Source: Candidatus Omnitrophota bacterium
GTDB taxonomy: Bacteria > Omnitrophota > Gorgyraeia > Zapsychrales > JANLHA01
Direction of reading: 5' to 3'
NCBI GenBank assembly: GCA_963662715.1
Contig: OY759724.1
Span: forward strand, 2,522,662-2,586,661
Length of the DNA: 64,000 nt
Shown here: positions 1 through 64,000 of the stretch, piece after piece
Numbering within the stretch: position 1 is the stretch's first letter
How the letters are laid out: each line of letters begins with the position of its first letter
Translations under genes and position numbers: made by a program
Notes under the pieces: generated by a model
The model's database searches: none
What the model saw: only the letters and a program-made list of their open reading frames with translations
What the model was told of the DNA's origin: nothing

Positions 1-84
1 GTATTGTGCAAATGATTAATAAAACCCAAGGTGCAGAAGCAATTTAGAGCCGGGGTTGAAGTGGGGATCCTGCTTGGCGTAAAG

Positions 85-110
85 TTTCAGAATAAGTGAT
101 TATTCTGAAA
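85..110. promoter_or_regulatory. Perfect 10-bp inverted repeat, tttcagaata-agtgat-tattctgaaa, about 110 bp upstream of the RRM-protein gene. Possible operator or 5'-UTR structure.
   Basis: Read directly; arms are exact reverse complements separated by 6 nt. Confidence 0.25.
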
Positions 111-219
111 TTGAAATGATGAAATTGAATCCTAATACATAGTCCATGGTAGATAGGAGAAGTTTATAAAAGCGGAGAAACATTTTAGGACAAAAGACCA
201 GAATAAAGGAGAATTTAGA

Positions 220-531
220 ATGAATATTTACGTTGGCAATCTTTCATACGATATCACTGGTGACGACTTGCAAGCCGTGTTCACAGCTTTCGGTTATGTT
301 GAATCAGTGAAGATTATTAGAGATAAAATTACTGGTGAATCGAGAGGTTTTGCATTTATCGAAATGCCAAACAAGACCGAAGCTGAGGCGGCTATACAAG
401 GAGTCCCGGAAGTCAAAGGCAGAAAGATCATAATCAACGAGGCCAGACCTCCGGTAAGACATGGCCAAGGAGGAGGGATGAAGAGGGGAACTCACGGCAG
501 GAATTTTAACCGAAGAGAGCGAAGGTATTAA
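220..531 (+). CDS. RNA-binding protein with a single RRM (RNP-1/RNP-2) domain and a Gly/Arg-rich C-terminal tail
   Basis: NIYVGNL (RNP-2) and RGFAFIEM (RNP-1) motifs, then RGG/GR-rich tail. AGGAG-type RBS at 205-212. Confidence 0.85.
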   Translation: MNIYVGNLSYDITGDDLQAVFTAFGYVESVKIIRDKITGESRGFAFIEMPNKTEAEAAIQGVPEVKGRKIIINEARPPVRHGQGGGMKRGTHGRNFNRRERRY

Positions 532-553
532 GTTATAAATTAGAAAAGGAAAG

Positions 554-585
554 AGGACAGTCCCCGTTTGGGGACTGTCTTTTTC
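554..585 (+). terminator. Rho-independent terminator hairpin, aggacagtcccc-gttt-ggggactgtct followed by a T run
   Basis: GC-rich perfect stem plus TTTTT immediately after the stop of the RRM gene. Confidence 0.7.
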
Positions 586-776
586 TGTTTTTCTGATATA
601 ATGTGACGAAGGTATTTTTTGACGCTAAGGAAAGCCTTTAAAAGTGATAAATCCGGCTGAGAAGAAATAAATCAATTCAAACAATAATATCCCTCCTGAA
701 AATAACCTGATAACAATATCCCTCTTGAGGGGAAGGGCATCCGGCCCAAAGGGCAGAAATCCGCCTATAGAAATAG

Positions 777-825
777 TTGACAGCGAAAGATATTTTGTTA
801 ATATAAATAGAAATATTTTCTATTT
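777..825 (+). promoter_or_regulatory. Sigma70-like promoter (TTGACA at 777-782, 17-nt spacer, TAATAT) followed at once by a 21-bp perfect palindrome, AAATAGAAA-TAT-TTTCTATTT, at 805-825. A second, imperfect copy lies at 986-1006. Both are upstream of the TonB-dependent receptor operon.
   Basis: Motifs read directly. The palindrome overlaps the predicted +1 site, a typical repressor-operator position. Confidence 0.35.
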
Positions 826-1088
826 GAAGAAAAAATCCTCGGGGTGCTGTTCAGAAAAGCTTGGACAAGGGGTGGGCTGGATTAACCCCAGGAACGATAT
901 GAGAAAAATAAAGTCGTGAGCCATTATATGCACGTGAACGGTGTTGGTGCCGGTTGTTCAAAAAAGCGAAAAATTTTTAAGTTGTAAATAGAAATTATTT
1001 CCATTTAAATTGTGCCAATATCCCGGGGATACAGGAATGTCCCGGTAAAATGCGGGAATTATAAATAACAGTATAATCGAAGGGAGGG

Positions 1089-3161
1089 ATGCAGATGAGT
1101 AAGGGAAAGTTTTACAGGGCTTTATTAGCGGTTATCTTTTTATCGCAGAGTACGCTGGGCGCCGCGTTTGCCCAGACAACCGTCTTTGACCTTGGCCAGG
1201 TGGTTGTGTCGGAGGACGAAGATGTTCAAGAAAAGCTGATGATTGAAGAAAAAACCAGGATCAGCCAGAAAACGCTTAAATCCCATAAGGTCGTTGACCT
1301 TGCCGAGATACTTTCGGATGAAATGATTGAAGCGTCCATGATACGCAAAAGCGGTTATGGCAATGAAGTGGGCTTGAGAGGTTTTACCAAGAGCAATCTG
1401 CGTTTTACCTTAGATGACACACTCATCGAGGGGTCTTGCGGAAGCCGCAAAGACCCGCCGCTTTCCCATATCAACCTTCTTGCGATCAAACGGATTGAAG
1501 TAAAGGAAGGCCCCTATGATGTCAGCGTTCCGGGAGCCTTGGGTGGCGATATTAATGTCATGACGAAAGACACACAAAAGGGTGTTCACGGAGAAGCGCT
1601 TTCCAAATTCGGCTCTTTCGGATATTTCAGTCAAGGCGGATATGTAACCGCCGGAAGCGCTTCTTGGCAGGGGTTGTTGGGATACAATTATTCCAAATCC
1701 GGACAGTACAAAGACGGTGCGGGCAATGAGCTGAGCAGTTTTAACCCGGCTTATAACGATGACGGCAAGAACATGGACGCCTTCAGGAAAAATGATTTCT
1801 GGGGGAAGGTTTTTGTTGAACTTTCAGAGAAACAAAATCTGTTATTTTCATCTTCCTATGGTGAGGCCAGCGACATCATGACGCCGCGCGTTGCCATGGA
1901 TACCGAAAAGGAGAAGACGTATCTTAATAAGGTCGAATACACGTTCGGTGATTTGAACTCTATTTCCGATCAGTTAAGATTATCCGCATACTACAACCGC
2001 GTTGAGCATTATCCGTATGGTGAATACAGAACAGGCGGGGTTAATAACCGAAGGATCGAGGCGATTTCGTCGATCACCGGCGCGCAGCTGGAAAATAAGA
2101 CGTTAAGTGATCTGGCGGTTTTTACCTACGGAACGGATCTCTATCATCGTAACTGGTACGGCGATGTATTCGACAGAACGACCGGCGCAGTCGTGAATGA
2201 TAATTTGTTCCCGGACGTGAATGAGCTCAATTTCGGTTTGTATGTTAAGGCGGAACGTGACATTGGGAAACTGTCCGCGACAGCCGGATTACGGTTGGAC
2301 GTTTTTCATTCGGAGGCAAATGAGGATTTGAAGTTCAGCAAGGCGATGACGGACACGAACGCTCAGACGGATGTTTTGCCGGGTGCGAATGTGTTCCTGA
2401 AATATTTCTTCACTGAGGACACCAAAGTTTTCGGCGGTGTCGGACTGACGAACAGGACGCCAACGGCTGTTGAACGTTATATACAGGAAGGCGCTACGTA
2501 TTACGGTAATCCTGACCTTAAACCGTCGCGTAATTTTGAGACTGATCTTGGGGTTGAAAGCAAATTGACGCCGCGTTTGAAATTTAAAACAAAAGTTTTT
2601 TACAGCTATCTGCCGGACTACATATACCAGCAGGCCAGCGGGGGCGTTAAAACTTACACAAACATTGACGCGTATATGTTTGGAGGCGATGCGACAGCTG
2701 TTTATGATTTGTTGCAAGGGTTCGCGCTTGAGGGCGGTGTCGCTTATCAGCGGGGAAGGAAACTCGATCAGCCGGCGGGCAATAACGACAAACATCTGTC
2801 CGAAATATGTCCGCTTAAAACCAAGCTCGCTTTGACTTTCGAGAAGAACGGCTTCTTTGCTGTCTACGAGTGGATGCATTCGCTGGACAGCAAGGACATT
2901 GACCGTGACGCCGGCGAAACCCTTCTGAAAGGCTGGGATGTGTTTAACTTCCGGGCGGGATATCAGTTTTTCGAAGAAGAGGGGCGGCAGGCTTTCCTGA
3001 ACGGCTTAAGTCTGAATTTCGGCATTGACAATATGTTTGATAAAAAGTATACAATGGCAAATTCTTACGAATATGATCCGACGGATCCGGGCGGAACGAA
3101 TGTTAAAATCGTCAATGAGCCGGGACGTTTTATTTATGGCAGTCTGTCGTATAAGTTTTAA
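1089..3161 (+). CDS. TonB-dependent outer membrane receptor
   Basis: N-terminal signal peptide (ends AFAQ), plug-like N-terminal region, long beta-barrel body, C-terminal aromatic residue (…SYKF). Confidence 0.8.
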   Translation: MQMSKGKFYRALLAVIFLSQSTLGAAFAQTTVFDLGQVVVSEDEDVQEKLMIEEKTRISQKTLKSHKVVDLAEILSDEMIEASMIRKSGYGNEVGLRGFTKSNLRFTLDDTLIEGSCGSRKDPPLSHINLLAIKRIEVKEGPYDVSVPGALGGDINVMTKDTQKGVHGEALSKFGSFGYFSQGGYVTAGSASWQGLLGYNYSKSGQYKDGAGNELSSFNPAYNDDGKNMDAFRKNDFWGKVFVELSEKQNLLFSSSYGEASDIMTPRVAMDTEKEKTYLNKVEYTFGDLNSISDQLRLSAYYNRVEHYPYGEYRTGGVNNRRIEAISSITGAQLENKTLSDLAVFTYGTDLYHRNWYGDVFDRTTGAVVNDNLFPDVNELNFGLYVKAERDIGKLSATAGLRLDVFHSEANEDLKFSKAMTDTNAQTDVLPGANVFLKYFFTEDTKVFGGVGLTNRTPTAVERYIQEGATYYGNPDLKPSRNFETDLGVESKLTPRLKFKTKVFYSYLPDYIYQQASGGVKTYTNIDAYMFGGDATAVYDLLQGFALEGGVAYQRGRKLDQPAGNNDKHLSEICPLKTKLALTFEKNGFFAVYEWMHSLDSKDIDRDAGETLLKGWDVFNFRAGYQFFEEEGRQAFLNGLSLNFGIDNMFDKKYTMANSYEYDPTDPGGTNVKIVNEPGRFIYGSLSYKF

Positions 3162-3173
3162 GAGAGGATAATA

Positions 3174-3770
3174 ATGACGAACTTTATTATTAGAGGCGGT
3201 TTTTTTATCTGGCCGATTCTTTTGTGCTCGGTCGTTTCCTTGGCGGTTATCCTGGAAAGGTTGAAGTATTTTCACCGGACGGGCGCTCGTAATAAAAATT
3301 TACCGGAGCGGGTGCAGGTATTGATCAACAGCAAGAGGCCTGATGAATCATATAAACTTTGCAAGCAGGATGAAAGCTTTGTCGGACGTTTTCTGGCGGT
3401 CGGGATCAAGGTCATGGATCAGCCGGTAGAGGAAAGGGGGAAGATACTCCGCAGGGCCGGATCCCGGGAGCTCGAAGAAGGCGAAAAACATTTGCGGATA
3501 CTTTCGGTGATAGGCAACATCGCGACCTTATTGGGGCTTTTGGGAACTGTGACCGGTATGATTCAGACTTTTATTAAGATCGAGGCCGCAGGCGGGACAA
3601 CGGAAGTGGCTTTGCTCGCGGGGGGGATATGGGAGGCGCTTCTTACGACAGCGGCAGGTTTAAGCGTAGCTATCCCGACCCTGGTCATGTACCATTACTT
3701 TGAAGGGATCGTTGACAGTCGGGCGGTTCAGTATAAGAACCTGGCCGCGGATATCTTTAATCTGCATTAA
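3174..3770 (+). CDS. exbB: ExbB/TolQ/MotA-family proton channel
   Basis: About 200 aa with 3 TM segments. Conserved GLLGTVTGMIQTF and ALLTTAAGL motifs. Located between the receptor and exbD/tonB. Confidence 0.85.
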   Translation: MTNFIIRGGFFIWPILLCSVVSLAVILERLKYFHRTGARNKNLPERVQVLINSKRPDESYKLCKQDESFVGRFLAVGIKVMDQPVEERGKILRRAGSRELEEGEKHLRILSVIGNIATLLGLLGTVTGMIQTFIKIEAAGGTTEVALLAGGIWEALLTTAAGLSVAIPTLVMYHYFEGIVDSRAVQYKNLAADIFNLH

Positions 3771-3784
3771 TAGCGGAGGTTAAT

Positions 3785-4210
3785 TTGAGTTCATTCGAGC
3801 TTGAAAGACGAAGAAAGGCGGACACGGTTTTAAATATCGCTCCTCTGATCGATATTGTCTTTTTGCTTTTGATATTTTTTGTGCTTTCGGCTCATTTTGT
3901 TTCACAGAAAGGCTTTAAGGTGAAATTGCCCAAGGCGGTCAGCGCCCAGACGCAAAAGAACGAACAGGTGACGGTTTTTATCAATAAAGAGGGCGGTATT
4001 TTCGTGAATGGCTTGGGAATCGAGCCCGTTCAACTTAAAAATTTCCTCCGTTCGGAATTGAACAAAGCAAACGCTAAAACGGTGGTCATTAAGGCTGATG
4101 AGGATGTCTCCCTGGGTTTAATCGTCCAGGTGATGGATATCGCTAAGGAGGCAAACGCGGACGGCCTTGTGATATCTACTAAAACAGCAAACGATGAAAA
4201 AAATAAATGA
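3785..4210 (+). CDS. exbD: ExbD/TolR biopolymer transport protein (TTG start)
   Basis: 141 aa with a single N-terminal TM (PLIDIVFLLLIFF) and a periplasmic domain; operon context. Confidence 0.85.
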   Translation: MSSFELERRRKADTVLNIAPLIDIVFLLLIFFVLSAHFVSQKGFKVKLPKAVSAQTQKNEQVTVFINKEGGIFVNGLGIEPVQLKNFLRSELNKANAKTVVIKADEDVSLGLIVQVMDIAKEANADGLVISTKTANDEKNK

Positions 4211-4772
4211 GCTGCATTCGAGCCTTTTGATTTCTTTTATTGTTCATGCGGGAATAGTCGGTTCCGGTTTATTGCCCTTTCATCCCGTCCTGAAAGACAA
4301 GCCTTTTGACGTTGCCTTTGAAGTCGAAGAAGAGGTGTTGCCGGAAGTTTTTGAGGTCAGGGAAGAAAAGAGAGTGGAGCCGCCGGTCATTGAGCGGGAA
4401 GAGCTGCTTGAACCGGTGCCGGATGAAATAAAAGCCGAGGGCCTAAAACCCGCGCAAGAGGATGAAGAGCACAAGAAATCACTTCTGCGGTATCAAGACA
4501 GCATAAAGCAGAGAATTCAAAAGGAAAAACAGTATCCGCGCTGGGCCCTCAGGGCCAGACATCAGGGGGTCGTCAGAATAGTTTTTGATGTGTTGCCTGC
4601 AGGGCTGGTCAAAAATTTAAGTCTTTTGCAGTCATCCGGATTTAAGGAATTGGATGAAGAGGCTCTGGATGCGGTTAAAAGAGCAAGCCCCTTTGATCCT
4701 TTCCCTGAGGTTTTTAGTGAGGATGAAATTCAGGTTGAAGTAGCTATTATTTTTACATTTAGAGAAAAATAG
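4194..4772 (+). CDS. tonB: Energy transducer TonB
   Basis: N-terminal TM, Pro/Glu-rich spacer, C-terminal TonB_C-like domain (QYPRWALRARHQGVVRIVFDV…). Confidence 0.75.
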   Translation: MKKINELHSSLLISFIVHAGIVGSGLLPFHPVLKDKPFDVAFEVEEEVLPEVFEVREEKRVEPPVIEREELLEPVPDEIKAEGLKPAQEDEEHKKSLLRYQDSIKQRIQKEKQYPRWALRARHQGVVRIVFDVLPAGLVKNLSLLQSSGFKELDEEALDAVKRASPFDPFPEVFSEDEIQVEVAIIFTFREK

Positions 4773-4806
4773 AAAGGGGCAGTCCCCATTTGGGGACTGC
4801 CCCCTT
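4773..4806. terminator. Bidirectional rho-independent terminator between the convergent tonB and C25-peptidase genes. It shares the palindromic core CAGTCCCCnTTTGGGGACTG with the terminator at 554-585.
   Basis: aaaggggcagtcccc-attt-ggggactgcccctt; perfect GC-rich stem. Confidence 0.7.
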
Positions 4807-4836
4807 GGCTTCCTTGGCCTTTTCTACCGCTATCCC

Positions 4837-7800
4837 TTAGCAGGGGCCACAATCATAAGCACAGCTCATACAGTCTTCACCATACTCTGTCTCACAAACG
4901 GAATTGCCGCAGTAAGGACTCGGACAATCATGCTGACAGGTTTGGTGTATTTCCGCTACTTCGCATATGGGAACGCCATATGTCGGATCCGGAACATTAC
5001 ACGTCTCCGTACAATCCGGGCGGCAGGTGTATCCGTCTTCGTAGATCGGGTTCATAGGGTCGTCATTCCACTCGCAGGTGCCGTTGCCGCAGTACGGGCT
5101 CGGGCAATCGTGCTGGCAGGATTCAAACCCTTCGGTTTCCTCGCAGATCGGGACACCTAGCTCCGGATCGGGAACGTTGCAGGTCACGGCGCAGTCCGGG
5201 CGGCAGGTGTATCCGTCTTCGTAGATCGGGTTCATAGGGTCGTCATTCCACTCGCAGGTGCCGTTGCCGCAGTACGGGCTCGGGCAGTCATGCTGGCAGG
5301 ATTCAAACCCTTCGGTTACCTCGCAGATCGGAACGCCCAATTCTGGATCAGGAACGTTGCAGGTCACGGCGCAGTCCGGGCGGCAGGTGTATCCGTCTTC
5401 ATAGATGGGGTTCATAGGGTCGTCATTCCACTCGCAGGTGCCGTTGCCGCAGTACGGGCTCGGGCAATCGTGCTGGCAGGATTCAAACCCTTCGGTTTCC
5501 TCGCAGATCGGGACACCTAGCTCCGGATCGGGAACGTTGCAGGTCACGGCGCAGTCCGGGCGGCAGGTGTATCCGTCTTCGTAGATCGGGTTCATAGGAT
5601 CGTCATTCCACTCGCAGATGCCGTTGCCGCAGTACGGGCTCGGGCAATCATGCTGGCAGGATTCAAACCCTTCGGTTTCCTCACAGATCGGGACACCTAA
5701 CTCCGGATCAGGAACGTTGCAGGTCACGGCGCAGTCCGGGCGGCAGGTGTATCCGTCTTCATAGATCGGGTTCATAGGGTCGTCATTCCACTCGCAGGTG
5801 CCGTTGCCGCAGTACGGGCTCGGGCAATCGTGCTGGCAGGATTCAAACCCTTCGGTCACCTCGCAGATCGGAACGCCCAATTCCGGATCAGGAACGTTGC
5901 AGGTCACGGCGCAGTCCGGGCGGCAGGTGTATCCGTCTTCATAGATCGGGTTCATAGGGTCGTCATTCCACTCGCAGGTGCCGTTGCCGCAGTACGGGCT
6001 CGGGCAATCGTGCTGGCAGGATTCAAACCCTTCGGTCACCTCGCAGATCGGAACGCCTAACTCCGGATCAGGAACGTTGCAGGTCACGGCGCAGTCCGGG
6101 CGGCAGGTGTAACCGTCCTCGTAGATCGGGTTCATAGGATCGTCATTCCACTCGCAGGTGCCGTTGCCGCAGTACGGGCTCGGGCAATCGTGCTGGCAGG
6201 ATTCAAACCCTTCGGTCACCTCGCAGATCGGAACGCCTAACTCCGGATCAGGAACGTTGCAGGTCTCGGCACAGTCCGGCAGACATGTATAAGCGTCCTC
6301 ATAGATCGGATCCATGGGATCGTCGTTCCACTCGCAAACACCGTTACCGCAAGTCGGAATGGGACAATCCTGGGGGCAAATATCATAACCCTCGTCTGCT
6401 TGGCAAATACCGTCCCCGCAATTTGCTGAAGTGCCGGAATCAGCCAGAAAACCAATATCAACCTGCCCGTACATCCTGGAGATGCTGTTGGCTGTCGGAT
6501 ATCCGTTCCCATACCGGTAACACGTTGATTGAATCGAGATGTTGTCATACGTCTGCGGGAAATAATCGATACCGTATCTATAAGAAGCCCCGCTGCCGGC
6601 CATGTAAGCCGCAACAGTGTACGTCTCTCCCTGGGTTACGGGCACAGGGGTGGGGAGGTCGACAAAACTCCATTCATTACTGGCGGTAACCGCCGCGCTG
6701 GCCAGTAAATTCTGTGATGAATCCCAAAGATACACGGTTTTTGTGCCGTTGAAGAAGCCGCCCAACTGGGTTATTTCCCCGTCGACTTCCGGGACGAAAC
6801 GATACCCCATGGTATAATTCCACCTGATATTTGTCCTTAAGGTTCCGTTTTCGTTGGTTTGCCAGGGCGTCTCCGGAATAACCTGCAGGCCGGAAATCGT
6901 CATTTCAGGATCGCCCAAAAGATTCAGTTCAAGAATCGCGTACTTCATGTATTCATTGCTGACGGTCTGTCCGATGAACGGAACTTTTGACATGGCCAGG
7001 GTCTGACCGATGCGGTTTATTTCGTCAACAACGATAGTTTCAAAAAAGGAAGGATCCAGGTAGGTGTCGGATTCCGGGTGCCAGCCATAGCGGCTGTTTC
7101 CGGCTAAAGCAACAGCGCCGCCATCAGGGTTGTTTAACCAGTGTTCGGCAATTGTGTCCGTGTCAATGGCCGCAAAATAGCAGCCCACTGACCATAAGAC
7201 GGAGTAGTCCGGGGCATTGCTGAAACTGTCCACATCTTGAGTTGTGATGTAATCACTGCCGGTATACATGCGGTCAATATCGGCATGATCAATGTGATTG
7301 ATAATGTGATGTCCGGAATTGATTTCCGTTATGGCCTGAGCACTGTAAGCATAAAGGTCTCTTTCGTAAAGTTTCGTGATCGGATCAAATTGCTGCGGCA
7401 TATACTGCGCGTCAATGTAGTCTTTGGTTTGGCCGCCGGCATCCTGAAAGTCTTCGCATCCCAGGAACAGGGCCGTGTTATAAAAGTCGGGATTTTGTCC
7501 CTGAATATAGGTCAGGATTTTACTGACAAAAACCTGGGCTTCCTGCTGATCCTCTACCGGAGCCCGTCCGACAAAAACATCCGGATACAGGTCCAGATTG
7601 TCTTCGTATTCTCCGAAAATGCTGTCCTGATCAGCGTCCCAATCACCGTCTAAATCAGAATAGTACATGTCCGTGGGGATGTAAGAAGATGCGACATAAG
7701 CCGGCCGGACAGGGACAATGTTGACATCTCCGCCCAGCAACACCCAGACAAGACCGTTGTTCGTATAGAGGTCGATGATGAAGTTCCGAATCTTCTCGGC

Positions 7801-8724
7801 TGTGTCACGGCCGGATACGTTTTGCTCTATCCATTCCACAGACTCAATTTCAGCCGTGAGTCCCTGATTTGTTTTTTCATCCAGTAACGGCTGAAAAACC
7901 TGGCTGGTAATAAGGGCTTGACTGGTGATAATGATGTAGTCAACAGTCCCTGAATAGCTACCGGCCAGCAGGATTTCGCCGCTGAGCTCTGCTTCTACGG
8001 CTGAGCGGGAATCCTGCAGAGTCGTATCGACCGCCTCGCTGTTGGTGAACACTTTTTTAAAGGCGTCTTTTAACGCTTTGTCTGATTTGTCGGATATTGT
8101 TTTTCTTTTCCGGTGTTTTATGTCTTTGCTTGATGAGGCGGCGGTGTTTTTGCCGGTTCGCTCTTCTGAACTTAACTTGAATTTAATTTTCTTATGCAGA
8201 ATCAGTTCTTTTTGAGCGGGCAAATATTGTATGGGGTAGACATGGACCGTAACAATATTCACGTCGCTTAAGTTCCCGGATTTTACCTTCTTGATCATTT
8301 CAGCCGGGTAAAGTTCTTGTGATGCATAGGCGTCCTTGTCCGGATTGGTAAAAGAATATTGGCTCCCGTAATGCTGGGATTCCTGCGCCGGATAAAGCAA
8401 AAACTCTCCTTCCAATTTTTCAGTAACATCTTCTAGGATCTCGATGCCTGTCACTTCGATATCATTGGCAACAGCGAACTGGTAAACTTTATACGGGACC
8501 TGCGGTTTCCCCGCCTCTCTCGTTGAAGCATGCCAGTTCGTTTTAATGATATCGTAGCCTTCTTCTGCCGTGATGTTCAGATCACTCTGGGAGAATTCTA
8601 TCTCGTGAATGATATCTTCACTTTGGGCCGCTAATACTGAAATTCGCGCTGAAGAAAACAGTATAGAAAATAACAGCATTTGCATCAGCAGTCCCAGGTG
8701 TTTCTTGCGTCTATACTTATTCAT
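4837..8724 (-). CDS. Secreted gingipain-like cysteine peptidase (MEROPS C25 fold). Its C-terminus is an array of 8 full plus 1 truncated 60-aa Cys-rich modules with 8 Cys each.
   Basis: Signal peptide (…ISVLAAQ). The catalytic region matches gingipain/C25 in two places: INHIDHADIDRMYTGSDY (His) and SVLWSVGCYFAAID…GGAVALAGNSRYGW (Cys). The C-terminal 527 aa are repeats of CPSPYCGNGTCEWNDDPMNPIYEDGYTCRPDCAVTCNVPDPELGVPICEVTEGFESCQHD. Confidence 0.8.
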   Translation of the reverse strand: MNKYRRKKHLGLLMQMLLFSILFSSARISVLAAQSEDIIHEIEFSQSDLNITAEEGYDIIKTNWHASTREAGKPQVPYKVYQFAVANDIEVTGIEILEDVTEKLEGEFLLYPAQESQHYGSQYSFTNPDKDAYASQELYPAEMIKKVKSGNLSDVNIVTVHVYPIQYLPAQKELILHKKIKFKLSSEERTGKNTAASSSKDIKHRKRKTISDKSDKALKDAFKKVFTNSEAVDTTLQDSRSAVEAELSGEILLAGSYSGTVDYIIITSQALITSQVFQPLLDEKTNQGLTAEIESVEWIEQNVSGRDTAEKIRNFIIDLYTNNGLVWVLLGGDVNIVPVRPAYVASSYIPTDMYYSDLDGDWDADQDSIFGEYEDNLDLYPDVFVGRAPVEDQQEAQVFVSKILTYIQGQNPDFYNTALFLGCEDFQDAGGQTKDYIDAQYMPQQFDPITKLYERDLYAYSAQAITEINSGHHIINHIDHADIDRMYTGSDYITTQDVDSFSNAPDYSVLWSVGCYFAAIDTDTIAEHWLNNPDGGAVALAGNSRYGWHPESDTYLDPSFFETIVVDEINRIGQTLAMSKVPFIGQTVSNEYMKYAILELNLLGDPEMTISGLQVIPETPWQTNENGTLRTNIRWNYTMGYRFVPEVDGEITQLGGFFNGTKTVYLWDSSQNLLASAAVTASNEWSFVDLPTPVPVTQGETYTVAAYMAGSGASYRYGIDYFPQTYDNISIQSTCYRYGNGYPTANSISRMYGQVDIGFLADSGTSANCGDGICQADEGYDICPQDCPIPTCGNGVCEWNDDPMDPIYEDAYTCLPDCAETCNVPDPELGVPICEVTEGFESCQHDCPSPYCGNGTCEWNDDPMNPIYEDGYTCRPDCAVTCNVPDPELGVPICEVTEGFESCQHDCPSPYCGNGTCEWNDDPMNPIYEDGYTCRPDCAVTCNVPDPELGVPICEVTEGFESCQHDCPSPYCGNGTCEWNDDPMNPIYEDGYTCRPDCAVTCNVPDPELGVPICEETEGFESCQHDCPSPYCGNGICEWNDDPMNPIYEDGYTCRPDCAVTCNVPDPELGVPICEETEGFESCQHDCPSPYCGNGTCEWNDDPMNPIYEDGYTCRPDCAVTCNVPDPELGVPICEVTEGFESCQHDCPSPYCGNGTCEWNDDPMNPIYEDGYTCRPDCAVTCNVPDPELGVPICEETEGFESCQHDCPSPYCGNGTCEWNDDPMNPIYEDGYTCRPDCTETCNVPDPTYGVPICEVAEIHQTCQHDCPSPYCGNSVCETEYGEDCMSCAYDCGPC
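4930..6290. repeat. Near-identical 180-bp coding tandem repeat, about 7.5 copies, inside the C25 peptidase gene
   Basis: Visible directly. For example the blocks starting near 5041, 5221, 5401, 5581, 5761, 5941 and 6121 differ by only a few nucleotides. Confidence 0.9.
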
Positions 8725-9046
8725 TTGTTCTCCTTTGGTTTGCCGTAGTGGATAAACAGTATGACATTTATCGGAAAGAGGGGGGGATGAATAATAGGTA
8801 TTGACATAGCACAGTTTAAAGATTTTTTTTGTAATAATTAAGATGTCAATAATATTATCTGCACGCCTTCTATAGGGCTGTTGCTTACTTTTATAATATT
8901 AATGGTAGACTATTATTTTAGCATTTTAGATGTGGAAATCAACCGCTTTCGCCGTGGAATAAGCATTTCTTTGTGATTTCACAATTTTGTCAAGAGGTTA
9001 GGAGTTAAAACAAGTGGTCAGTGTTCCGGCACAACCGTGGATAATA

Positions 9047-9865
9047 TTACCGGATCTCAGTTTTCCAGAATCGTACCACCGAAGCTTGGCAGAAGAAATC
9101 GAGCTGTTCAATAAAAAGAAATTTAGAATTGAGGAACCAGAGCGGCATTAAGACAGGTAAGGTCATGATGCGGATTTTTGCGGAATGTCTCTTTACAAAG
9201 GTCCGCAGTTTTTTCCGTTTCGGATAAGCATGGCCATTTTTGTCATATAGTTTCGGCGTGAAAAGTGAAATGTTAAAATGAGGGAAGCAAATATCTGCTT
9301 TAAAACCATGTTTCTTGCCAAATAAAGCAAGCCCGGTCGGAGTGGGGTTGTTGATGTGTCCGGGAGCTATGCTTTCAACAAAATCATATTTACAAGTCGA
9401 AGATACCCAGAAAAGCCCGTTCGGTTTAAGGATACGAAAAGACTCATTAAAGATATTTTCATTGATACTTTGCGGGACGTGCTCATAGACATTATGACAC
9501 ATAATGAAATCAATGGATGTGTCTTCTATGGGGAGGGGGTCCTTGAGGTTATGCACACGGCTGTCAATCCCGAGGTTCTCTTTGGCCCATCCGACGGCAC
9601 TCTTTGCTCCTTCCAAAGCGATGACATGCAGCCCGTTTTCCTGGCAGCATTTCGTGAAGAACCCTTCTCCGGCGCCCAGGTCAAGTCCGGATGCGGAAGG
9701 TCCGACGTATTTGATGACTTTTTCGACAAGGACTTGATATGTTTTCCAGCGGTCAGCAGACCAGCCTTTTATCCGCTGTTCATAATGGTCGTCATTGACA
9801 ATGCCGTCTGCCTGGGCATGGTTGGTTTGCATGTTTAATCCTGATGTGATTATGTGTTGATTCAT
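9047..9865 (-). CDS. Class I SAM-dependent methyltransferase
   Basis: Motif I LDLGAGEGFF; post-I acidic residue; motif DFIMCHNVYEHV; Methyltransf_11/23-like layout. Confidence 0.75.
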   Translation of the reverse strand: MNQHIITSGLNMQTNHAQADGIVNDDHYEQRIKGWSADRWKTYQVLVEKVIKYVGPSASGLDLGAGEGFFTKCCQENGLHVIALEGAKSAVGWAKENLGIDSRVHNLKDPLPIEDTSIDFIMCHNVYEHVPQSINENIFNESFRILKPNGLFWVSSTCKYDFVESIAPGHINNPTPTGLALFGKKHGFKADICFPHFNISLFTPKLYDKNGHAYPKRKKLRTFVKRHSAKIRIMTLPVLMPLWFLNSKFLFIEQLDFFCQASVVRFWKTEIR

Positions 9866-10212
9866 CTAGGACATTTTAACATAAACCAGACCGGGTCCCT
9901 CTAACTTTCTGCTATATATATGTTTTTGAGAGAAGTGCTTCCCCTTTGAAATCTGGGAGAATACGTTGGGGCGCAGCATAGGTTTAGCTGGTTATGAAAT
10001 TATTTCAGCAGGGGGAGCTTTTTTCCTGCATCTGCAGCTATTTGAAATTTAATGGGTTGCCGATGGCTGGTTTTCACCGGTCGTAACAGCCGAACAAATT
10101 AAATTTGCCGGAAAAATTTGTGTTTCGGATCTTATATGATAAAATGGTTCGTATTAAACAACAGGGGAAAGAGCCATTTTTTAAATTAAAATAATTGGAA
10201 TTTTAAAATAAT

Positions 10213-11082
10213 ATGAATGAGATGCAATCTATACAAAAATATGCTGATTTAATATATGATGTCGGCATGCATAAAGGGGAAGATACTGATTATTATCTCA
10301 AGAAAGGATTCCGGGTGGTCGCATTCGAAGCCAATCCTGCTTTAGTCGCTTCCTGCCGAAATCGATTTTCAGATGATATTAAAAACGGAAAATTATCAAT
10401 AGTTGAAGGAGCGATTGTAGAACAGCTGCCTGATAAGAGTCAGCCGGCATCCATTAAGTTTTATCAAAATAAGCAAAAAAGCATATGGGGTACTGTTGAT
10501 AGTGCCTGGGCCCAACGAAATGAAGTCGTTGATGGCACTACAAATGAGATCATTGAGGTGCCAGTCGTTAACTTTTCAGATTGCCTTAAGGAACATGGGA
10601 TCCCGTACTATATGAAGATCGATATTGAGGGGATGGATTCCGTCTGCCTGAAAGCTTTAATGAACAGTCAACAAAAACCGGATTATATTTCGATCGAGTC
10701 TGAAAAAGTGTCATTTGATAAATTGCTGGAAGAATTTAATTTGTTAGTAAAGCTTGATTATTCAAAATTCAAAGCTGTGCAGCAGAAATACATTTCACGT
10801 CAGCGGGAACCTAACCCTTCCCGGGAAGGTTGTCATGTGGGATACCGGTTTCAGAATGGCTCAAGTGGTTTGTTCGGATCGGATCTTCCTTTCGAATGGA
10901 AAGAGTATGATCAGATCATTGAAGAATATAAATCTATCTTTGTCCAATATGAATTGTTCGGGGACTACGGAAAATTCTCCAAGTATTCCCCCGTTAAATT
11001 TCTTTTAAAAGTGATAGGCAAAATCACCCAGAAGCCGATCCCGGGATGGTATGATACACATGCCAAACATTCTTCTGTTTAG
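10213..11082 (+). CDS. FkbM-family methyltransferase (probable)
   Basis: N-terminal IYDVGMHKGEDT…VVAFEANP resembles the FkbM-domain consensus (DVGAN.G..T…v.afEP.p). Confidence 0.6.
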   Translation: MNEMQSIQKYADLIYDVGMHKGEDTDYYLKKGFRVVAFEANPALVASCRNRFSDDIKNGKLSIVEGAIVEQLPDKSQPASIKFYQNKQKSIWGTVDSAWAQRNEVVDGTTNEIIEVPVVNFSDCLKEHGIPYYMKIDIEGMDSVCLKALMNSQQKPDYISIESEKVSFDKLLEEFNLLVKLDYSKFKAVQQKYISRQREPNPSREGCHVGYRFQNGSSGLFGSDLPFEWKEYDQIIEEYKSIFVQYELFGDYGKFSKYSPVKFLLKVIGKITQKPIPGWYDTHAKHSSV

Positions 11083-11663
11083 CCTGTTGCTGGTCTTCGC
11101 TTCATGCTTTTTTCTAAAAGGACGGTAACCTATTCCACTCAAAAGAGATCTGTACTCCTATAGCCTTTCCAGAAATTGCCCTGCATGAACAATTGCTGAA
11201 GAATGTGGATTTTTTGGGGTGGCAGTATTATGCTGTTACACCCTCGTCATAAGACAATATATCTTATCAGATTAGTCAGGTATTAAGCAGTGGCAAAAGT
11301 TCTCCATTAAAAACGGACGGCCTTGGGTGTCTGTGTTTGCATATATGGCTCAATGGCTTATTTCCTGAAAAGGAAAAGGTCGTTTAGCTATTCAATATTG
11401 GGTAGTGTGCTAATTAAGTTTTAATTTTTATAAATGTTGTATTTTATAAACTTTTTCTTGGGGTGGACTGTCTTGGTAGTTCCAGGATAGTTGCGGTTAA
11501 TAGAGAGGAATTTTAGCATATTTTGCATAAAATCGTTGTTATCTTTTTTGGCACAATATTTGCTGTACTTAGTTGATAGAATATTTTTTTATAGATAATA
11601 TGAATTTTAAAAAAATTTAAATAATGTATTAAGTAAATCATTAGCTGAAGGAGGAGGGGTTAA

Positions 11664-12323
11664 ATGAAAAGAGTTGTTTTCTTAAGTGTTTTATTTGTTA
11701 TTTTTACCTGTAGCAACGCCATGGCTTCCGTGATTACTTTTGATGATGTCATCATGGGAGAAACCACGTATAGCTTCGACTCTGATGGAGACAGTATTTA
11801 TGATGTGATTTTTTCAACTTCAGATCCATATGGGTTTAATACGGTCGGGCCGGGAACAAATATGTCGTATATCCTTGAACCTGGATTAGAAGGTTCGACA
11901 GAATACGATCTTAGAGTCGATTTTCTTAACCAAGCGCAAGGTTATCTTAATTTCGGTTTTGCCCTCGATGATTTTTCCGAAACCTCCAACACTTGGACTG
12001 AATTTTGGGTATACGATAACGTTGGCAACCTCTTAGCGCATGATTTTGAATACGGACTATATACGACACCAGATGGTTCTAATCCGAGTGATTTCCCCGA
12101 GGGATTAATCGAGACCAGCTTTTCAGGTATCGCAAGCTATGCGCTTTTTGATTTTAATAATGACGTTTCTGGTGGACAAAGGTATATTATCGATAATTTT
12201 GAAGGTGTTTTCGGGTCAACAGAAGTTCCTCCCGCTAACCCAGTCCCTGAACCTGCAACAATGTTTTTATTGGGATCAGGTTTATTAGGACTTGCAAGAA
12301 AGAGGAAAAAGTCATTACTTTAA
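11664..12323 (+). CDS. PEP-CTERM sorting-domain secreted protein (exosortase substrate)
   Basis: Signal peptide, then at the C-terminus VPEP + hydrophobic helix (ATMFLLGSGLLGLA) + RKRKK, the canonical PEP-CTERM tripartite signal. Confidence 0.8.
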   Translation: MKRVVFLSVLFVIFTCSNAMASVITFDDVIMGETTYSFDSDGDSIYDVIFSTSDPYGFNTVGPGTNMSYILEPGLEGSTEYDLRVDFLNQAQGYLNFGFALDDFSETSNTWTEFWVYDNVGNLLAHDFEYGLYTTPDGSNPSDFPEGLIETSFSGIASYALFDFNNDVSGGQRYIIDNFEGVFGSTEVPPANPVPEPATMFLLGSGLLGLARKRKKSLL

Positions 12324-12350
12324 GGTAAGTTTTTTACAAGATACTAGAAA

Positions 12351-12390
12351 AACCCTCTGTAATAAATATTACAGAGGGTTTTTCTTTTTG
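12351..12390. terminator. Perfect hairpin, aaccctctgtaata-aat-attacagagggtt followed by a T run. Probable bidirectional terminator for the PEP-CTERM gene and the convergent MCP gene.
   Basis: Read directly. Confidence 0.7.
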
Positions 12391-12596
12391 GCCCGATGGC
12401 CGATATTTTTTAAAAGCAATTTTTAGTGTTTCTTAAAATGATTCCCCAATCAGACCGGGTCTGTCAAAAGCCTTGGAATGTATTGAGTCTTGGCAAAAAA
12501 GAATATCTTGTTTGGACTTACAGCGGGGATACCCCTTTTTCTTCTTCGCTGAGAAGTAACCTATTTGTAGGTGAGGGGGAGGACATTGCCCTCTCT

Positions 12597-14489
12597 TTAG
12601 AGAAGGCCTCGGGGGGGAGAAGATTCTAGCACAAATTCGCCAACGGATTTTTTTAATTCTTCAGATAAGTTAGCTAGTTTACTAGCTGAGTCCATAAATT
12701 GTTGTGTGGAAGACAAAAACTGCTGAGTAACACCAGAAATATTCAATATACAATCCACTGTTTCATTTGAAGCAACCCGCTGTTCTTGAATAATACGCGA
12801 AATTTCTTGCGCAGCATTGCTTGTTTCCTGTACTAACTTTAAAACTTGTGCCACTTGTTTAACAGAATCGCTCATATCCCTGACAGCCAACCGTGTTTCT
12901 TCCTGAATCTCATCAATTATTGCCCTTATTTCATTTATAGAAGAGGAAGACTTAGAGGCAAGCTTTTTTACTTCTCTGGCAACAATGCTGAATCCTCTCC
13001 CGAACTCCCCGGCTCGAGCTGCTTCAATGCTGGCATTTAGAGCTAAAAGGTTTGTTTGTTCAACAACATTATCAATCAATTCAGTTATTCCTCCAATATG
13101 TGTTAACTTTTTTTCTAAATTAGCAATATGCGTGTCAGTTTGAACAACCTTTTGATTCACCTCCTGCATGCTGAAAAATGTACGTTCAGCAATTTTGGCA
13201 ACGCCTTCTGAATTCTCGGCAATATGTGAAGAAGTATTTGCCAATTCTTCAACAATTGAAGAAGCTTGGTGTACCGTGGCGGCCTGGGCTTCGGCGTCTG
13301 CAGCTTGTTTGCTCGCCCCGCTGTTAATTTTGGAAGCGAATTGATTGATTTCGAACCCGGCATTCTGAATATGTAATATTACTTCTCTCAAGGTTTCAAT
13401 AACCTTATTATAAGCAATCGCAAGTTCGCCAATTTCATCGCGGCTATTTACACGAACTGCCTTTGTTAAATCTTTTGCCCCGATATTTTTCATCCCCTCT
13501 TTCAATTTTTCTACAGGATTTGTAATTGAAACCGATATAAAAAAACTGAAAACAATCGCGACAATAACGCTGATAATCCCAACGGCCACAATAACATCTC
13601 TTAATTTAAAAGTCTCCCTCAATAATTCATGATCAGGAATAGTTATTGCCGCGGACCAGTTTAAACGCTGATAAGGAGAATAAAATATATGTTTTAACAC
13701 GCCTTCAAATTCATAGTCGCCCTGCCCGTGCTCCATGTTTATCATATGATTGACTACTTCGGTTAACTTTTTGTCCGGCGTCCTAAGTATATTGCGATGT
13801 AAGATATTCTCTTTGTTGGGGTGAGCAATGATTATCCCGTCCTTGTTCACCAAATATCCATATCCTGTCTCCCCAGCTTTCATTTCATCAATGAACGAAG
13901 TTATTGCTTCCCCTTTTATATCTAATGCAATAACGCCAATCTTTTCCCCTTCTTTAGAATTTACCAATTTTGACATCGTTAATACAGCTGAGTTTGTGTT
14001 TTGATCAAGATATATGTCCGAGACATATACTTTTTTTCTGCCTGTATTTAATGCACCACGAAACCATTCGGCTTTGGATTCATCTTTGTTGATATTTTTT
14101 GAATCATTTGAAGTCGTTAAGAGTTGGTTGCCTTCAAGGGATAGCAATCGGATTCGTGATAAGTATGGCCGTTTGTTTATATAGTCTTGATACTCATCAA
14201 CGACATCGGAAAGACGATTACGCATGTAGTCATTTAAGTAAAATGCCATCTGTGTAATAGGTTTCTCCGATAATTCTTCAGTATCGCGCACACAAACTTC
14301 TAAAAAAGCGTCCATTTGCTTTACAGATTTTCCAACAATACTACTTAATGACTGGGAAAGCTGAGAAACGAGTGCTTCTGAAGCGCTGGAGTAAGAAAAA
14401 TATCCCAAAGCACACAGCGGAAGAGCAATAAGAATTAAATAGGAAAGGAATAGTTTCAATTGCATCCGTGTCTTTTTTAGGAAAAACAT
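12597..14489 (-). CDS. Methyl-accepting chemotaxis protein with periplasmic Cache-type sensor, HAMP and MA signalling domain
   Basis: Two TM helices flank a roughly 270-aa periplasmic region. The C-terminal MCP signature [31 protein letters not shown] is present. Confidence 0.9.
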
Positions 14490-15184
14490 TCCACTCCCCT
14501 TTTTATTTTTAAAATTAAAAAATAAACAGCCATATAATTATTGTCCAGTTTTTATGCCTGATTTTATCCAAGAAAATAATTTTTTCTCATTTTTTGCTGT
14601 TTTTAAAAGATGTGTCTGGACACGTTTTCTTTTGCCTTTGAATAATATATGTAACAGCCCCCACATGTTTTGAAAATATATACTAAATATATCGCTCCTT
14701 TCTAAAACTTGCATTCAAAATTTTAATTTTTTTAGCCACATAAAAATTAATTAATTATGAAAAAATAACCATGCCAAATACTGTGAGGGTAAAATTAACA
14801 TGGATATCTTGAAAAATTGGTTTACGTCGGAGAGAAAACGTCAGAATTTATTTCGCGTTTGTTGTATTTATAGACGATGCCTCGCCCATATCCCGTAATG
14901 CGTGTAACCTTGTTGCCCCAGGTCTTTGCATCCCGTTAGGTTGGAAATTTTATTTAAGGCAGGATTTATCCGGTATAATGCCGCGGATATTCAGCGCAAT
15001 AATTCTTTAGTAGCCTATTCTGTCCTTATCTTGAGCAAGTCGAGCATAATGTGATAAATAAAAAGACATCGGAAGATTTTTTTCTGATTTTTTTTGACGA
15101 TAAAAAAAACTAGAATCTTGTTGAGCCAGAAGTCAAATTTTAGTTATAATACTAAAAAATTTAATTTAAGGAAGGAGGAGGGGG

Positions 15185-16540
15185 ATGGAGAAGTGTTTGA
15201 GGAAATGTTTTATCGTTTTAACATTAGTGGGATTTCTTGCCTCCATGGTAGGAAGCGCAAACGCAGAGTTTTTACAAGAGTTGCAAGAAAGATTCAAAGT
15301 CAGTGGAGACATAATGACCCTGGCCACTTATCTGGCTAACTACCGTGGACAGGGGGGGGAAGACGGGGCAATTATTACAAGGGCATTGGTTGCATTAGAT
15401 TCACATATAACAGATAAGCTCCTCCTGAGGACCGAGCTTGGCTACTGGCAGAATTGGCAGAATTACCGGAAAACTTATCATGCAAGTGAATTAGAAGACG
15501 CCCCTGAGTCTGCTGAACCGGTTTTGGCAAATCTCTATTTGGAATTTAGAGATTTTTGGCAGGGTTTCACGGTTACTCTCGGAAGACAATATATGGGGGA
15601 AGGTGAAGATGCCTTTTTCTATTACGGACCTCATTCCGGACGCTTTCTGGAATTGACGGCCATCGATGCTATAAAGGTGGACAAAAAATGGGCAAGGATT
15701 AATTGGAGTACTTTCTTTGGACAGCCAGCTAAAATGGGAACAGGAATAGCCATGGAGGATAATTATGATACTCTCATCTATGGTATCGAGGCCCAGACCG
15801 ACGAAATATTTGAAGGCCATGACTTAAGAATGGGAACCTATTATCGCAAACGGCCGGATGATGCAACGAGCGAAAAATCCGATCTTATCCTTTGGACATT
15901 AAAAGGTAACGGAAAAACGTTTGTTGATAATTTGGCTTATGGTTTTCTTCTGGGAATTGATGCTGGGAAAGACGATATCACTGATAAAACCTACGCTGGT
16001 TGGCTAGCTAGATTAAAGGGGGACTACACAATTCATCTTGAGGATGACAACGCACTTAATTTTAATGCTGGCTATGTTTATGTCTCGGGTGATAAACTTT
16101 CTAGCCCAGGCAAGGACGAGAATTTTCGGCGTATCAGCCGTGACTGTTTCTATTCCATGGCTTTGATTACCTATGAAATATTAAATGATTCGTATGCCGA
16201 AAATGTCGTCAATGTAAAGATCCCCTTCGTTGGTGTAGAATATACTTTTGGGGGAAAAGGGGAACAGATAGAGAACAAGATTTATAAGGAATATGGTATT
16301 GAGACTAAAGATAAAGTAACGGTAGGGACGCGATATGCACTTCTGGATTGTGCCAGGGCGATATCTGGCGAAAAGGGAAAAGCAACGGAAGTCAATGCGT
16401 ATGTTAAGTATGAATTAAATAAGAATGTTTCCTTGCAATTGGTAGGGGCTCGATTTTGGCCCACAAGTTATTTGGAAAGGGCCTTTGGATCGGGTAAACC
16501 TATAAATCAGGTTTCCCTTTATACGGAAGTGCGTTTCTAA
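15185..16540 (+). CDS. Putative outer membrane beta-barrel/porin-like protein
   Basis: Signal peptide (…SANAEF), alternating amphipathic beta pattern, C-terminal …EVRF. Confidence 0.45.
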   Translation: MEKCLRKCFIVLTLVGFLASMVGSANAEFLQELQERFKVSGDIMTLATYLANYRGQGGEDGAIITRALVALDSHITDKLLLRTELGYWQNWQNYRKTYHASELEDAPESAEPVLANLYLEFRDFWQGFTVTLGRQYMGEGEDAFFYYGPHSGRFLELTAIDAIKVDKKWARINWSTFFGQPAKMGTGIAMEDNYDTLIYGIEAQTDEIFEGHDLRMGTYYRKRPDDATSEKSDLILWTLKGNGKTFVDNLAYGFLLGIDAGKDDITDKTYAGWLARLKGDYTIHLEDDNALNFNAGYVYVSGDKLSSPGKDENFRRISRDCFYSMALITYEILNDSYAENVVNVKIPFVGVEYTFGGKGEQIENKIYKEYGIETKDKVTVGTRYALLDCARAISGEKGKATEVNAYVKYELNKNVSLQLVGARFWPTSYLERAFGSGKPINQVSLYTEVRF

Positions 16541-16639
16541 TTGCCGTTTTATGTTTCTAAGGGAGCCAAACAGAAATAGATTACGCTAGAGAAAATGGTG
16601 TCTAAGAGAAGTTGCTTCTAACATTTTAGTGAATATAAA

Positions 16640-16685
16640 CACAGTAAGTTATTTATTTTATTTATAAAATAAATAACTTACTGTG
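16640..16685. terminator. 46-nt perfect hairpin with a 20-bp stem and 6-nt loop, AT-rich, about 100 bp downstream of the OMP gene. No T tract follows.
   Basis: cacagtaagttatttatttt-atttat-aaaataaataacttactgtg; arms are exact reverse complements. Confidence 0.45.
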
Positions 16686-17061
16686 GCCCTGTGATCTGAG
16701 AGTCCTGTCGCAACCACTTCCCTTTGATTTTGTATTTGTCGCCAAAACTAACCCTGCAAACAATTCAACTCACCTGCCCCGATCGATGACCAGTATATAT
16801 CGGTTGGGATGAATATATACAATACAGACATCTGACTTGAAGTTTTTTGCGCTATTATTTTTAGAAAATTAAGCATTGATAGTAATTTGTATAATTATTT
16901 TGATTGCCATTTGGAATTAACGTATAATTTTTAATTGAAAAGAGTATTTAGGAAATTAGGAAAGAAAAGACAGTATACCGTAGGCTCAATGGCGGAGTCG
17001 CGGTATAAATTATATCGAAATTTTATAATTATTTACCTTAATGTTAAAAAGGAGTAAAAAT

Positions 17062-18084
17062 ATGAGATGGAATGTTTCAGGCATCATTAGTGTTTGTGCG
17101 ATTTTTTGTTTTGTGAATACCACAATTTGTAAAGCATCTAATGAAAAACAACCCGTCATCGGAGTGTTGAGGCCAGTCCCTCCGTATGCCATTGAGATAG
17201 AGCAAGGGTTTAAGGATACGATGAAATCTTTGGGGTATGAGGAAGGGAAGAATGTCCATTTTCTGCCAACGAAAATAGTGTATGCTGAATCAGAAAAATT
17301 TAGTGAAAACGCGGCAATGGCTAAGGAATTAATTGACCAAGGAGCCAATATCCTTGTTACTATAGGTACCCAGGCGAGTGTGCCGGTATGGCCAGAAATA
17401 GAGAAGACAGGAATTCCGATGATTTTTTCTGGAGTAACTTTTCCCATAGAGGGAGGACTGATAGAAGCGTATGATAAACCTACGGGTAAAAATATAACGG
17501 GAATAAGCTATGGAGTTCCCCCCCTGGCCAGATTAGAGCTTTTTCGTAAGATGTTTCCTAATAAAGAGAATTTTAGTAAACTAGCATTTGTATATGACAG
17601 TCATGTGCTTCAAGAAACGATTTATATGAGACATCTCAAAACACTCGTTGATACGAAAGGATGGGAGATAGTATATATAGATTTTTATGACCCTGATCAA
17701 GGGAAAACCAGTTGTGACCTTTTATTGGAAAATTTGAAGCAGTCTAAGCCAGACCTTATTTTTGGCTGGTTCAGTCTTGACCAGCTGAGTTCTGATAAGC
17801 AATTATTCAAGAAATTGCAAGATTCATATAAAAAACCAATACTTGGGATTACTAGTAAATTTACTGATGAAGGTGCGATCGGTGGGGTTTTAACTAATCA
17901 TTTCTCTTTAGGTGGTCTGCAGGCAAAATTTGTAAATAATATCATCAAAGGTGAAAAAGCGGGAAATATTCCTCCCATTGAACCTGTTGATTTTTTGATA
18001 GAACTTAATCTTAAGAAAGCCACAGAGATGAACTTAGAATTTGATCTGGGTATACTTGCTGCTGCGGACAGATTGGTTCAATAA
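17062..18084 (+). CDS. ABC transporter substrate-binding protein (ABC_sub_bind-like periplasmic protein, ligand unknown)
   Basis: Signal peptide; alternating beta-alpha periplasmic-binding-fold pattern; RBS aaaaggag before the ATG at 17062. The ORF-track start at 17041 would include the RBS. Confidence 0.55.
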   Translation: MRWNVSGIISVCAIFCFVNTTICKASNEKQPVIGVLRPVPPYAIEIEQGFKDTMKSLGYEEGKNVHFLPTKIVYAESEKFSENAAMAKELIDQGANILVTIGTQASVPVWPEIEKTGIPMIFSGVTFPIEGGLIEAYDKPTGKNITGISYGVPPLARLELFRKMFPNKENFSKLAFVYDSHVLQETIYMRHLKTLVDTKGWEIVYIDFYDPDQGKTSCDLLLENLKQSKPDLIFGWFSLDQLSSDKQLFKKLQDSYKKPILGITSKFTDEGAIGGVLTNHFSLGGLQAKFVNNIIKGEKAGNIPPIEPVDFLIELNLKKATEMNLEFDLGILAAADRLVQ

Positions 18085-18507
18085 GATAAGATGAGATTCA
18101 GGTTGGAAACTGTTAATATTTTTAGTCGGCACTATCTCCGGGTGAAAGCTGGAGCTTGTATTTGATCCAGAACCTGATTTGCGTACACCTGTGTTTGTCA
18201 TCAAGGGATTTAGAATTTGTTATGAAATTTTATGATGAGAACAGAGTTTAGTCTCTGATGTGCCTTTGAATGAGGACGATGGCGTAACCGCTGCGCCATG
18301 TCAAGAACGAGTGCCGCAGTTGACCTTCCCTGTATAACTAAACACAAACGATTGAAGTACATCCATGTCCAAACTCCCGTCTGAGATGCGAAGCGATAAG
18401 GCGAGGGAAAAGGTGCCGGACTGGAGCCCCGTCATAGTTCCCCCTGGGGATTCTTTAGCTTTTGATAAATTTTGTTAATTGTAAAATTTGTTTATGATAA
18501 AGAACCC

Positions 18508-18536
18508 TTGACATTTTGGGTTTTATTGTCTATATT
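18508..18536 (+). promoter_or_regulatory. Sigma70 promoter for the Rrf2 regulator gene: TTGACA, 17-nt spacer, TATATT
   Basis: Near-consensus hexamers with canonical spacing, 30 bp upstream of the RBS (aaaggagg) of the ORF at 18569. Confidence 0.55.
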
Positions 18537-18568
18537 ATAGGTATACAAGATAGATAAAGGAGGGCCCC

Positions 18569-18970
18569 ATGAAACTGACCACAAAAAGTGAGTACTCGAT
18601 TCTGGCACTTATTTATATCGCGCGTAAGGAGAAATCAGGCTTTGTAAAAATTGAAAATATCTGTAAAGAATATGACATTTCCAAGAAGTATTTGGAACAG
18701 CTATTCGTTTCGTTGAAACAAGCCAGATACCTTAAAACTAAAACAGGCGCCAGCGGCGGTTATCGGCTGGCAAAGCCGGCAGAAGAAATAAGCCTAGCCG
18801 AGGTGATAAGGCTGATGGACGGGGCTTTAGCTCCTACATTAGCCGTAAGCAAGTACTTTTTCGAACACACTCCATTAGAAAAGGAGAAAAAAGTTATGAA
18901 AGTTTTTAAAGAAATTCGGGATTATATATCAGACAAGGTGGAGCAATTAAAAATATCAGATTTAGTGTGA
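18569..18970 (+). CDS. Rrf2-family (IscR/NsrR-like) transcriptional regulator without the Cys cluster
   Basis: N-terminal MKLTTKSEYSILALIYIA… winged-helix signature of Rrf2 proteins. No CxxxxxCxxxxC motif, so probably not Fe-S binding. Confidence 0.75.
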   Translation: MKLTTKSEYSILALIYIARKEKSGFVKIENICKEYDISKKYLEQLFVSLKQARYLKTKTGASGGYRLAKPAEEISLAEVIRLMDGALAPTLAVSKYFFEHTPLEKEKKVMKVFKEIRDYISDKVEQLKISDLV

Positions 18971-19007
18971 TTCCTGCATATCCATCACGTTTGCAACCGA
19001 GGAGGCC

Positions 19008-19661
19008 ATGGAAGTGAAAGATATTGTTTTATATCTTTTTTTGTTGGGAGGACTGTTGTGTATAGATAGACCAGCTTGGGCAGGCCATAACTGGGAATAC
19101 TGGAGTCACTATGAAGCAGGTAAATCTCTTAATGAGGTTCTGGATTTTAAACTAAAACCGGAATTGCGTTTTAAAGAAGACTTTAGTACCTACTATTACA
19201 GCCATGTTGATATCGGATTGGATTGGAAAGTTAACGATTGGTTTATTTTGAGCCCATATTACCGGTATATCAATGAAGAGAAAAAGGGGGGATGGACGGT
19301 TGAGCATCGCCCCCATTTGAATGCTACTTTTAAATGGAAGACCATTGGACTAAATTTTAGCGACAGAAACAGGTTGGAATATCGTATTAAGGAAGATAAA
19401 GAATTTTTTAGATATACTAACAAACTGACTGTCAAGACGGCAAAATTTACCACATTTGAAATTCAGCCCTATATTGCTGAAGAGCCTTTTTACGATTTCG
19501 ATATAAATGAGTTCAATAAAAACCGTGTATACGGAGGCGTAGACATTAAAATTATTAAGGATCTCAAGGTGGGTATCTGTTATATGTTTGAGAGTAATAA
19601 GAAGCAGGATAAGTGGGGGAATGTCAATATCCTGAAGACCGAATTAAAATGCAGTTTTTAA
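19008..19661 (+). CDS. Hypothetical secreted/outer-membrane protein (beta-rich, aromatic-rich)
   Basis: N-terminal hydrophobic signal; composition typical of a small OM beta-barrel. No recognisable motifs. Confidence 0.45.
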   Translation: MEVKDIVLYLFLLGGLLCIDRPAWAGHNWEYWSHYEAGKSLNEVLDFKLKPELRFKEDFSTYYYSHVDIGLDWKVNDWFILSPYYRYINEEKKGGWTVEHRPHLNATFKWKTIGLNFSDRNRLEYRIKEDKEFFRYTNKLTVKTAKFTTFEIQPYIAEEPFYDFDINEFNKNRVYGGVDIKIIKDLKVGICYMFESNKKQDKWGNVNILKTELKCSF

Positions 19662-19685
19662 CCAAGGTAAATGGAGATCTGAAAA

Positions 19686-20657
19686 ATGAGAAAAATAGTG
19701 AGCAGTTTATTGGCCGTTGGTCTGTTTCTTTCTGTGGCGACTCAGCCCGGTCCAGCAAACGCGCAGGAAGAACTGGAAGGCACAATAACGTTTTCCGGCG
19801 CCTGGGCCTTATATCCTATGGTCGTCAAATGGGCGGAAGAGTTTCAGAAGGTTTACCCTGATGTCAGGATAGATGTTGCCGCCGGAGGCGCGGGCAAAGG
19901 GATGGCGGATGCTTTGGCTTCTGTCGTAGATATAGGTAATGTTTCCCGGGATATTTATCCTGAGGAAATTAAGAAAGGAGCCTGGTTTGTCGCGGTGACG
20001 AAGGACGCCGTTGTTCCCACGTTCAATGAGAACAACCCTTTTAAAGATGTGATCCTTTCAAAAGGCATGAAAAGAGAGGACTTTATCGGAATATGGATGA
20101 ACGGAGATATGACGGATTGGAAAGATGCCGTTTCCGGGGAGTCGAAAGTTCCCGGGAAGACCGGGCTCCACGTGTATACCCGTTCTGACGCCTGCGGTGC
20201 GGCAAAGACATGGGCTAAGTATTTAGGGAAAGACCAGGAAGATTTGCTGGGCATAGGCGTTTACGGCGATCCGGGATTGGCAGAAGCGGTTAGAAAAGAT
20301 GTCCTGGGGATCGGTTTCAACAATATCAATTATGTTTACGACCCGCAGACTAAAATACAGGTTAAAGGGATAAAGGTGTTGCCTGTCGATCTTAACGCTA
20401 ACGGGACAATTGATGAGGATGAGGATTTTTATGAGAGCCGTGATGGGATAACCGAGGCTATCGCCGCGGGGAAATATCCTTCTCCGCCGGCCAGAGATCT
20501 ATACTTTGTTTCTCACGGCAGGCCGCAGAGAGAGGTCGTCATAAAGTTTATGAGATGGGTTTTAACAGAAGGACAGAAATATGTCGCTGAGGCGGGATAT
20601 ATCCCTTTGAACAGCGGTAAGCTTCGGGAAGGCTTGGAAAAACTTGAAAGTCCATAA
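19686..20657 (+). CDS. pstS: Phosphate ABC transporter substrate-binding protein PstS
   Basis: Signal peptide; PstS-family motifs (GTITFSGAWALYP…AAGGAGKG…); immediately upstream of pstCAB. Confidence 0.85.
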   Translation: MRKIVSSLLAVGLFLSVATQPGPANAQEELEGTITFSGAWALYPMVVKWAEEFQKVYPDVRIDVAAGGAGKGMADALASVVDIGNVSRDIYPEEIKKGAWFVAVTKDAVVPTFNENNPFKDVILSKGMKREDFIGIWMNGDMTDWKDAVSGESKVPGKTGLHVYTRSDACGAAKTWAKYLGKDQEDLLGIGVYGDPGLAEAVRKDVLGIGFNNINYVYDPQTKIQVKGIKVLPVDLNANGTIDEDEDFYESRDGITEAIAAGKYPSPPARDLYFVSHGRPQREVVIKFMRWVLTEGQKYVAEAGYIPLNSGKLREGLEKLESP

Positions 20658-21567
20658 AGCGGGAAGGATAAACATGAATAGGAAGAGATTATTAAAGGAC
20701 AAGCTTGCCCGTAAGATTATGTCGGTTTTGACGGTCTTGACAGGGGGGGGCATCTTTTTTATCGCTCTGGGATTATATTATCGTTCAAAGCCTATCCTTG
20801 AAACTAAGCCGCTGACGCAACTCTTGTTTTCAACGGCCTGGCACCCTTTGAAGGGGGAGTTTGGTTTTTTGCCTTTTATCACGGGCACTTTTTGGGTAAC
20901 AGCCGTAGCCGTTGCCATCGCTATCCCATTTTCTCTTTTAACGGCCATCTATCTTTCCGAATACGCGCACAAAAGGCTCCGTGAGTGGACAGCGCCCCTC
21001 ATCGACCTTCTTGCCGGGATCCCGTCGATTATTTACGGAATATGGGGCGTATTGGTCATCGTGCCCCTTATAAAAGATTATGTCGCGCCTTCTTTCGGGG
21101 TTTTCTCGAGCGGCTATAGTGTGCTTGCTGCCGGCATTGTTTTAGCGATCATGGTTCTGCCGGTCATTATTCACGTTGTCATGGAAGTTTTTGGAGCAAT
21201 ACCCTATGAGCTTAGAGATGTTTCTTTAGCGTTAGGCGCAACAAAGTGGCAAACGATAAAACATGTGATTCTCCGCAAGGCGCTGCCGGGCATAATAGCG
21301 GCCATCGTTCTGGGGGTGTCCCGCGCCTTTGGCGAAACAATGGCTGTGCTAATGGTGGCGGGGAATGTCGCGAGAATCCCTTCTTCGGTTTTTGATCCGG
21401 CCTACCCTTTGCCCGCTTTGATCGCCAATAATTACGGTGAAATGTTATCCGTCCCCTTGTATGATTCCGCGTTACTGCTTGCTTCCTTGTTCCTGTTGAC
21501 CGTCGTCCTGTTTTTTAATGTTTTATCCAGGGTTATTCTTGTCGGCGTTGAAAGGAGAATCCAGTGA
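20644..21567 (+). CDS. pstC: Phosphate ABC transporter permease PstC
   Basis: 6-TM permease with EAA-like loop (…LALGATKWQTIKHVILRKALPGI…). Confidence 0.85.
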   Translation: MKVHKAGRINMNRKRLLKDKLARKIMSVLTVLTGGGIFFIALGLYYRSKPILETKPLTQLLFSTAWHPLKGEFGFLPFITGTFWVTAVAVAIAIPFSLLTAIYLSEYAHKRLREWTAPLIDLLAGIPSIIYGIWGVLVIVPLIKDYVAPSFGVFSSGYSVLAAGIVLAIMVLPVIIHVVMEVFGAIPYELRDVSLALGATKWQTIKHVILRKALPGIIAAIVLGVSRAFGETMAVLMVAGNVARIPSSVFDPAYPLPALIANNYGEMLSVPLYDSALLLASLFLLTVVLFFNVLSRVILVGVERRIQ

Positions 21568-22415
21568 ATAAAAGACGGATAGAAGAGAATATGTTTAAAG
21601 GACTGATGATGCTTTCCACGTTTATCATTTTTGCCTGTCTTTTGCTTATCATCGGCACGATCGTCATAAAAGGGTTCCCGGCGGTGAATTTGGACATGAT
21701 CACGCAGACACCTAAAGGCGGCTATTATTTAGGTAAGGAAGGCGGGATATTAAACGCGATCACCGGCAGTCTTTATTTGGCCGGAGGATCGACATTCCTG
21801 GCCGTTTTGATAAGCGTGCCGGTGGTCCTGTACCTTAATGTCTACACAAAGAAAGGGTCCCGCCTGGCCTTCCTGGCCCGTTTTTCTTTTGATGTCTTAT
21901 GGGGCATCCCTTCGATAGTTTACGGCGCGTTCGGTTTTGCGATTATGATTTTTTGTGGTCTGCGGGCTTCGCTCTTAGGAGGGATCATCGCCGTATCTTT
22001 TTTGATCTTTCCGATCATGAGCAGGGCCATGGATGAAGTGATGAGGATGATACCCCAGGAACTTTTAGATGCCTCGTATGCTTTAGGCGCGACGAAACTG
22101 GAGACGGCTTTTAAGGTGGTCACAAGGCAGGCTTTGCCGGGGATGCTGACAGCCGTTCTCATCGCTTTTGGAAGAGGCATCGGGGATGCGGCTTCCGTAA
22201 TATTTACGGCGGGGTTCAGCGATTACATGCCCTATTCTCTATTCCGCCCGGTGGCCACATTGCCTTTAGCGATTTTTTTCCAGTTAGGCACCCCTTTCCC
22301 GGAAGTTCAGGAGCGAGCTTACGCTTCAGCTTTTATCCTTACGGTTATCATTTTGATTATCAGTATAGTTTCCAGATGTTTAAGCAAACGGGTCACCCGG
22401 CATATCGTGAAATAG
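21564..22415 (+). CDS. pstA: Phosphate ABC transporter permease PstA (GTG start, 4-bp overlap with pstC)
   Basis: 6-TM permease with EAA loop (ASYALGATKLETAFKVVTRQALPG). Confidence 0.85.
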   Translation: MNKRRIEENMFKGLMMLSTFIIFACLLLIIGTIVIKGFPAVNLDMITQTPKGGYYLGKEGGILNAITGSLYLAGGSTFLAVLISVPVVLYLNVYTKKGSRLAFLARFSFDVLWGIPSIVYGAFGFAIMIFCGLRASLLGGIIAVSFLIFPIMSRAMDEVMRMIPQELLDASYALGATKLETAFKVVTRQALPGMLTAVLIAFGRGIGDAASVIFTAGFSDYMPYSLFRPVATLPLAIFFQLGTPFPEVQERAYASAFILTVIILIISIVSRCLSKRVTRHIVK

Positions 22416-22443
22416 TCTTTTTTAAGGCGGAGGAGGCTTTGTT

Positions 22444-23205
22444 ATGTCATTTAACACACACATAAGCGTAAAGAATCTGAGCGTGGTTTATGGAAAAGAA
22501 CCGGCATTGAAAAATGTGACGGTTGATATCCCCGATAAAAAAATAACCGCTATTATCGGACCTTCCGGCTGTGGAAAAACGACGCTTTTAAAATCCTTTA
22601 ACCGCCTGGTCGACTCCATAGAGGGTATTAAAGTTTCAGGCGAGGTTTGCGTTGACGGCGAAAATATTTTTGACCCCGGGATAGACGTCACTCATATCAG
22701 GAAAAAAATGGGCCTGCTTTCTCAGCGGCCCTATCCCTTGCCGATGTCCATTTATGATAATGTCGCCTACGGCCCCAGGATACATGGAATAAAAGCCAAG
22801 AAACGTCTGGATGCCATTGTCGAGCATTATCTTAAAGAATCGAGCCTTTGGGATGAAGTCAAAGACAGGCTTCACGGGCCTGCTTCAAAATTGTCCATAG
22901 GACAACAGCAGAGGCTTTGCCTGGCAAGAGGCCTTGCGGTTGAGCCGGAAATTATCTTAGGGGACGAGCCTACTTCCGCGCTTGACCCCAGATCGAGCCA
23001 GCGTATTGAAGCGAGGTTCCTGGAACTGCGGGACGAATATACCATCGTTGTTGTCACCCACATATTACGTCAGGCACGAAGGTTGGCTGATTACGTTATT
23101 TTCCTTTATCTCGGCGAATTAATAGAACATGGTCCGGCGGAGAAGATCTTCGAAGCCCCCCAAGAAGAGCTGACCAAAGAATACATCCAGGGGATTATAA
23201 GCTGA
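22444..23205 (+). CDS. pstB: Phosphate ABC transporter ATP-binding protein PstB
   Basis: Walker A GPSGCGKTT, ABC signature LSIGQQQRL, Walker B ILGDEPTSALD, H-loop. Confidence 0.9.
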   Translation: MSFNTHISVKNLSVVYGKEPALKNVTVDIPDKKITAIIGPSGCGKTTLLKSFNRLVDSIEGIKVSGEVCVDGENIFDPGIDVTHIRKKMGLLSQRPYPLPMSIYDNVAYGPRIHGIKAKKRLDAIVEHYLKESSLWDEVKDRLHGPASKLSIGQQQRLCLARGLAVEPEIILGDEPTSALDPRSSQRIEARFLELRDEYTIVVVTHILRQARRLADYVIFLYLGELIEHGPAEKIFEAPQEELTKEYIQGIIS

Positions 23206-23416
23206 CGGTCAAAAACTTTTCAAAGTCCTCCCCGTATCCTTCTGAAACTTCCCGGATGCCCGTTGTGCTCTTACATTGAATTTATCATGCCGGGGCAGGG
23301 GCGGTATGTTTTTTAACCGCCCGCCAGAAACCCCTTGACCTGTCTATTCCTTTATAGTTTATAGTTTACAAACATGGCCATGACATCGTAAACTCATTAA
23401 AGGAAAGGAGTCGCAC

Positions 23417-23593
23417 ATGGGAGCTGTTACAGTGGAAGAATGGATCAATCTCTTCAAAGCGGTCGGACTGAGTGATGAAGACATGAAAAAGTGGCACAGG
23501 CTTTTCGAGGATCGGAACCCGGAAGGCCATTTAAGTTTCCTGAAATGGCTGGGACTTCCGGCAGAGAAGATTGAAGAAGCCAGAAGTTTATAG
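23417..23593 (+). CDS. Unannotated 58-aa ORF, MGAVTVEEWINLFKAVGLSDEDMKKWHRLFEDRNPEGHLSFLKWLGLPAEKIEEARSL, upstream of the MerR gene
   Basis: Strong RBS (aaaggaaaggag) 7 nt before the ATG. Below the 60-aa ORF-track cutoff. Helical, amphipathic composition. Confidence 0.4.
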   Translation: MGAVTVEEWINLFKAVGLSDEDMKKWHRLFEDRNPEGHLSFLKWLGLPAEKIEEARSL

Positions 23594-23679
23594 GCGTGTC
23601 GAAAAAACCGGCGCGGGGCAGGGCGCAACAGACGGCCCTGGCCTGCCCCGGTGTTTGATAAACAACAGGAAAGGGATTT

Positions 23680-24222
23680 ATGTATACGATTTCGCAGTTA
23701 GCCAGAATGTTTCATTTATCACGAAGCACGATCCTTTACTATGATTCTATCGGCCTGTTAAAACCGGATGAGCGCACAAATAAAAATTACCGTTTATATC
23801 AGCCGAGATCCGTAAAGAAATTGGAAATGATTTGTGAATTGCGTAATACCGGTCTTTCTTTGAAGTCTATAAAACAGATCATCTCAAACCGGAAAGCCGA
23901 GAAAGATTCCGCTTTGCAGGAACGTCTTCATGCTATAAATCAGGAGATCAATACCTTGCGCAAACAGCAGCAGGTGATCGTGAGCATGCTGCAGCGAAAG
24001 GATCCTGCCAGAAATATGCGGTATGTGAGCCGGGAGCAGTGGGTCAAATTTTTAAGGACGGCCGGGCTGGATGACAAAGGCTTGTATAAATTACACGTTA
24101 CCTTTGAAACATCTTCCCCCGAAGGACATCAGGACTTTCTCGAATCCATTGGGTTGTCTGAAAAAGAAATAAAGCAGATAAGAGATGCGTCGAAAGAGGG
24201 CCTTCCCCCGGAGAAAACGTGA
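23680..24222 (+). CDS. MerR-family transcriptional regulator
   Basis: N-terminal HTH MYTISQLARMFHLSRSTILYYDSIGLL…NYRLY (MerR signature), then a coiled-coil. Confidence 0.8.
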   Translation: MYTISQLARMFHLSRSTILYYDSIGLLKPDERTNKNYRLYQPRSVKKLEMICELRNTGLSLKSIKQIISNRKAEKDSALQERLHAINQEINTLRKQQQVIVSMLQRKDPARNMRYVSREQWVKFLRTAGLDDKGLYKLHVTFETSSPEGHQDFLESIGLSEKEIKQIRDASKEGLPPEKT

Positions 24223-24508
24223 GAAAGCGCTAATTCCCGGTCCTTTTTGGGGAATATCCCTTCCCCGAGGCTTATAGCGATTTGACATATTAAATTTAAG
24301 TGATAAGATGTTGTTTGATTATGGGGAATAAGAAAATAAATTATAAATTCCAGGAAAGACTATGCTTGCAGAAAGCTGATTCCACGCGTATCTATCGATT
24401 TAAATACCCTCATTTGTTTCACCCTCCACAATATTCTTTCTGACAATTCGATTGTTCTGTTTCTTCTCCGAATTCATTAAGTAGGTTAATCTGATCTTAT
24501 AAAATATT

Positions 24509-25009
24509 ATGTTTAAAATTAAAGACAAAATATACCATCCTAAACATGGGTTATGCGAAGTAAAAGCTATTCTTATGAGGGAAGAGAAGCCCACCTATAT
24601 CCTAAAACCTGCCGTGGCAGCCAAAAAGCTGCAGCGAATTGAATTGAAACAAGAAAAAATTATGGAGACAGGGGTTTATCAGCCTGTCGGAAGAGATGGG
24701 GCAGAAAAGATAAATGATATTCTGAATAATAAACCTGGGAATATCTCGGAAGACAGAAGTGAAGGGTATAGAAACACAAAAGAAAAAATTTATTCTGGCG
24801 ATCTTTTTAAGATCGCGGAAGCTGTTCGTGATTTAGAAGCGCTTAAGGATTTGTTGTTTCTCGGGGAAAAACGAAGGTTGCTGAAGTTGGCGAAAAACAT
24901 TCTTATAAATGGCTTGTCCCATGCCAGCGGACAAGACAGCAAAGAGACTGAAAAATTCCTGGAGAAACAATTGTGTGTTTTCAGGAACACCATAAGCGAT
25001 GATAGCTGA
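24509..25009 (+). CDS. CarD/CdnL-family RNA-polymerase-binding transcription factor
   Basis: MFKIKDKIYHPKHGLCEV… (Tudor-like RNAP-interacting domain) and IYSGDLFKIAEAVRDL…KRRLLKLAKNIL match the CarD_CdnL_TRCF pattern. Confidence 0.7.
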   Translation: MFKIKDKIYHPKHGLCEVKAILMREEKPTYILKPAVAAKKLQRIELKQEKIMETGVYQPVGRDGAEKINDILNNKPGNISEDRSEGYRNTKEKIYSGDLFKIAEAVRDLEALKDLLFLGEKRRLLKLAKNILINGLSHASGQDSKETEKFLEKQLCVFRNTISDDS

Positions 25010-25034
25010 TGCCTTTCTAAAAAAGGAGGGATAA

Positions 25035-25400
25035 ATGAAAAAGTGGAGATCGCTTGCCGGAAAGCATAGCATGTCTGGAATTGTTCTGAGTGCCGTTTCC
25101 GTTTTTGTGTTTTTTCTGTCCGGCTGTGCAACAGAAAGTCGTTATGTGAATAAGAATTACAATAACGCCAAAAAGCTTTATGCCCGGGGACAATATGCGG
25201 AAGCTTTGGATTATTACCAGAAATATATGTCGAATCATCCGGACAATAATCTTAATGAGGTTGTTTATTATTACATGGGGAGATGTTACGAAGAGACAGG
25301 AGAGCCGGGAAAGGCAAAAATCATGTTTGAGACGTTGATAGAGAAATATAAAGAGGGATACTGGGTGGAACGGGCTGAGGAGAAACTTGAAACTTATTAA
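25035..25400 (+). CDS. Small TPR-like lipoprotein
   Basis: Lipobox LSGC; YYQKY…YYYMGRCYEETGEPGKA TPR-like helices. Confidence 0.5.
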   Translation: MKKWRSLAGKHSMSGIVLSAVSVFVFFLSGCATESRYVNKNYNNAKKLYARGQYAEALDYYQKYMSNHPDNNLNEVVYYYMGRCYEETGEPGKAKIMFETLIEKYKEGYWVERAEEKLETY

Positions 25401-25439
25401 AATGGATCCCGCCGGGAGCCAACATCAGGAAGAAATATT

Positions 25440-25865
25440 ATGATTTATAACGGGAATAAAATCCAACTTTACTATACGTTAACTGTGGAAGGGCAAGTTA
25501 TAAAAAGCAATAAAAATAGCGCTCCTTTAGAATATATATTCGGCTCCGGGACACTCCCTTCTTTCTTGGAGGCCCGGATAGCGTCTTTAGAGCCTGGACA
25601 AAGAAAGACGATTGTTTTTAACCCGGAAGAGGCCTACGGGGCACGCGATCCCAAAGCCATTCTGGAAGTCCCGAGACCGGAAGAGACTGATGCCACGGAC
25701 TTCATAGAGGGAAAGACTTTGCGATTAGAAAATAAAGAAAATGGCCAGGTCATGGCCGCGAAGATATTAAAAGTGAAAAAGGACAGCCTGGTTCTGGATA
25801 TGAATCATCCTTTTGCCGGAAAAACTTTGCAGTATGATGTGGAAATTATTGCCGTAGAAAAATAA
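25440..25865 (+). CDS. FKBP-type peptidyl-prolyl cis-trans isomerase (cytoplasmic, SlyD/FkpB-like)
   Basis: Y…G…LPSFLEARIASLEPGQRKTIVFNPEEAYG…LQYDVEIIAVE pattern of short FKBP domains. Confidence 0.75.
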   Translation: MIYNGNKIQLYYTLTVEGQVIKSNKNSAPLEYIFGSGTLPSFLEARIASLEPGQRKTIVFNPEEAYGARDPKAILEVPRPEETDATDFIEGKTLRLENKENGQVMAAKILKVKKDSLVLDMNHPFAGKTLQYDVEIIAVEK

Positions 25866-25881
25866 AGGCGGGTGTCACGAA

Positions 25882-26388
25882 ATGAATAATCTTGCTCGTA
25901 AAGTTATAATGGTTGGAGCATTGTTGAGTGTCGTGTTATGCGCGGCATGGGTCGAAGGGGGTAAGCTCATGATAAAAGAAGGAAGAAAGGTGAAATTTGA
26001 TTACACCCTTGTTGTCGAAGGGCAAGAAATAGACAGCAGTTTAGGGCAATATCCCGTGGAATATCGTCATGGGGACGGGAAAATCCTGCCGGGCCTCGCA
26101 GCGGAGCTTGAAGGATTAAAAGAGGGAGATGAGAAAACAGTTATTCTTAACCCTGAAGAAGCATACGGCCAGCCTGACCCGCAGGCCATCAAGGAATTGC
26201 CCAAAGCTATTTTATCGAAAGATGATAAAGGGAAAGTCGGCGCGGTTGTTTCTTTAAAGACCCAGAGTGGAAGAACAATCCGGGGAATTATTCTGCAGAT
26301 TAAAGAGAATACCTTTATCGTGAATTTTAATCATCCGCTGGCAGGTGAAACGATACAATTTAATGTTAAGATTCTTCAAGTACAGTGA
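25882..26388 (+). CDS. FKBP-type peptidyl-prolyl cis-trans isomerase, secreted paralog
   Basis: Signal peptide plus the same FKBP core (LPGLAAELEGLKEGDEKTVILNPEEAYG…IQFNVKILQVQ). Confidence 0.75.
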   Translation: MNNLARKVIMVGALLSVVLCAAWVEGGKLMIKEGRKVKFDYTLVVEGQEIDSSLGQYPVEYRHGDGKILPGLAAELEGLKEGDEKTVILNPEEAYGQPDPQAIKELPKAILSKDDKGKVGAVVSLKTQSGRTIRGIILQIKENTFIVNFNHPLAGETIQFNVKILQVQ

Positions 26389-26440
26389 GATCGAGAAAGT
26401 CCGGGTATATTTATTCATAATGAAATGTTAAAGGGGGATT

Positions 26441-26659
26441 ATGATAATTGAGTTAGGTATTATTTCCGGTGAAATTCTGATGTTTATGGATAAACAGAAC
26501 GTTCCGGTCCCTATGCGGGAGATATACTCAAATTTTAACTACTCAAAGGAGGACTTTTATATGGCTGTCGGGTGGCTTACGCGAGAAGGTATGATACATA
26601 TAGAACAAGATATGAATAGTCAAGAATATATGGTTTCATTGATAACTAAACAGTCTTGA
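26441..26659 (+). CDS. Hypothetical small protein (72 aa)
   Basis: ORF with RBS (aaagggggatt); no recognisable motif. Confidence 0.4.
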   Translation: MIIELGIISGEILMFMDKQNVPVPMREIYSNFNYSKEDFYMAVGWLTREGMIHIEQDMNSQEYMVSLITKQS

Positions 26660-26693
26660 TGTTTTATGTAAATAGAGGGGTGTTGACATAGAC

Positions 26694-26909
26694 ATGAAAA
26701 GCACTATTTGGTTTTATGACCGGGATTTTTACAAGTTATTTATTCAAGAAAGAGACATTAAGGATGAAATATTGACCTGGGAAGGCTGTTCGCTGCAATG
26801 TCGTTACTATAATATTGACGGAGGAAATGCTTGGGATATCCTTTTCCCGGTAAAATATTATAAGCGAATAGAAAAGCTGTTGGATCAAAATAAAAATAGA
26901 CAAAAGTAA
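26694..26909 (+). CDS. Hypothetical small protein (71 aa)
   Basis: ORF directly after the previous one; possible two-gene cassette. Confidence 0.4.
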   Translation: MKSTIWFYDRDFYKLFIQERDIKDEILTWEGCSLQCRYYNIDGGNAWDILFPVKYYKRIEKLLDQNKNRQK

Positions 26910-27016
26910 GACTTACAGCCAGGGTATGGCGCAATTCAACCTGGTTAAATTTTGCCGTTGGATAAGATCGACAGGGTGTCGTTCTGTAAGTTGATGGATA
27001 ACACAAGGATTTGTTT

Positions 27017-27235
27017 ATGGCTAAAGAAGAAGGGATTGAGGTCAAAGGGATCGTGCAGGATGCCTTGTCGAATTCAAAATTCAAGGTAAAACTCGAAAAT
27101 GGTCATAGTATTATTGCTTACCCATGCGGTAAGATGCGGAAGTTTTTTATTAGAATTTTGCCTGGGGACAAAGTTTCGGTCGAATTATCTCCGTATGATT
27201 TAAATAGAGGCCGAATCACCTACAGGTATAAATAA
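27017..27235 (+). CDS. infA: Translation initiation factor IF-1
   Basis: [42 protein letters not shown]…[12 protein letters not shown]; S1-like OB fold with very high conservation. Confidence 0.9.
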
Positions 27236-27403
27236 AAGGGCCTTCCCCCGGCCCCTCAGTGACAAGATTTTCGTATGGGTTCCTTTTTTAGAATGTCTGT
27301 TAGGGAGAGGAGTTTTGCCGGTTTGATGGGGGCCGTAATTTTTTCCCGGGGGATTCTTGTCTTTAGCGAGACAGGCCGGGCGGAGAGGTGCGTTTTGATT
27401 GAA

Positions 27404-27441
27404 GCCACCGCTTCTTAACGAGGCAGGTGGCATTTTTTTTT
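27404..27441 (+). terminator. Rho-independent terminator, gccacc…ggtggc stem plus T9
   Basis: Stem-loop followed by ttttttttt downstream of infA. Confidence 0.55.
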
Positions 27442-27526
27442 GAAAGGATAACCGCCGCATGTTTAAGACGGCGTTGCTGAAAAGAAAGAGGGTGTTTGAT
27501 GATAAATGTTAAAATGGTACTTTATC

Positions 27527-27576
27527 ATCGTTTGTCAATAATAAATTATTGACAAACGATATCACTCTGCTATAAT
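27527..27576 (+). promoter_or_regulatory. Sigma70 promoter (TTGACA 27549-27554, TATAAT 27571-27576) overlapped by a perfect 14-bp inverted repeat, ATCGTTTGTCAATA-N6-TATTGACAAACGAT, at 27527-27560. Probable operator of the downstream XRE repressor.
   Basis: Read directly; arms are exact reverse complements. The -35 hexamer lies inside the right arm. Confidence 0.55.
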
Positions 27577-27613
27577 GCTATTCAGTCTAGATCATAAAAG
27601 AGGAGGATGCATT

Positions 27614-28156
27614 ATGGATAACAGGTCAAAGATTCAAAAATTAAGTAAAATGTTTCACCGCTTTTTTTCTGTGCTTCTCGTTCTGATACCAATCTGCTAT
27701 TTTTTCTATTGGACATTTATTAACTTCTTACCCGAGAGGTTGATTACGGTCAACATGGATGCCAGTCCTTTAATTCCTCACAAAATTTCTTTTCATCTGC
27801 AGATGATAGGAGCCGCAGCATGTTTATTGCCTCTTTCTGCCTTGGTTTTTGGAATTTTGAATTTAAGAAAACTTTTTTCCTATTATCAGGACGGGGTGAT
27901 TTTTTCTGTTGAACAGGTGAAAATTTTTAAGAATATTTCAAAAGCGCTCCTGTTATGGGCTGTTTTATCCATTGTCTATGAATCCATTAAAAGTGTGTTG
28001 TTCTCCTGGGGAAACCCTCCCGGCAGCAGAGTCTTAGAAGTCGGCCTGAATTCAGGGCAAATAACGTCACTTATAATCGGGTTCCTTATGGTCGTTATTG
28101 CCTGGGTTATGGAAGAAGGGAGCGTTTTAGTTGAAGAAAGGGAACTTGTTATTTAA
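27614..28156 (+). CDS. DUF2975-like 4-TM membrane protein, co-operonic with the XRE regulator
   Basis: Four hydrophobic helices. Sits directly upstream of a 70-aa XRE HTH protein (YozG-like pairing). True start is likely the ATG at 27614 after RBS aaagaggagga; the track start at 27575 overlaps the -10 box. Confidence 0.65.
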   Translation: MDNRSKIQKLSKMFHRFFSVLLVLIPICYFFYWTFINFLPERLITVNMDASPLIPHKISFHLQMIGAAACLLPLSALVFGILNLRKLFSYYQDGVIFSVEQVKIFKNISKALLLWAVLSIVYESIKSVLFSWGNPPGSRVLEVGLNSGQITSLIIGFLMVVIAWVMEEGSVLVEERELVI

Positions 28157-28167
28157 CAGGAGATGCT

Positions 28168-28380
28168 ATGGCCATCATAGTTAATTTGGATGTGGTTTTG
28201 GCTCAACGCAAAATGAAATCTGTGGATCTCGCAAGGCTCATCGGAATTACCGAGCAGAATTTGTCTATCCTGAAAACAGGAAAAGCCAAGGCGGTCCGCC
28301 TGACGACGTTAGACGCCATCTGCCGGCATCTTGATTGTCAGCCGGGAGATATCCTTGAATATAGACAGAATGGATCTTAA
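28168..28380 (+). CDS. XRE-family (Cro/C1-type) helix-turn-helix transcriptional regulator, 70 aa
   Basis: …MKSVDLARLIGITEQNLSILKTGKAKAVRLTTLDAICRHLDCQPGDIL… matches the YozG-like short HTH_XRE proteins. Confidence 0.8.
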   Translation: MAIIVNLDVVLAQRKMKSVDLARLIGITEQNLSILKTGKAKAVRLTTLDAICRHLDCQPGDILEYRQNGS

Positions 28381-28470
28381 GCGGCGCAGCCATCCCGGAG
28401 CATTCATCTTATCGCAAAGAATAATGACTTTAAGAGTGTTGAAATTCTCGTTCAAGAGTGACCATGCCAT

Positions 28471-28647
28471 ATGAATGAAAACATGTTGGATCAGCTGAAA
28501 CGGCTCGAAGCGGAACATGACGTGAGGATTTTATATGCGGTAGAATCCGGCAGCCGGGCATGGGGCTTTGCATCACAAGACAGCGATGGAGAAGGTGCCG
28601 GGGAGGGCTTTGTAAATAGAGTTTTTTGTCCACAAGTTAAATTTTGA
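28471..28647 (+). pseudogene. 58-codon remnant of a nucleotidyltransferase gene (MNENMLDQLKRLEAEHDVRILYAVESGSRAWGFASQDSDGEG…)
   Basis: The ILYAVESGSRAWGF.S.DSD motif resembles the N-terminal signature of predicted-nucleotidyltransferase (Nuc-transf-like) proteins, which are normally about 250 aa. Here the frame ends after 58 aa and no RBS is evident. Confidence 0.3.
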
Positions 28648-28760
28648 CTTTTCTATTAGTAAATATATACTAATGATATATCAATTTTTTAAGTTATGGC
28701 GGTAGGCCCTGGCAAGGGCAGAGTTTTGTTTCAATGACCAGCAGATAGAAAGGAGAATGT

Positions 28761-29249
28761 ATGAAGGTATCCAGATTGACGGCAGCAATCATGGTATTGC
28801 TGCTTACCTGCGGTGCGGGGGTTGCCCAGAGTAAAGCCCCGGAAAGTGAAAAAAAGGATCAGGTTTATGCCGAAGTTGTGGTTCAAGGCGTCAACCTGGG
28901 AGACTTTCTGCTTGTCCAGATGCCTTCCGCGGAAACGGAAATCATCGAATATCAGGACGGAGACGATTCACTCTTAAGAAAAAGGCCGGGACGGACCCGT
29001 TACAGTAATCTTATCATCAAAAGATCTATTTCCGATGATAACAGAATCATAGAGTGGTATGATGGTGTCAAGGCCGGTATGGTAGAGAGAAGAACAATCA
29101 CTCTTATTGTAAAAGATGCTCGCGGTCAGGTTGTCGATACACATACCCTGCTGAATGCTTGGCCGGCAGCATGGCAGGGCGGGGTTTTTGAAACAGCTGA
29201 ATTCGTTCTTGAAGATATGGAGAGAGTTGTAGAAGAAGAGGAAGAATAG
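28761..29249 (+). CDS. Afp1/T4 gp19-like contractile-tail tube-family protein with an N-terminal Sec-type signal peptide (orphan)
   Basis: Core YAEVVVQGVNLGDFLLVQMPSAETEIIEYQDG…RPGRTRYSNLIIKRSI…IIEWYDGV…RRTITLIVKDARGQVVDTHTLLNAWPAAWQG…AEFVLEDM aligns motif-by-motif with Afp1/PVC1-type tube proteins. N-terminus MKVSRLTAAIMVLLLTCGAGVAQS is a typical signal peptide. Confidence 0.7.
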   Translation: MKVSRLTAAIMVLLLTCGAGVAQSKAPESEKKDQVYAEVVVQGVNLGDFLLVQMPSAETEIIEYQDGDDSLLRKRPGRTRYSNLIIKRSISDDNRIIEWYDGVKAGMVERRTITLIVKDARGQVVDTHTLLNAWPAAWQGGVFETAEFVLEDMERVVEEEEE

Positions 29250-29612
29250 ATCCGCGTTTGCGAAGGCCGGTGTTTTAACCAGCCGGCCGCAAGGCGGCAG
29301 GAATATTTTTTCCTCCCTGTCCTACTTTGCCCTACTTCGTCATATTGACAGTCATCTGGTCTTCCGATAATATAAAAGGCTATTTTAACATTGCCTTGAT
29401 ATGAAATTTTTTAATGCGCATTTTATCTGTTTCGGGATAAGCAGATAAAAATTTGTTAAGATATTTTTAACTTCTATATTTGTCAGCCATCTTCCCGCCG
29501 TAGCCTGTCATAACTTTGACACTTTTTAATTTTCAACGGTGATAAAATTCACTTGAGAGGGAGATTGTTTGTTAAAAAATTATTGAGCTTAAAAATCAAA
29601 AAAGGAGGAGAC

Positions 29613-30095
29613 ATGAAAAAATCAGTTTTAACAGTACTAATGGCGGGATTTATGGCGATGAGCCTTTCCGGCTGCGCAACCAGGCTTATAGATTTCACCA
29701 TGATTTCTACCAAGAATGTCGATTTCACCAAAGGGGCCAGTTTTAAGCGGGGGAGAGAGCGAGTAGAAGGGATTGATGAAGTTTCTATTATCATTTTTAT
29801 CCCGACCGGTACCCCGAATATTAAAGAAGCGATAGACCGGGCTATTGAAAGCGTCCCCGGAGCTGTTGCTTTAGTCGATGGCGTTGTGACCCAGAAATCC
29901 TGGTATATTCCTTATATTTTCGGCAAGAGCAGTTTTGTTGTTGAAGGAACCCCGCTGATTGATCCGAGTATGGCATCGGTTGAGAGAGAATCGGATTATA
30001 TTGTAAGCAAGATGGATGAATCCGGAGAAGTTGAGGAACTGCGGTATGTCAGTGCGAATGAGTATGCAGCTTTGAAGAAGGACTTGAATTTATAG
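29613..30095 (+). CDS. Hypothetical lipoprotein (lipobox LSGC)
   Basis: RBS aaaaaggagga before the ATG at 29613; signal peptide plus Cys lipobox. The track start at 29553 is less likely. Confidence 0.5.
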   Translation: MKKSVLTVLMAGFMAMSLSGCATRLIDFTMISTKNVDFTKGASFKRGRERVEGIDEVSIIIFIPTGTPNIKEAIDRAIESVPGAVALVDGVVTQKSWYIPYIFGKSSFVVEGTPLIDPSMASVERESDYIVSKMDESGEVEELRYVSANEYAALKKDLNL

Positions 30096-30133
30096 TTCCG
30101 GATTTTTGGATATTGAAATAATGTTACAGTAAA

Positions 30134-30160
30134 CGGGCGCCTTAAGGCGTCCGCTTTTTT
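30134..30160 (+). terminator. Rho-independent terminator, cgggcgcc-ttaa-ggcgtccg plus T6
   Basis: Hairpin plus T tract just after the stop of the lipoprotein gene. Confidence 0.5.
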
Positions 30161-30598
30161 GCACAGCCGGGGCAGGGCCTGCTTTTATATATCCCTTCTT
30201 ATCCTGCATTTTTGTTGAAAAAGTGGAAATTATCCTGAGGAATCTTACCTTAATGTAGATTATTTCTCAGCCCTCATTATTAGAAAGATTTACCCGGTTC
30301 TGAGGGATATGTTGTAAGATATTCACTAATAAAACGTTATATATCTTCGGGAAAAAGACGCTCTTTATTGGCACAATTGATGCTTTAGAATAATAATGTC
30401 TGAAAATAAAATTTTGGAGTAAGGGCTTATGAAAAAAAATTGTTATGGCTGACCGCTTTTTCGGCCAGAGTATTTTTTCAGCTTTTATTTTTGGCTGGAA
30501 AATACCGGAGATTATTGGTATAAATCTTCAGGTGAAAAAGTCCGCGCTCCCTTGCCTGCGGATGATTGTGATGCCTCGGTGAGTCAGGAAAGGAGTCT

Positions 30599-31381
30599 TT
30601 GATGAAGAAGAGAAGGTTTTTTTTATTGTTTTTATGGTTTTTATGGCCGATAATCGCGGGGGCGGGTCCCGCAGGAGCGGAACCCTCTTTCCGGGTCTAT
30701 GCGGCAGCAAGTTTGACGGGGCCGTTAAAAGAGATCATCACGGCTTTTGAACAGGAATCCGGAGTCCAGGTCAAAGTCAATTTTGCTTCGTCCGGAAATT
30801 TAGCCCGGCAGATCGAACTGGGAGCGTCGGCAGATGTTTTTATATCAGCTTCACAGAAATGGATGGATTATGCCCAAGAGAAAGAGACGATTGACCCGGA
30901 AACACGGATCAACCCTATAGGGAACGCCATCGTGCTGATTTCCCCGCAAGGGATTGAGGCTGTGCCCGTGCGTTTTGATAAAGATTTCTCCTTAGCGGAC
31001 GCTTTTAACGGAAAGTTCTCTATTGGAGACCCGGATCATGTCCCGGCCGGCAAATACGCTCAAGAGGCCATGCAGGCTTTGGGATGGTGGGATCGCCTCA
31101 GTCCCCGTTTAATCCGTGCCAAAGACGTAAGGCAGGCTCTTCTTATTGTCGAGTCGGGGGAGGTTGAAATGGGAACTGTTTTTGCCTCTGACGCAGCAAA
31201 GTCCGCCAAGGTGAAGGTGGTGGGGGTTTTCCCGGAAGTTCTGCATGCTCCTGTCGTATATTCGGCAGCGCTTTGCACGCAGCGTACAGAAACAGCATTC
31301 AGTGAAAAATTTTTAAATTTTTTGCTGAGCGAAAAAGCCCAGAAAATATTTTTAGATTACGGTTTTGTGCAGGTGCCCTAG
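30599..31381 (+). CDS. modA: Molybdate ABC transporter substrate-binding protein ModA
   Basis: Signal peptide; ModA-type motifs (VYAAASLTGPL…FASSGNLARQIELGASADVFISAS…GDPDHVPAGKYAQEAM). Confidence 0.8.
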   Translation: MMKKRRFFLLFLWFLWPIIAGAGPAGAEPSFRVYAAASLTGPLKEIITAFEQESGVQVKVNFASSGNLARQIELGASADVFISASQKWMDYAQEKETIDPETRINPIGNAIVLISPQGIEAVPVRFDKDFSLADAFNGKFSIGDPDHVPAGKYAQEAMQALGWWDRLSPRLIRAKDVRQALLIVESGEVEMGTVFASDAAKSAKVKVVGVFPEVLHAPVVYSAALCTQRTETAFSEKFLNFLLSEKAQKIFLDYGFVQVP

Positions 31382-32099
31382 GAGAAAGGTCTTGTCCTTC
31401 ATGTTCCGTTTATTCACCCCGGAAGAGATCAGCGCTTTAATTCTATCTTTTAAGGTGGCGTTACTGTGCGCGGTTATTTCTGCTCCGCCGGCTATTTTCC
31501 TGGGATGGCTGTTCGCCCGTAAGGATTTTAAAGGGAAAACGCTGCTGGATGCCCTTGTCCATATTCCCATGGTTCTTCCTCCTGTTACGGTCGGGTACCT
31601 GTTGTTGCTGACATTCGGAATCAAAGGATGGTTGGGCCGTTATCTGTTCGAGTGGCTCGAAGTCCGCCTGGCTTTCAACTTTTTTGCGGCCGTTTTGGCA
31701 TCCATTGTTGTTTCTATGCCGCTTTTTGTCCGTGCTGTCCGTATCGCCATTGAAATGTCGGACCCAAAATACGAACAGGCCGCCAGGACTCTGGGGTGCG
31801 GCAGATGGAAGACTTTTTTTGCCGTGACCTTGCCGCTATCCTTCCCGGGGGTGCTCAGCGGGTTTATCCTGTCTTTTTCCCGCAGCCTGGGAGAATTCGG
31901 GGCAACGATGATTCTGGCCGGTAATATTTACGGGGAGACACAGACAATCCCGCTTGCGATTTACAGCCTGATGCAATCTCCGGGAGGGGAAGCGGCGGCT
32001 ATGCGGCTGGCCATTTTTTCTGTCATGATATCTATCGCGGCCTTCAGCATTTCGGAAGTTCTCGAGAGGCGTTCGATAAGGATGAGGCATGAACCTTAA
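31365..32099 (+). CDS. modB: Molybdate ABC transporter permease ModB
   Basis: 5/6-TM permease with EAA loop (YEQAARTLGCGRWKTFFAVTLPLSFPG). Confidence 0.85.
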   Translation: MCRCPRRKVLSFMFRLFTPEEISALILSFKVALLCAVISAPPAIFLGWLFARKDFKGKTLLDALVHIPMVLPPVTVGYLLLLTFGIKGWLGRYLFEWLEVRLAFNFFAAVLASIVVSMPLFVRAVRIAIEMSDPKYEQAARTLGCGRWKTFFAVTLPLSFPGVLSGFILSFSRSLGEFGATMILAGNIYGETQTIPLAIYSLMQSPGGEAAAMRLAIFSVMISIAAFSISEVLERRSIRMRHEP

Positions 32100-33165
32100 A
32101 CTGAACATATTCCTCCGGCAGGGGGCATTTGTCCTGGATGCGGAACTCCGTATCCAGGACCAGGTCGTCGGCTTTTTCGGCCCTTCGGGAGCGGGGAAAA
32201 GCACCATGCTGCATCTGCTGTCCGGACTTAAAAGACCGCAGAAAGGTCATATTGTTTTGGGGGGCAAGACGCTGTGCGATATCGAGAACAGAATATACGT
32301 GCCCCCGGAGAAACGCGATATCGGAGTGGTATTCCAGGAGGCGCGGCTGTTCCCTCACCTGAATGTCGAAGAAAATATTCTGTTTGGCGTCAGAAACAGG
32401 ATGGAAGGAAGTTTCCTGGAGGCGGTTATTGATACTCTTGAGATAGGGCACCTGCTTAAGAGGGTCATTTGCCATTTGTCCGGCGGAGAAAAACAGCGTG
32501 TCGCTCTGGCCCGTGCGTTAATCCGCAAACCCAGACTCTTGCTGCTTGACGAGCCGTTTTCCGCTATTGATGTTAACCTCCGGGCCATGCTTCTGCCGTT
32601 CATCAGCCGTGTCCGGCAGGAATTCAAATGCCCTATGATTATCATTTCTCATGACCTGCCGGACCTTTTGTGCCTGACAAATGCCCTGGTGATTTTTAAT
32701 GAGGGGAAAATTCTAGGCTACGGAAACTGTTCGGACCTGGTTTTTGACCCGCAGTGCTCAAGGCTTATTAAGCATGCCGGTATTTATGCCACATTTGACG
32801 CAAAGGTTACTTCTGTTGACCCCCAATCCGGGAGCGTTGCTTTTTGTCCTGAAGATAACGGGCAGGCGATAAGGGCTCCGTATAAGGAGGGTGTCCGGCC
32901 CGGTATGAATGTCAAAGCCCGTTTAAGGCCCGAAGACGTGGTCCTGGCCAGCGAGCAGGCTGATTTTATCACGTCACAGAACCAACTGAAAGCGACGATT
33001 GTGCGTGTGCGGTATTTTGAAGACGAAGTTCTACTTGAACTTGACGCGGGATTTAAAATTTTGTCCGGAATTACTCATAAGGCCGCCAAGCAGTTTGAGG
33101 TTGCCGCTGGCAAGGTGATATGGATCATGTTTAAAAGTCTGGCCGTCGAATACTACATCCCCTGA
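32089..33165 (+). CDS. modC: Molybdate ABC transporter ATP-binding protein ModC with C-terminal TOBE domain
   Basis: Walker A GPSGAGKST, signature LSGGEKQRVALARAL, Walker B LLLLDEPFSAID, plus a roughly 120-aa C-terminal OB (TOBE-like) extension. Confidence 0.85.
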   Translation: MNLKLNIFLRQGAFVLDAELRIQDQVVGFFGPSGAGKSTMLHLLSGLKRPQKGHIVLGGKTLCDIENRIYVPPEKRDIGVVFQEARLFPHLNVEENILFGVRNRMEGSFLEAVIDTLEIGHLLKRVICHLSGGEKQRVALARALIRKPRLLLLDEPFSAIDVNLRAMLLPFISRVRQEFKCPMIIISHDLPDLLCLTNALVIFNEGKILGYGNCSDLVFDPQCSRLIKHAGIYATFDAKVTSVDPQSGSVAFCPEDNGQAIRAPYKEGVRPGMNVKARLRPEDVVLASEQADFITSQNQLKATIVRVRYFEDEVLLELDAGFKILSGITHKAAKQFEVAAGKVIWIMFKSLAVEYYIP

Positions 33166-33284
33166 AAGCCCGGCGGCCTATGCCTCTCACATGGGATATT
33201 CCGATGTGCAGTTCGGCGCCGTGATAATTTTTGCGCTTCGGAAAGTTATTTTGGATGGTTGTGATATAATAGAAAACTAATATT

Positions 33285-34679
33285 ATGAACGCTAAAAACC
33301 ATCTTACTCAAGGCCGGGTCGCAGAAAAACTCCTTTCCCTGACCATCCCGATGGTATTCGGGATGCTTGCCATGGTGGTTTTTAACCTTGTGGACACCTT
33401 TTTTATTTCACGGCTGGGCACGAGACAACTGGCCGCCATGGGGTTTACCTTCCCGGTTGTGATGTTTGTTGTCAGTATTGCCCTGGGCTTTGGCGTTGCG
33501 ACTTCGTCCGTCGTTGCCCGGGCCATCGGCCGGGGAGATTCTCATCAAGTGCAGCGGCTTACCACGGACAGCCTGATTATCTCGGTGTTTCTGGTGATTA
33601 TTTTTGCTGTTCTGGGGTTGCTTTCCATGGACTGGATATTCCCGCTTCTCGGAGCCGGCGACGAAACCATTCCCCTGATCAAGGAGTATATGCATATATG
33701 GTATCTGGGGGTTGCTTTTGTTGTTATCCCCATGGTCGGGAACAATGCGATCCGGGCCTGCGGGGACACTTTTTTCCCCAGTCTGATCATGACTGTTTCC
33801 ATGGTCGTTAATGTCATTTTAGATCCTCTGCTGATTTTCGGCCTTTGGGGGTTTCCCCGTATGGAATTAAAAGGCGCGGCCATTGCCACCGTTGTCTCTC
33901 GTGCTGTCTCCATGATATTTTCTTTGCTGATTTTGCGCTTTAAAGAAAAGCTGATTGATTTTTCTTTGCCGTCTTTTAAAGAATTTATGGATTCGGTCAA
34001 ACAGATTTTTTATGTCGGTATCCCTTCCGCCGTTTCCCGGTTGCTTGTCCCTGTTACCATGGCTGTCATTATGCGTCTGGTGGCCGGTTTCGGGGCGGCG
34101 GCTGTTGCCGCCTTCGGCGTGGCCGTAAAGATCGAGATGTTCGTGTTCATACTGATCATGGCTTTGGCTACGGCGTTAATCCCTTTTGTGGGGCAGAACT
34201 GGGGGGCAAAGAATTTCAGCCGCGTTAAAGAAGCCATAGAAAAAGCCAATACATTTTCTTTGTGGTGGGGGATAGTCAGTTTTTTCGGATTTTGGGCCAT
34301 GGCTGTCCCTCTGGGCCACTTGTTCGGGAAGGATATAGAAGTGGCCAAACACATTACGCGATATTTATATATTATCCCTGTAAGTTACGGCCTGCTCGGC
34401 TGTTCATTTTTAGCGGGCGCGGTGTTTAATGCCGTGAATAAGCCGCTCATCGCCATTGGCCTGGACTCCGTGAGGCTGTTTATTCTGTCTGTTCCGTTAG
34501 CGGTGATCGGGAGCCGGCTTTCAGGATTAACCGGCTTGTTTGCGGGATTGTGTTTGGCGAACCTGGGGGCAGGGACATTATCCGTTATGGCAGGGCGGAT
34601 GTCGTTTCAGGAAAGGAAGAGAATAACAAAATTCGCTGTTAAACTGGAGGAGTCGAGTGAGCTTAGAGGAACGTGTTAA
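33285..34679 (+). CDS. MATE-family multidrug/oligosaccharidyl-lipid efflux transporter
   Basis: 12 TM helices in two 6-TM halves; conserved MATE N-terminal motifs (…PMVFGMLAMVVFNLVDTFFISRLGT…). Confidence 0.85.
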   Translation: MNAKNHLTQGRVAEKLLSLTIPMVFGMLAMVVFNLVDTFFISRLGTRQLAAMGFTFPVVMFVVSIALGFGVATSSVVARAIGRGDSHQVQRLTTDSLIISVFLVIIFAVLGLLSMDWIFPLLGAGDETIPLIKEYMHIWYLGVAFVVIPMVGNNAIRACGDTFFPSLIMTVSMVVNVILDPLLIFGLWGFPRMELKGAAIATVVSRAVSMIFSLLILRFKEKLIDFSLPSFKEFMDSVKQIFYVGIPSAVSRLLVPVTMAVIMRLVAGFGAAAVAAFGVAVKIEMFVFILIMALATALIPFVGQNWGAKNFSRVKEAIEKANTFSLWWGIVSFFGFWAMAVPLGHLFGKDIEVAKHITRYLYIIPVSYGLLGCSFLAGAVFNAVNKPLIAIGLDSVRLFILSVPLAVIGSRLSGLTGLFAGLCLANLGAGTLSVMAGRMSFQERKRITKFAVKLEESSELRGTC

Positions 34680-34923
34680 AAAGATTATTGAAGAGAACCT
34701 GGAAGAAAAAGCGGAAATTACGCTGGAAACGGATTTGCGCGACGGTCTTAATCTGGATTCTTTCGCCATGGTTTTGATCGTTAACGCCCTGGAGGAGGAG
34801 TTCGGCATTACCATTGACGATCAGAGCTTCCGGGAGATTCATACGGTGTCGGATATTGTTCAGGCTTTAAAGCAGCGCTGTCCTGAACTGCAGGAATCTC
34901 AGCCGGAGAGGAAAATGTCTTAA
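34657..34923 (+). CDS. Acyl carrier protein (GTG start, overlaps the end of the MATE gene)
   Basis: Four-helix ACP pattern with phosphopantetheine attachment motif …DGLNLDSFAMVLIV…. Confidence 0.8.
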   Translation: MSLEERVKKIIEENLEEKAEITLETDLRDGLNLDSFAMVLIVNALEEEFGITIDDQSFREIHTVSDIVQALKQRCPELQESQPERKMS

Positions 34924-34945
34924 CACATACTTAAGGGGGAGATTC

Positions 34946-36223
34946 TTGCGGAGAGTCGTTATAACAGGCCTTGGGCCGGTGACGTCATCCGGGACGGGTA
35001 AAGAGGATTTCTGGAAAAGTGTCCTGGGGAACAGAATCTGTCTTAAAAATATTCCGGAGAATTTTGAAATAGGGTATAAGTACAGGTCCCGTTATTACAG
35101 CCCGCATCCGGATGCCGATCTTTCAGGATACGGATTCCCGCCGTATTACGGCAAAGTTACCCAGGGGGAAGACAAGCTGGCTTTAATAGCTTCGAGCCTG
35201 GCCTTGAAAGATGCCGGTTTTCAAATAGACAAGGAGGGGAACCGGTTTGTCTTGCCGGAGCTGCGTTCGTGCGGAGTCATCGTGGGGATCGGCATCAGCA
35301 GTCTTGAAAACGGGTTCCATTCTTATCTGGCCCATGTGGCCCGTGACAGGGACGAAATCCCGCAAAGCCTGAACTCTGTCAAGATTCACTATAACCGCAT
35401 GGTTGTGCCCATGCTCATGCCTAATTCGGTTTCAAGCTGGATTTCCATCGCCTATGGATTGAAGGGACCGAGTTACACGGTGAATGCCGCCTGCGCTTCC
35501 GGGATTTTTGCGATAGGGAATGCTTATCAAAGCATCAGAAACGGCACCGAGGACGTTATTTTGACCGGCGGTGTGGAGTGTTTGTCTGACAGTTTCGGCG
35601 GAGTGATGCGCGGTTTTGATGTGTTGGGTGTGCTGACCCAGTCCCCGGACGGAATCCCGTATCCGTTTTCGAAAACAAGTACGGGATTTCTGTTCTCCCA
35701 GGGGGCAGCCTGTATTCTTGTCCTGGAAGAATATCAGCATGCCGTTAAACGCGGGGCCTCTGTTTATGCGGAGATAATAGATTTCCAAAGCAACAGTGAT
35801 GCTTATAACATTGTTCAAATGGACCGTTCGGGCGTTCAGATAAAACGGCTGCTCCACAACCTCAAGCAAGACCGCCGCATTGATTATTTAAATGCTCACG
35901 GCAGCGGCACGCATGTGAACGACAGCATCGAAGCCGAAGCGATCGCTGAAGTTTTTGGCCCTAAAGAGAGGCAGCCGTACATTAATTCTACAAAAGGAAT
36001 CCTCGGCCATACACTTGGCGCAAGCGGAGCCCTGGAGACAGCCGTGACGGCTCTTTCGATCAAAGAATCCCGGGTGCACGGACATCGTGTTCATGACCCC
36101 CGGGAAAATTTGAATTTGGTCGAAGAATCTATAGAGGCCAGCGTGAATGTGGCCATGTCCACATCTTATGGTTTCGGGGGGCATAATGCGGGGGTTCTCT
36201 TGAGCAGACATGACAGGCCTTAG
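34946..36223 (+). CDS. Beta-ketoacyl-ACP synthase (KAS I/II-type condensing enzyme, TTG start)
   Basis: Active-site Cys in VNAACASGIFAIG; catalytic His motifs NAHGSGTHVND and GILGHTLGASGA; thiolase-fold length. Confidence 0.85.
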   Translation: MRRVVITGLGPVTSSGTGKEDFWKSVLGNRICLKNIPENFEIGYKYRSRYYSPHPDADLSGYGFPPYYGKVTQGEDKLALIASSLALKDAGFQIDKEGNRFVLPELRSCGVIVGIGISSLENGFHSYLAHVARDRDEIPQSLNSVKIHYNRMVVPMLMPNSVSSWISIAYGLKGPSYTVNAACASGIFAIGNAYQSIRNGTEDVILTGGVECLSDSFGGVMRGFDVLGVLTQSPDGIPYPFSKTSTGFLFSQGAACILVLEEYQHAVKRGASVYAEIIDFQSNSDAYNIVQMDRSGVQIKRLLHNLKQDRRIDYLNAHGSGTHVNDSIEAEAIAEVFGPKERQPYINSTKGILGHTLGASGALETAVTALSIKESRVHGHRVHDPRENLNLVEESIEASVNVAMSTSYGFGGHNAGVLLSRHDRP

Positions 36224-36306
36224 GAGCTGTTGGCATTCCCGGCGTCTGCCCGGCAAAAACCAGCCCGCGATCTTCCTTAAAAAAACGTAATACGTTTTTT
36301 GTTTTT

Positions 36307-39300
36307 ATGAAAATGTTAAGAAGAAAATATGTGTTATGGCTCTGGACCTTTTTCGTCTTAGCCGGGGTTTGTTCCTCCGTTCATGGCGGGAACAAAAGAC
36401 AGCAGACCTTGGCGGTCCTGGGGATCACTGCGGAACCTGATATCCATCAGTCTGATAATCTGGTGTCTCTCCTTGAGGCCGGGTTGAGCGGGACGGATGA
36501 TTTGACCCTTGTGGAAAGGCGCGAGATTGATCTTGTGATTAAGGAACTGCAGCTTTCCATGGGGGATTTCTTAAGATCGGACCAGAAAATGCAGGCCGGC
36601 AGAATGCTTGGGGCTGATCTGATCGGGTATGGATTCCTGACCCGGCAGAAAACCAGAATCCGTGTCAGGTTTCGTATCGTAGAGGTGGAGACCGGGCGTG
36701 TTGTCGGAAGTTTTCTGCTGGCGGAAAAAGATCCCGAAACAATGTCTCATAAACTTTTAAGCGGTATGATAAAGTCCATAAAGACCGGCCCGGTTAAAAA
36801 TCTCCCCACTTTTACGATAGCCTCTTTTATGAATGACAGTAATTACGACAGGTTTGATGATTTTGAAAAAATCCTGTTTGACAAAGCCTTTGACTTTGTC
36901 GCCGGAACAGGAAATTTTGTATTGCTGGAGAGAGAATCAACGGGGTATTTGCTGGATGAAATTGATATGTTTAAGTCCGGTATCGTCGCTGAAGACCACG
37001 GGGCCAGGCCGGGCCGGGCTTTAAAAGCCGATTATGTGCTTAAAGGTTCTTTTGCCGAAGACCAAAGCACTCGGCAAAACGGACAATGGCTTATGAATGT
37101 TACGGTTGAATTGTGGGACTGCCGACACAGAAGAAGAGTCTGGTCTGAAATTTTTCAGTCGCCCTCTGATAGGCTCGAGCAGGAATTCACGGCCTTTTTA
37201 GAAAAAAACATGTCCCGTGTCCCGCGCGCAATATCCTTCCCTTTTAACCTGCAGCAAAAAGCTGAAAGCAGGGAATATTTAAGGAAAGGCCTGACCAATC
37301 TGTATGTCGGATCGCGGTTGCAGCAGGGGGGCATGTATGATGCTTTGAATATAGAGGATTATTTGATGAAAAGTCATTTTTCCGGAGTGAAAATGGATGT
37401 CCTGGACCGGGATGATCCCCGGGCCTACAGACGCGCCCGGGCCGGGATTAACGACCTTGAGAATGCGCTCTTTTTGGATCCGGACAATACCGTTGCAAAA
37501 CTCTACCTTGGAATGGCTTTGTGTGACTTGTACCGCGGAGATTTAAATCATAAAAGTATAGGGGTTCATGGACGACGGAGGCGTATTCTGACGATGTTGC
37601 GGGGTGCGGAGATGATCGGAAATGTCTTTCCCGCGGATAAGAAGACTTTTTCTACGGCTCTTTTTGAAGCTGTTTCCATTCTTGATTTCAGCCGGCCTCA
37701 TTCCAATCCCGAGATCACCGCAGAGTATGAGGATGCGCTCTATCGACTGGTCAGGCTGGCCTTTGATAATCTCGAGGCGTTTTCCGGGGAAGCGCAAAGA
37801 TTATTGAAAGACCGTTATGAAATCATTCTGACAAGGGGATCACAGCAAGAGCTCATACATTTTACCCGTAAACGCCTCGCAGATATCCATAAAGACAAAG
37901 CGTTCGCCCGCCGTCATCCGGAAACGGCTTTTTATGTTTTTCAGAAGATCGCCGCCATGTGGAGAGAGGAATACCGCATGGACCCGGCCTGCGAAGTCGC
38001 CGGATTCTTTGAGGAGCAGTATGAGTCCGAGAATCCGGTCTATGCCCAGCTTGCGTATTTCTGGACCGCAAAATCATATCAGCGCATGAAAGATTATACG
38101 AAGGCGCGTGATTTTTACCGGAAAGCCCAGGACATATTTTATGCCCGTTTTGCCCAAGAGCCGTTAGAGACTTTTGAGAGTTCTTCGTGGGGAGTTTTGG
38201 AGGAGAGTTTTTTTCAGGAAGCCTACATGCACCTTGAAAACAAAGAATATCAGAAGGCTATCGATGTCCTGGCCCCGTTTATCGAGGGGTGTTTTGAAAG
38301 GAATAGATATCAGGTTTTTGCTTATGATAATGCTTTAAAGCTGCTGGGCAGGGCTTATGAAGAGGAGGGGCTGATCGCCCAAGCCATTGAGTATTATCAG
38401 AAGGTCCTCGATGCCGAATATCCGAAAAATGTCTATGTTGATAAAGCGGCCATATCCTCAAGAATCAATAAACTGAAATTTGCCAGGGGGGACAAGACGG
38501 AAAATGCCGGCTTTGCCCTGTACAAGCTGGCTGATGTCAAAAACGCCAGGGAGATTGTCCGGCAAGGCTCCCAAATCTGGATTTTGAAAATGTCGGCGCT
38601 CTTCCCGGCAGCGGCCTATTCCAGCAGCAGTACGCATAGGGGAACTTACGAAGTATGGCAAGACGGGCCGGGGGGCTGGGTTAAAGCCGATGCCCCGTTA
38701 CTGACAGATTCCCAAAAGATCAGCGTCCTGTTTTTGCATGGGAATAATCTTTGGGTCGGGACTTACGGGGACGGTTTGTTCCGGCAGGACCTGGTGACGA
38801 AAAGAGTCGATTCCTTTACGACCGCATCGGGGTTGCTTTCAGATTATATCGTTTGTCTGGCAAGTTCGGCTCAAGAGCTTTTCATCGGCCTTTCGTCAAA
38901 CAAAATGAACAGTGATCGGGGAGGCGTGTTGCGGTATCATTATGGGAAAAGAATATTCAGTCCTTTCCCGGGGTTGAATTCCCGGGGGGTAAGGACATCC
39001 ATGCCCATGGCCCTGCATTATGATGAGAAGCGGGATGCTCTTTGGGTCGGCTATCCCCGCTGGGAAAAGGCGATCCTGCACAGATATTCCCTGGCGAAAA
39101 AGCAATGGGACGCCTTTATGAGTAAGGCTTACGGGAAGTTTATCTTTCAGATATTGCCTTATCATGACGATTTATTATTCGGCATGGGCGATGAACTGGC
39201 AAGATATAATCTGCCGGAGGATGGCTGGGCCGATATCCGGGGGGGGAGAATCGACGGGTTTAAGAAATATAATATTTTTGAGACCCAGACCTCGCTTTTT

Positions 39301-39507
39301 TATGAAGTTTATGAGAATGTCCTTTTGACCGTAGCCGGGGGAAAAGGATCTCAGTTGCAAATATACAACCTTGAAACAGGAGAAATGAGGACAATGGATA
39401 TTCTCTTCGGGAGGCAGGACACGCACATTACGGCCATTCAGACTGTGGGACAGGAACTGCTGATCGGTACGGATATGGCGGTCTACAAATTAACGATAAG
39501 TGAGTGA
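36307..39507 (+). CDS. Large secreted multidomain protein: N-terminal CsgG/LpoB-like domain, central TPR-like helical repeats, C-terminal beta-propeller-like region
   Basis: Signal peptide. The N-terminal region LAVLGI…LVERREIDLVIKELQLSMGDFL…AGRMLGADLIGYGFL follows the CsgG/LpoB-family pattern. YY…KA…G helical-repeat stretch between roughly 37300 and 38400. WVGT/GDG-type blades at the C-terminus. Confidence 0.5.
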   Translation: MKMLRRKYVLWLWTFFVLAGVCSSVHGGNKRQQTLAVLGITAEPDIHQSDNLVSLLEAGLSGTDDLTLVERREIDLVIKELQLSMGDFLRSDQKMQAGRMLGADLIGYGFLTRQKTRIRVRFRIVEVETGRVVGSFLLAEKDPETMSHKLLSGMIKSIKTGPVKNLPTFTIASFMNDSNYDRFDDFEKILFDKAFDFVAGTGNFVLLERESTGYLLDEIDMFKSGIVAEDHGARPGRALKADYVLKGSFAEDQSTRQNGQWLMNVTVELWDCRHRRRVWSEIFQSPSDRLEQEFTAFLEKNMSRVPRAISFPFNLQQKAESREYLRKGLTNLYVGSRLQQGGMYDALNIEDYLMKSHFSGVKMDVLDRDDPRAYRRARAGINDLENALFLDPDNTVAKLYLGMALCDLYRGDLNHKSIGVHGRRRRILTMLRGAEMIGNVFPADKKTFSTALFEAVSILDFSRPHSNPEITAEYEDALYRLVRLAFDNLEAFSGEAQRLLKDRYEIILTRGSQQELIHFTRKRLADIHKDKAFARRHPETAFYVFQKIAAMWREEYRMDPACEVAGFFEEQYESENPVYAQLAYFWTAKSYQRMKDYTKARDFYRKAQDIFYARFAQEPLETFESSSWGVLEESFFQEAYMHLENKEYQKAIDVLAPFIEGCFERNRYQVFAYDNALKLLGRAYEEEGLIAQAIEYYQKVLDAEYPKNVYVDKAAISSRINKLKFARGDKTENAGFALYKLADVKNAREIVRQGSQIWILKMSALFPAAAYSSSSTHRGTYEVWQDGPGGWVKADAPLLTDSQKISVLFLHGNNLWVGTYGDGLFRQDLVTKRVDSFTTASGLLSDYIVCLASSAQELFIGLSSNKMNSDRGGVLRYHYGKRIFSPFPGLNSRGVRTSMPMALHYDEKRDALWVGYPRWEKAILHRYSLAKKQWDAFMSKAYGKFIFQILPYHDDLLFGMGDELARYNLPEDGWADIRGGRIDGFKKYNIFETQTSLFYEVYENVLLTVAGGKGSQLQIYNLETGEMRTMDILFGRQDTHITAIQTVGQELLIGTDMAVYKLTISE

Positions 39508-39600
39508 AATCTATCCCCGGATACATTTCGCAACCCGTATGAATAAGACTTCCCGGGCCGGGTTTTTAAAAAACAATCATAATCTTTAGCCCAAAAAGGA

Positions 39601-40182
39601 GTGCTTATGATTAGAAAAACATTTTTATCCGCAGCGGTTTTCATCTTGCTTCTGACTGGCTACGGGACTCAAACCTATGCCGCCTCAGAGGAGCTGTCTG
39701 CGATGCTGCAGGACAATTGGGAGAATTATATGACCATTGAACCCAATTACGATGTTGACAGCGTTGAATACGTGAGCTATTTTCTCGATGATGAACCGAT
39801 GAAGCTGGGTTTTTTTTATTACCGGGCTTTTAAATTCAAAACCCCGCCGTGGGAAGGGAAATTGATCTGGTCGTTCATCAACATAAAGAAGGATTTGGAA
39901 AATGTGGTGGGCTGGCAGATCCTGCCTGCACAGGGAAGCATGACCGGATTCATCGGGATGGATTTCAAAAAACTTAAAAAGGATATCCCTCAGATCGCCC
40001 CGCAAGGCTCTGAAGTGCTTTTGCAGGAGATCCCTCCCGAGCGGCTGCAGCCGGATCAGTATTATATTATATGGTTCAATTGCAGCGATGCCCGTCCTGT
40101 GAAAATGGCTGTATCTTTGAATATTGTTGAGGATGTTCATATGACCTACCATGAACTTTTTTCCGGCCTTGTTGATTTCTAG
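39601..40182 (+). CDS. Hypothetical secreted protein
   Basis: RBS aaaaaggag; signal peptide (…TQTYAAS). The overlapping minus-strand ORF 39685-40311 looks spurious. Confidence 0.5.
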   Translation: MLMIRKTFLSAAVFILLLTGYGTQTYAASEELSAMLQDNWENYMTIEPNYDVDSVEYVSYFLDDEPMKLGFFYYRAFKFKTPPWEGKLIWSFINIKKDLENVVGWQILPAQGSMTGFIGMDFKKLKKDIPQIAPQGSEVLLQEIPPERLQPDQYYIIWFNCSDARPVKMAVSLNIVEDVHMTYHELFSGLVDF

Positions 40183-40234
40183 GAAGTCCGGATGTCGTTT
40201 GCGGGAGGAGTTGTTGAAGGCTTCCGCCATTGGT

Positions 40235-41860
40235 TCATGAAGAAAGGTCTTGGGGAGCGGCCATGTGCAGGACACGCTGGGGGAAGGGGATTTCAATGCC
40301 TGCCTGCTCAAAGGCTTCTTTTAAAATTTTCCTGAACGCATAGGAAACGGAGAGGTGTTTCCCGGGGTTGACCTTAGTCACCATTCTAATGACTATCGCA
40401 GAATCCCCGAATTCTTTTATTCCTCTTATGATGGTTGGTTCAAGGGCATCTTCCTGCTCTTTAAGCAGTCTCCGGCCTGCTTCCGTAATGGTTTTATATA
40501 CATGATTGATGTCTGATGTGTATGAAACGCCCACTTCGACTACGGCGTAAGTGTATCCTTTGGAAAAATTGACAATATCTCCCAGCTGGCCGTTGCGCAG
40601 GATATGCAGTTGTCCGTTGGGGTCGCGCAGGCGTGTTGTGCGGATATCAATGGCCTCGACGAACCCTCTCGCGGTCGCCGTCTCGATATAATCCCCTACC
40701 AGGAAAAGATTCTCAAAAAGAATAAAAAAGCCGGAAACAAGATCGTTCAACACCGGCTGTGCGCCCAGCCCCACCACGATCCCCAGGATCCCGGCCCCGG
40801 CGAGAATGGGAGTGGGATTAAGCTGGAAGATTTTCATCACGAAAACAAGGCCGAGGAAGATAATGATGTACTTAAGAAAACTTTTTAAGAGCGGCACAAA
40901 GGTCATACGTCTTTTCCGTTCAATGTCTGACAGGTCCCTGGGTTGGAACAACTTTTTTTCAATAAAAAAGTAGCAGATTTCAATCAGAAGCCGGCAGAGA
41001 AAGAAGACCCCTATGCTTTGAATGATCTGTGTGCCGAACTTGGCGAACCGGGAAATCACTCCGATCTGCGCGATGACCAGGGTTGCGATAAAAACATAAA
41101 TACTGTAAGCCAGGCAGCGCTGGAACAGGGGCATCAAGGAAGAGAATTCTTTGTAGAAACCGAGGACATTGTCATGTTTGGCGTACTTCCGGCTTAAGGC
41201 ATCCAGGCTGTCGATGATGGCTGTGATCGATTTTACGACAAGCGTTCCGACGGCTACGATAAGGTATATTTTCGTCAGTGTCCATAAGGTCGAGGCGATA
41301 ATCGAGGGAAGGCCCAGCCAAAGGCTGGACAGCCAGAAAACCCCCATCCAAAGGCCCGTGGTCTGTATGCGGTTTAATGATTCAAAGACCCGTTCAATGC
41401 TTTCATCGTTAGCTTTGATTCCCTCAAAAGCTTTGGCCTGGGTCTTGGCCTTCTTGAGCATTTTGCTGAATATCCGTACGCAGAAACGGACGGCAGTCAT
41501 CAGAAGAACAACTTTTATAACCGCTAAAATCAGGTTTTGCCAGAAATTATACGGAATGTGCCTCAAAGCCCGGGACGTCAATTCAAAAAGATTTTCCCCC
41601 TGGTAAATAAGAAATCCGTTGATGGCCACGATGAACCCCGCCAGGACGGTAAAAAAGAAAAACAGGCGCCAGACGATCTGGTGGCGCAGGCGTTTAGCTT
41701 TTTGTTTACCGGCCGCAGATAATGCGGATGTCCCGATTTTTTGAAAGATGAGCCTAAGGCCGGCATTGAGGATGATGAAAATAGTGCCGACAAGCAATAA
41801 TTCTACACCAATGACGGCAAGGTCCCGGTATATGCCATTGGCGGACTGTAAGAAATCCAT
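40235..41860 (-). CDS. Mechanosensitive ion channel, MscS family (multi-TM N-terminal extension)
   Basis: MscS pore helix and beta domain: GAGILGIVVGLGAQPVLNDLVSGFFILFENLFLVGDYIE…GFVEAIDIRTTRLRDPNGQLHILRNGQL. Confidence 0.85.
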   Translation of the reverse strand: MDFLQSANGIYRDLAVIGVELLLVGTIFIILNAGLRLIFQKIGTSALSAAGKQKAKRLRHQIVWRLFFFFTVLAGFIVAINGFLIYQGENLFELTSRALRHIPYNFWQNLILAVIKVVLLMTAVRFCVRIFSKMLKKAKTQAKAFEGIKANDESIERVFESLNRIQTTGLWMGVFWLSSLWLGLPSIIASTLWTLTKIYLIVAVGTLVVKSITAIIDSLDALSRKYAKHDNVLGFYKEFSSLMPLFQRCLAYSIYVFIATLVIAQIGVISRFAKFGTQIIQSIGVFFLCRLLIEICYFFIEKKLFQPRDLSDIERKRRMTFVPLLKSFLKYIIIFLGLVFVMKIFQLNPTPILAGAGILGIVVGLGAQPVLNDLVSGFFILFENLFLVGDYIETATARGFVEAIDIRTTRLRDPNGQLHILRNGQLGDIVNFSKGYTYAVVEVGVSYTSDINHVYKTITEAGRRLLKEQEDALEPTIIRGIKEFGDSAIVIRMVTKVNPGKHLSVSYAFRKILKEAFEQAGIEIPFPQRVLHMAAPQDLSS

Positions 41861-42068
41861 AATTCACTCCTGTTTGGTGGAGAAATTATAACGCAGGGAT
41901 GAGAGGGGGTCAAATGAATAATACTAGAGGGAGTATATAGATCATTTTTTTTGTTCTTTTCAGAAAAACAAAGGCAGAATAACTATTCAAAATTTTCCTT
42001 AAAAATCTTGTCCCCGGTCAAGCTATATGTTTTAATAACTTGTTAACCCCCCAATTAAAGGAAAAATT

Positions 42069-43109
42069 ATGCGAATAAAAATTATCTTAATCACAAGTAT
42101 TTTGCTGTTGAATTCAGCCGTTCATCCCGCCTTTTCCGCGGAACCCCGGGACTCCAATCTGCTGTGGCGGATTTTTGCCGATGCCGGAGAAAAAATCAAA
42201 GCCGCTTTCCAGTCGCTCCCTGAATTAAAAGATTCTTTCATCAGGTCGCTGGGAAGAGACAATCCCAAGACAAAGTTTGAAATCGCCCAGGAAACTTATT
42301 ATATGAAATATGAAGAACCGGACATTATGGAAAATGTCGGTATGATGTACGGTCTAAATATGGCTTTTTCTTACCGGGTAGAAAATCCGGTTTTTTTTAA
42401 ATCCGTTTGGGAAAACATCGGGCAGGGAAAGACGAATACCAAATTTTTGCTGGAAGCGCGCTGGGCCAGAGGAAAAGTGGATTATGATTCCAATTCAACC
42501 GGGTCTGATGACGGAATTACCGATATGGCTACGGAACTTCGTGGCATAGTTTGTTACGAAATCATGTTTTCGGAGAGGACCAGCCTTACGCCTTATGGCG
42601 GTATCGGTTTCCGCTATTTAAGCGATGACAGCCGGGGGCGCTACACGACGACCGGGAATTGGGGCTATCTGCGCGAATCAAAATATTTTTATATTCCCTT
42701 TGGCATGGAATTGAATCACGGCTTCAGCGAACGATGGACTCTCAAGCTTAAAGGGGAATATGACCTGCTGCTGGAAGGAAAGCAGAAAAGCCATTTGGAA
42801 GACGGCGGCCCGTGGCTGCAAGACTCAACCAGCGGGCAATATTATACGGTTGATACTGTGGAAAATGCCCAGGAAGTCGGGGTGGGGATCCGCGGATCCC
42901 TGCGTTTGCAGAGACAGTCAGAACGCTTTGATTTCTTCCTTGAGCCTTATGCACGCTACTGGCACATCAAAGAATCCGATCACGTGCAATTAACGTCTGA
43001 AGGCGGAAGCATTTTATGGTATGTCGGCAGTACCGATACCCCGCTGACGGGATATGAGCCTGATAATAATACTCTTGAATACGGATTGGTTCTGGGGTTG
43101 AATTTTTAA
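42069..43109 (+). CDS. Hypothetical outer-membrane beta-barrel protein
   Basis: Signal peptide (…PAFSAEP), alternating beta pattern, C-terminal …LGLNF. Confidence 0.45.
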   Translation: MRIKIILITSILLLNSAVHPAFSAEPRDSNLLWRIFADAGEKIKAAFQSLPELKDSFIRSLGRDNPKTKFEIAQETYYMKYEEPDIMENVGMMYGLNMAFSYRVENPVFFKSVWENIGQGKTNTKFLLEARWARGKVDYDSNSTGSDDGITDMATELRGIVCYEIMFSERTSLTPYGGIGFRYLSDDSRGRYTTTGNWGYLRESKYFYIPFGMELNHGFSERWTLKLKGEYDLLLEGKQKSHLEDGGPWLQDSTSGQYYTVDTVENAQEVGVGIRGSLRLQRQSERFDFFLEPYARYWHIKESDHVQLTSEGGSILWYVGSTDTPLTGYEPDNNTLEYGLVLGLNF

Positions 43110-43198
43110 AAATATTTTAAAATAGTTGTTTGTTTTTTTGCCCGCTTTCTTAAGGTGCATGATTTAAATATCGGGAGCGGTTCTGATCTGTCCGTTTT

Positions 43199-44134
43199 AT
43201 GAAAAAAATCAAAAGAATCCTGACTTTTTTTCTTGTCGCCGGAATCCTCTGGTCCATTATCCCCATTCTTATTTTATATTTTAAAAAAGACCCTGTGCCT
43301 TTCAGCAACCGGGACATGATAGAGAAAATCAAAGAGAACAGAGGACAACATTTCGGCTTTATTGTGTACGGGGACACGCATTCCGGCGTATTTATATCCG
43401 ACAGCACATATTTGAAGCTGATACGTCATGCCAATTTAGAAGGCCGGTGGGGAAAGTTGCCGATTGATTTTGTGGCGGTTGTGGGAGACGTGACGAACCG
43501 GGGCACGCCGCGGCATTATAAAATATATAACAAGTTGCGCGCTGAAAGCAAATGGCCGGTATTGAGTTTGATGGGGAACCATGATGTTGATCACGAAGAA
43601 GGGGCGGCCCTGTTTGAGCGTTATATCGGGGAAAAAGATTTTTCATTTGTTAACCGGAACTCTTATTTTATCGCCCTTGATAACGGCGCTCATGTTATTT
43701 CCGACGAACAGTTTCAATGGCTGGAAGAAGAGCTGAAAAAGTCGCAGCATTACAAAAATAGATTTGTTATGCTGCACAGATCTCCTATCTCGGCCTCTTT
43801 CCGGCATGATAACCAGCCGGAAGTCAGTCCCTGGGCCTACCGGTTCATGAAATTGTGTGAACATTATCAGGTTGATATTGTGTTTGCCGGGCATGAACAT
43901 TTTTTCAAAGAACACTCTTTCGGCGGGGTCAAGTATGTCGTAACCGGGGGCGCGGGTATGCCGTTGGACGTGCCCCGTTGGGAGGGGGGGTATTTGAATT
44001 ATGTTGTGGTCAGGGTGAATGTTGACTATATCGATTATGAAATCAGAGAAGTTTTCCCGCCTCTTTGGAGGTTTTTTACTATCACAATAAGCCAGGATAT
44101 TTTTTATTTCCTGAGAGACGCGTTTTTTAGATAG
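43199..44134 (+). CDS. Membrane-anchored calcineurin-like metallophosphoesterase
   Basis: N-terminal TM. MPE motifs GDTH, GD…R (VVGDVTNRG), GNHD, and GHEH near the C-terminus. Confidence 0.75.
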   Translation: MKKIKRILTFFLVAGILWSIIPILILYFKKDPVPFSNRDMIEKIKENRGQHFGFIVYGDTHSGVFISDSTYLKLIRHANLEGRWGKLPIDFVAVVGDVTNRGTPRHYKIYNKLRAESKWPVLSLMGNHDVDHEEGAALFERYIGEKDFSFVNRNSYFIALDNGAHVISDEQFQWLEEELKKSQHYKNRFVMLHRSPISASFRHDNQPEVSPWAYRFMKLCEHYQVDIVFAGHEHFFKEHSFGGVKYVVTGGAGMPLDVPRWEGGYLNYVVVRVNVDYIDYEIREVFPPLWRFFTITISQDIFYFLRDAFFR

Positions 44135-44496
44135 AAGAAACATCTCCGCCATCTAATATCTGTGCAGGCTATTCCAGGCGCCCCACTTAATTCTGCCGGA
44201 ATTATCCCGGGACTGTCGTGATCAGGGTGTTGTTCTTAAACATGAACGAGCGCTATGAGCGGATGTATCTTTTTGTCGTTAAAAGGGAGCGGGCCTTTTA
44301 CACCTTTTGCCTTGAGAATATGCCTCTGGAGTATTACAATGTATGCCATATTATTCGCTGATATTTGTCGTGAGTCCGGGGGATGTATTCCCGGGGGGAG
44401 CCGAACTATTGTATTTTTTGAGTCCGCCCCGGCTGCCGAACGCCGGAAATCAGGGGATCAAAGAATTAAAACAAGCCATATTCAACAAAAGAAAGG

Positions 44497-45324
44497 GTGT
44501 TTATGAAAAAGATGTTCCTGGGAATTCTTGTCCTGGTGTTGCTGTGTCCGGTGAGGCTGATGGCACAGGAACCCCGGGTTGCGGTCATTGAGGATGTTTC
44601 TGACGTTACGTCTGAGGTTTCGGAGATTGTTGTGTCCGTGTATTTTTACAAAGACGCGAAAAAGTTTACTTTCCCGGAAGTTCAGTACAGCGATAACCTG
44701 AAATACGTTGTTTTATCATCCGATCTTTTTGACGTGGCTGTCCCTGTGGACAGTATTGTCTCCCTGGAGGCCCGGGAAGGGCTTTTTGAAATGCGGTATT
44801 TGTGGAACGGCCAGGAGATTCTTAGTCAGGGAAAACCGGTGAATCAGGAAACCTTGCAAGCCAAGAGCGATTTCGGGGATTATAAAATCAAGCTGGAAAA
44901 AGTCAAACGATTAAGTTTTAAACAGCCGCCGCTTAGCGCGGAGATGCCCCGGTCTGCCCAAAAGAATTTTGCCCGGCTGACTTTTCTTGACGGCACAGAG
45001 CTTAATATTCAAGGGCTGCATGTCTATGATGAACATTATTCGACCGATGGATACCTTGTCGGCGGCACCACGGTTTATGGCTTTAGAGACACATTCGGAT
45101 TTAAGAGGGGGGAATCTGCCGCCGCTGTGAAATTTGACACGATACAATCCATTGAATTTAAAGGCAGTGATCCGATTCAGGTCGAAGTTACGCTTAAAAA
45201 CGGGAAAAAAGTTTCCGGGACTATCATGGGGGCTGCGGATCTCTCTGGAGTTAGTGATAAAGGTTTTGTGTGTATCAACACGAAGAAGATTAAAAGTATT
45301 CAGTTCTTAAATGAAGAGCAGTAA
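44497..45324 (+). CDS. Hypothetical secreted protein
   Basis: Signal peptide (…RLMAQEP); no recognisable motif. Confidence 0.45.
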   Translation: MFMKKMFLGILVLVLLCPVRLMAQEPRVAVIEDVSDVTSEVSEIVVSVYFYKDAKKFTFPEVQYSDNLKYVVLSSDLFDVAVPVDSIVSLEAREGLFEMRYLWNGQEILSQGKPVNQETLQAKSDFGDYKIKLEKVKRLSFKQPPLSAEMPRSAQKNFARLTFLDGTELNIQGLHVYDEHYSTDGYLVGGTTVYGFRDTFGFKRGESAAAVKFDTIQSIEFKGSDPIQVEVTLKNGKKVSGTIMGAADLSGVSDKGFVCINTKKIKSIQFLNEEQ

Positions 45325-45350
45325 AAGCAACAACGGAAAAAGGAGCCCCT

Positions 45351-47378
45351 ATGACCGGCATCTGTCAAAGATCAAATTTTTCTAAGATAGCAGATCTTTT
45401 CCTTATCAGTTTTATAACATTATTTTTTGAAATATTATTCATTCGCTGGGTTCCGTCCAGTATTCAAATCATTGCTTACTTCACGAATATCGTCCTTATT
45501 TCCGCCTTCCTGGGCCTGGGGATCGGCTGTCTCCTGGCCGAACATAAGTCCAAACTGATGAACCTTTTTCCGTTTTTTATGCTTGGGTATGTGACACTGG
45601 CCTTCTTATTCCATAACGTGGAGCTTAATGCCGCGTTCCTGCAGACCGAGTATTTGTTGGGGTTTTATAAGGGAAGAATCAACTTTTTGCTGGTTGTCAT
45701 TATTGTTTTTATTTTCAATACGCTCCTTTTTGTCCCTCTGGGACAGAAATTAGGCCGGTGCCTGAAAGATTTTAAGCCGCTGGTTGCCTATTCCATCAAT
45801 ATTCTGGGCAGTATTTTGGGTATCGTTGCTTTTTCTTACCTGTCCTACCGGATGCTGGAGCCGGTTTACTGGTTTTTGTTGGGAGGGGGCTTAACGCTGT
45901 GGTTCTACCGGTCTTCGGCAAAAATCCTGGCGGTTCAGTTTGTGTTTTTTACGGTTATTTTACTTGTTGTCCGTCCGCTGGGAGAGGGGGCGTACTGGTC
46001 GCCTTATTATAAAATTGACCTGAACCCTATTGTTTCACAAAAGTACAACAGGGTTATCGGATACCAGGTGGCCGCTAATAATATGTTTCATCAAAACGCC
46101 TTTGATTTATCGGAAGAGTCTGTGCTTAAGTCCCCGGGGCTCAGGCGTTATAAAGACGTTTATGAATTCCCCTACAAGCTTATCCACCCGCAGGATGTCT
46201 TAATCCTCGGGGCCGGTTCCGGGAACGACGCCTCTGCCGCCCTGAGAATGGGCAGTCAAGATATCTATGCGGTTGAGATCGACCCTTTTATCGGCAGTTT
46301 AGGCAAATCCCTGCATGAGGAGAAACCTTATTTGTCCAAGCGTGTTCACCTGGTGGTGGATGACGCACGGTCATTTATAAAAAGAACCGACAAACAGTTT
46401 GATCTGATCACTTTCGGCTACCTGGATTCCCACAAGGTTTTATCGCAATTTTCCAGCGTACGGCTGGACAATTTCATCTACACGAAAGAGAGCTTCCGTG
46501 ATATCAAGTCCCGGCTTAAACCGGACGGGGTCTTATCGCTTACGTATTATGTGTTTAAAGAATGGGTCGCCTCCAAGCTGTATGTGGCTTTGAAAGAGGT
46601 TTTTAACGACGACCTTAAAGTTGTCCGGACGACGACCTATGTCAAAGATGACACAGCCATATTCCTGGCCGGCCCGGGGGTGAGGAAGATCGGAAAAATT
46701 GACGCCCCTCATTTCAGAACTTATACGGGATTCGATGAAAAGGCCCGGCCTATCAGGGATGATTGGCCTTATTTATACTTGATGAAACGGGGTGTCCCGC
46801 AGCATTATCTTATCATCATTTTTGCCGTACTTGTTCTGTCTGTCCTGGGTGTGTTCTGCTTTAAAAAGCTGTCTATCAGGGATTTCAACCCGCATTTCTT
46901 TTTCCTCGGTTCAGGATTTATGCTGCTTGAGACGACCAGTATTACCAGGTTCGCGCTTTTGTTCGGCTCAACCTGGATCGTTAACTCCGCGGTTATTATA
47001 TCCATATTAACGATGATTTTACTGGCGACGTTATATGTTGAGAAATCAAAAAGCATAAATATAAGATTTATCTATATATTGCTTGGAGCGGCACTCTTCC
47101 TTAACTGGCTGCTGAACCCGGAGTTTTTCTTGTCCTTTGACCGGACCCTGGGAATCGCGGTATCGTCCTTTTTGTTGTCTCTGCCGATCCTGTTTGCCGG
47201 GATTATATTTGCCATCTCTTTCCGGGAGTCTAAAAACGTTTCCAGTGATTTCGCCTACAACTTATTGGGATCCATTGTCGGAGGCTGCTGCGAATATTTT
47301 TCGATGTTGACGGGCTTTAGATTTTTGTTCATCTTGGCGATGGTGATGTATTATCTATCTTCCAGGGACCGTATTTGA
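45351..47378 (+). CDS. Spermidine-synthase-like (aminopropyltransferase fold) polytopic membrane protein
   Basis: About 7 N-terminal TM helices. Central class-I MTase/SpeE-like domain (VLILGAGSGNDASAALRM…VEIDP…VHLVVDDARSF…FDLITFGYLDSH). About 4 further C-terminal TM helices. Confidence 0.7.
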   Translation: MTGICQRSNFSKIADLFLISFITLFFEILFIRWVPSSIQIIAYFTNIVLISAFLGLGIGCLLAEHKSKLMNLFPFFMLGYVTLAFLFHNVELNAAFLQTEYLLGFYKGRINFLLVVIIVFIFNTLLFVPLGQKLGRCLKDFKPLVAYSINILGSILGIVAFSYLSYRMLEPVYWFLLGGGLTLWFYRSSAKILAVQFVFFTVILLVVRPLGEGAYWSPYYKIDLNPIVSQKYNRVIGYQVAANNMFHQNAFDLSEESVLKSPGLRRYKDVYEFPYKLIHPQDVLILGAGSGNDASAALRMGSQDIYAVEIDPFIGSLGKSLHEEKPYLSKRVHLVVDDARSFIKRTDKQFDLITFGYLDSHKVLSQFSSVRLDNFIYTKESFRDIKSRLKPDGVLSLTYYVFKEWVASKLYVALKEVFNDDLKVVRTTTYVKDDTAIFLAGPGVRKIGKIDAPHFRTYTGFDEKARPIRDDWPYLYLMKRGVPQHYLIIIFAVLVLSVLGVFCFKKLSIRDFNPHFFFLGSGFMLLETTSITRFALLFGSTWIVNSAVIISILTMILLATLYVEKSKSINIRFIYILLGAALFLNWLLNPEFFLSFDRTLGIAVSSFLLSLPILFAGIIFAISFRESKNVSSDFAYNLLGSIVGGCCEYFSMLTGFRFLFILAMVMYYLSSRDRI

Positions 47379-47548
47379 CCCGGGGGGAGAAAAGCCTGTC
47401 TGCTCTTTGACTTTCGGCTGCTGTTTGAGCCGCAATCTGTCTTTTAATGAATTTACATCGGTATCTGTATTCGTTATAATAAAATAAAGTGATAGATGAA
47501 ATCATGATGAATAACGGGAAAAAGCGCACTGTTGTTGCGTCTTAGAGC

Positions 47549-48091
47549 GTGTCTTGTGAGTCTTATGCGGAGATAGCGGTTATGACGTCCTTCTTGAAAA
47601 TCTTTCTGGTTTCCCTTCTATGTGTCTTCGGTACCGGGTGTTCCAAGCTCAAAGATCATTCTGTCTGCGAGTATCTGGAAAAACAGGCTGTTGTTGAAGC
47701 ACAGTTGATTTATCTTGTTAAGGAAATGACGGGAAAAAGAGGGGGGTGGACGACTCCAGAAGGCATACAGGAAAATATGCATTGGTTTTTTAACAGATAT
47801 TATGCCCTGATAGAGATACGTAAGAATTACATGAACGAAACGGAAGAATTGATGAATGAACGCGTGCAGGATGTGCATGATTATCTGCTGAAATTGCTGG
47901 ATCTTACGATTGAAACGGTAGAATACTTTAATGATCAGTCAACAGTCTGGGTTGTGACCCCGCCTTCCCGCGAAGAGCTCAATGAAAACAAGAAAAAGAT
48001 GGACGGTTTTGAACTGACCTTTATGAATTATCATAAGGAAATGAAACAGGCCATCGAGAATTTACACTTCTATTCTGTCCTGTGCGATTAA
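47549..48091 (+). CDS. Hypothetical lipoprotein
   Basis: Probable start at the internal Met (MTSFLKIFLVSLLCVFGTGCS) with a lipobox. Confidence 0.4.
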   Translation: MSCESYAEIAVMTSFLKIFLVSLLCVFGTGCSKLKDHSVCEYLEKQAVVEAQLIYLVKEMTGKRGGWTTPEGIQENMHWFFNRYYALIEIRKNYMNETEELMNERVQDVHDYLLKLLDLTIETVEYFNDQSTVWVVTPPSREELNENKKKMDGFELTFMNYHKEMKQAIENLHFYSVLCD

Positions 48092-48276
48092 GCTCGCCGG
48101 CTATTTTAAAAATCCAATAGAAAATAGGAACAGATAAAGTCAATAAGGAGTTTGTGTTCGCCCCGGGAAAAAACACGGCGCCGGTCCGGCGGCCATGCTC
48201 CTGATGCGTTTAAGGCAAATATGGCACGGTTAAACCTAGAACGATATAATGCCGTAATCATAGTGATAATAAAATC

Positions 48277-49248
48277 ATGGCCGATAAAAGAAAAGAGTCC
48301 GGCACTTCTATGAGAGAAGTAAATTATTTGCGTATTTCAGTGACGGATAGATGTAATCTGAAATGTTTTTATTGCATGCCGCAAAACGGCATTGAGCCTG
48401 TCCGGCCCTCCGATATGTTAAGCCTGGAAGATATCGAAAGACTGGCCAGAATCTTTGCGGGGCTTGGATTCAAGAAGATCCGGCTGACCGGGGGAGAGCC
48501 TCTTTTAAGAGTCGGGATCGTTGACCTGGTCAGGAGGATCGCCCGTCTTAACGGTATCCGGGAGGTTTGCCTGACGACAAACGGGGTTCTGCTGGCGGAT
48601 TATGCGGTCCCGTTAAGGCAGGCCGGTTTGACAAGCGTCAATGTCAGCCTTGATACCTTACAGGAAAAAAAGTTCAGGGCCATTACGCAGGCCGACGCTT
48701 TTAAACAGGTCATGCAGGGGCTTGCGAAAATAAAGGCGGCGGGTTTTTCTCCGGTAAAAATAAATGTCGTGGTGATGAACGGTGTTAATGATGATGAAAT
48801 CCTGGACTTTCTTCACTATTCCCTGGAGAACGGTTTTATCGTTAAGTTCATCGAACTGATGCGGATTGCCCCTTCCTGGAAAGCGGAGCGTTTTTTCCCC
48901 GTGGCCGATATTAAAGACAGGTGCCGGAGCATAGCTCCCCTGGATTTGATCGAAGGTTACAGCTCGGGGCCGGCGGAATATTATAAATTTAAAAACGGCA
49001 TTATAGGATTCATCAGAACAGACGAAAATTTGTGCCGGGTCTGTTCCAGACTGAGGATGACCTCCACGGGGGAGCTGAAAGTTTGTCTTTATGAGAACGA
49101 AGGCATGTCTTTGCGGGACCTGATAAGACAGAAAACCCCCAACGGCTTTATCCGTCAGGTCATTCAGGAGAAGATCGCCCTTAAGGCATCGGTGAGTCAT
49201 AAGAATTGGGAGTCTTCCCGGGTTTATATGTGTCGTGTCGGAGGGTAA
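48277..49248 (+). CDS. moaA: GTP 3',8-cyclase MoaA (radical SAM, Moco biosynthesis)
   Basis: LRISVTDRCNLKCFYCMP radical-SAM cluster motif; MoaA-length with C-terminal auxiliary-cluster cysteines (CRVCSRLRMTSTGELKVC). Confidence 0.9.
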   Translation: MADKRKESGTSMREVNYLRISVTDRCNLKCFYCMPQNGIEPVRPSDMLSLEDIERLARIFAGLGFKKIRLTGGEPLLRVGIVDLVRRIARLNGIREVCLTTNGVLLADYAVPLRQAGLTSVNVSLDTLQEKKFRAITQADAFKQVMQGLAKIKAAGFSPVKINVVVMNGVNDDEILDFLHYSLENGFIVKFIELMRIAPSWKAERFFPVADIKDRCRSIAPLDLIEGYSSGPAEYYKFKNGIIGFIRTDENLCRVCSRLRMTSTGELKVCLYENEGMSLRDLIRQKTPNGFIRQVIQEKIALKASVSHKNWESSRVYMCRVGG

Positions 49249-49264
49249 ACATGGAGCCGGATAA

Positions 49265-49702
49265 ATGAAAATGATTGATATTTCCGAAAAACCCGTGACA
49301 AAGAGAACGGCTTGGGTTGAGGCGACAGTGGTTCTTAAGCCTTCGGTCATACGGGCTGTTAAACAGAAGAAAATACCCAAGGGCGATGTCCTGGAAGCGG
49401 CGAGATTGGCCGGTATCCTTGCGGCCAAGAAAACATCCATACTTTTGCCTTTATGCCATCCGGTCCCCCTGGAATACGTCGAGCTTGAATTTGTCCTTAA
49501 ACGGAAAGAAATCGTTGTTAAGGCGATTGTTGAAGGCGAAGCCAAAACAGGGGTGGAAATGGAGGCCTTTACGGCGGCCTCCGTGGCTTGTCTGACCATT
49601 TATGACATGTGCAAATCCCTGGACCGGGCCGGGTGCATTTCCGGGATAAAATTATTAAAGAAAACAGGAGGCAGAAGCGGGTCTTATGAAAGAGCAGAGT
49701 AA
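49265..49702 (+). CDS. moaC: Cyclic pyranopterin monophosphate synthase MoaC
   Basis: KGDVLEAARLAGILAAKKTSILLPLCHP…TGVEMEAFTAASVACLTIYDMCK; MoaC signature. Confidence 0.9.
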   Translation: MKMIDISEKPVTKRTAWVEATVVLKPSVIRAVKQKKIPKGDVLEAARLAGILAAKKTSILLPLCHPVPLEYVELEFVLKRKEIVVKAIVEGEAKTGVEMEAFTAASVACLTIYDMCKSLDRAGCISGIKLLKKTGGRSGSYERAE

Positions 49703-50198
49703 GGGGGTTGTTGCGGCCGTGTCCGTTGCTGCCGAAAGGGGCATGAAAAAAAGAAATGTCCCTTTCGCGGTCTTGAAGAAAGATCATGGAATCATCGGAG
49801 ACGCCCATGCCGGCGACTGGCACAGGCAGGTCAGTTTATTGGCCATGGAGTCGGTTGAAAAGATGCGGCAGAAAGGGTTTGACGTTCATCCGGGTGATTT
49901 TGCGGAAAATATCAATGTTAAGGGCCTTGATCTTTTGCGGATCAAGGTGGGACAGAAAGTCCGGATAGGAGAGGACATCCTTCTGGAAATCAGCCAAATA
50001 GGAAAAGAATGCCACGAGCGATGCCGTATTTATTATCAGGCCGGGGATTGTATTATGCCGAGAGAAGGCTTGTTCGCAAAAGTCATAAGCGGAGGCAGGA
50101 TCCGCGTCGGGGATGAAATAGAAATCCTGGAGAATCTTCCCGGAGGTATTCATGCCGGATGCCCGGAGAATGATCAGAATAAACATATCTGTTTATGA
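49686..50198 (+). CDS. MOSC-domain protein (molybdenum cofactor sulfurase C-terminal-like beta-barrel)
   Basis: About 170 aa with the MOSC-like pattern …GIIGDAHAG…HRQVSLLAMESVE…GDFAENINVKGLDL…GQKVRIGEDILLEISQIGKEC. Co-located with moaA/moaC. Confidence 0.65.
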   Translation: MKEQSKGVVAAVSVAAERGMKKRNVPFAVLKKDHGIIGDAHAGDWHRQVSLLAMESVEKMRQKGFDVHPGDFAENINVKGLDLLRIKVGQKVRIGEDILLEISQIGKECHERCRIYYQAGDCIMPREGLFAKVISGGRIRVGDEIEILENLPGGIHAGCPENDQNKHICL

Positions 50199-50345
50199 TA
50201 AAAGAGCATGAAAAATGTTGGGGAAAAAGTTGTTGAGTGTGTTATAATTTTTCATTAAATTTCTGCTTTTTATGAAACAGGTGTTATGTCCAAGGCCCTG
50301 GACCTGAAAATCCAATAAAAGATCAAATCTTTTTACTATATTTTA

Positions 50346-51095
50346 TTGTCCTTTCGGATGAAGCTTATTATCAAAATATTTGTTTTTATCGAGAGCACAG
50401 TCATCCCGCTGCTGTTTTTCGGGGCGATTATGCGTCATATCATCTTTCTCGTGTTTCATTTTCATATGTTTGTTTCCTGCCTGGCAAAGCTCGTCCAGGA
50501 TTTTCACGATATTCATGTTCATATAGCCATAGCTGCATACCTCACGACCGCGGCTTTAATGCTTTTCCATATAACCGTTTTTGCGGGGCTCATTATCCGC
50601 CGTAAAACACAAAAGGATCCGGAAAATTTTTTGGAGATTATTGTCCCGCTGCTTTCGACATTCTTTTATCTTTTATTCGGTTTTACCCAATATTCCCCGC
50701 AGGCATTAAAGATTCTGCTTCTCCCCAAAGGATTTTTTTACGTATCCATTCTTCTGGGCGCTTTTATCAATATGGTCGGTTTATGTATTGCCACAGCGGC
50801 GGCATACAATTTGAGATATTCCTTCAGTGTTTATGCGGAGGTAAGAGACATCGTTTCTCAAGGGCTTTACCGTTATGTGCGTCATCCGATTTATTTCGGC
50901 TACTGTCTAACGATGATCGGCCTGCTGATCATGAATGCCCGCCTGGATCACCTCATCTTGACGGTATGCGCCCTTTTGCTGAGCCTGTACCGCGCCCGTA
51001 TTGAGGAAAAGAAATTATTGCTTAATTCTGAAGTTTACCGCGAATATGCCCAGAGAACGCCTTTCATCATTCCATCTTTAAAAAGAGTCTATTAA
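50346..51095 (+). CDS. Isoprenylcysteine carboxyl methyltransferase (ICMT/PEMT)-family membrane methyltransferase
   Basis: Multi-TM protein; C-terminal conserved GLYRYVRHPIYFGYCLTMIGLLIMNA…RIEEKKLL motif of the ICMT family. Confidence 0.65.
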   Translation: MSFRMKLIIKIFVFIESTVIPLLFFGAIMRHIIFLVFHFHMFVSCLAKLVQDFHDIHVHIAIAAYLTTAALMLFHITVFAGLIIRRKTQKDPENFLEIIVPLLSTFFYLLFGFTQYSPQALKILLLPKGFFYVSILLGAFINMVGLCIATAAAYNLRYSFSVYAEVRDIVSQGLYRYVRHPIYFGYCLTMIGLLIMNARLDHLILTVCALLLSLYRARIEEKKLLLNSEVYREYAQRTPFIIPSLKRVY

Positions 51096-51208
51096 CCGGG
51101 ATGACAAGCGGTGCGCCGGCCAGGAAACGAAGGAACTCCTGTCTTTTCTGCCTGACTCCTTTCGTCTCACGGGATCAGGATCAATCATCACATTGAGATA
51201 TCGTCATT

Positions 51209-52609
51209 ATGAAAAATAATACATCCGGCAGTATGCGAGAAATGATCGTTATCGCTTTCCCGATGGTCGTATCGCATGCCTGCGACACGGTCATGATCTT
51301 TACCGACAGAGTGTTCTTGGCAAGACTCGGTTCGCTACATATGACGGCGGCCATGGCCGGGGGCATGTCGTCTTTTATGCTGATGTCCTTTTTCCTGGGG
51401 CTCACCGGGTACTCAACGGCATTGGTGGCCCAGTTCTTCGGCGCCCGACAGAAGAACAAATGTGCTGTTGTAACAATTCAAAGTCTTTTAATTTCGGTAT
51501 TGGCGTATCCGCTGGTTTTGCTGTGCCGCCCGCTTGTCTTATGGATTTTTCAGAATTCCGGGATAGACCCGCAGCAGGTCGCCTACCAGACCGTGTATTT
51601 TAATATCATTATTTTTTCTGTGCTTATCAGCCTGGCCCGCAGTTCTTTAAGCGGATTCTTTTGCGGTATTGGACGGACGAGAATCGTTATGATCGCGTCT
51701 ATCATATCCATGGCCGCCAATATTATCCTGAACTACATTCTGATTTTCGGGAAATACGGGCTTCCGGCTCTGGGGATCCAGGGGGCGGCGATCGGGACGA
51801 TCATCGGCAGCCTTATCGGCGTCCTTGTCCTGTTTGTTTCCTATCTCAGTAAAAAGTATGCGTTTGAATTTCAGACGGACAGTTCGTTTGCGTTTGATAA
51901 AGACATTATGCGTAAACTGCTGCACTTCGGCTATCCGTCAGGCATAGAATTATTCCTGAATTTTACAGCGTTCACCTGTATGATGTTTTTATTTCATGCC
52001 GAAGGCGCTGTTGCCGCAACCGCGACGACCATTATGATCAACTGGGATATGGTCTCTTTCGTGCCTCTGCTGGGCATCGAGATCGGGGTGACAAGTCTGG
52101 TCGGCCGGTATATGGGCGCCGGGCAGCCCCATATTGCCCACCGTTCAACTTTGTCAGGTCTGAAGCTGGGAAGCATGTACTCCGCTGTTATTTTTATTTT
52201 CTTTATGTTTTTCCCCCAGCAGCTGGTCTCCTTTTTTAAACCTGAGGATGTCAGCGTCATTTACCGGCAGGCGGTGCCTATTGCCGTATCGATGCTGCGC
52301 ATAGCCTGCCTGTACGTTTTTGTGGAGACCGTTATCGTGGCGCTTGTCGGGGCCTTGAGAGGGGCAGGCGATACGTTTTGGGCCATGAGTTTGACGGTGG
52401 GCCTGCATGTATTTATTGTGATTGTTCAATTCCTTTGTTTAAGAATATACGGCATGTCTATTGAAAAAACCTGGCTGCTGCTTGTGATGTCATTCCTGGC
52501 AGGAACGTTTTTGATCGCCTGGAGATATTCTTCCGGACAATGGAAGCGTTTAAAGGTTGTCAGTGCGACAGGTGACATTGTGCAGACAGACGGTTTTCAC
52601 GAAGGATGA
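51209..52609 (+). CDS. MATE-family efflux transporter (second copy)
   Basis: 12 TM helices; MATE N-terminal motif (MREMIVIAFPMVVSHACDTVMIFTDRVFLARLG). Confidence 0.8.
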   Translation: MKNNTSGSMREMIVIAFPMVVSHACDTVMIFTDRVFLARLGSLHMTAAMAGGMSSFMLMSFFLGLTGYSTALVAQFFGARQKNKCAVVTIQSLLISVLAYPLVLLCRPLVLWIFQNSGIDPQQVAYQTVYFNIIIFSVLISLARSSLSGFFCGIGRTRIVMIASIISMAANIILNYILIFGKYGLPALGIQGAAIGTIIGSLIGVLVLFVSYLSKKYAFEFQTDSSFAFDKDIMRKLLHFGYPSGIELFLNFTAFTCMMFLFHAEGAVAATATTIMINWDMVSFVPLLGIEIGVTSLVGRYMGAGQPHIAHRSTLSGLKLGSMYSAVIFIFFMFFPQQLVSFFKPEDVSVIYRQAVPIAVSMLRIACLYVFVETVIVALVGALRGAGDTFWAMSLTVGLHVFIVIVQFLCLRIYGMSIEKTWLLLVMSFLAGTFLIAWRYSSGQWKRLKVVSATGDIVQTDGFHEG

Positions 52610-52801
52610 ACCGTTGGTCCCCGGGGATATTTTTCCCTGAAAAAAGATAAAGGAAGGGAAGCCCCGTATTTTGTTTAAATTGCGGCTTTTTTTCCTTTTT
52701 TTTATGATTTTCCGTATTAGTATTGATAGATATCATATCTATGCTATACTTAGAAAGTAGTAATCCTGTCTCCACCCTAAAAATTAATACCTATTTTCAG
52801 C

Positions 52802-55800
52802 TTGTTATATAGAGCAAAGGAGTGTGTTTTGTCTTTGGGAAGAATACTCTGTTCCAGAATTTTTAGTTATGTATTAACGATAATAATCACTTTCACCTTT
52901 GTTTTTTACCCTCTGACACCTTCCCGTTATGTTTTTGCCCGGGAAGCGGCCATCCTCGGTTTGCCTGTTCCAGGAACACAGCTCCGGACGTCTGAAAGCT
53001 ATGAGCCGGCTCTTGTCAAAGGCATAACGATATATCCCGACAAGCCTCTGCAATTTAATTTTATTGTTCATCCGGGGGATGACCGGTTGAAGGGTGAGGC
53101 CCTGCAGCAGGAATCTTTAAAGATGATTAAATATTTCCTGGCTACCCTGACTATCCCGAAAGACGAGATGTGGGTCAATTTGTCCCCTTATGAGAAGGAC
53201 CGCATTATTCCTGAAAATCTCGGTATAACGGAAATAGGCCGGGACATGCTGGCGCAGGATTATCTTCTTAAGCAGTTAACCGCTTCCTTAATATATCCGG
53301 AAGAGTCCCTGGGCCGCCGTTTCTGGGACCGCGTCTATAACAAAGTGTATAAGGAATTCGGATTAAAAGAGGTCCCGATCAACACCTTTAATAAAGTCTG
53401 GATCGTCCCGGATAAAGCCGTTGTTTACGAACATGACAATACCGCGTTTGTCATTGACCAGCATTTGAAAGTCATGCTGGAGGAAGATTATCTTGCCTTG
53501 CAGGAAAGCCGGGGTTCGGATGTTTTCCGCAAAAAGAAGATGGATGAAAAAGAGATTTCGGGCATCAACCACGTCTCCTCGGAAATTCTGCGCACCATTA
53601 TTATCCCTGAGATAGAAAAGGAAGTTAACTCAGGCAGAACGTTTGCCGACTTAAGGCAGATCTATAACGCCATGATTCTGGGTATATGGTACAAACAGAC
53701 ACTCAAGAATAGTTTGTTGGCGTCTGTTTATGCCGACCAAAATAAAATTGTCGGCGTGGATGTTGATGATAAGGAGATCAAAGAAAAGATTTACAGACTT
53801 TACATTGAAGCGTACGGGAAAGGGGTCTTCAATTATATCCGTGAAGATACTGATCCCCAGACGCAGGATGTCATCCCGAGAAAATATTTCTCCGGGGGAC
53901 TGGTGGCCCCGGCCCAGGTTACGGTCAAGAACGATTTCGCTCAATTGAATACTGCCGAAAGGCGGAATGTCCGCACGATCGTCAGTTCCCCGATCCAGCA
54001 TCAGGGGATTATTGTCAAAACTTTGGAGCTGAGCCGTCCGGATGCTGAGGCCCGGATTTTAGACATGCTGCGGCAGGCTCTGTTAAAAGATGAGGGGAGA
54101 ACGTTCAGCGTTCTTCAGGACGTGGCCGATTTATTATCCCGGGACGACATGAGGACGATCCCTGATATTCGTGCGGCCCTGGAGCCCTTCAGGGGACGGT
54201 ATTTTTATGACCTGGCCTACGGATATCAGAAAGACAGCCTTGTGCTGGAGCGGGGGGCGGAACTCTGGCTGGTCGTTGATGCGGCCAAGAGAGAAGGGGA
54301 CCGGCTTTACCGGTACATCAAGGCCCGGGACAGTGTTAAGGAAGAAGGCGACAAAGATATCCGTGAGATCATGGATTTCCCGGAGAGTCACTGGCAGATC
54401 GTGCGGGTCCGCAAGGGCGACCTGGAACAGGACAAGCTTATTGATCTGCAGTTGATCGAAGACCATGATTTCCGTGTTATTGACCTGGTGGAAGAAGGGC
54501 GGGATTTAAGAGAAGATGATATCGGGCAGGGTATCGAAGGAGCCAGAGACAGGATTATCGGGGAACTGGATTATCAGGATTATTTGCAGTCGTTTGTGTC
54601 GAGATTGCAGGGAAAAACGATAATGGACGAGAGCGGCCGGACCATCCCGTTATTTGTGAATGAAAAAATCCGGACCGGGGAAGATTTATTAACGGCTTTT
54701 GAACAGGCCCGTCCTTTTCTCGATCAGTTCGATGAGAGCGACCCTATGGAGGATGTGTATGCGCGTTTGCGGGATGTAGGCCTGGAACGCGGCTGGGGAG
54801 ACACGCTGTCCGAAATGAAGACGAGGCTGGATTTGCTGCTGGAATCCGCCGGGGCTGCAGATTCCGTGAGCAGAAAAAGCCTTTTAATGGAACTGGATGA
54901 CCTGACCCCCACAGCGTTATCAGCCGTCTTTGTGAGTACCCATGGATGGTTTGTCCAGGAAAATGCTTTCGGGAAACCCGATACGGGCGGTCAGGTGAGT
55001 TTTGTGCGGGACGAAGCCAAAGCCATGGCTAAAGAGATCGCCGGTAAGATGGAAAGAGCCGGGATTCCCGGTAAAGCTGTCGCCCTGATATTCACGCGCC
55101 TGATTCCCAAAGCCGAGGACACGACCGCCGATCTTCCGGAGGAGTCGGTCTACGAGGATGACCGTCAGGTCGTTAAACTGGTCCGGGTGCCTTTTGAGGA
55201 TCAGGAGCGGTCCGGGGAGGTCAGGGGCCGTCCGCAACCTAAAAATATTCTGGAAGTCATTCAGGCTTTTATCCGGCGGTTTGAAATATGGTCGTATATT
55301 ACTCAGGAAGAATTTATTAATACGGCCGGAGCCAGGATAACAGAGGTGATGAACAGGTACGGGCAGGAGGGGCCGGATATTATTATGGGGAATTATTCCG
55401 ACGGGAACCTGCTGGCGGGCAAATTGTCGGACTATTATGGCGGGAACGTCCCGGTTGTCATGACAGCCCATGCCCTGGAATTGAGCAAATATTTTAAAAG
55501 CATGCTGGAAAACGGCCGCCTGATCGATAACTGGTTTGAGACGGAAGACGGCCGTTATTTGGCGGCCCAGGCTTTGATCGATGCCTGGGTGATGCGTAAG
55601 GCCGATATTATCGAGACGAGCACGTTGCTGGAAATACTCGGCCAGTATTCCTATTATGAATCATTTGAATTTGAAAATCTTTTCCGGGTGGATAACGGGA
55701 TTAAACTTACGGACGGAAAGTTTGTCCTGAATGAACCCAGCGTTGACCAGCGGACAGTAACAAACCCGGACGGGCTGTTCTTCGCCTATGAAGGGCCTGA

Positions 55801-57025
55801 TGATGTCCGCCGGCAGGAGTTTGCCGATGCCAATGCTCTCTGGCAGGCCAAGATTTTTGCTGCTCCTGATGGCAAAAATAAAGTCTACGACCGGTTCGCT
55901 GACTGGAAAGATTCATCCAAACCGGTTGTTTTCACGATGGCGCGTTTTGATTCCCGGAAAAATATTGCGGGCCTGGTTGAGGAGTTCGCTAAAGCGGGCC
56001 TTAAAGACAGGGCCAATCTGGTGATCGTCGGCGGCAACACGGATTATATTATCGACGGAGACGGCAAGGTCGTCTTTAAAAGCCAGGACGGGTCTGACGA
56101 CATGAACGCCGAGGAACTCGCTATCGCGGAAAAGATTCTTGCCTTAGTGGAGCAATACGGTTTAGACGGACACATCCGCTGGATTTCGGCCAGTACTATT
56201 GCCCGTGAATCGGCTGAATTGTACCGGGTTATGGAAGCCCATCCCCAGGGGGCGATTTTCGCCCAGCCGGCTATTTTTGAGGCTTTTGGTTTAACAATTC
56301 TGGAAGCTATGGTCACAAAACTTATGGTTGTGGCTACGGATCAGGGAGGCCCGGCAGAGATCATCCGCCATCACCAGGACGGTTTTCTGGCCAATCCTGA
56401 AATCCCGGGAGAGTTCGGGGAACGGTTGGGGGAAGCTTTGGATGCCCTGGCCAACGCTGAACAGAAACAGGCGATTATCCATTCTGCCCTGGAACGGATC
56501 GCCAGTAAATACAGCTGGCGCAGGCGGGTGCAGAGAACCTTGCAGGCGACGAAATTGTTTTCCACGCTTAATGATGTTGACCGGAATCAGCGTCCGGACC
56601 ACTGGCAGGCCCGGAAACAATCCCAGGAGAAGGTTTACCGGGATATCCTGGATATGATTGACAATCTGGTGTGGGTTCATAAACTGGACCTTATTCCGCC
56701 GGAAGCACAGCCGGAAATGGAAAACCTGATCGGTGAGCAATTCAGAACGGGGGCGGAAGCCGTTTCAAGCCCGCTGGCTCAGGACGCCGAGACAGATGCC
56801 GGGTCTTATTACGGCGGTATCGATTTGAATTCAGATATGCTGGACCTGCAGATCAAACGTGACGGCCGGGGCGTGGCCCTGCCGCTTCCTCAGCAGCCGA
56901 TTCAGAATATGACAATCCAGGGATTCATGCCGATCATCATTGATGTTGTCCCGGTGAATGTTCCCTTGTTGTTAGGGACCTTGGAAAGCTCCTCTGATAA
57001 TATGCCGTCCGATGACGAAACATAG
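52802..57025 (+). CDS. 1407-aa sucrose-synthase-like glycosyltransferase (GT4, GT-B fold) with a roughly 400-aa N-terminal membrane-anchored extension of unknown function and a roughly 100-aa C-terminal tail
   Basis: Central and C-terminal regions match sucrose-synthase hallmarks in order. (a) GLERGWGDT…RLDLLLE (SuS [10 protein letters not shown]…LLDLLEAP). (b) [34 protein letters not shown] (SuS [33 protein letters not shown]). (c) [22 protein letters not shown]…ANLVIVGG (SuS [22 protein letters not shown]…). (d) [36 protein letters not shown] (SuS [36 protein letters not shown]). The N-terminus carries a hydrophobic helix ([19 protein letters not shown]). Confidence 0.75.
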   Translation: [1407 protein letters not shown]

Positions 57026-57112
57026 TCTTTAGGTCTGCCCGAGAAATTGAGCATTCCTGTCGTGCTGGACGGGAATGCGGCATTTTTATGGCGGAGACAG
57101 GACATTTCAAAA

Positions 57113-57144
57113 AGAGATCAACCATAAGGTTGATCTCTTTTTTG
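57113..57144 (+). terminator. Rho-independent terminator, agagatcaacc-ataa-ggttgatctct plus T6
   Basis: Perfect 11-bp stem plus T tract after the sucrose-synthase-like gene. Confidence 0.65.
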
Positions 57145-57301
57145 TGTCCGGGAAGGGGCGTTGCGAATCGTAAGCCTAGGAACCGGAAACTGTGCTGTCG
57201 GGGGCAGCGTTCTTAACGGGGCAGGGCAAAGGGCCGACTTTAATGGTTGAGATTTCTATCTGCCGGTGTTACATTAAGAAGGAAATTTTTAACGACATAA
57301 T

Positions 57302-58075
57302 TTGGAGAATAACTCTATGAATATTAATTTTAGTAAACCCGCTGTTGAGATTAACGATTTGACCGTGGCTTATCAAGAGAGTCCTGTCTTATGGGATATT
57401 GATCTTAATATTCCCAAAGGGGTTTTATCCGCCATCATCGGGCCTAACGGAGCGGGTAAAAGTACGCTCATCAAGGCCATTTTGGGACTGCTGCGGCCCG
57501 TGGCCGGCGAGGTTTTTGTTTTCGGCGAGCCTTACAAAAAACAGCGTCAGGTGGTGGGGTATGTTCCTCAGAGAACCAGTGTTGACTGGGATTTTCCTGC
57601 CAGTGTTTTGGATGTCGTGATGATGGGGCTTTACGGCCGGTTGGGATGGATTAAACGCCCCGGTAAAGCGGAAAAGGATATGGCGCTGGAAGCTTTGCAT
57701 AAAATGGGCATGGCGGAGTTTGCCGGCCGCCAGATCAGTCAATTATCCGGAGGGCAGCAGCAGCGGACCTTCCTGGCCCGGGCTCTGGTTCAGGATGCGC
57801 TGGTTTATTTTATGGATGAACCTCTGCAGGGTGTCGATATCCACACGGAGAAAGCCGTTATCCGTTTGCTGCATGAATTGCGCGACCAGGGAAAGACCCT
57901 GATGGTGGTTCATCATGACCTGCAGACAGTTTCGGAATATTTTGACTGGGTCGTGATGCTGAACAAACGTTTAACTGTGAGCGGGAAAGTGGAGGATGTT
58001 TTTACGGAAGAGAATCTTCGGCAGACATACCGCGGCATGATGTCGTTCATGCATAAGACCGTACCGGCCAGTTGA
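57302..58075 (+). CDS. Metal (Zn/Mn-type) ABC transporter ATP-binding protein
   Basis: Walker A GPNGAGKST, signature LSGGQQQR, Walker B VYFMDEP; ZnuC/MntB-type size and operon context. Confidence 0.85.
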   Translation: MENNSMNINFSKPAVEINDLTVAYQESPVLWDIDLNIPKGVLSAIIGPNGAGKSTLIKAILGLLRPVAGEVFVFGEPYKKQRQVVGYVPQRTSVDWDFPASVLDVVMMGLYGRLGWIKRPGKAEKDMALEALHKMGMAEFAGRQISQLSGGQQQRTFLARALVQDALVYFMDEPLQGVDIHTEKAVIRLLHELRDQGKTLMVVHHDLQTVSEYFDWVVMLNKRLTVSGKVEDVFTEENLRQTYRGMMSFMHKTVPAS

Positions 58076-59217
58076 TCACAATTATGATTGATTTTATCCA
58101 GACAATTTGGGGGGATTACACTTTACGGACCGTTATCATGGGAACAGCTCTGCTGGGCATGGTCAACGGGGTTCTGGGGTGTTTTGCCTTTTTGCGCCGT
58201 CAAAGCCTGCTGGGTGACTCCATCGCGCACGCGGCCCTGCCGGGCATCGCGTTGGCGTTTTTATTAACGGGAAGTAAGGCCACGATTGTTTTGATTATCG
58301 GTGCTGCTGTTTCGGGATGGCTGGGAATGCTGCTGGTGATGTCTATTATCCGGATGACCCGGATCAAAGAGGACAGCGCCCTGGGCATGATGTTATCGGT
58401 CTTTTTCGGCCTGGGGATGGTGCTTTTGACATTTATCAACCGTCTGCCCACAGCGAGCAAGGCCGGGTTACAAAAGTTTTTGTTCGGAATGGCCGCGACA
58501 ATGCTGGAAAGTGATGTCCTGGCCATGGCCGTTCTGGGATTGCTTGTTTTGTTTTTAGTGATTGTGTTCTGGAAAGAATTCAAGCTCTTGTCCTTTAACC
58601 CGGAGTACGGAGAAACATTGGGCTATCCGGTGCATCTTTTGGATGTTTTGTTAACGGCGATGATCGTTATGTCTATCGTGATTGGACTGGAGGCTGTGGG
58701 CGTTATTTTAATGAGTTCCCTGATCGTGGCCCCGGCCGCGGCCGCCCGGCAGTGGACAGACCGGTTGAACGTGATGGTCGTTTTGGCTGCTGTTTTCGGG
58801 GCCAGTTCCGGTATATTCGGCGCGCTGTTAAGCGGCGCGGTCAGCCGTTTGTCGACCGGGCCGACCATTGTTTTATTTGTTACGGCGGTATTTGTTGTTT
58901 CCTTTATTATTTCTCCTAAACGGGGTATCCTTTTTACCTGGATCCGCCGGGTGCAAAGCCGCCATAAAATCCGTTTTGAAAATGTCCTCACCGACCTTTA
59001 TCATTTGTCCCTTCATCATGCAGAGCCGCGGGGGCATCCGGTGCCGGTTCTGCGGACGATGAACTCCAGGGGCGTCGGTATTCAAAGAAGTCTAAACCTC
59101 ATGCAGCGTCTGGGGCTAGTCCGGCAGACGAAAAGGGATCTCTGGATTTTGACGGAAAAGGGAACGGCCGAAGCTGAGAAAATATTGAAACAGCGGGGAG
59201 CACCGAATGGATATTGA
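58072..59217 (+). CDS. Metal ABC transporter permease (ZnuB/MntC type) fused to a C-terminal DtxR/MntR-like winged-helix DNA-binding domain
   Basis: 8-TM ABC-3 permease ending at the usual …ISPKRGILF. It is followed by about 95 extra residues, ENVLTDLYHLSLHH…VPVLRTMNSRGVGIQRSLNLMQRLGLVRQTKRDLWILTEKGTAEAEKIL, that align with the MntR/DtxR N-terminal DNA-binding domain (EDYIEQIYMLIEE…[49 protein letters not shown]). Confidence 0.75.
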   Translation: MITIMIDFIQTIWGDYTLRTVIMGTALLGMVNGVLGCFAFLRRQSLLGDSIAHAALPGIALAFLLTGSKATIVLIIGAAVSGWLGMLLVMSIIRMTRIKEDSALGMMLSVFFGLGMVLLTFINRLPTASKAGLQKFLFGMAATMLESDVLAMAVLGLLVLFLVIVFWKEFKLLSFNPEYGETLGYPVHLLDVLLTAMIVMSIVIGLEAVGVILMSSLIVAPAAAARQWTDRLNVMVVLAAVFGASSGIFGALLSGAVSRLSTGPTIVLFVTAVFVVSFIISPKRGILFTWIRRVQSRHKIRFENVLTDLYHLSLHHAEPRGHPVPVLRTMNSRGVGIQRSLNLMQRLGLVRQTKRDLWILTEKGTAEAEKILKQRGAPNGY

Positions 59218-60316
59218 AACCATTCAGATTATTCTGATTGCCTGTTTAACGGCAGCGACATGCGCGGTGCTGGGCGTTTTTCTTGTCCTGCGCCGTATGG
59301 CTTTAATGAGCGATGCGATCAGTCATTCGATTCTGTTGGGAATCGTTCTCGTGTTTTTTCTTGTTGAAGATCTGTCCTCCCCCTGGCTGATCGTCGGGGC
59401 AGGGGCGACAGGCCTGCTCATGGCTGTTCTGGTTGAAGCCCTTAATAAAACCCATTTAGTCAAGGAGGATGCTTCTATCGGCCTGGTTTTTCCGGCCTTG
59501 TTCAGCATAGGCGTTATTCTGATTAACCTCTATGCCGGCAATATCCATTTGGATATTGATGCTGTTTTGGTCGGGGACTTGGTTTTTGCCCCGTTTAATA
59601 CGTTGACGGTGTCTGGACGGGATGTGGGGCCTAAAGCCCTTTATGTCATGTCGTGCTTACTGCTGCTGAATGTTTTGTTTATCATTGTCTTTTTTAAGGA
59701 ATTCAAGTTGTCGACTTTTGACGCCGGATTGGCTTCGACCTTTGGCTTCGCGCCCGGCCTATTGCACTATGTTTTTATGGGCCTGGTTTCCATAACGGCT
59801 GTAGGCGCTTTTGATACTGTAGGTTCGATTCTCGTTGTCGCACTGATGATTGCGCCTCCGGCCTCCGCTTTTCTGCTTACGAGCCGTTTAGTGACTATGC
59901 TTTGGTTGAGCGCGGGGTTCGGGATTCTGAGCGCTGTAACCGGCTTTTTTATCGCCCATGCCCTTGATTCCTCCATATCTGGATGCATTGCCGTTATGAC
60001 CGGAGTTTATTTCCTTTTAACATTTCTCTTGGCTCCTCATCGGGGTGTTTTGGCTATTATCAAACGCCGTTTGACCCAGCGGCTGGAATTCGCCCAGGGT
60101 GTCTTGGCGGTGCATCTGGCCCATCATCGGGGCAGGGAGGAAGAGCGCCAGGAATGCCGGGCAGACCATTTGACCGACCATATCCGATGGGAGCCGGGAT
60201 TTGCCCAGAAAGTTATCGACCTCTCTCAAAAAGATCAGCTTATTATTAACCAAAAAGGGATTTTAAAGTTAACCCAGAAAGGACTGGAATTAGCGGATAC
60301 GGTCATGGAAAATTAA
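59207..60316 (+). CDS. Second metal ABC transporter permease, also with a roughly 90-aa C-terminal DtxR-like winged-helix extension
   Basis: ABC-3 permease core ending …LAPHRGVLAIIKRR, then LEFAQGVLAVHLAHH…ADHLTDHIRWEPGFAQKVIDLSQKDQLIINQKGILKLTQKGLELADTVM. The pattern is the same as in the previous gene's extension (hydrophobic helix, H-rich turn, …LTxKGxExA…). Confidence 0.7.
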   Translation: MDIETIQIILIACLTAATCAVLGVFLVLRRMALMSDAISHSILLGIVLVFFLVEDLSSPWLIVGAGATGLLMAVLVEALNKTHLVKEDASIGLVFPALFSIGVILINLYAGNIHLDIDAVLVGDLVFAPFNTLTVSGRDVGPKALYVMSCLLLLNVLFIIVFFKEFKLSTFDAGLASTFGFAPGLLHYVFMGLVSITAVGAFDTVGSILVVALMIAPPASAFLLTSRLVTMLWLSAGFGILSAVTGFFIAHALDSSISGCIAVMTGVYFLLTFLLAPHRGVLAIIKRRLTQRLEFAQGVLAVHLAHHRGREEERQECRADHLTDHIRWEPGFAQKVIDLSQKDQLIINQKGILKLTQKGLELADTVMEN

Positions 60317-60343
60317 TGTCCCTAATCCGGGAGGAGTTTATTT

Positions 60344-61246
60344 ATGAATCACCGCAGAATCATTATCAATACGGGCCTGGCCGTTCTGTGTTTTCTCTGG
60401 TGCGGCGCGGGGACGGGTTTCGCACAGCAGGTGCGAGTTCTGGCGACAACCGGAATGATCGCCGATGTGGCGTCGAATGTGGGGCAGGATTTGGTTGAGG
60501 TGACGGCTTTGATGGGGCCGGGTGTCGATCCTCATTTGTATCAGGCCACGGCACGGGATGTTCAACGGATGCGCAAGGCCGATATCATTTTTTATAATGG
60601 GCTTCATCTGGAAGCCGGCCTGCAGAAGATTTTAGAAAAGATGCCCCAAAAGGCTGTTGCTGTTACAAAAGATATTCCGGAAGATATTATTCAGACCCGT
60701 GATCATAAGCATGACCCGCATGTCTGGATGGATGTCTCCTTATGGATCAGAGCCGTGGAGACCGTTAGGAACGGCCTTATTCAAAAGGACCCCGCAAACA
60801 GACAACGCTATGAACAGCAGGCGAAAGATTATCTGCAAAAACTTCAGGCCCTGCACGGCTCCATTATGAAAAAAGTTGCCCTCATCCCGGAGAACGGCCG
60901 GGTGCTTATCACGGCGCATGACGCGTTCGCCTATTTTGGCAAAGCCTATGGGATGGAGGTTAAAGCCTTGATGGGTATTAGTACGCAGACCGAAGCCGGG
61001 ACGAAAGATGTGCAGGACCTGACGGCGTTTATCGTTTCCGGAAAAATCAAAGCCATCTTTGTGGAAAGCAGTGTGCCGGAGAAATATGTTGAAGCGGTTC
61101 AGGAGGCCGTAAAGCAAAAGGGATTTGATGTGCAAATCGGAGGAGAGTTGTTTTCCGATGCCATGGGCGCAGAGGGGACTTTTGAAGGAACGTATATCGG
61201 AATGTTGACCCATAATACGGATACGATCGTCAATGCCCTTAAATAA
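60344..61246 (+). CDS. Metal ABC transporter substrate-binding protein (ZnuA/TroA/MntC cluster-A-1 type)
   Basis: Signal peptide; metal-coordinating His-containing motifs (GVDPHLY…, HDPHVWMD…, ITAHDAFAYF) typical of the TroA/ZnuA family. Confidence 0.85.
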   Translation: MNHRRIIINTGLAVLCFLWCGAGTGFAQQVRVLATTGMIADVASNVGQDLVEVTALMGPGVDPHLYQATARDVQRMRKADIIFYNGLHLEAGLQKILEKMPQKAVAVTKDIPEDIIQTRDHKHDPHVWMDVSLWIRAVETVRNGLIQKDPANRQRYEQQAKDYLQKLQALHGSIMKKVALIPENGRVLITAHDAFAYFGKAYGMEVKALMGISTQTEAGTKDVQDLTAFIVSGKIKAIFVESSVPEKYVEAVQEAVKQKGFDVQIGGELFSDAMGAEGTFEGTYIGMLTHNTDTIVNALK

Positions 61247-61374
61247 ATTCTGCCCAATCCTATTGTTTGATCTGCGGGGACACTTCTCTAGGAACTTCTT
61301 GGGACTAAAAGAGATAGATAGACCCGGTCCCTACTTTACTTTATTAAAGATAGCTGAAACCAAAGGATAGAATT

Positions 61375-61683
61375 ATGAAAAGGATATTATTATTTTTGTC
61401 TTTGATCTGGATGAGCGCGTGTTCCACTTCAGCCGAATATACAAGCAAAAAATTTGACGTTCCTGAAAAACAATTAAGTTGTGAAGAACGATGGTCAGAA
61501 TTAAAAAAGGGACTGCATTATAGTGAAGTGAATGATTTGCTGGGTTCTATTTCGAAACTTTCCCAGGAGGAGGCTTGCACGTTGGCGAAGAATGGAGGCT
61601 ATAAAATCTATAGCAAAAAAGGTTCTTTTCTCTTCGATAAGTCGTGTCTGCTTGAAAAATGGACGAATTATGAGTGTCCTTAG
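61375..61683 (+). CDS. Hypothetical small Cys-containing lipoprotein
   Basis: Signal peptide with lipobox (MSACS); 6 Cys in 100 aa. Confidence 0.4.
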   Translation: MKRILLFLSLIWMSACSTSAEYTSKKFDVPEKQLSCEERWSELKKGLHYSEVNDLLGSISKLSQEEACTLAKNGGYKIYSKKGSFLFDKSCLLEKWTNYECP

Positions 61684-61755
61684 TCAATAGAGAACAAGTT
61701 GTCCTCAGGATTCGTGAATTTAAGATTGAACGGTGAACGCCCCTAATATAATTTT

Positions 61756-62832
61756 ATGTTCTGTAAGGGGATGTCGGGCCGACCATGTAGGAGGATGAAT
61801 AGTAAAATGAGCAGTTCGCATGATGTTGAAAAACAAATTATCATTGGCACAAATGCCGGCCAGAAGAATTATCAGTTCGATGAAGAACATGACCCGAATC
61901 TTCCGGCCCAGATGTGGTTTCAGGAATCCGAAGAAGGAGAGATCCTTTTTATCGTTTTTTATTCGCAGGCCTGCCGATGGTCCCGCTGTCTCGGCTGTAA
62001 TTTGCCTTCCCGGATGGCCCAAAAACATGTCGGTTTTAAGGCCCTGATGGCTCAAGCGGATTATGTTTTTACCCGCCCGGAAGTCGTCAGGCGGAGCCCC
62101 TGCTTAAAGAAAGTCATCGTCAGCAACAATGGTTCTGTTTTGGATGAGGCGACATTTTCTTCGACAGCATTGATATACCTCATGGCCAAAATGAACCTTC
62201 ACTTTCCGCAACTCGCGGTTTTGACTCTGGAAACGAGAGTGGAGTATGTGGATATCGAAGAGCTGGAATTTATAGCCCGTACGTTAGCCGAGGGGGATAC
62301 CCCGACCATGCTGGAGATAGCTGTGGGCTTTGAAGCTTTTGATGACCGTATAAGAAATGAGGTTTTTCATAAAGGACTGACGCTGGAAACATTTGAAAAG
62401 TTGTGCGCTATGCTGGCCGTGCATGGTTTTCGTTTAAAGTGTTATTTTATGCAGAAGCCGGTTCCCGGGTTGTCCGATGAGGAGGCCATCCTCGACATCC
62501 ACCGGGCCATTGATTATTTGAGTGAACAATCACGGAAGTTCGGAATAAAAATCAACATGCACCTGAACCCGACCTTCGTGGCGGCGGGAACGATGTTGGA
62601 ACAGAGTTTTAGACGTCAGCAGTATTCCCCTCCGAAATTGACGGATGTCATTCGTGCGGCCGTAAAAGGAGAAGGGAAAAACATTTCTGTTTATCTTGGC
62701 CTTTCCGATGAAGGGCTGGCCTGCGAAGGCGGATCCTTTATCCGGCCCGGGGACGAACCTCTCATCAATCAATTGGAGGTTTTCAATAAAACACAGAATT
62801 ACAGCCTGCTTCATGAAATATTGTCTTCTTGA
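61756..62832 (+). CDS. Putative radical-SAM-like Fe-S enzyme with a non-canonical CX4CX2C motif. The start codon is uncertain; alternative ATGs lie at 61796 and 61807.
   Basis: ACRWSRCLGC occupies the position where radical-SAM enzymes carry CX3CX2C, after a beta strand (ILFIVFYSQ). Downstream SNNGS and alternating beta/alpha segments are compatible with a partial TIM barrel. No confident family assignment. Confidence 0.3.
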   Translation: MFCKGMSGRPCRRMNSKMSSSHDVEKQIIIGTNAGQKNYQFDEEHDPNLPAQMWFQESEEGEILFIVFYSQACRWSRCLGCNLPSRMAQKHVGFKALMAQADYVFTRPEVVRRSPCLKKVIVSNNGSVLDEATFSSTALIYLMAKMNLHFPQLAVLTLETRVEYVDIEELEFIARTLAEGDTPTMLEIAVGFEAFDDRIRNEVFHKGLTLETFEKLCAMLAVHGFRLKCYFMQKPVPGLSDEEAILDIHRAIDYLSEQSRKFGIKINMHLNPTFVAAGTMLEQSFRRQQYSPPKLTDVIRAAVKGEGKNISVYLGLSDEGLACEGGSFIRPGDEPLINQLEVFNKTQNYSLLHEILSS

Positions 62833-62851
62833 AGATATTGAAAGAGCCGTA

Positions 62852-63835
62852 TTATAAAATTTCCTTGCCAGTGATGAGCGTCAGCAGTTTAGGGTAAACG
62901 AGGTGAATCTTCTGGTCGGGCTGTTCGGGATCGATCAGGTCATGGCCCAATTGAAGATTTTTCGGAAATTCATAATGCCGTATTTTATGCGGGTCGTGCG
63001 AGCGCCAGTTTCTTTTAACCGTTTTAATGCTTTTTCTGTTAACCGCTTTGTCATTCGCATTTGTTATGATGATAATGGCCCCTGCCGAAGGTTGATGTTT
63101 TCCCCCTTCCGCCTGTATATGCCATCCTAAACGCCTGATTTCCCCGAGCGCTCTCGCTGAAAAGCCGTAATAGGCTGACTCAGGACCTTTCATTTGGGCT
63201 TTTTCCAGGGGGTTCCACCAGACAAACCGGTCGGGTAATATGAGCAGGAGGTTGATTGTGGGTTTCAGGAATATCTCCGGGGCCACATATGTTCCGAAAT
63301 TCGGGGCAATTAAAACAGCCTGATCAACATCATTACGGAACTGCGCGGCCCAGCCGGTCATGACCCCGCCCATGGACAGCCCCACCACTGTCACCCGTTC
63401 GCCCAACCCCCGGGCGATATCCACGGATTCATCGCAAAATGCCTTGAGTTCTTCCGCTGTCAGATACCCTAAATCCGGGGCCATCCGGTCTTTATGCCCG
63501 TGGCGGGGGAGCCGTGGAATCAGGACGTTATACCCCAACTTATAAAATTCTTCCCCCAGCGCTTTAAACTGGCGCGGGCTGTTGGTAAATCCATGGAAAA
63601 ACACGATAGCCTCGTTCACCTTTTTCCCGTGATTCATAAAGATCAACTGTCCGGTGGGGGCGAGTTCCCGGGAGTTTAAGTTTTTCAATTTTTCTATTCT
63701 CTGCAGACTTTCCTGATAACTTTTGGCGGGACGGGGCCGGGAGAACAGGGTCTGGGTGTTAACCGAATATAATCGGGAGAGGGCTATCCCGATGACGGAT
63801 ATCCAGATAAGTTTTTTAACTGATATCTTGAACAT
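62852..63835 (-). CDS. Alpha/beta-hydrolase-fold protein (secreted esterase/lipase-like)
   Basis: N-terminal TM/signal; HGF oxyanion motif (VFFHGFTNS); nucleophile elbow GLSMGG; C-terminal His-containing region. Confidence 0.75.
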   Translation of the reverse strand: MFKISVKKLIWISVIGIALSRLYSVNTQTLFSRPRPAKSYQESLQRIEKLKNLNSRELAPTGQLIFMNHGKKVNEAIVFFHGFTNSPRQFKALGEEFYKLGYNVLIPRLPRHGHKDRMAPDLGYLTAEELKAFCDESVDIARGLGERVTVVGLSMGGVMTGWAAQFRNDVDQAVLIAPNFGTYVAPEIFLKPTINLLLILPDRFVWWNPLEKAQMKGPESAYYGFSARALGEIRRLGWHIQAEGGKHQPSAGAIIIITNANDKAVNRKSIKTVKRNWRSHDPHKIRHYEFPKNLQLGHDLIDPEQPDQKIHLVYPKLLTLITGKEIL

Positions 63836-64000
63836 AGAAATTTATTCAAGCGGGTTGGGATCTGTGTTGTTATTGACAGCCTTTTATGTCCCGTTTTCCC
63901 GTACGGGATTTTAGAAAGCTTCTGGAAAATAGATACTTGAAGATTAGTGTATACTAAAATACGTTTCTTGACAATAGTTTGGCATGTCCGGTCCGGGGCA

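What the first reader, a model, noticed from the sequence alone, without database searches (positions are those of the whole stretch)
58072..60316. Both permeases of a Znu/Mnt-type metal ABC importer are fused to DtxR/MntR-like DNA-binding domains (a doubled YtgCR-like arrangement)
The two ABC-3 permease genes are 381 and 369 aa, whereas canonical ZnuB/MntC/TroC-D permeases are about 260-290 aa. Each core ends at the usual C-terminal …SP(K/H)RG… position and then continues for about 90-95 residues. Those extra residues match the N-terminal winged-helix DNA-binding domain of DtxR/MntR repressors: an IY.L.-like helix 1, a His-rich turn, and the wing …LTEKG.E.AEKIL. The only described precedent I know is chlamydial YtgC-YtgR, where a single permease carries a full DtxR-like repressor that is proteolytically released. 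Here both permeases carry a DNA-binding domain, and neither appears to carry the C-terminal metal-binding/dimerisation half of DtxR. Because DtxR-family proteins bind DNA as dimers and ABC permeases form heterodimers, the transporter could itself bring two DNA-binding domains together. That would give either membrane-tethered or cleavage-released co-repression coupled to transport activity. No free-standing Zur/MntR/DtxR gene is visible next to the operon.
Basis: partly seen in the sequence, partly recalled or inferred. Interest (0 to 1): 0.78.

Follow-up and report, generated by a model that had tools for sequence, protein, structure and literature searches.

The report
Metal importer permeases with DtxR-like tails
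Both membrane subunits of a Treponema-Tro-type metal uptake pump end in a small cytoplasmic domain descended from the DNA-binding domain of DtxR/MntR metal repressors; this unannotated arrangement is common across many bacterial phyla, and the domains look more like built-in metal sensors than like the operon's repressor.

Summary

The repressor reading is weakly supported. At least 27 of 80 related operons also encode a complete DtxR-type regulator. 35 of 76 upstream regions carry a TTAG-N6-CTAA palindrome (0.35 expected). Those regulators have a nearly invariant recognition helix. The tails' equivalent helix is variable and less basic. What the tails conserve is a His/Glu cluster that DtxR lacks.

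My best reading is a transporter-embedded cytoplasmic metal sensor that feeds back on import; this is inferred, not shown. The window itself has no nearby regulator gene and no such palindrome upstream, so a regulatory role here is not excluded. I rate it a new variant of the known YtgC-YtgR type of fusion, of moderate interest.

The parts
57109..57142 (+). Perfect 15-bp-stem hairpin followed by a T run. It probably terminates the upstream gene and marks the 5' limit of the operon's promoter region.
57143..57316 (+). Promoter/leader region of the operon. It has two weak sigma-70-like matches (57247-57275 and 57274-57301). It has no TTAG-N6-CTAA DtxR-type box.
57302..58075 (+). ABC ATPase (TroB-like). 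The real start is probably the ATG at 57317, which has a GGAG 8 nt upstream.
58072..58920 (+). Permease 1, ABC-3 transmembrane core (residues 1-283).
   Evidence: Pfam ABC-3 E 1.8e-66, residues 16-280; matches PsaC/ZnuB structures over residues 7-287
58921..59217 (+). Tail 1 of permease 1 (residues 284-381 plus stop). It is a basic Trp-containing juxtamembrane helix followed by a winged helix (H1-H2-H3-beta-beta-H4) of DtxR type.
   Evidence: AF2 pLDDT 79; Foldseek top hits MntR/IdeR/DtxR; hhalign against DtxR regulators 92%, P 6.6e-7; sequence
59014..59037 (+). Tail 1 His cluster (HHAEPRGH), between the end of H1 and the start of H2. The family consensus is Q-H-x-D-x-x-H-x-H.
59207..60040 (+). 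Permease 2, ABC-3 transmembrane core (residues 1-278). Its start overlaps the end of permease 1 by 11 nt.
   Evidence: Pfam ABC-3 E 1.5e-45, residues 7-274
60041..60316 (+). Tail 2 of permease 2 (residues 279-369 plus stop). A long helix continues from the membrane into H1 of a winged helix of DtxR/MntR type.
60113..60181 (+). Tail 2 His/Glu cluster (HLAHH...QEC...HLTDH): two HxxxH motifs on H1 and H2 plus an invariant Glu.
   Evidence: The H-H-E-H-H pattern is present in 74 of 92 family members and in the window
60344..61246 (+). Periplasmic metal-binding protein, the closest match to Treponema pallidum TroA.
   Evidence: Pfam ZnuA E 7.7e-83; 1TOA/1K0F at 278 bits against 164 for the next structure

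Best explanation
This is a Tro-type (TroABCD-like) cluster A-I ABC importer for Mn, Zn or Fe. Each of its two different permeases ends in a cytoplasmic winged-helix domain of about 90 residues. These domains descend from the N-terminal domain of DtxR/MntR repressors. They have lost the dimerisation/metal-binding half and the conserved DNA-reading helix. They have gained a conserved His/Glu cluster at the junction of helix 1 and helix 2. My proposal is that the tails are built-in sensors of cytoplasmic metal. Metal binds at the His/Glu clusters and changes how the tails pack against each other, the ATPase dimer or the permease gate. That slows import when the cell is replete, which is feedback (trans-) inhibition at the level of the transporter. 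Where transcriptional control is visible in relatives, it comes from a separate full-length DtxR/TroR-type repressor acting on a TTAG-N6-CTAA operator. Shown here: the anatomy, the homology, the distribution, the conservation pattern, and the co-occurrence with separate regulators. Inferred: metal binding by the cluster and any effect on transport.
Against: No experiment or structure shows metal binding or gating. The full complex could not be modelled. Tail 2 keeps a mildly basic helix 3 and a semi-conserved Arg at the position of DtxR Gln43. Only about a third of the loci show an adjacent regulator. The window itself has neither an adjacent regulator nor the palindrome, so in this genome a regulatory role for the tails is not excluded. 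The chlamydial precedent, YtgR, is a working repressor.
Confidence: 0.42

Rival explanations
1. The two tails are functional DNA-binding domains. The permease heterodimer, or proteolysis, brings them together, and they repress the operon in a way coupled to transport. This would be a doubled, truncated YtgC-YtgR.
For: The tails are homologous to the DtxR/MntR DNA-binding domain in sequence and fold. YtgR sets a precedent, and permease-repressor fusions have been reported in 11 phyla (PMC5599777). The window has no nearby metalloregulator. Tail 2's helix 3 is mildly basic. The His cluster could make DNA binding depend on metal.
Against: The exposed face of the recognition helix is variable across the same loci in which the operator and the free regulators' helix are conserved. 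Tail 1's helix 3 is on average neutral to acidic. Complete DtxR regulators are encoded in at least 34% of these operons. Six loci and L087 have a tail on permease 2 only. The dimerisation domain is absent. In the model there is no flexible linker between the membrane and the domain. No palindrome lies upstream of the window's operon. Pfam Fe_dep_repress is not matched.
Confidence: 0.2
2. The tails are structural or assembly modules with no sensing role. For example, they could dock on the ATPase dimer or specify the correct permease 1-permease 2 heterodimer. In that case the His cluster binds a structural metal or serves only to stabilise the fold.
For: The hydrophobic core, the length and the rigid attachment are conserved. 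The tails occur only on these permeases. A single-chain variant fusing permease 1, tail 1, a linker, permease 2 and tail 2 exists (P0307), which suggests the tails act in cis at the membrane.
Against: Canonical ABC-3 importers assemble without tails. Variants with a tail on permease 2 only also assemble. A nearly invariant pair of HxxxH motifs plus a Glu on a metal importer is more naturally a regulatory metal site.
Confidence: 0.2
3. Partner capture. The DtxR-like tails bind or release the free DtxR/TroR-type repressor, or another soluble factor, according to transporter state. This would couple transport to transcription in the way MalK couples to MalT.
For: Three DtxR-derived domains often sit together in one operon. 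The tails carry conserved non-DNA surfaces.
Against: DtxR proteins dimerise through domain 2, which the tails lack. Two thirds of the loci show no adjacent regulator. There is no direct evidence of any kind.
Confidence: 0.1
4. Artefact. The extensions arise from a frameshift, a misassembly or read-through.
For: None found. Some metagenomic relatives do show frameshifts, which produce spurious 71-aa ORFs.
Against: Length and sequence are conserved in hundreds of independent genomes from many phyla. The alignments have no gaps, and the fold predictions are confident.
Confidence: 0.01

Closest known systems
Chlamydia trachomatis YtgC-YtgR (YtgCR) permease-repressor fusion
   Same: An ABC-3 permease of a TroA/YtgA-type metal importer carries a C-terminal cytoplasmic domain of DtxR ancestry (PMC5599777; homology of the tails).
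   Different: According to that review, YtgR is a full DtxR-like repressor with conserved DtxR metal ligands. It sits on one permease only, is cleaved off, and binds the ytg promoter with Fe2+. Here only the winged helix plus one trailing helix is present, and it is on both permeases. The DtxR ligand positions in helix 1 are not kept (alignment). A different His/Glu cluster is conserved. A separate full regulator is often encoded alongside. The YtgC sequence itself could not be compared here.
Treponema pallidum / T. denticola TroABCD-TroR operon
   Same: The window's binding protein is closest to TroA. Both have two different permeases. TroD is 366-367 aa, like permease 2 (369 aa). A DtxR-like repressor, TroR, is encoded in the operon, as in 27 of 80 relatives (PMC2628430 Table 1).
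   Different: TroC is 298-304 aa, so it has no tail. That corresponds to the variant with a tail on permease 2 only (L079, L087), not to the window's doubled form. The window has no troR nearby. That TroD's extra residues are a tail-2 domain is inferred from its length and was not tested.
DtxR/IdeR/MntR N-terminal DNA-binding domain (Pfam Fe_dep_repress, PF01325)
   Same: The same H1-H2-H3-wing-H4 topology. These are the best structural matches, and the profile-profile matches are in register.
   Different: The tails fall below the Pfam threshold. The P-A/T-S/T-V-S/T recognition-helix motif is not conserved. There is no domain 2. A His-rich insertion lies between H1 and H2.
Canonical ABC-3 importers PsaBC and ZnuBC (solved structures)
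   Same: The transmembrane core is homologous.
   Different: Those permeases are 260-290 aa and end where the tails begin.
Trans-inhibition domains of ABC importers (MetNI C2 domain, ModBC C-terminal domain; from my own knowledge)
   Same: The proposed logic is the same: a cytoplasmic domain of the transporter binds the imported substrate and inhibits further import.
   Different: Those domains sit on the ATPase subunit and have other folds. Here the domain sits on the permeases and is a winged helix. The function is not shown here.

Membership tests
ABC-3 (PF00950) permeases of cluster A-I metal ABC importers | Match to the ABC-3 profile above the gathering threshold | tested here: met
   224.8 and 156.2 bits against a cut-off of 20.1
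ABC-3 (PF00950) permeases of cluster A-I metal ABC importers | Operon with an ABC ATPase and a ZnuA/TroA-family binding protein | tested here: met
   ABC_tran 100.8 bits; ZnuA 278.4 bits
Tro-type (TroABCD) importer | The binding protein is orthologous to TroA rather than to PsaA, ZnuA or MntC | tested here: met
   T. pallidum TroA 278.5 bits; the next structure scores 164 bits
Tro-type (TroABCD) importer | Two different permeases, the second about 367 aa | tested here: met
   381 and 369 aa; TroD is 366/367 aa (PMC2628430)
Tro-type (TroABCD) importer | A DtxR-like repressor (troR) in or beside the operon | tested here: not met
   None in the window. Present in 27 of 80 related loci.
DtxR/MntR N-terminal DNA-binding domain (PF01325) | Match to the Pfam Fe_dep_repress profile | tested here: not met
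   No hit at E up to 1 for either tail or either full protein
DtxR/MntR N-terminal DNA-binding domain (PF01325) | Profile-profile homology to true family members, in register | tested here: met
   Tail 1: 92%, P 6.6e-7, 70 columns. Tail 2: 52%, P 1.4e-4, 49 columns, which is weaker.
DtxR/MntR N-terminal DNA-binding domain (PF01325) | The fold H1-H2-H3-wing-H4, with family members as the best structural matches | tested here: met
DtxR/MntR N-terminal DNA-binding domain (PF01325) | A conserved recognition helix (P-A/T-S/T-V-S/T...K/R) as in operator-binding members | tested here: not met
   The exposed helix-3 positions of the tails are variable, at 2.0-2.2 bit against 0.94 bit in the regulators
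DtxR/MntR N-terminal DNA-binding domain (PF01325) | Sequence-specific DNA binding | not testable with these tools
   Needs EMSA, DAP-seq or ChIP
YtgC-YtgR type permease-repressor fusion | An ABC-3 permease with a C-terminal domain of DtxR ancestry | tested here: met
YtgC-YtgR type permease-repressor fusion | A complete repressor, including the dimerisation/metal-binding domain (PF02742) with DtxR metal ligands | tested here: not met
   The tails end 12-15 residues after the wing. There is no Fe_dep_repr_C hit.
YtgC-YtgR type permease-repressor fusion | Proteolytic release of the repressor domain and repression of its own promoter | not testable with these tools
   Needs tagging with western blot, plus reporter assays

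The most novel reading that the evidence does not exclude
The two DtxR-derived tails form a metal-dependent heterodimeric module on the transporter that links transport status directly to gene expression. It would do this either by binding DNA at the membrane or by capturing and releasing the free DtxR/TroR repressor. On this reading, a large clade of metal importers in more than a dozen phyla doubles as signal transducers, and chlamydial YtgCR is one specialised offshoot.
Probability: 0.15. Interest if true: 0.8.

Novelty: new variant of a known kind. Interest (0 to 1): 0.55.

Why it matters
Permease-repressor fusion is known from Chlamydia (YtgCR) and has been treated as an oddity. Here a truncated domain of DtxR ancestry, invisible to Pfam, turns out to be a standard part of both permeases in a very large Tro-type clade of metal importers. 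That clade spans Chloroflexota, Gemmatimonadota, Bacteroidota, Poribacteria, Zixibacteria, Actinomycetota and others, and probably includes Treponema TroD. The domain carries a nearly invariant His/Glu cluster. If the cluster binds metal, it would be a new way for an ABC importer to sense its own substrate in the cytoplasm. It would also give an evolutionary context for YtgCR. It defines a domain family that deserves its own profile, because thousands of proteins are now annotated only as 'metal ABC transporter permease'.

Tried and rejected
1. Pfam and NCBIfam scans of the tails gave no significant family, only faint winged-helix hints.
2. Single-sequence phmmer of the tails against the PDB gave nothing meaningful.
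3. The search for related loci with the tail-only alignment failed because no stretch was conserved enough. I used a full-length alignment instead.
4. The window's own protein P0001 is not on record in the look-up of encoding contigs, so the rest of its 3.36-Mb genome could not be searched for regulators.
5. My first operator pattern, TTAGNCNNNNGNCTAA, had the wrong spacing and showed no enrichment. I corrected it to TTAG-N6-CTAA.
6. The recurrent 71-aa hits to the tail-2 profile looked like free-standing tail genes. They are gene-calling artefacts of frameshifted contigs.
7. Thompson et al. 2012 (PMC3387080) is not held, so I could not check which fusions they counted in '11 phyla'.
9. Model coordinates are not exposed, so the geometry of the His cluster could not be measured.
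10. Both structure-prediction jobs went on the isolated tails, so there is no full-length or complex model.
11. The TroD and YtgC sequences could not be obtained for direct alignment.
Full report
**Observation**

The + strand between 57302 and 61246 carries a four-gene operon:
- an ABC ATPase (57302-58075; the real start is probably the ATG at 57317, behind a GGAG);
- permease 1 (58072-59217, 381 aa);
- permease 2 (59207-60316, 369 aa);
- a ZnuA-family binding protein (60344-61246).

The genes overlap or nearly abut. Pfam ABC-3 covers residues 16-280 of permease 1 and 7-274 of permease 2. The cores end at SPKRG and APHRG, and 96 and 89 further residues follow. Solved ABC-3 permeases (PsaC 282-290 aa, ZnuB 260 aa) align only to residues 7-287 of permease 1.

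**The tails are not an artefact**

The 120 best database homologues of each protein have almost the same lengths, mostly 375-381 aa and 369-370 aa. They align through the tails without gaps, with 46-75% of sequences matching the consensus residue per 20-residue block. Frameshift or read-through is excluded.

**What the tails are**

- Pfam and NCBIfam find nothing significant in the tails. In particular they do not match Fe_dep_repress.
- Profiles built from 35 tail-1 and 45 tail-2 sequences (A1, A2) give DtxR-family regulators as their best PDB sequence matches: T. acidophilum IdeR, SloR and ScaR for tail 1, and B. subtilis MntR, IdeR and DtxR for tail 2. The E-values are only marginal, 0.04-0.1.
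- AlphaFold2 models are confident (pLDDT 79 and 88). Both show H1-H2-H3-beta-beta-H4, a winged helix plus one trailing helix.
- Foldseek against the PDB puts MntR, IdeR and DtxR N-domains at or near the top for both tails, at 2.1-3 Å over 72-76 columns.
- The most direct test used 28 true DtxR-type regulators found next to related operons. hhalign of tail 1 against their profile gives 92% probability and P 6.6e-7, with tail residues 18-90 aligned to regulator residues 7-77, which is the entire DNA-binding domain. Tail 2 gives 52% and P 1.4e-4, in the same register.
- The two tails are related to each other over their last 42 columns (81%).

I conclude that both tails descend from the DtxR/MntR N-terminal domain. 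The case is firm for tail 1. For tail 2 it rests mainly on the fold. Neither tail has the dimerisation/metal-binding domain.

**Which transporter**

The binding protein is far closer to Treponema pallidum TroA (278 bits) than to any other solved homologue (164 bits for the next). This is a Tro-type system. In the treponemes, TroC is 298-304 aa, TroD is 366-367 aa, and TroR is the operon's DtxR-like repressor (PMC2628430 Table 1).

**Distribution**

The best 80 come from Chloroflexota, Gemmatimonadota, Bacteroidota (including the cultured Winogradskyella wichelsiae), Rhodothermales, Poribacteria, Zixibacteria, Dadabacteria, Calditrichota, Thermodesulfobacteriota, Actinomycetota, Sumerlaeaceae and others. 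The gene order is almost always binding protein, ATPase, permease 1, permease 2. The window and its nearest relative L084 place the binding protein last.

With tail-specific HMMs the 80 loci divide as follows:

| Arrangement | Loci |
|---|---|
| Tail 1 on permease 1, tail 2 on permease 2 | 67 |
| Tail-2-type domain on both permeases | 5 |
| Tail on permease 2 only | 6 |
| Cut by the contig end | 2 |

L087, a close relative, also has an untailed permease 1 of 304 aa. An exhaustive profile search of 1.84 billion representative proteins found tail 2 in 422 clusters, always at the C-terminus of such permeases or their fragments. The recurrent 71-aa hits are artefacts of frameshifted contigs. One relative fuses permease 1, tail 1, a linker, permease 2 and tail 2 into one chain (P0307). 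So the 'doubled' arrangement is the normal form of a large clade whose members are annotated only as 'metal ABC transporter permease'.

**Do the tails act as the repressor?**

Three results argue against it.

1. *Separate regulators are common.* At least 27 of the 80 loci, plus L083, encode a complete free-standing DtxR-type regulator of about 220 aa directly beside the tailed permeases. It has Fe_dep_repress, Fe_dep_repr_C and often FeoA/SH3 domains. This is a lower bound, because many contigs are short.
2. *A conserved operator exists.* 35 of 76 upstream regions contain an exact TTAG-N6-CTAA palindrome, against 0.35 expected from shuffles. It occurs in 16 of 26 loci with an adjacent regulator, usually 24-60 nt before the regulator gene. 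It occurs in 19 of 50 loci without one. From my own knowledge, the 19-bp DtxR/IdeR box TTAGGTTAGSCTAACCTAA contains this pattern.
3. *The tails' recognition helix is not conserved.* In the same loci, helix 3 of the regulators is nearly invariant (consensus PASVTGMxKKLA), with mean entropy 0.94 bit and net charge +1.6. In the tails only the buried positions of helix 3 are conserved. The exposed ones vary freely: 1.96-2.20 bit and net charge -0.2 for tail 1, and 2.04-2.10 bit and +0.9 for tail 2.

A protein that reads an operator conserved across phyla should look like the regulators, not like the tails. The variants with a tail on permease 2 only also argue against an obligatory pair of DNA-binding domains. 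In the tail-2 model, H1 is one continuous helix with the juxtamembrane segment. That leaves no flexible linker for reaching DNA.

**What the tails conserve instead**

Apart from the hydrophobic core and the wing motif (W/L-x-L-T-x-x-G-x-x-x-A), the most conserved positions are histidines and carboxylates at the end of H1 and on H2.
- Tail 2 has I-H-L-x-x-H-E-G ... E ... H-L-x-x-H-L-R-W, which is two HxxxH motifs plus an invariant Glu. The full H-H-E-H-H pattern is present in 74 of 92 sequences. Its first three positions are kept in all 91 sequences of the 12 commonest patterns.
- Tail 1 has Q-H-x-D-x-x-H-x-H. Its first and last His are kept in all 67 sequences of its 12 commonest patterns.
- Histidine is 2% elsewhere in the tails.
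- The window has HHAEPRGH (59014-59037) and HLAHH...QEC...HLTDH (60113-60181).

DtxR and MntR have no such cluster. Their helix-1 ligand positions (E-D in the regulators' consensus) are A-V in tail 1. This looks like a metal site acquired after the fusion.

**Most likely mechanism (inferred)**

The tails are transporter-embedded sensors of cytoplasmic metal. When the imported metal accumulates, it fills the His/Glu sites. That alters the packing of the tails against each other, the ATPase dimer or the permease gate, and it damps import. This is feedback inhibition, analogous in logic to the regulatory domains of MetNI or ModBC (my own knowledge), but located on the permeases. Where transcription control is visible, a separate DtxR/TroR acts at TTAG-N6-CTAA.

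I give this reading about 0.4. The DNA-binding model, whether membrane-tethered or cleaved, gets about 0.2. It stays alive because the domain is truly DtxR-like and YtgR is a working precedent (PMC5599777). It also stays alive because this window shows no regulator within about 15 kb upstream and 3 kb downstream, and no DtxR-type box upstream of the operon. A purely structural or assembly role gets about 0.2, and capture of the free regulator about 0.1.

**Comparison with known systems**

The arrangement resembles YtgC-YtgR in being a Tro/Ytg-type ABC-3 permease with a C-terminal domain of DtxR ancestry. It fails YtgCR's defining features:
- It lacks a complete repressor with DtxR's dimerisation domain and metal ligands.
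- Both permeases carry the domain, not one.
- A separate regulator is often present.

It matches the Treponema Tro operon in its binding protein and in the length of the second permease. That TroD carries a tail-2 domain is inferred from length only. It is a remote homologue of PF01325 that Pfam does not detect.

I could not read Thompson et al. 2012, who reported permease-repressor fusions in 11 phyla. Some overlap with what is described here cannot be excluded. My literature searches found no description of these truncated tails or of their His cluster.

**Verdict**

This is a new variant of a known kind. It is widespread and unannotated, carries a plausible new metal-sensing site, and is of moderate interest (0.55).

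Noticed in passing
window 63944-63957: TTAGTGTATACTAA is the window's only exact match to the TTAG-N6-CTAA palindrome that is enriched upstream of related Tro operons. It lies about 110 nt upstream of the minus-strand alpha/beta-hydrolase gene (62852-63835). About 0.75 matches per window are expected by chance, so it may mean nothing.
   Followed up: partly
window 52802-57025: A 1407-aa ORF. Its C-terminal half is a sucrose-synthase-like GT-B glycosyltransferase (SUS_EPBD, GT-B_Sucrose_synth, Glycos_transf_1). Its first 600 or so residues match no Pfam family.
   Followed up: partly
window 57109-57142: A perfect 15-bp inverted repeat (AAAAAGAGATCAACC / GGTTGATCTCTTTTT) with a 4-nt loop, flanked by A and T runs. 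It looks like a bidirectional intrinsic terminator between the glycosyltransferase gene and the transporter operon.
   Followed up: partly
window 57302-57319: The mechanical ORF start of the ATPase is the TTG at 57302. An ATG at 57317 preceded by a GGAG (57305-57308) is the more likely start.
   Followed up: no
window 48277-50198: A molybdenum cofactor gene cluster (MoaA-like radical SAM, MoaC, MOSC-domain protein) lies upstream, followed by a PEMT/ICMT-like methyltransferase and a MatE efflux pump.
   Followed up: no
window 10001-20000: G+C falls to 0.37-0.41 here, against 0.45-0.53 in most of the window. This may be a region of foreign origin.
   Followed up: no
window 61756-62832 and 61375-61683: Two ORFs directly downstream of the operon have no Pfam match: one of 358 aa, and one of 102 aa with a lipoprotein-like N-terminus.
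   Followed up: partly
P0307 (representative protein, 646-aa fragment): In this relative the two permeases are fused into a single chain: permease 1, a tail-1-like domain without the His cluster, a Pro/Thr/Ala-rich linker with an extra hydrophobic segment, permease 2, and tail 2.
   Followed up: no
L085 2369-4027 (candidate division KSB3 contig): The same contig that carries the tailed Tro-type operon also carries a second, canonical ABC-3 system on the opposite strand, 2 kb away. Its permease is 272 aa and has no tail.
   Followed up: no
L087 4228-5783: In a close relative, the tailed operon is transcribed divergently from NicO/DUF1007 nickel-cobalt transporter genes. A TTAGGCAAGCCTAA box lies in the shared intergenic region.
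   Followed up: no
L088 1220-2315 and about 20 other representative clusters: Many metagenomic contigs split permease 2 into an ORF of about 300 aa and a 71-aa ORF that starts at the conserved Met of helix 1. In L088 this is due to a frameshift within the last transmembrane region. Why so many independent contigs break there was not examined.
   Followed up: partly
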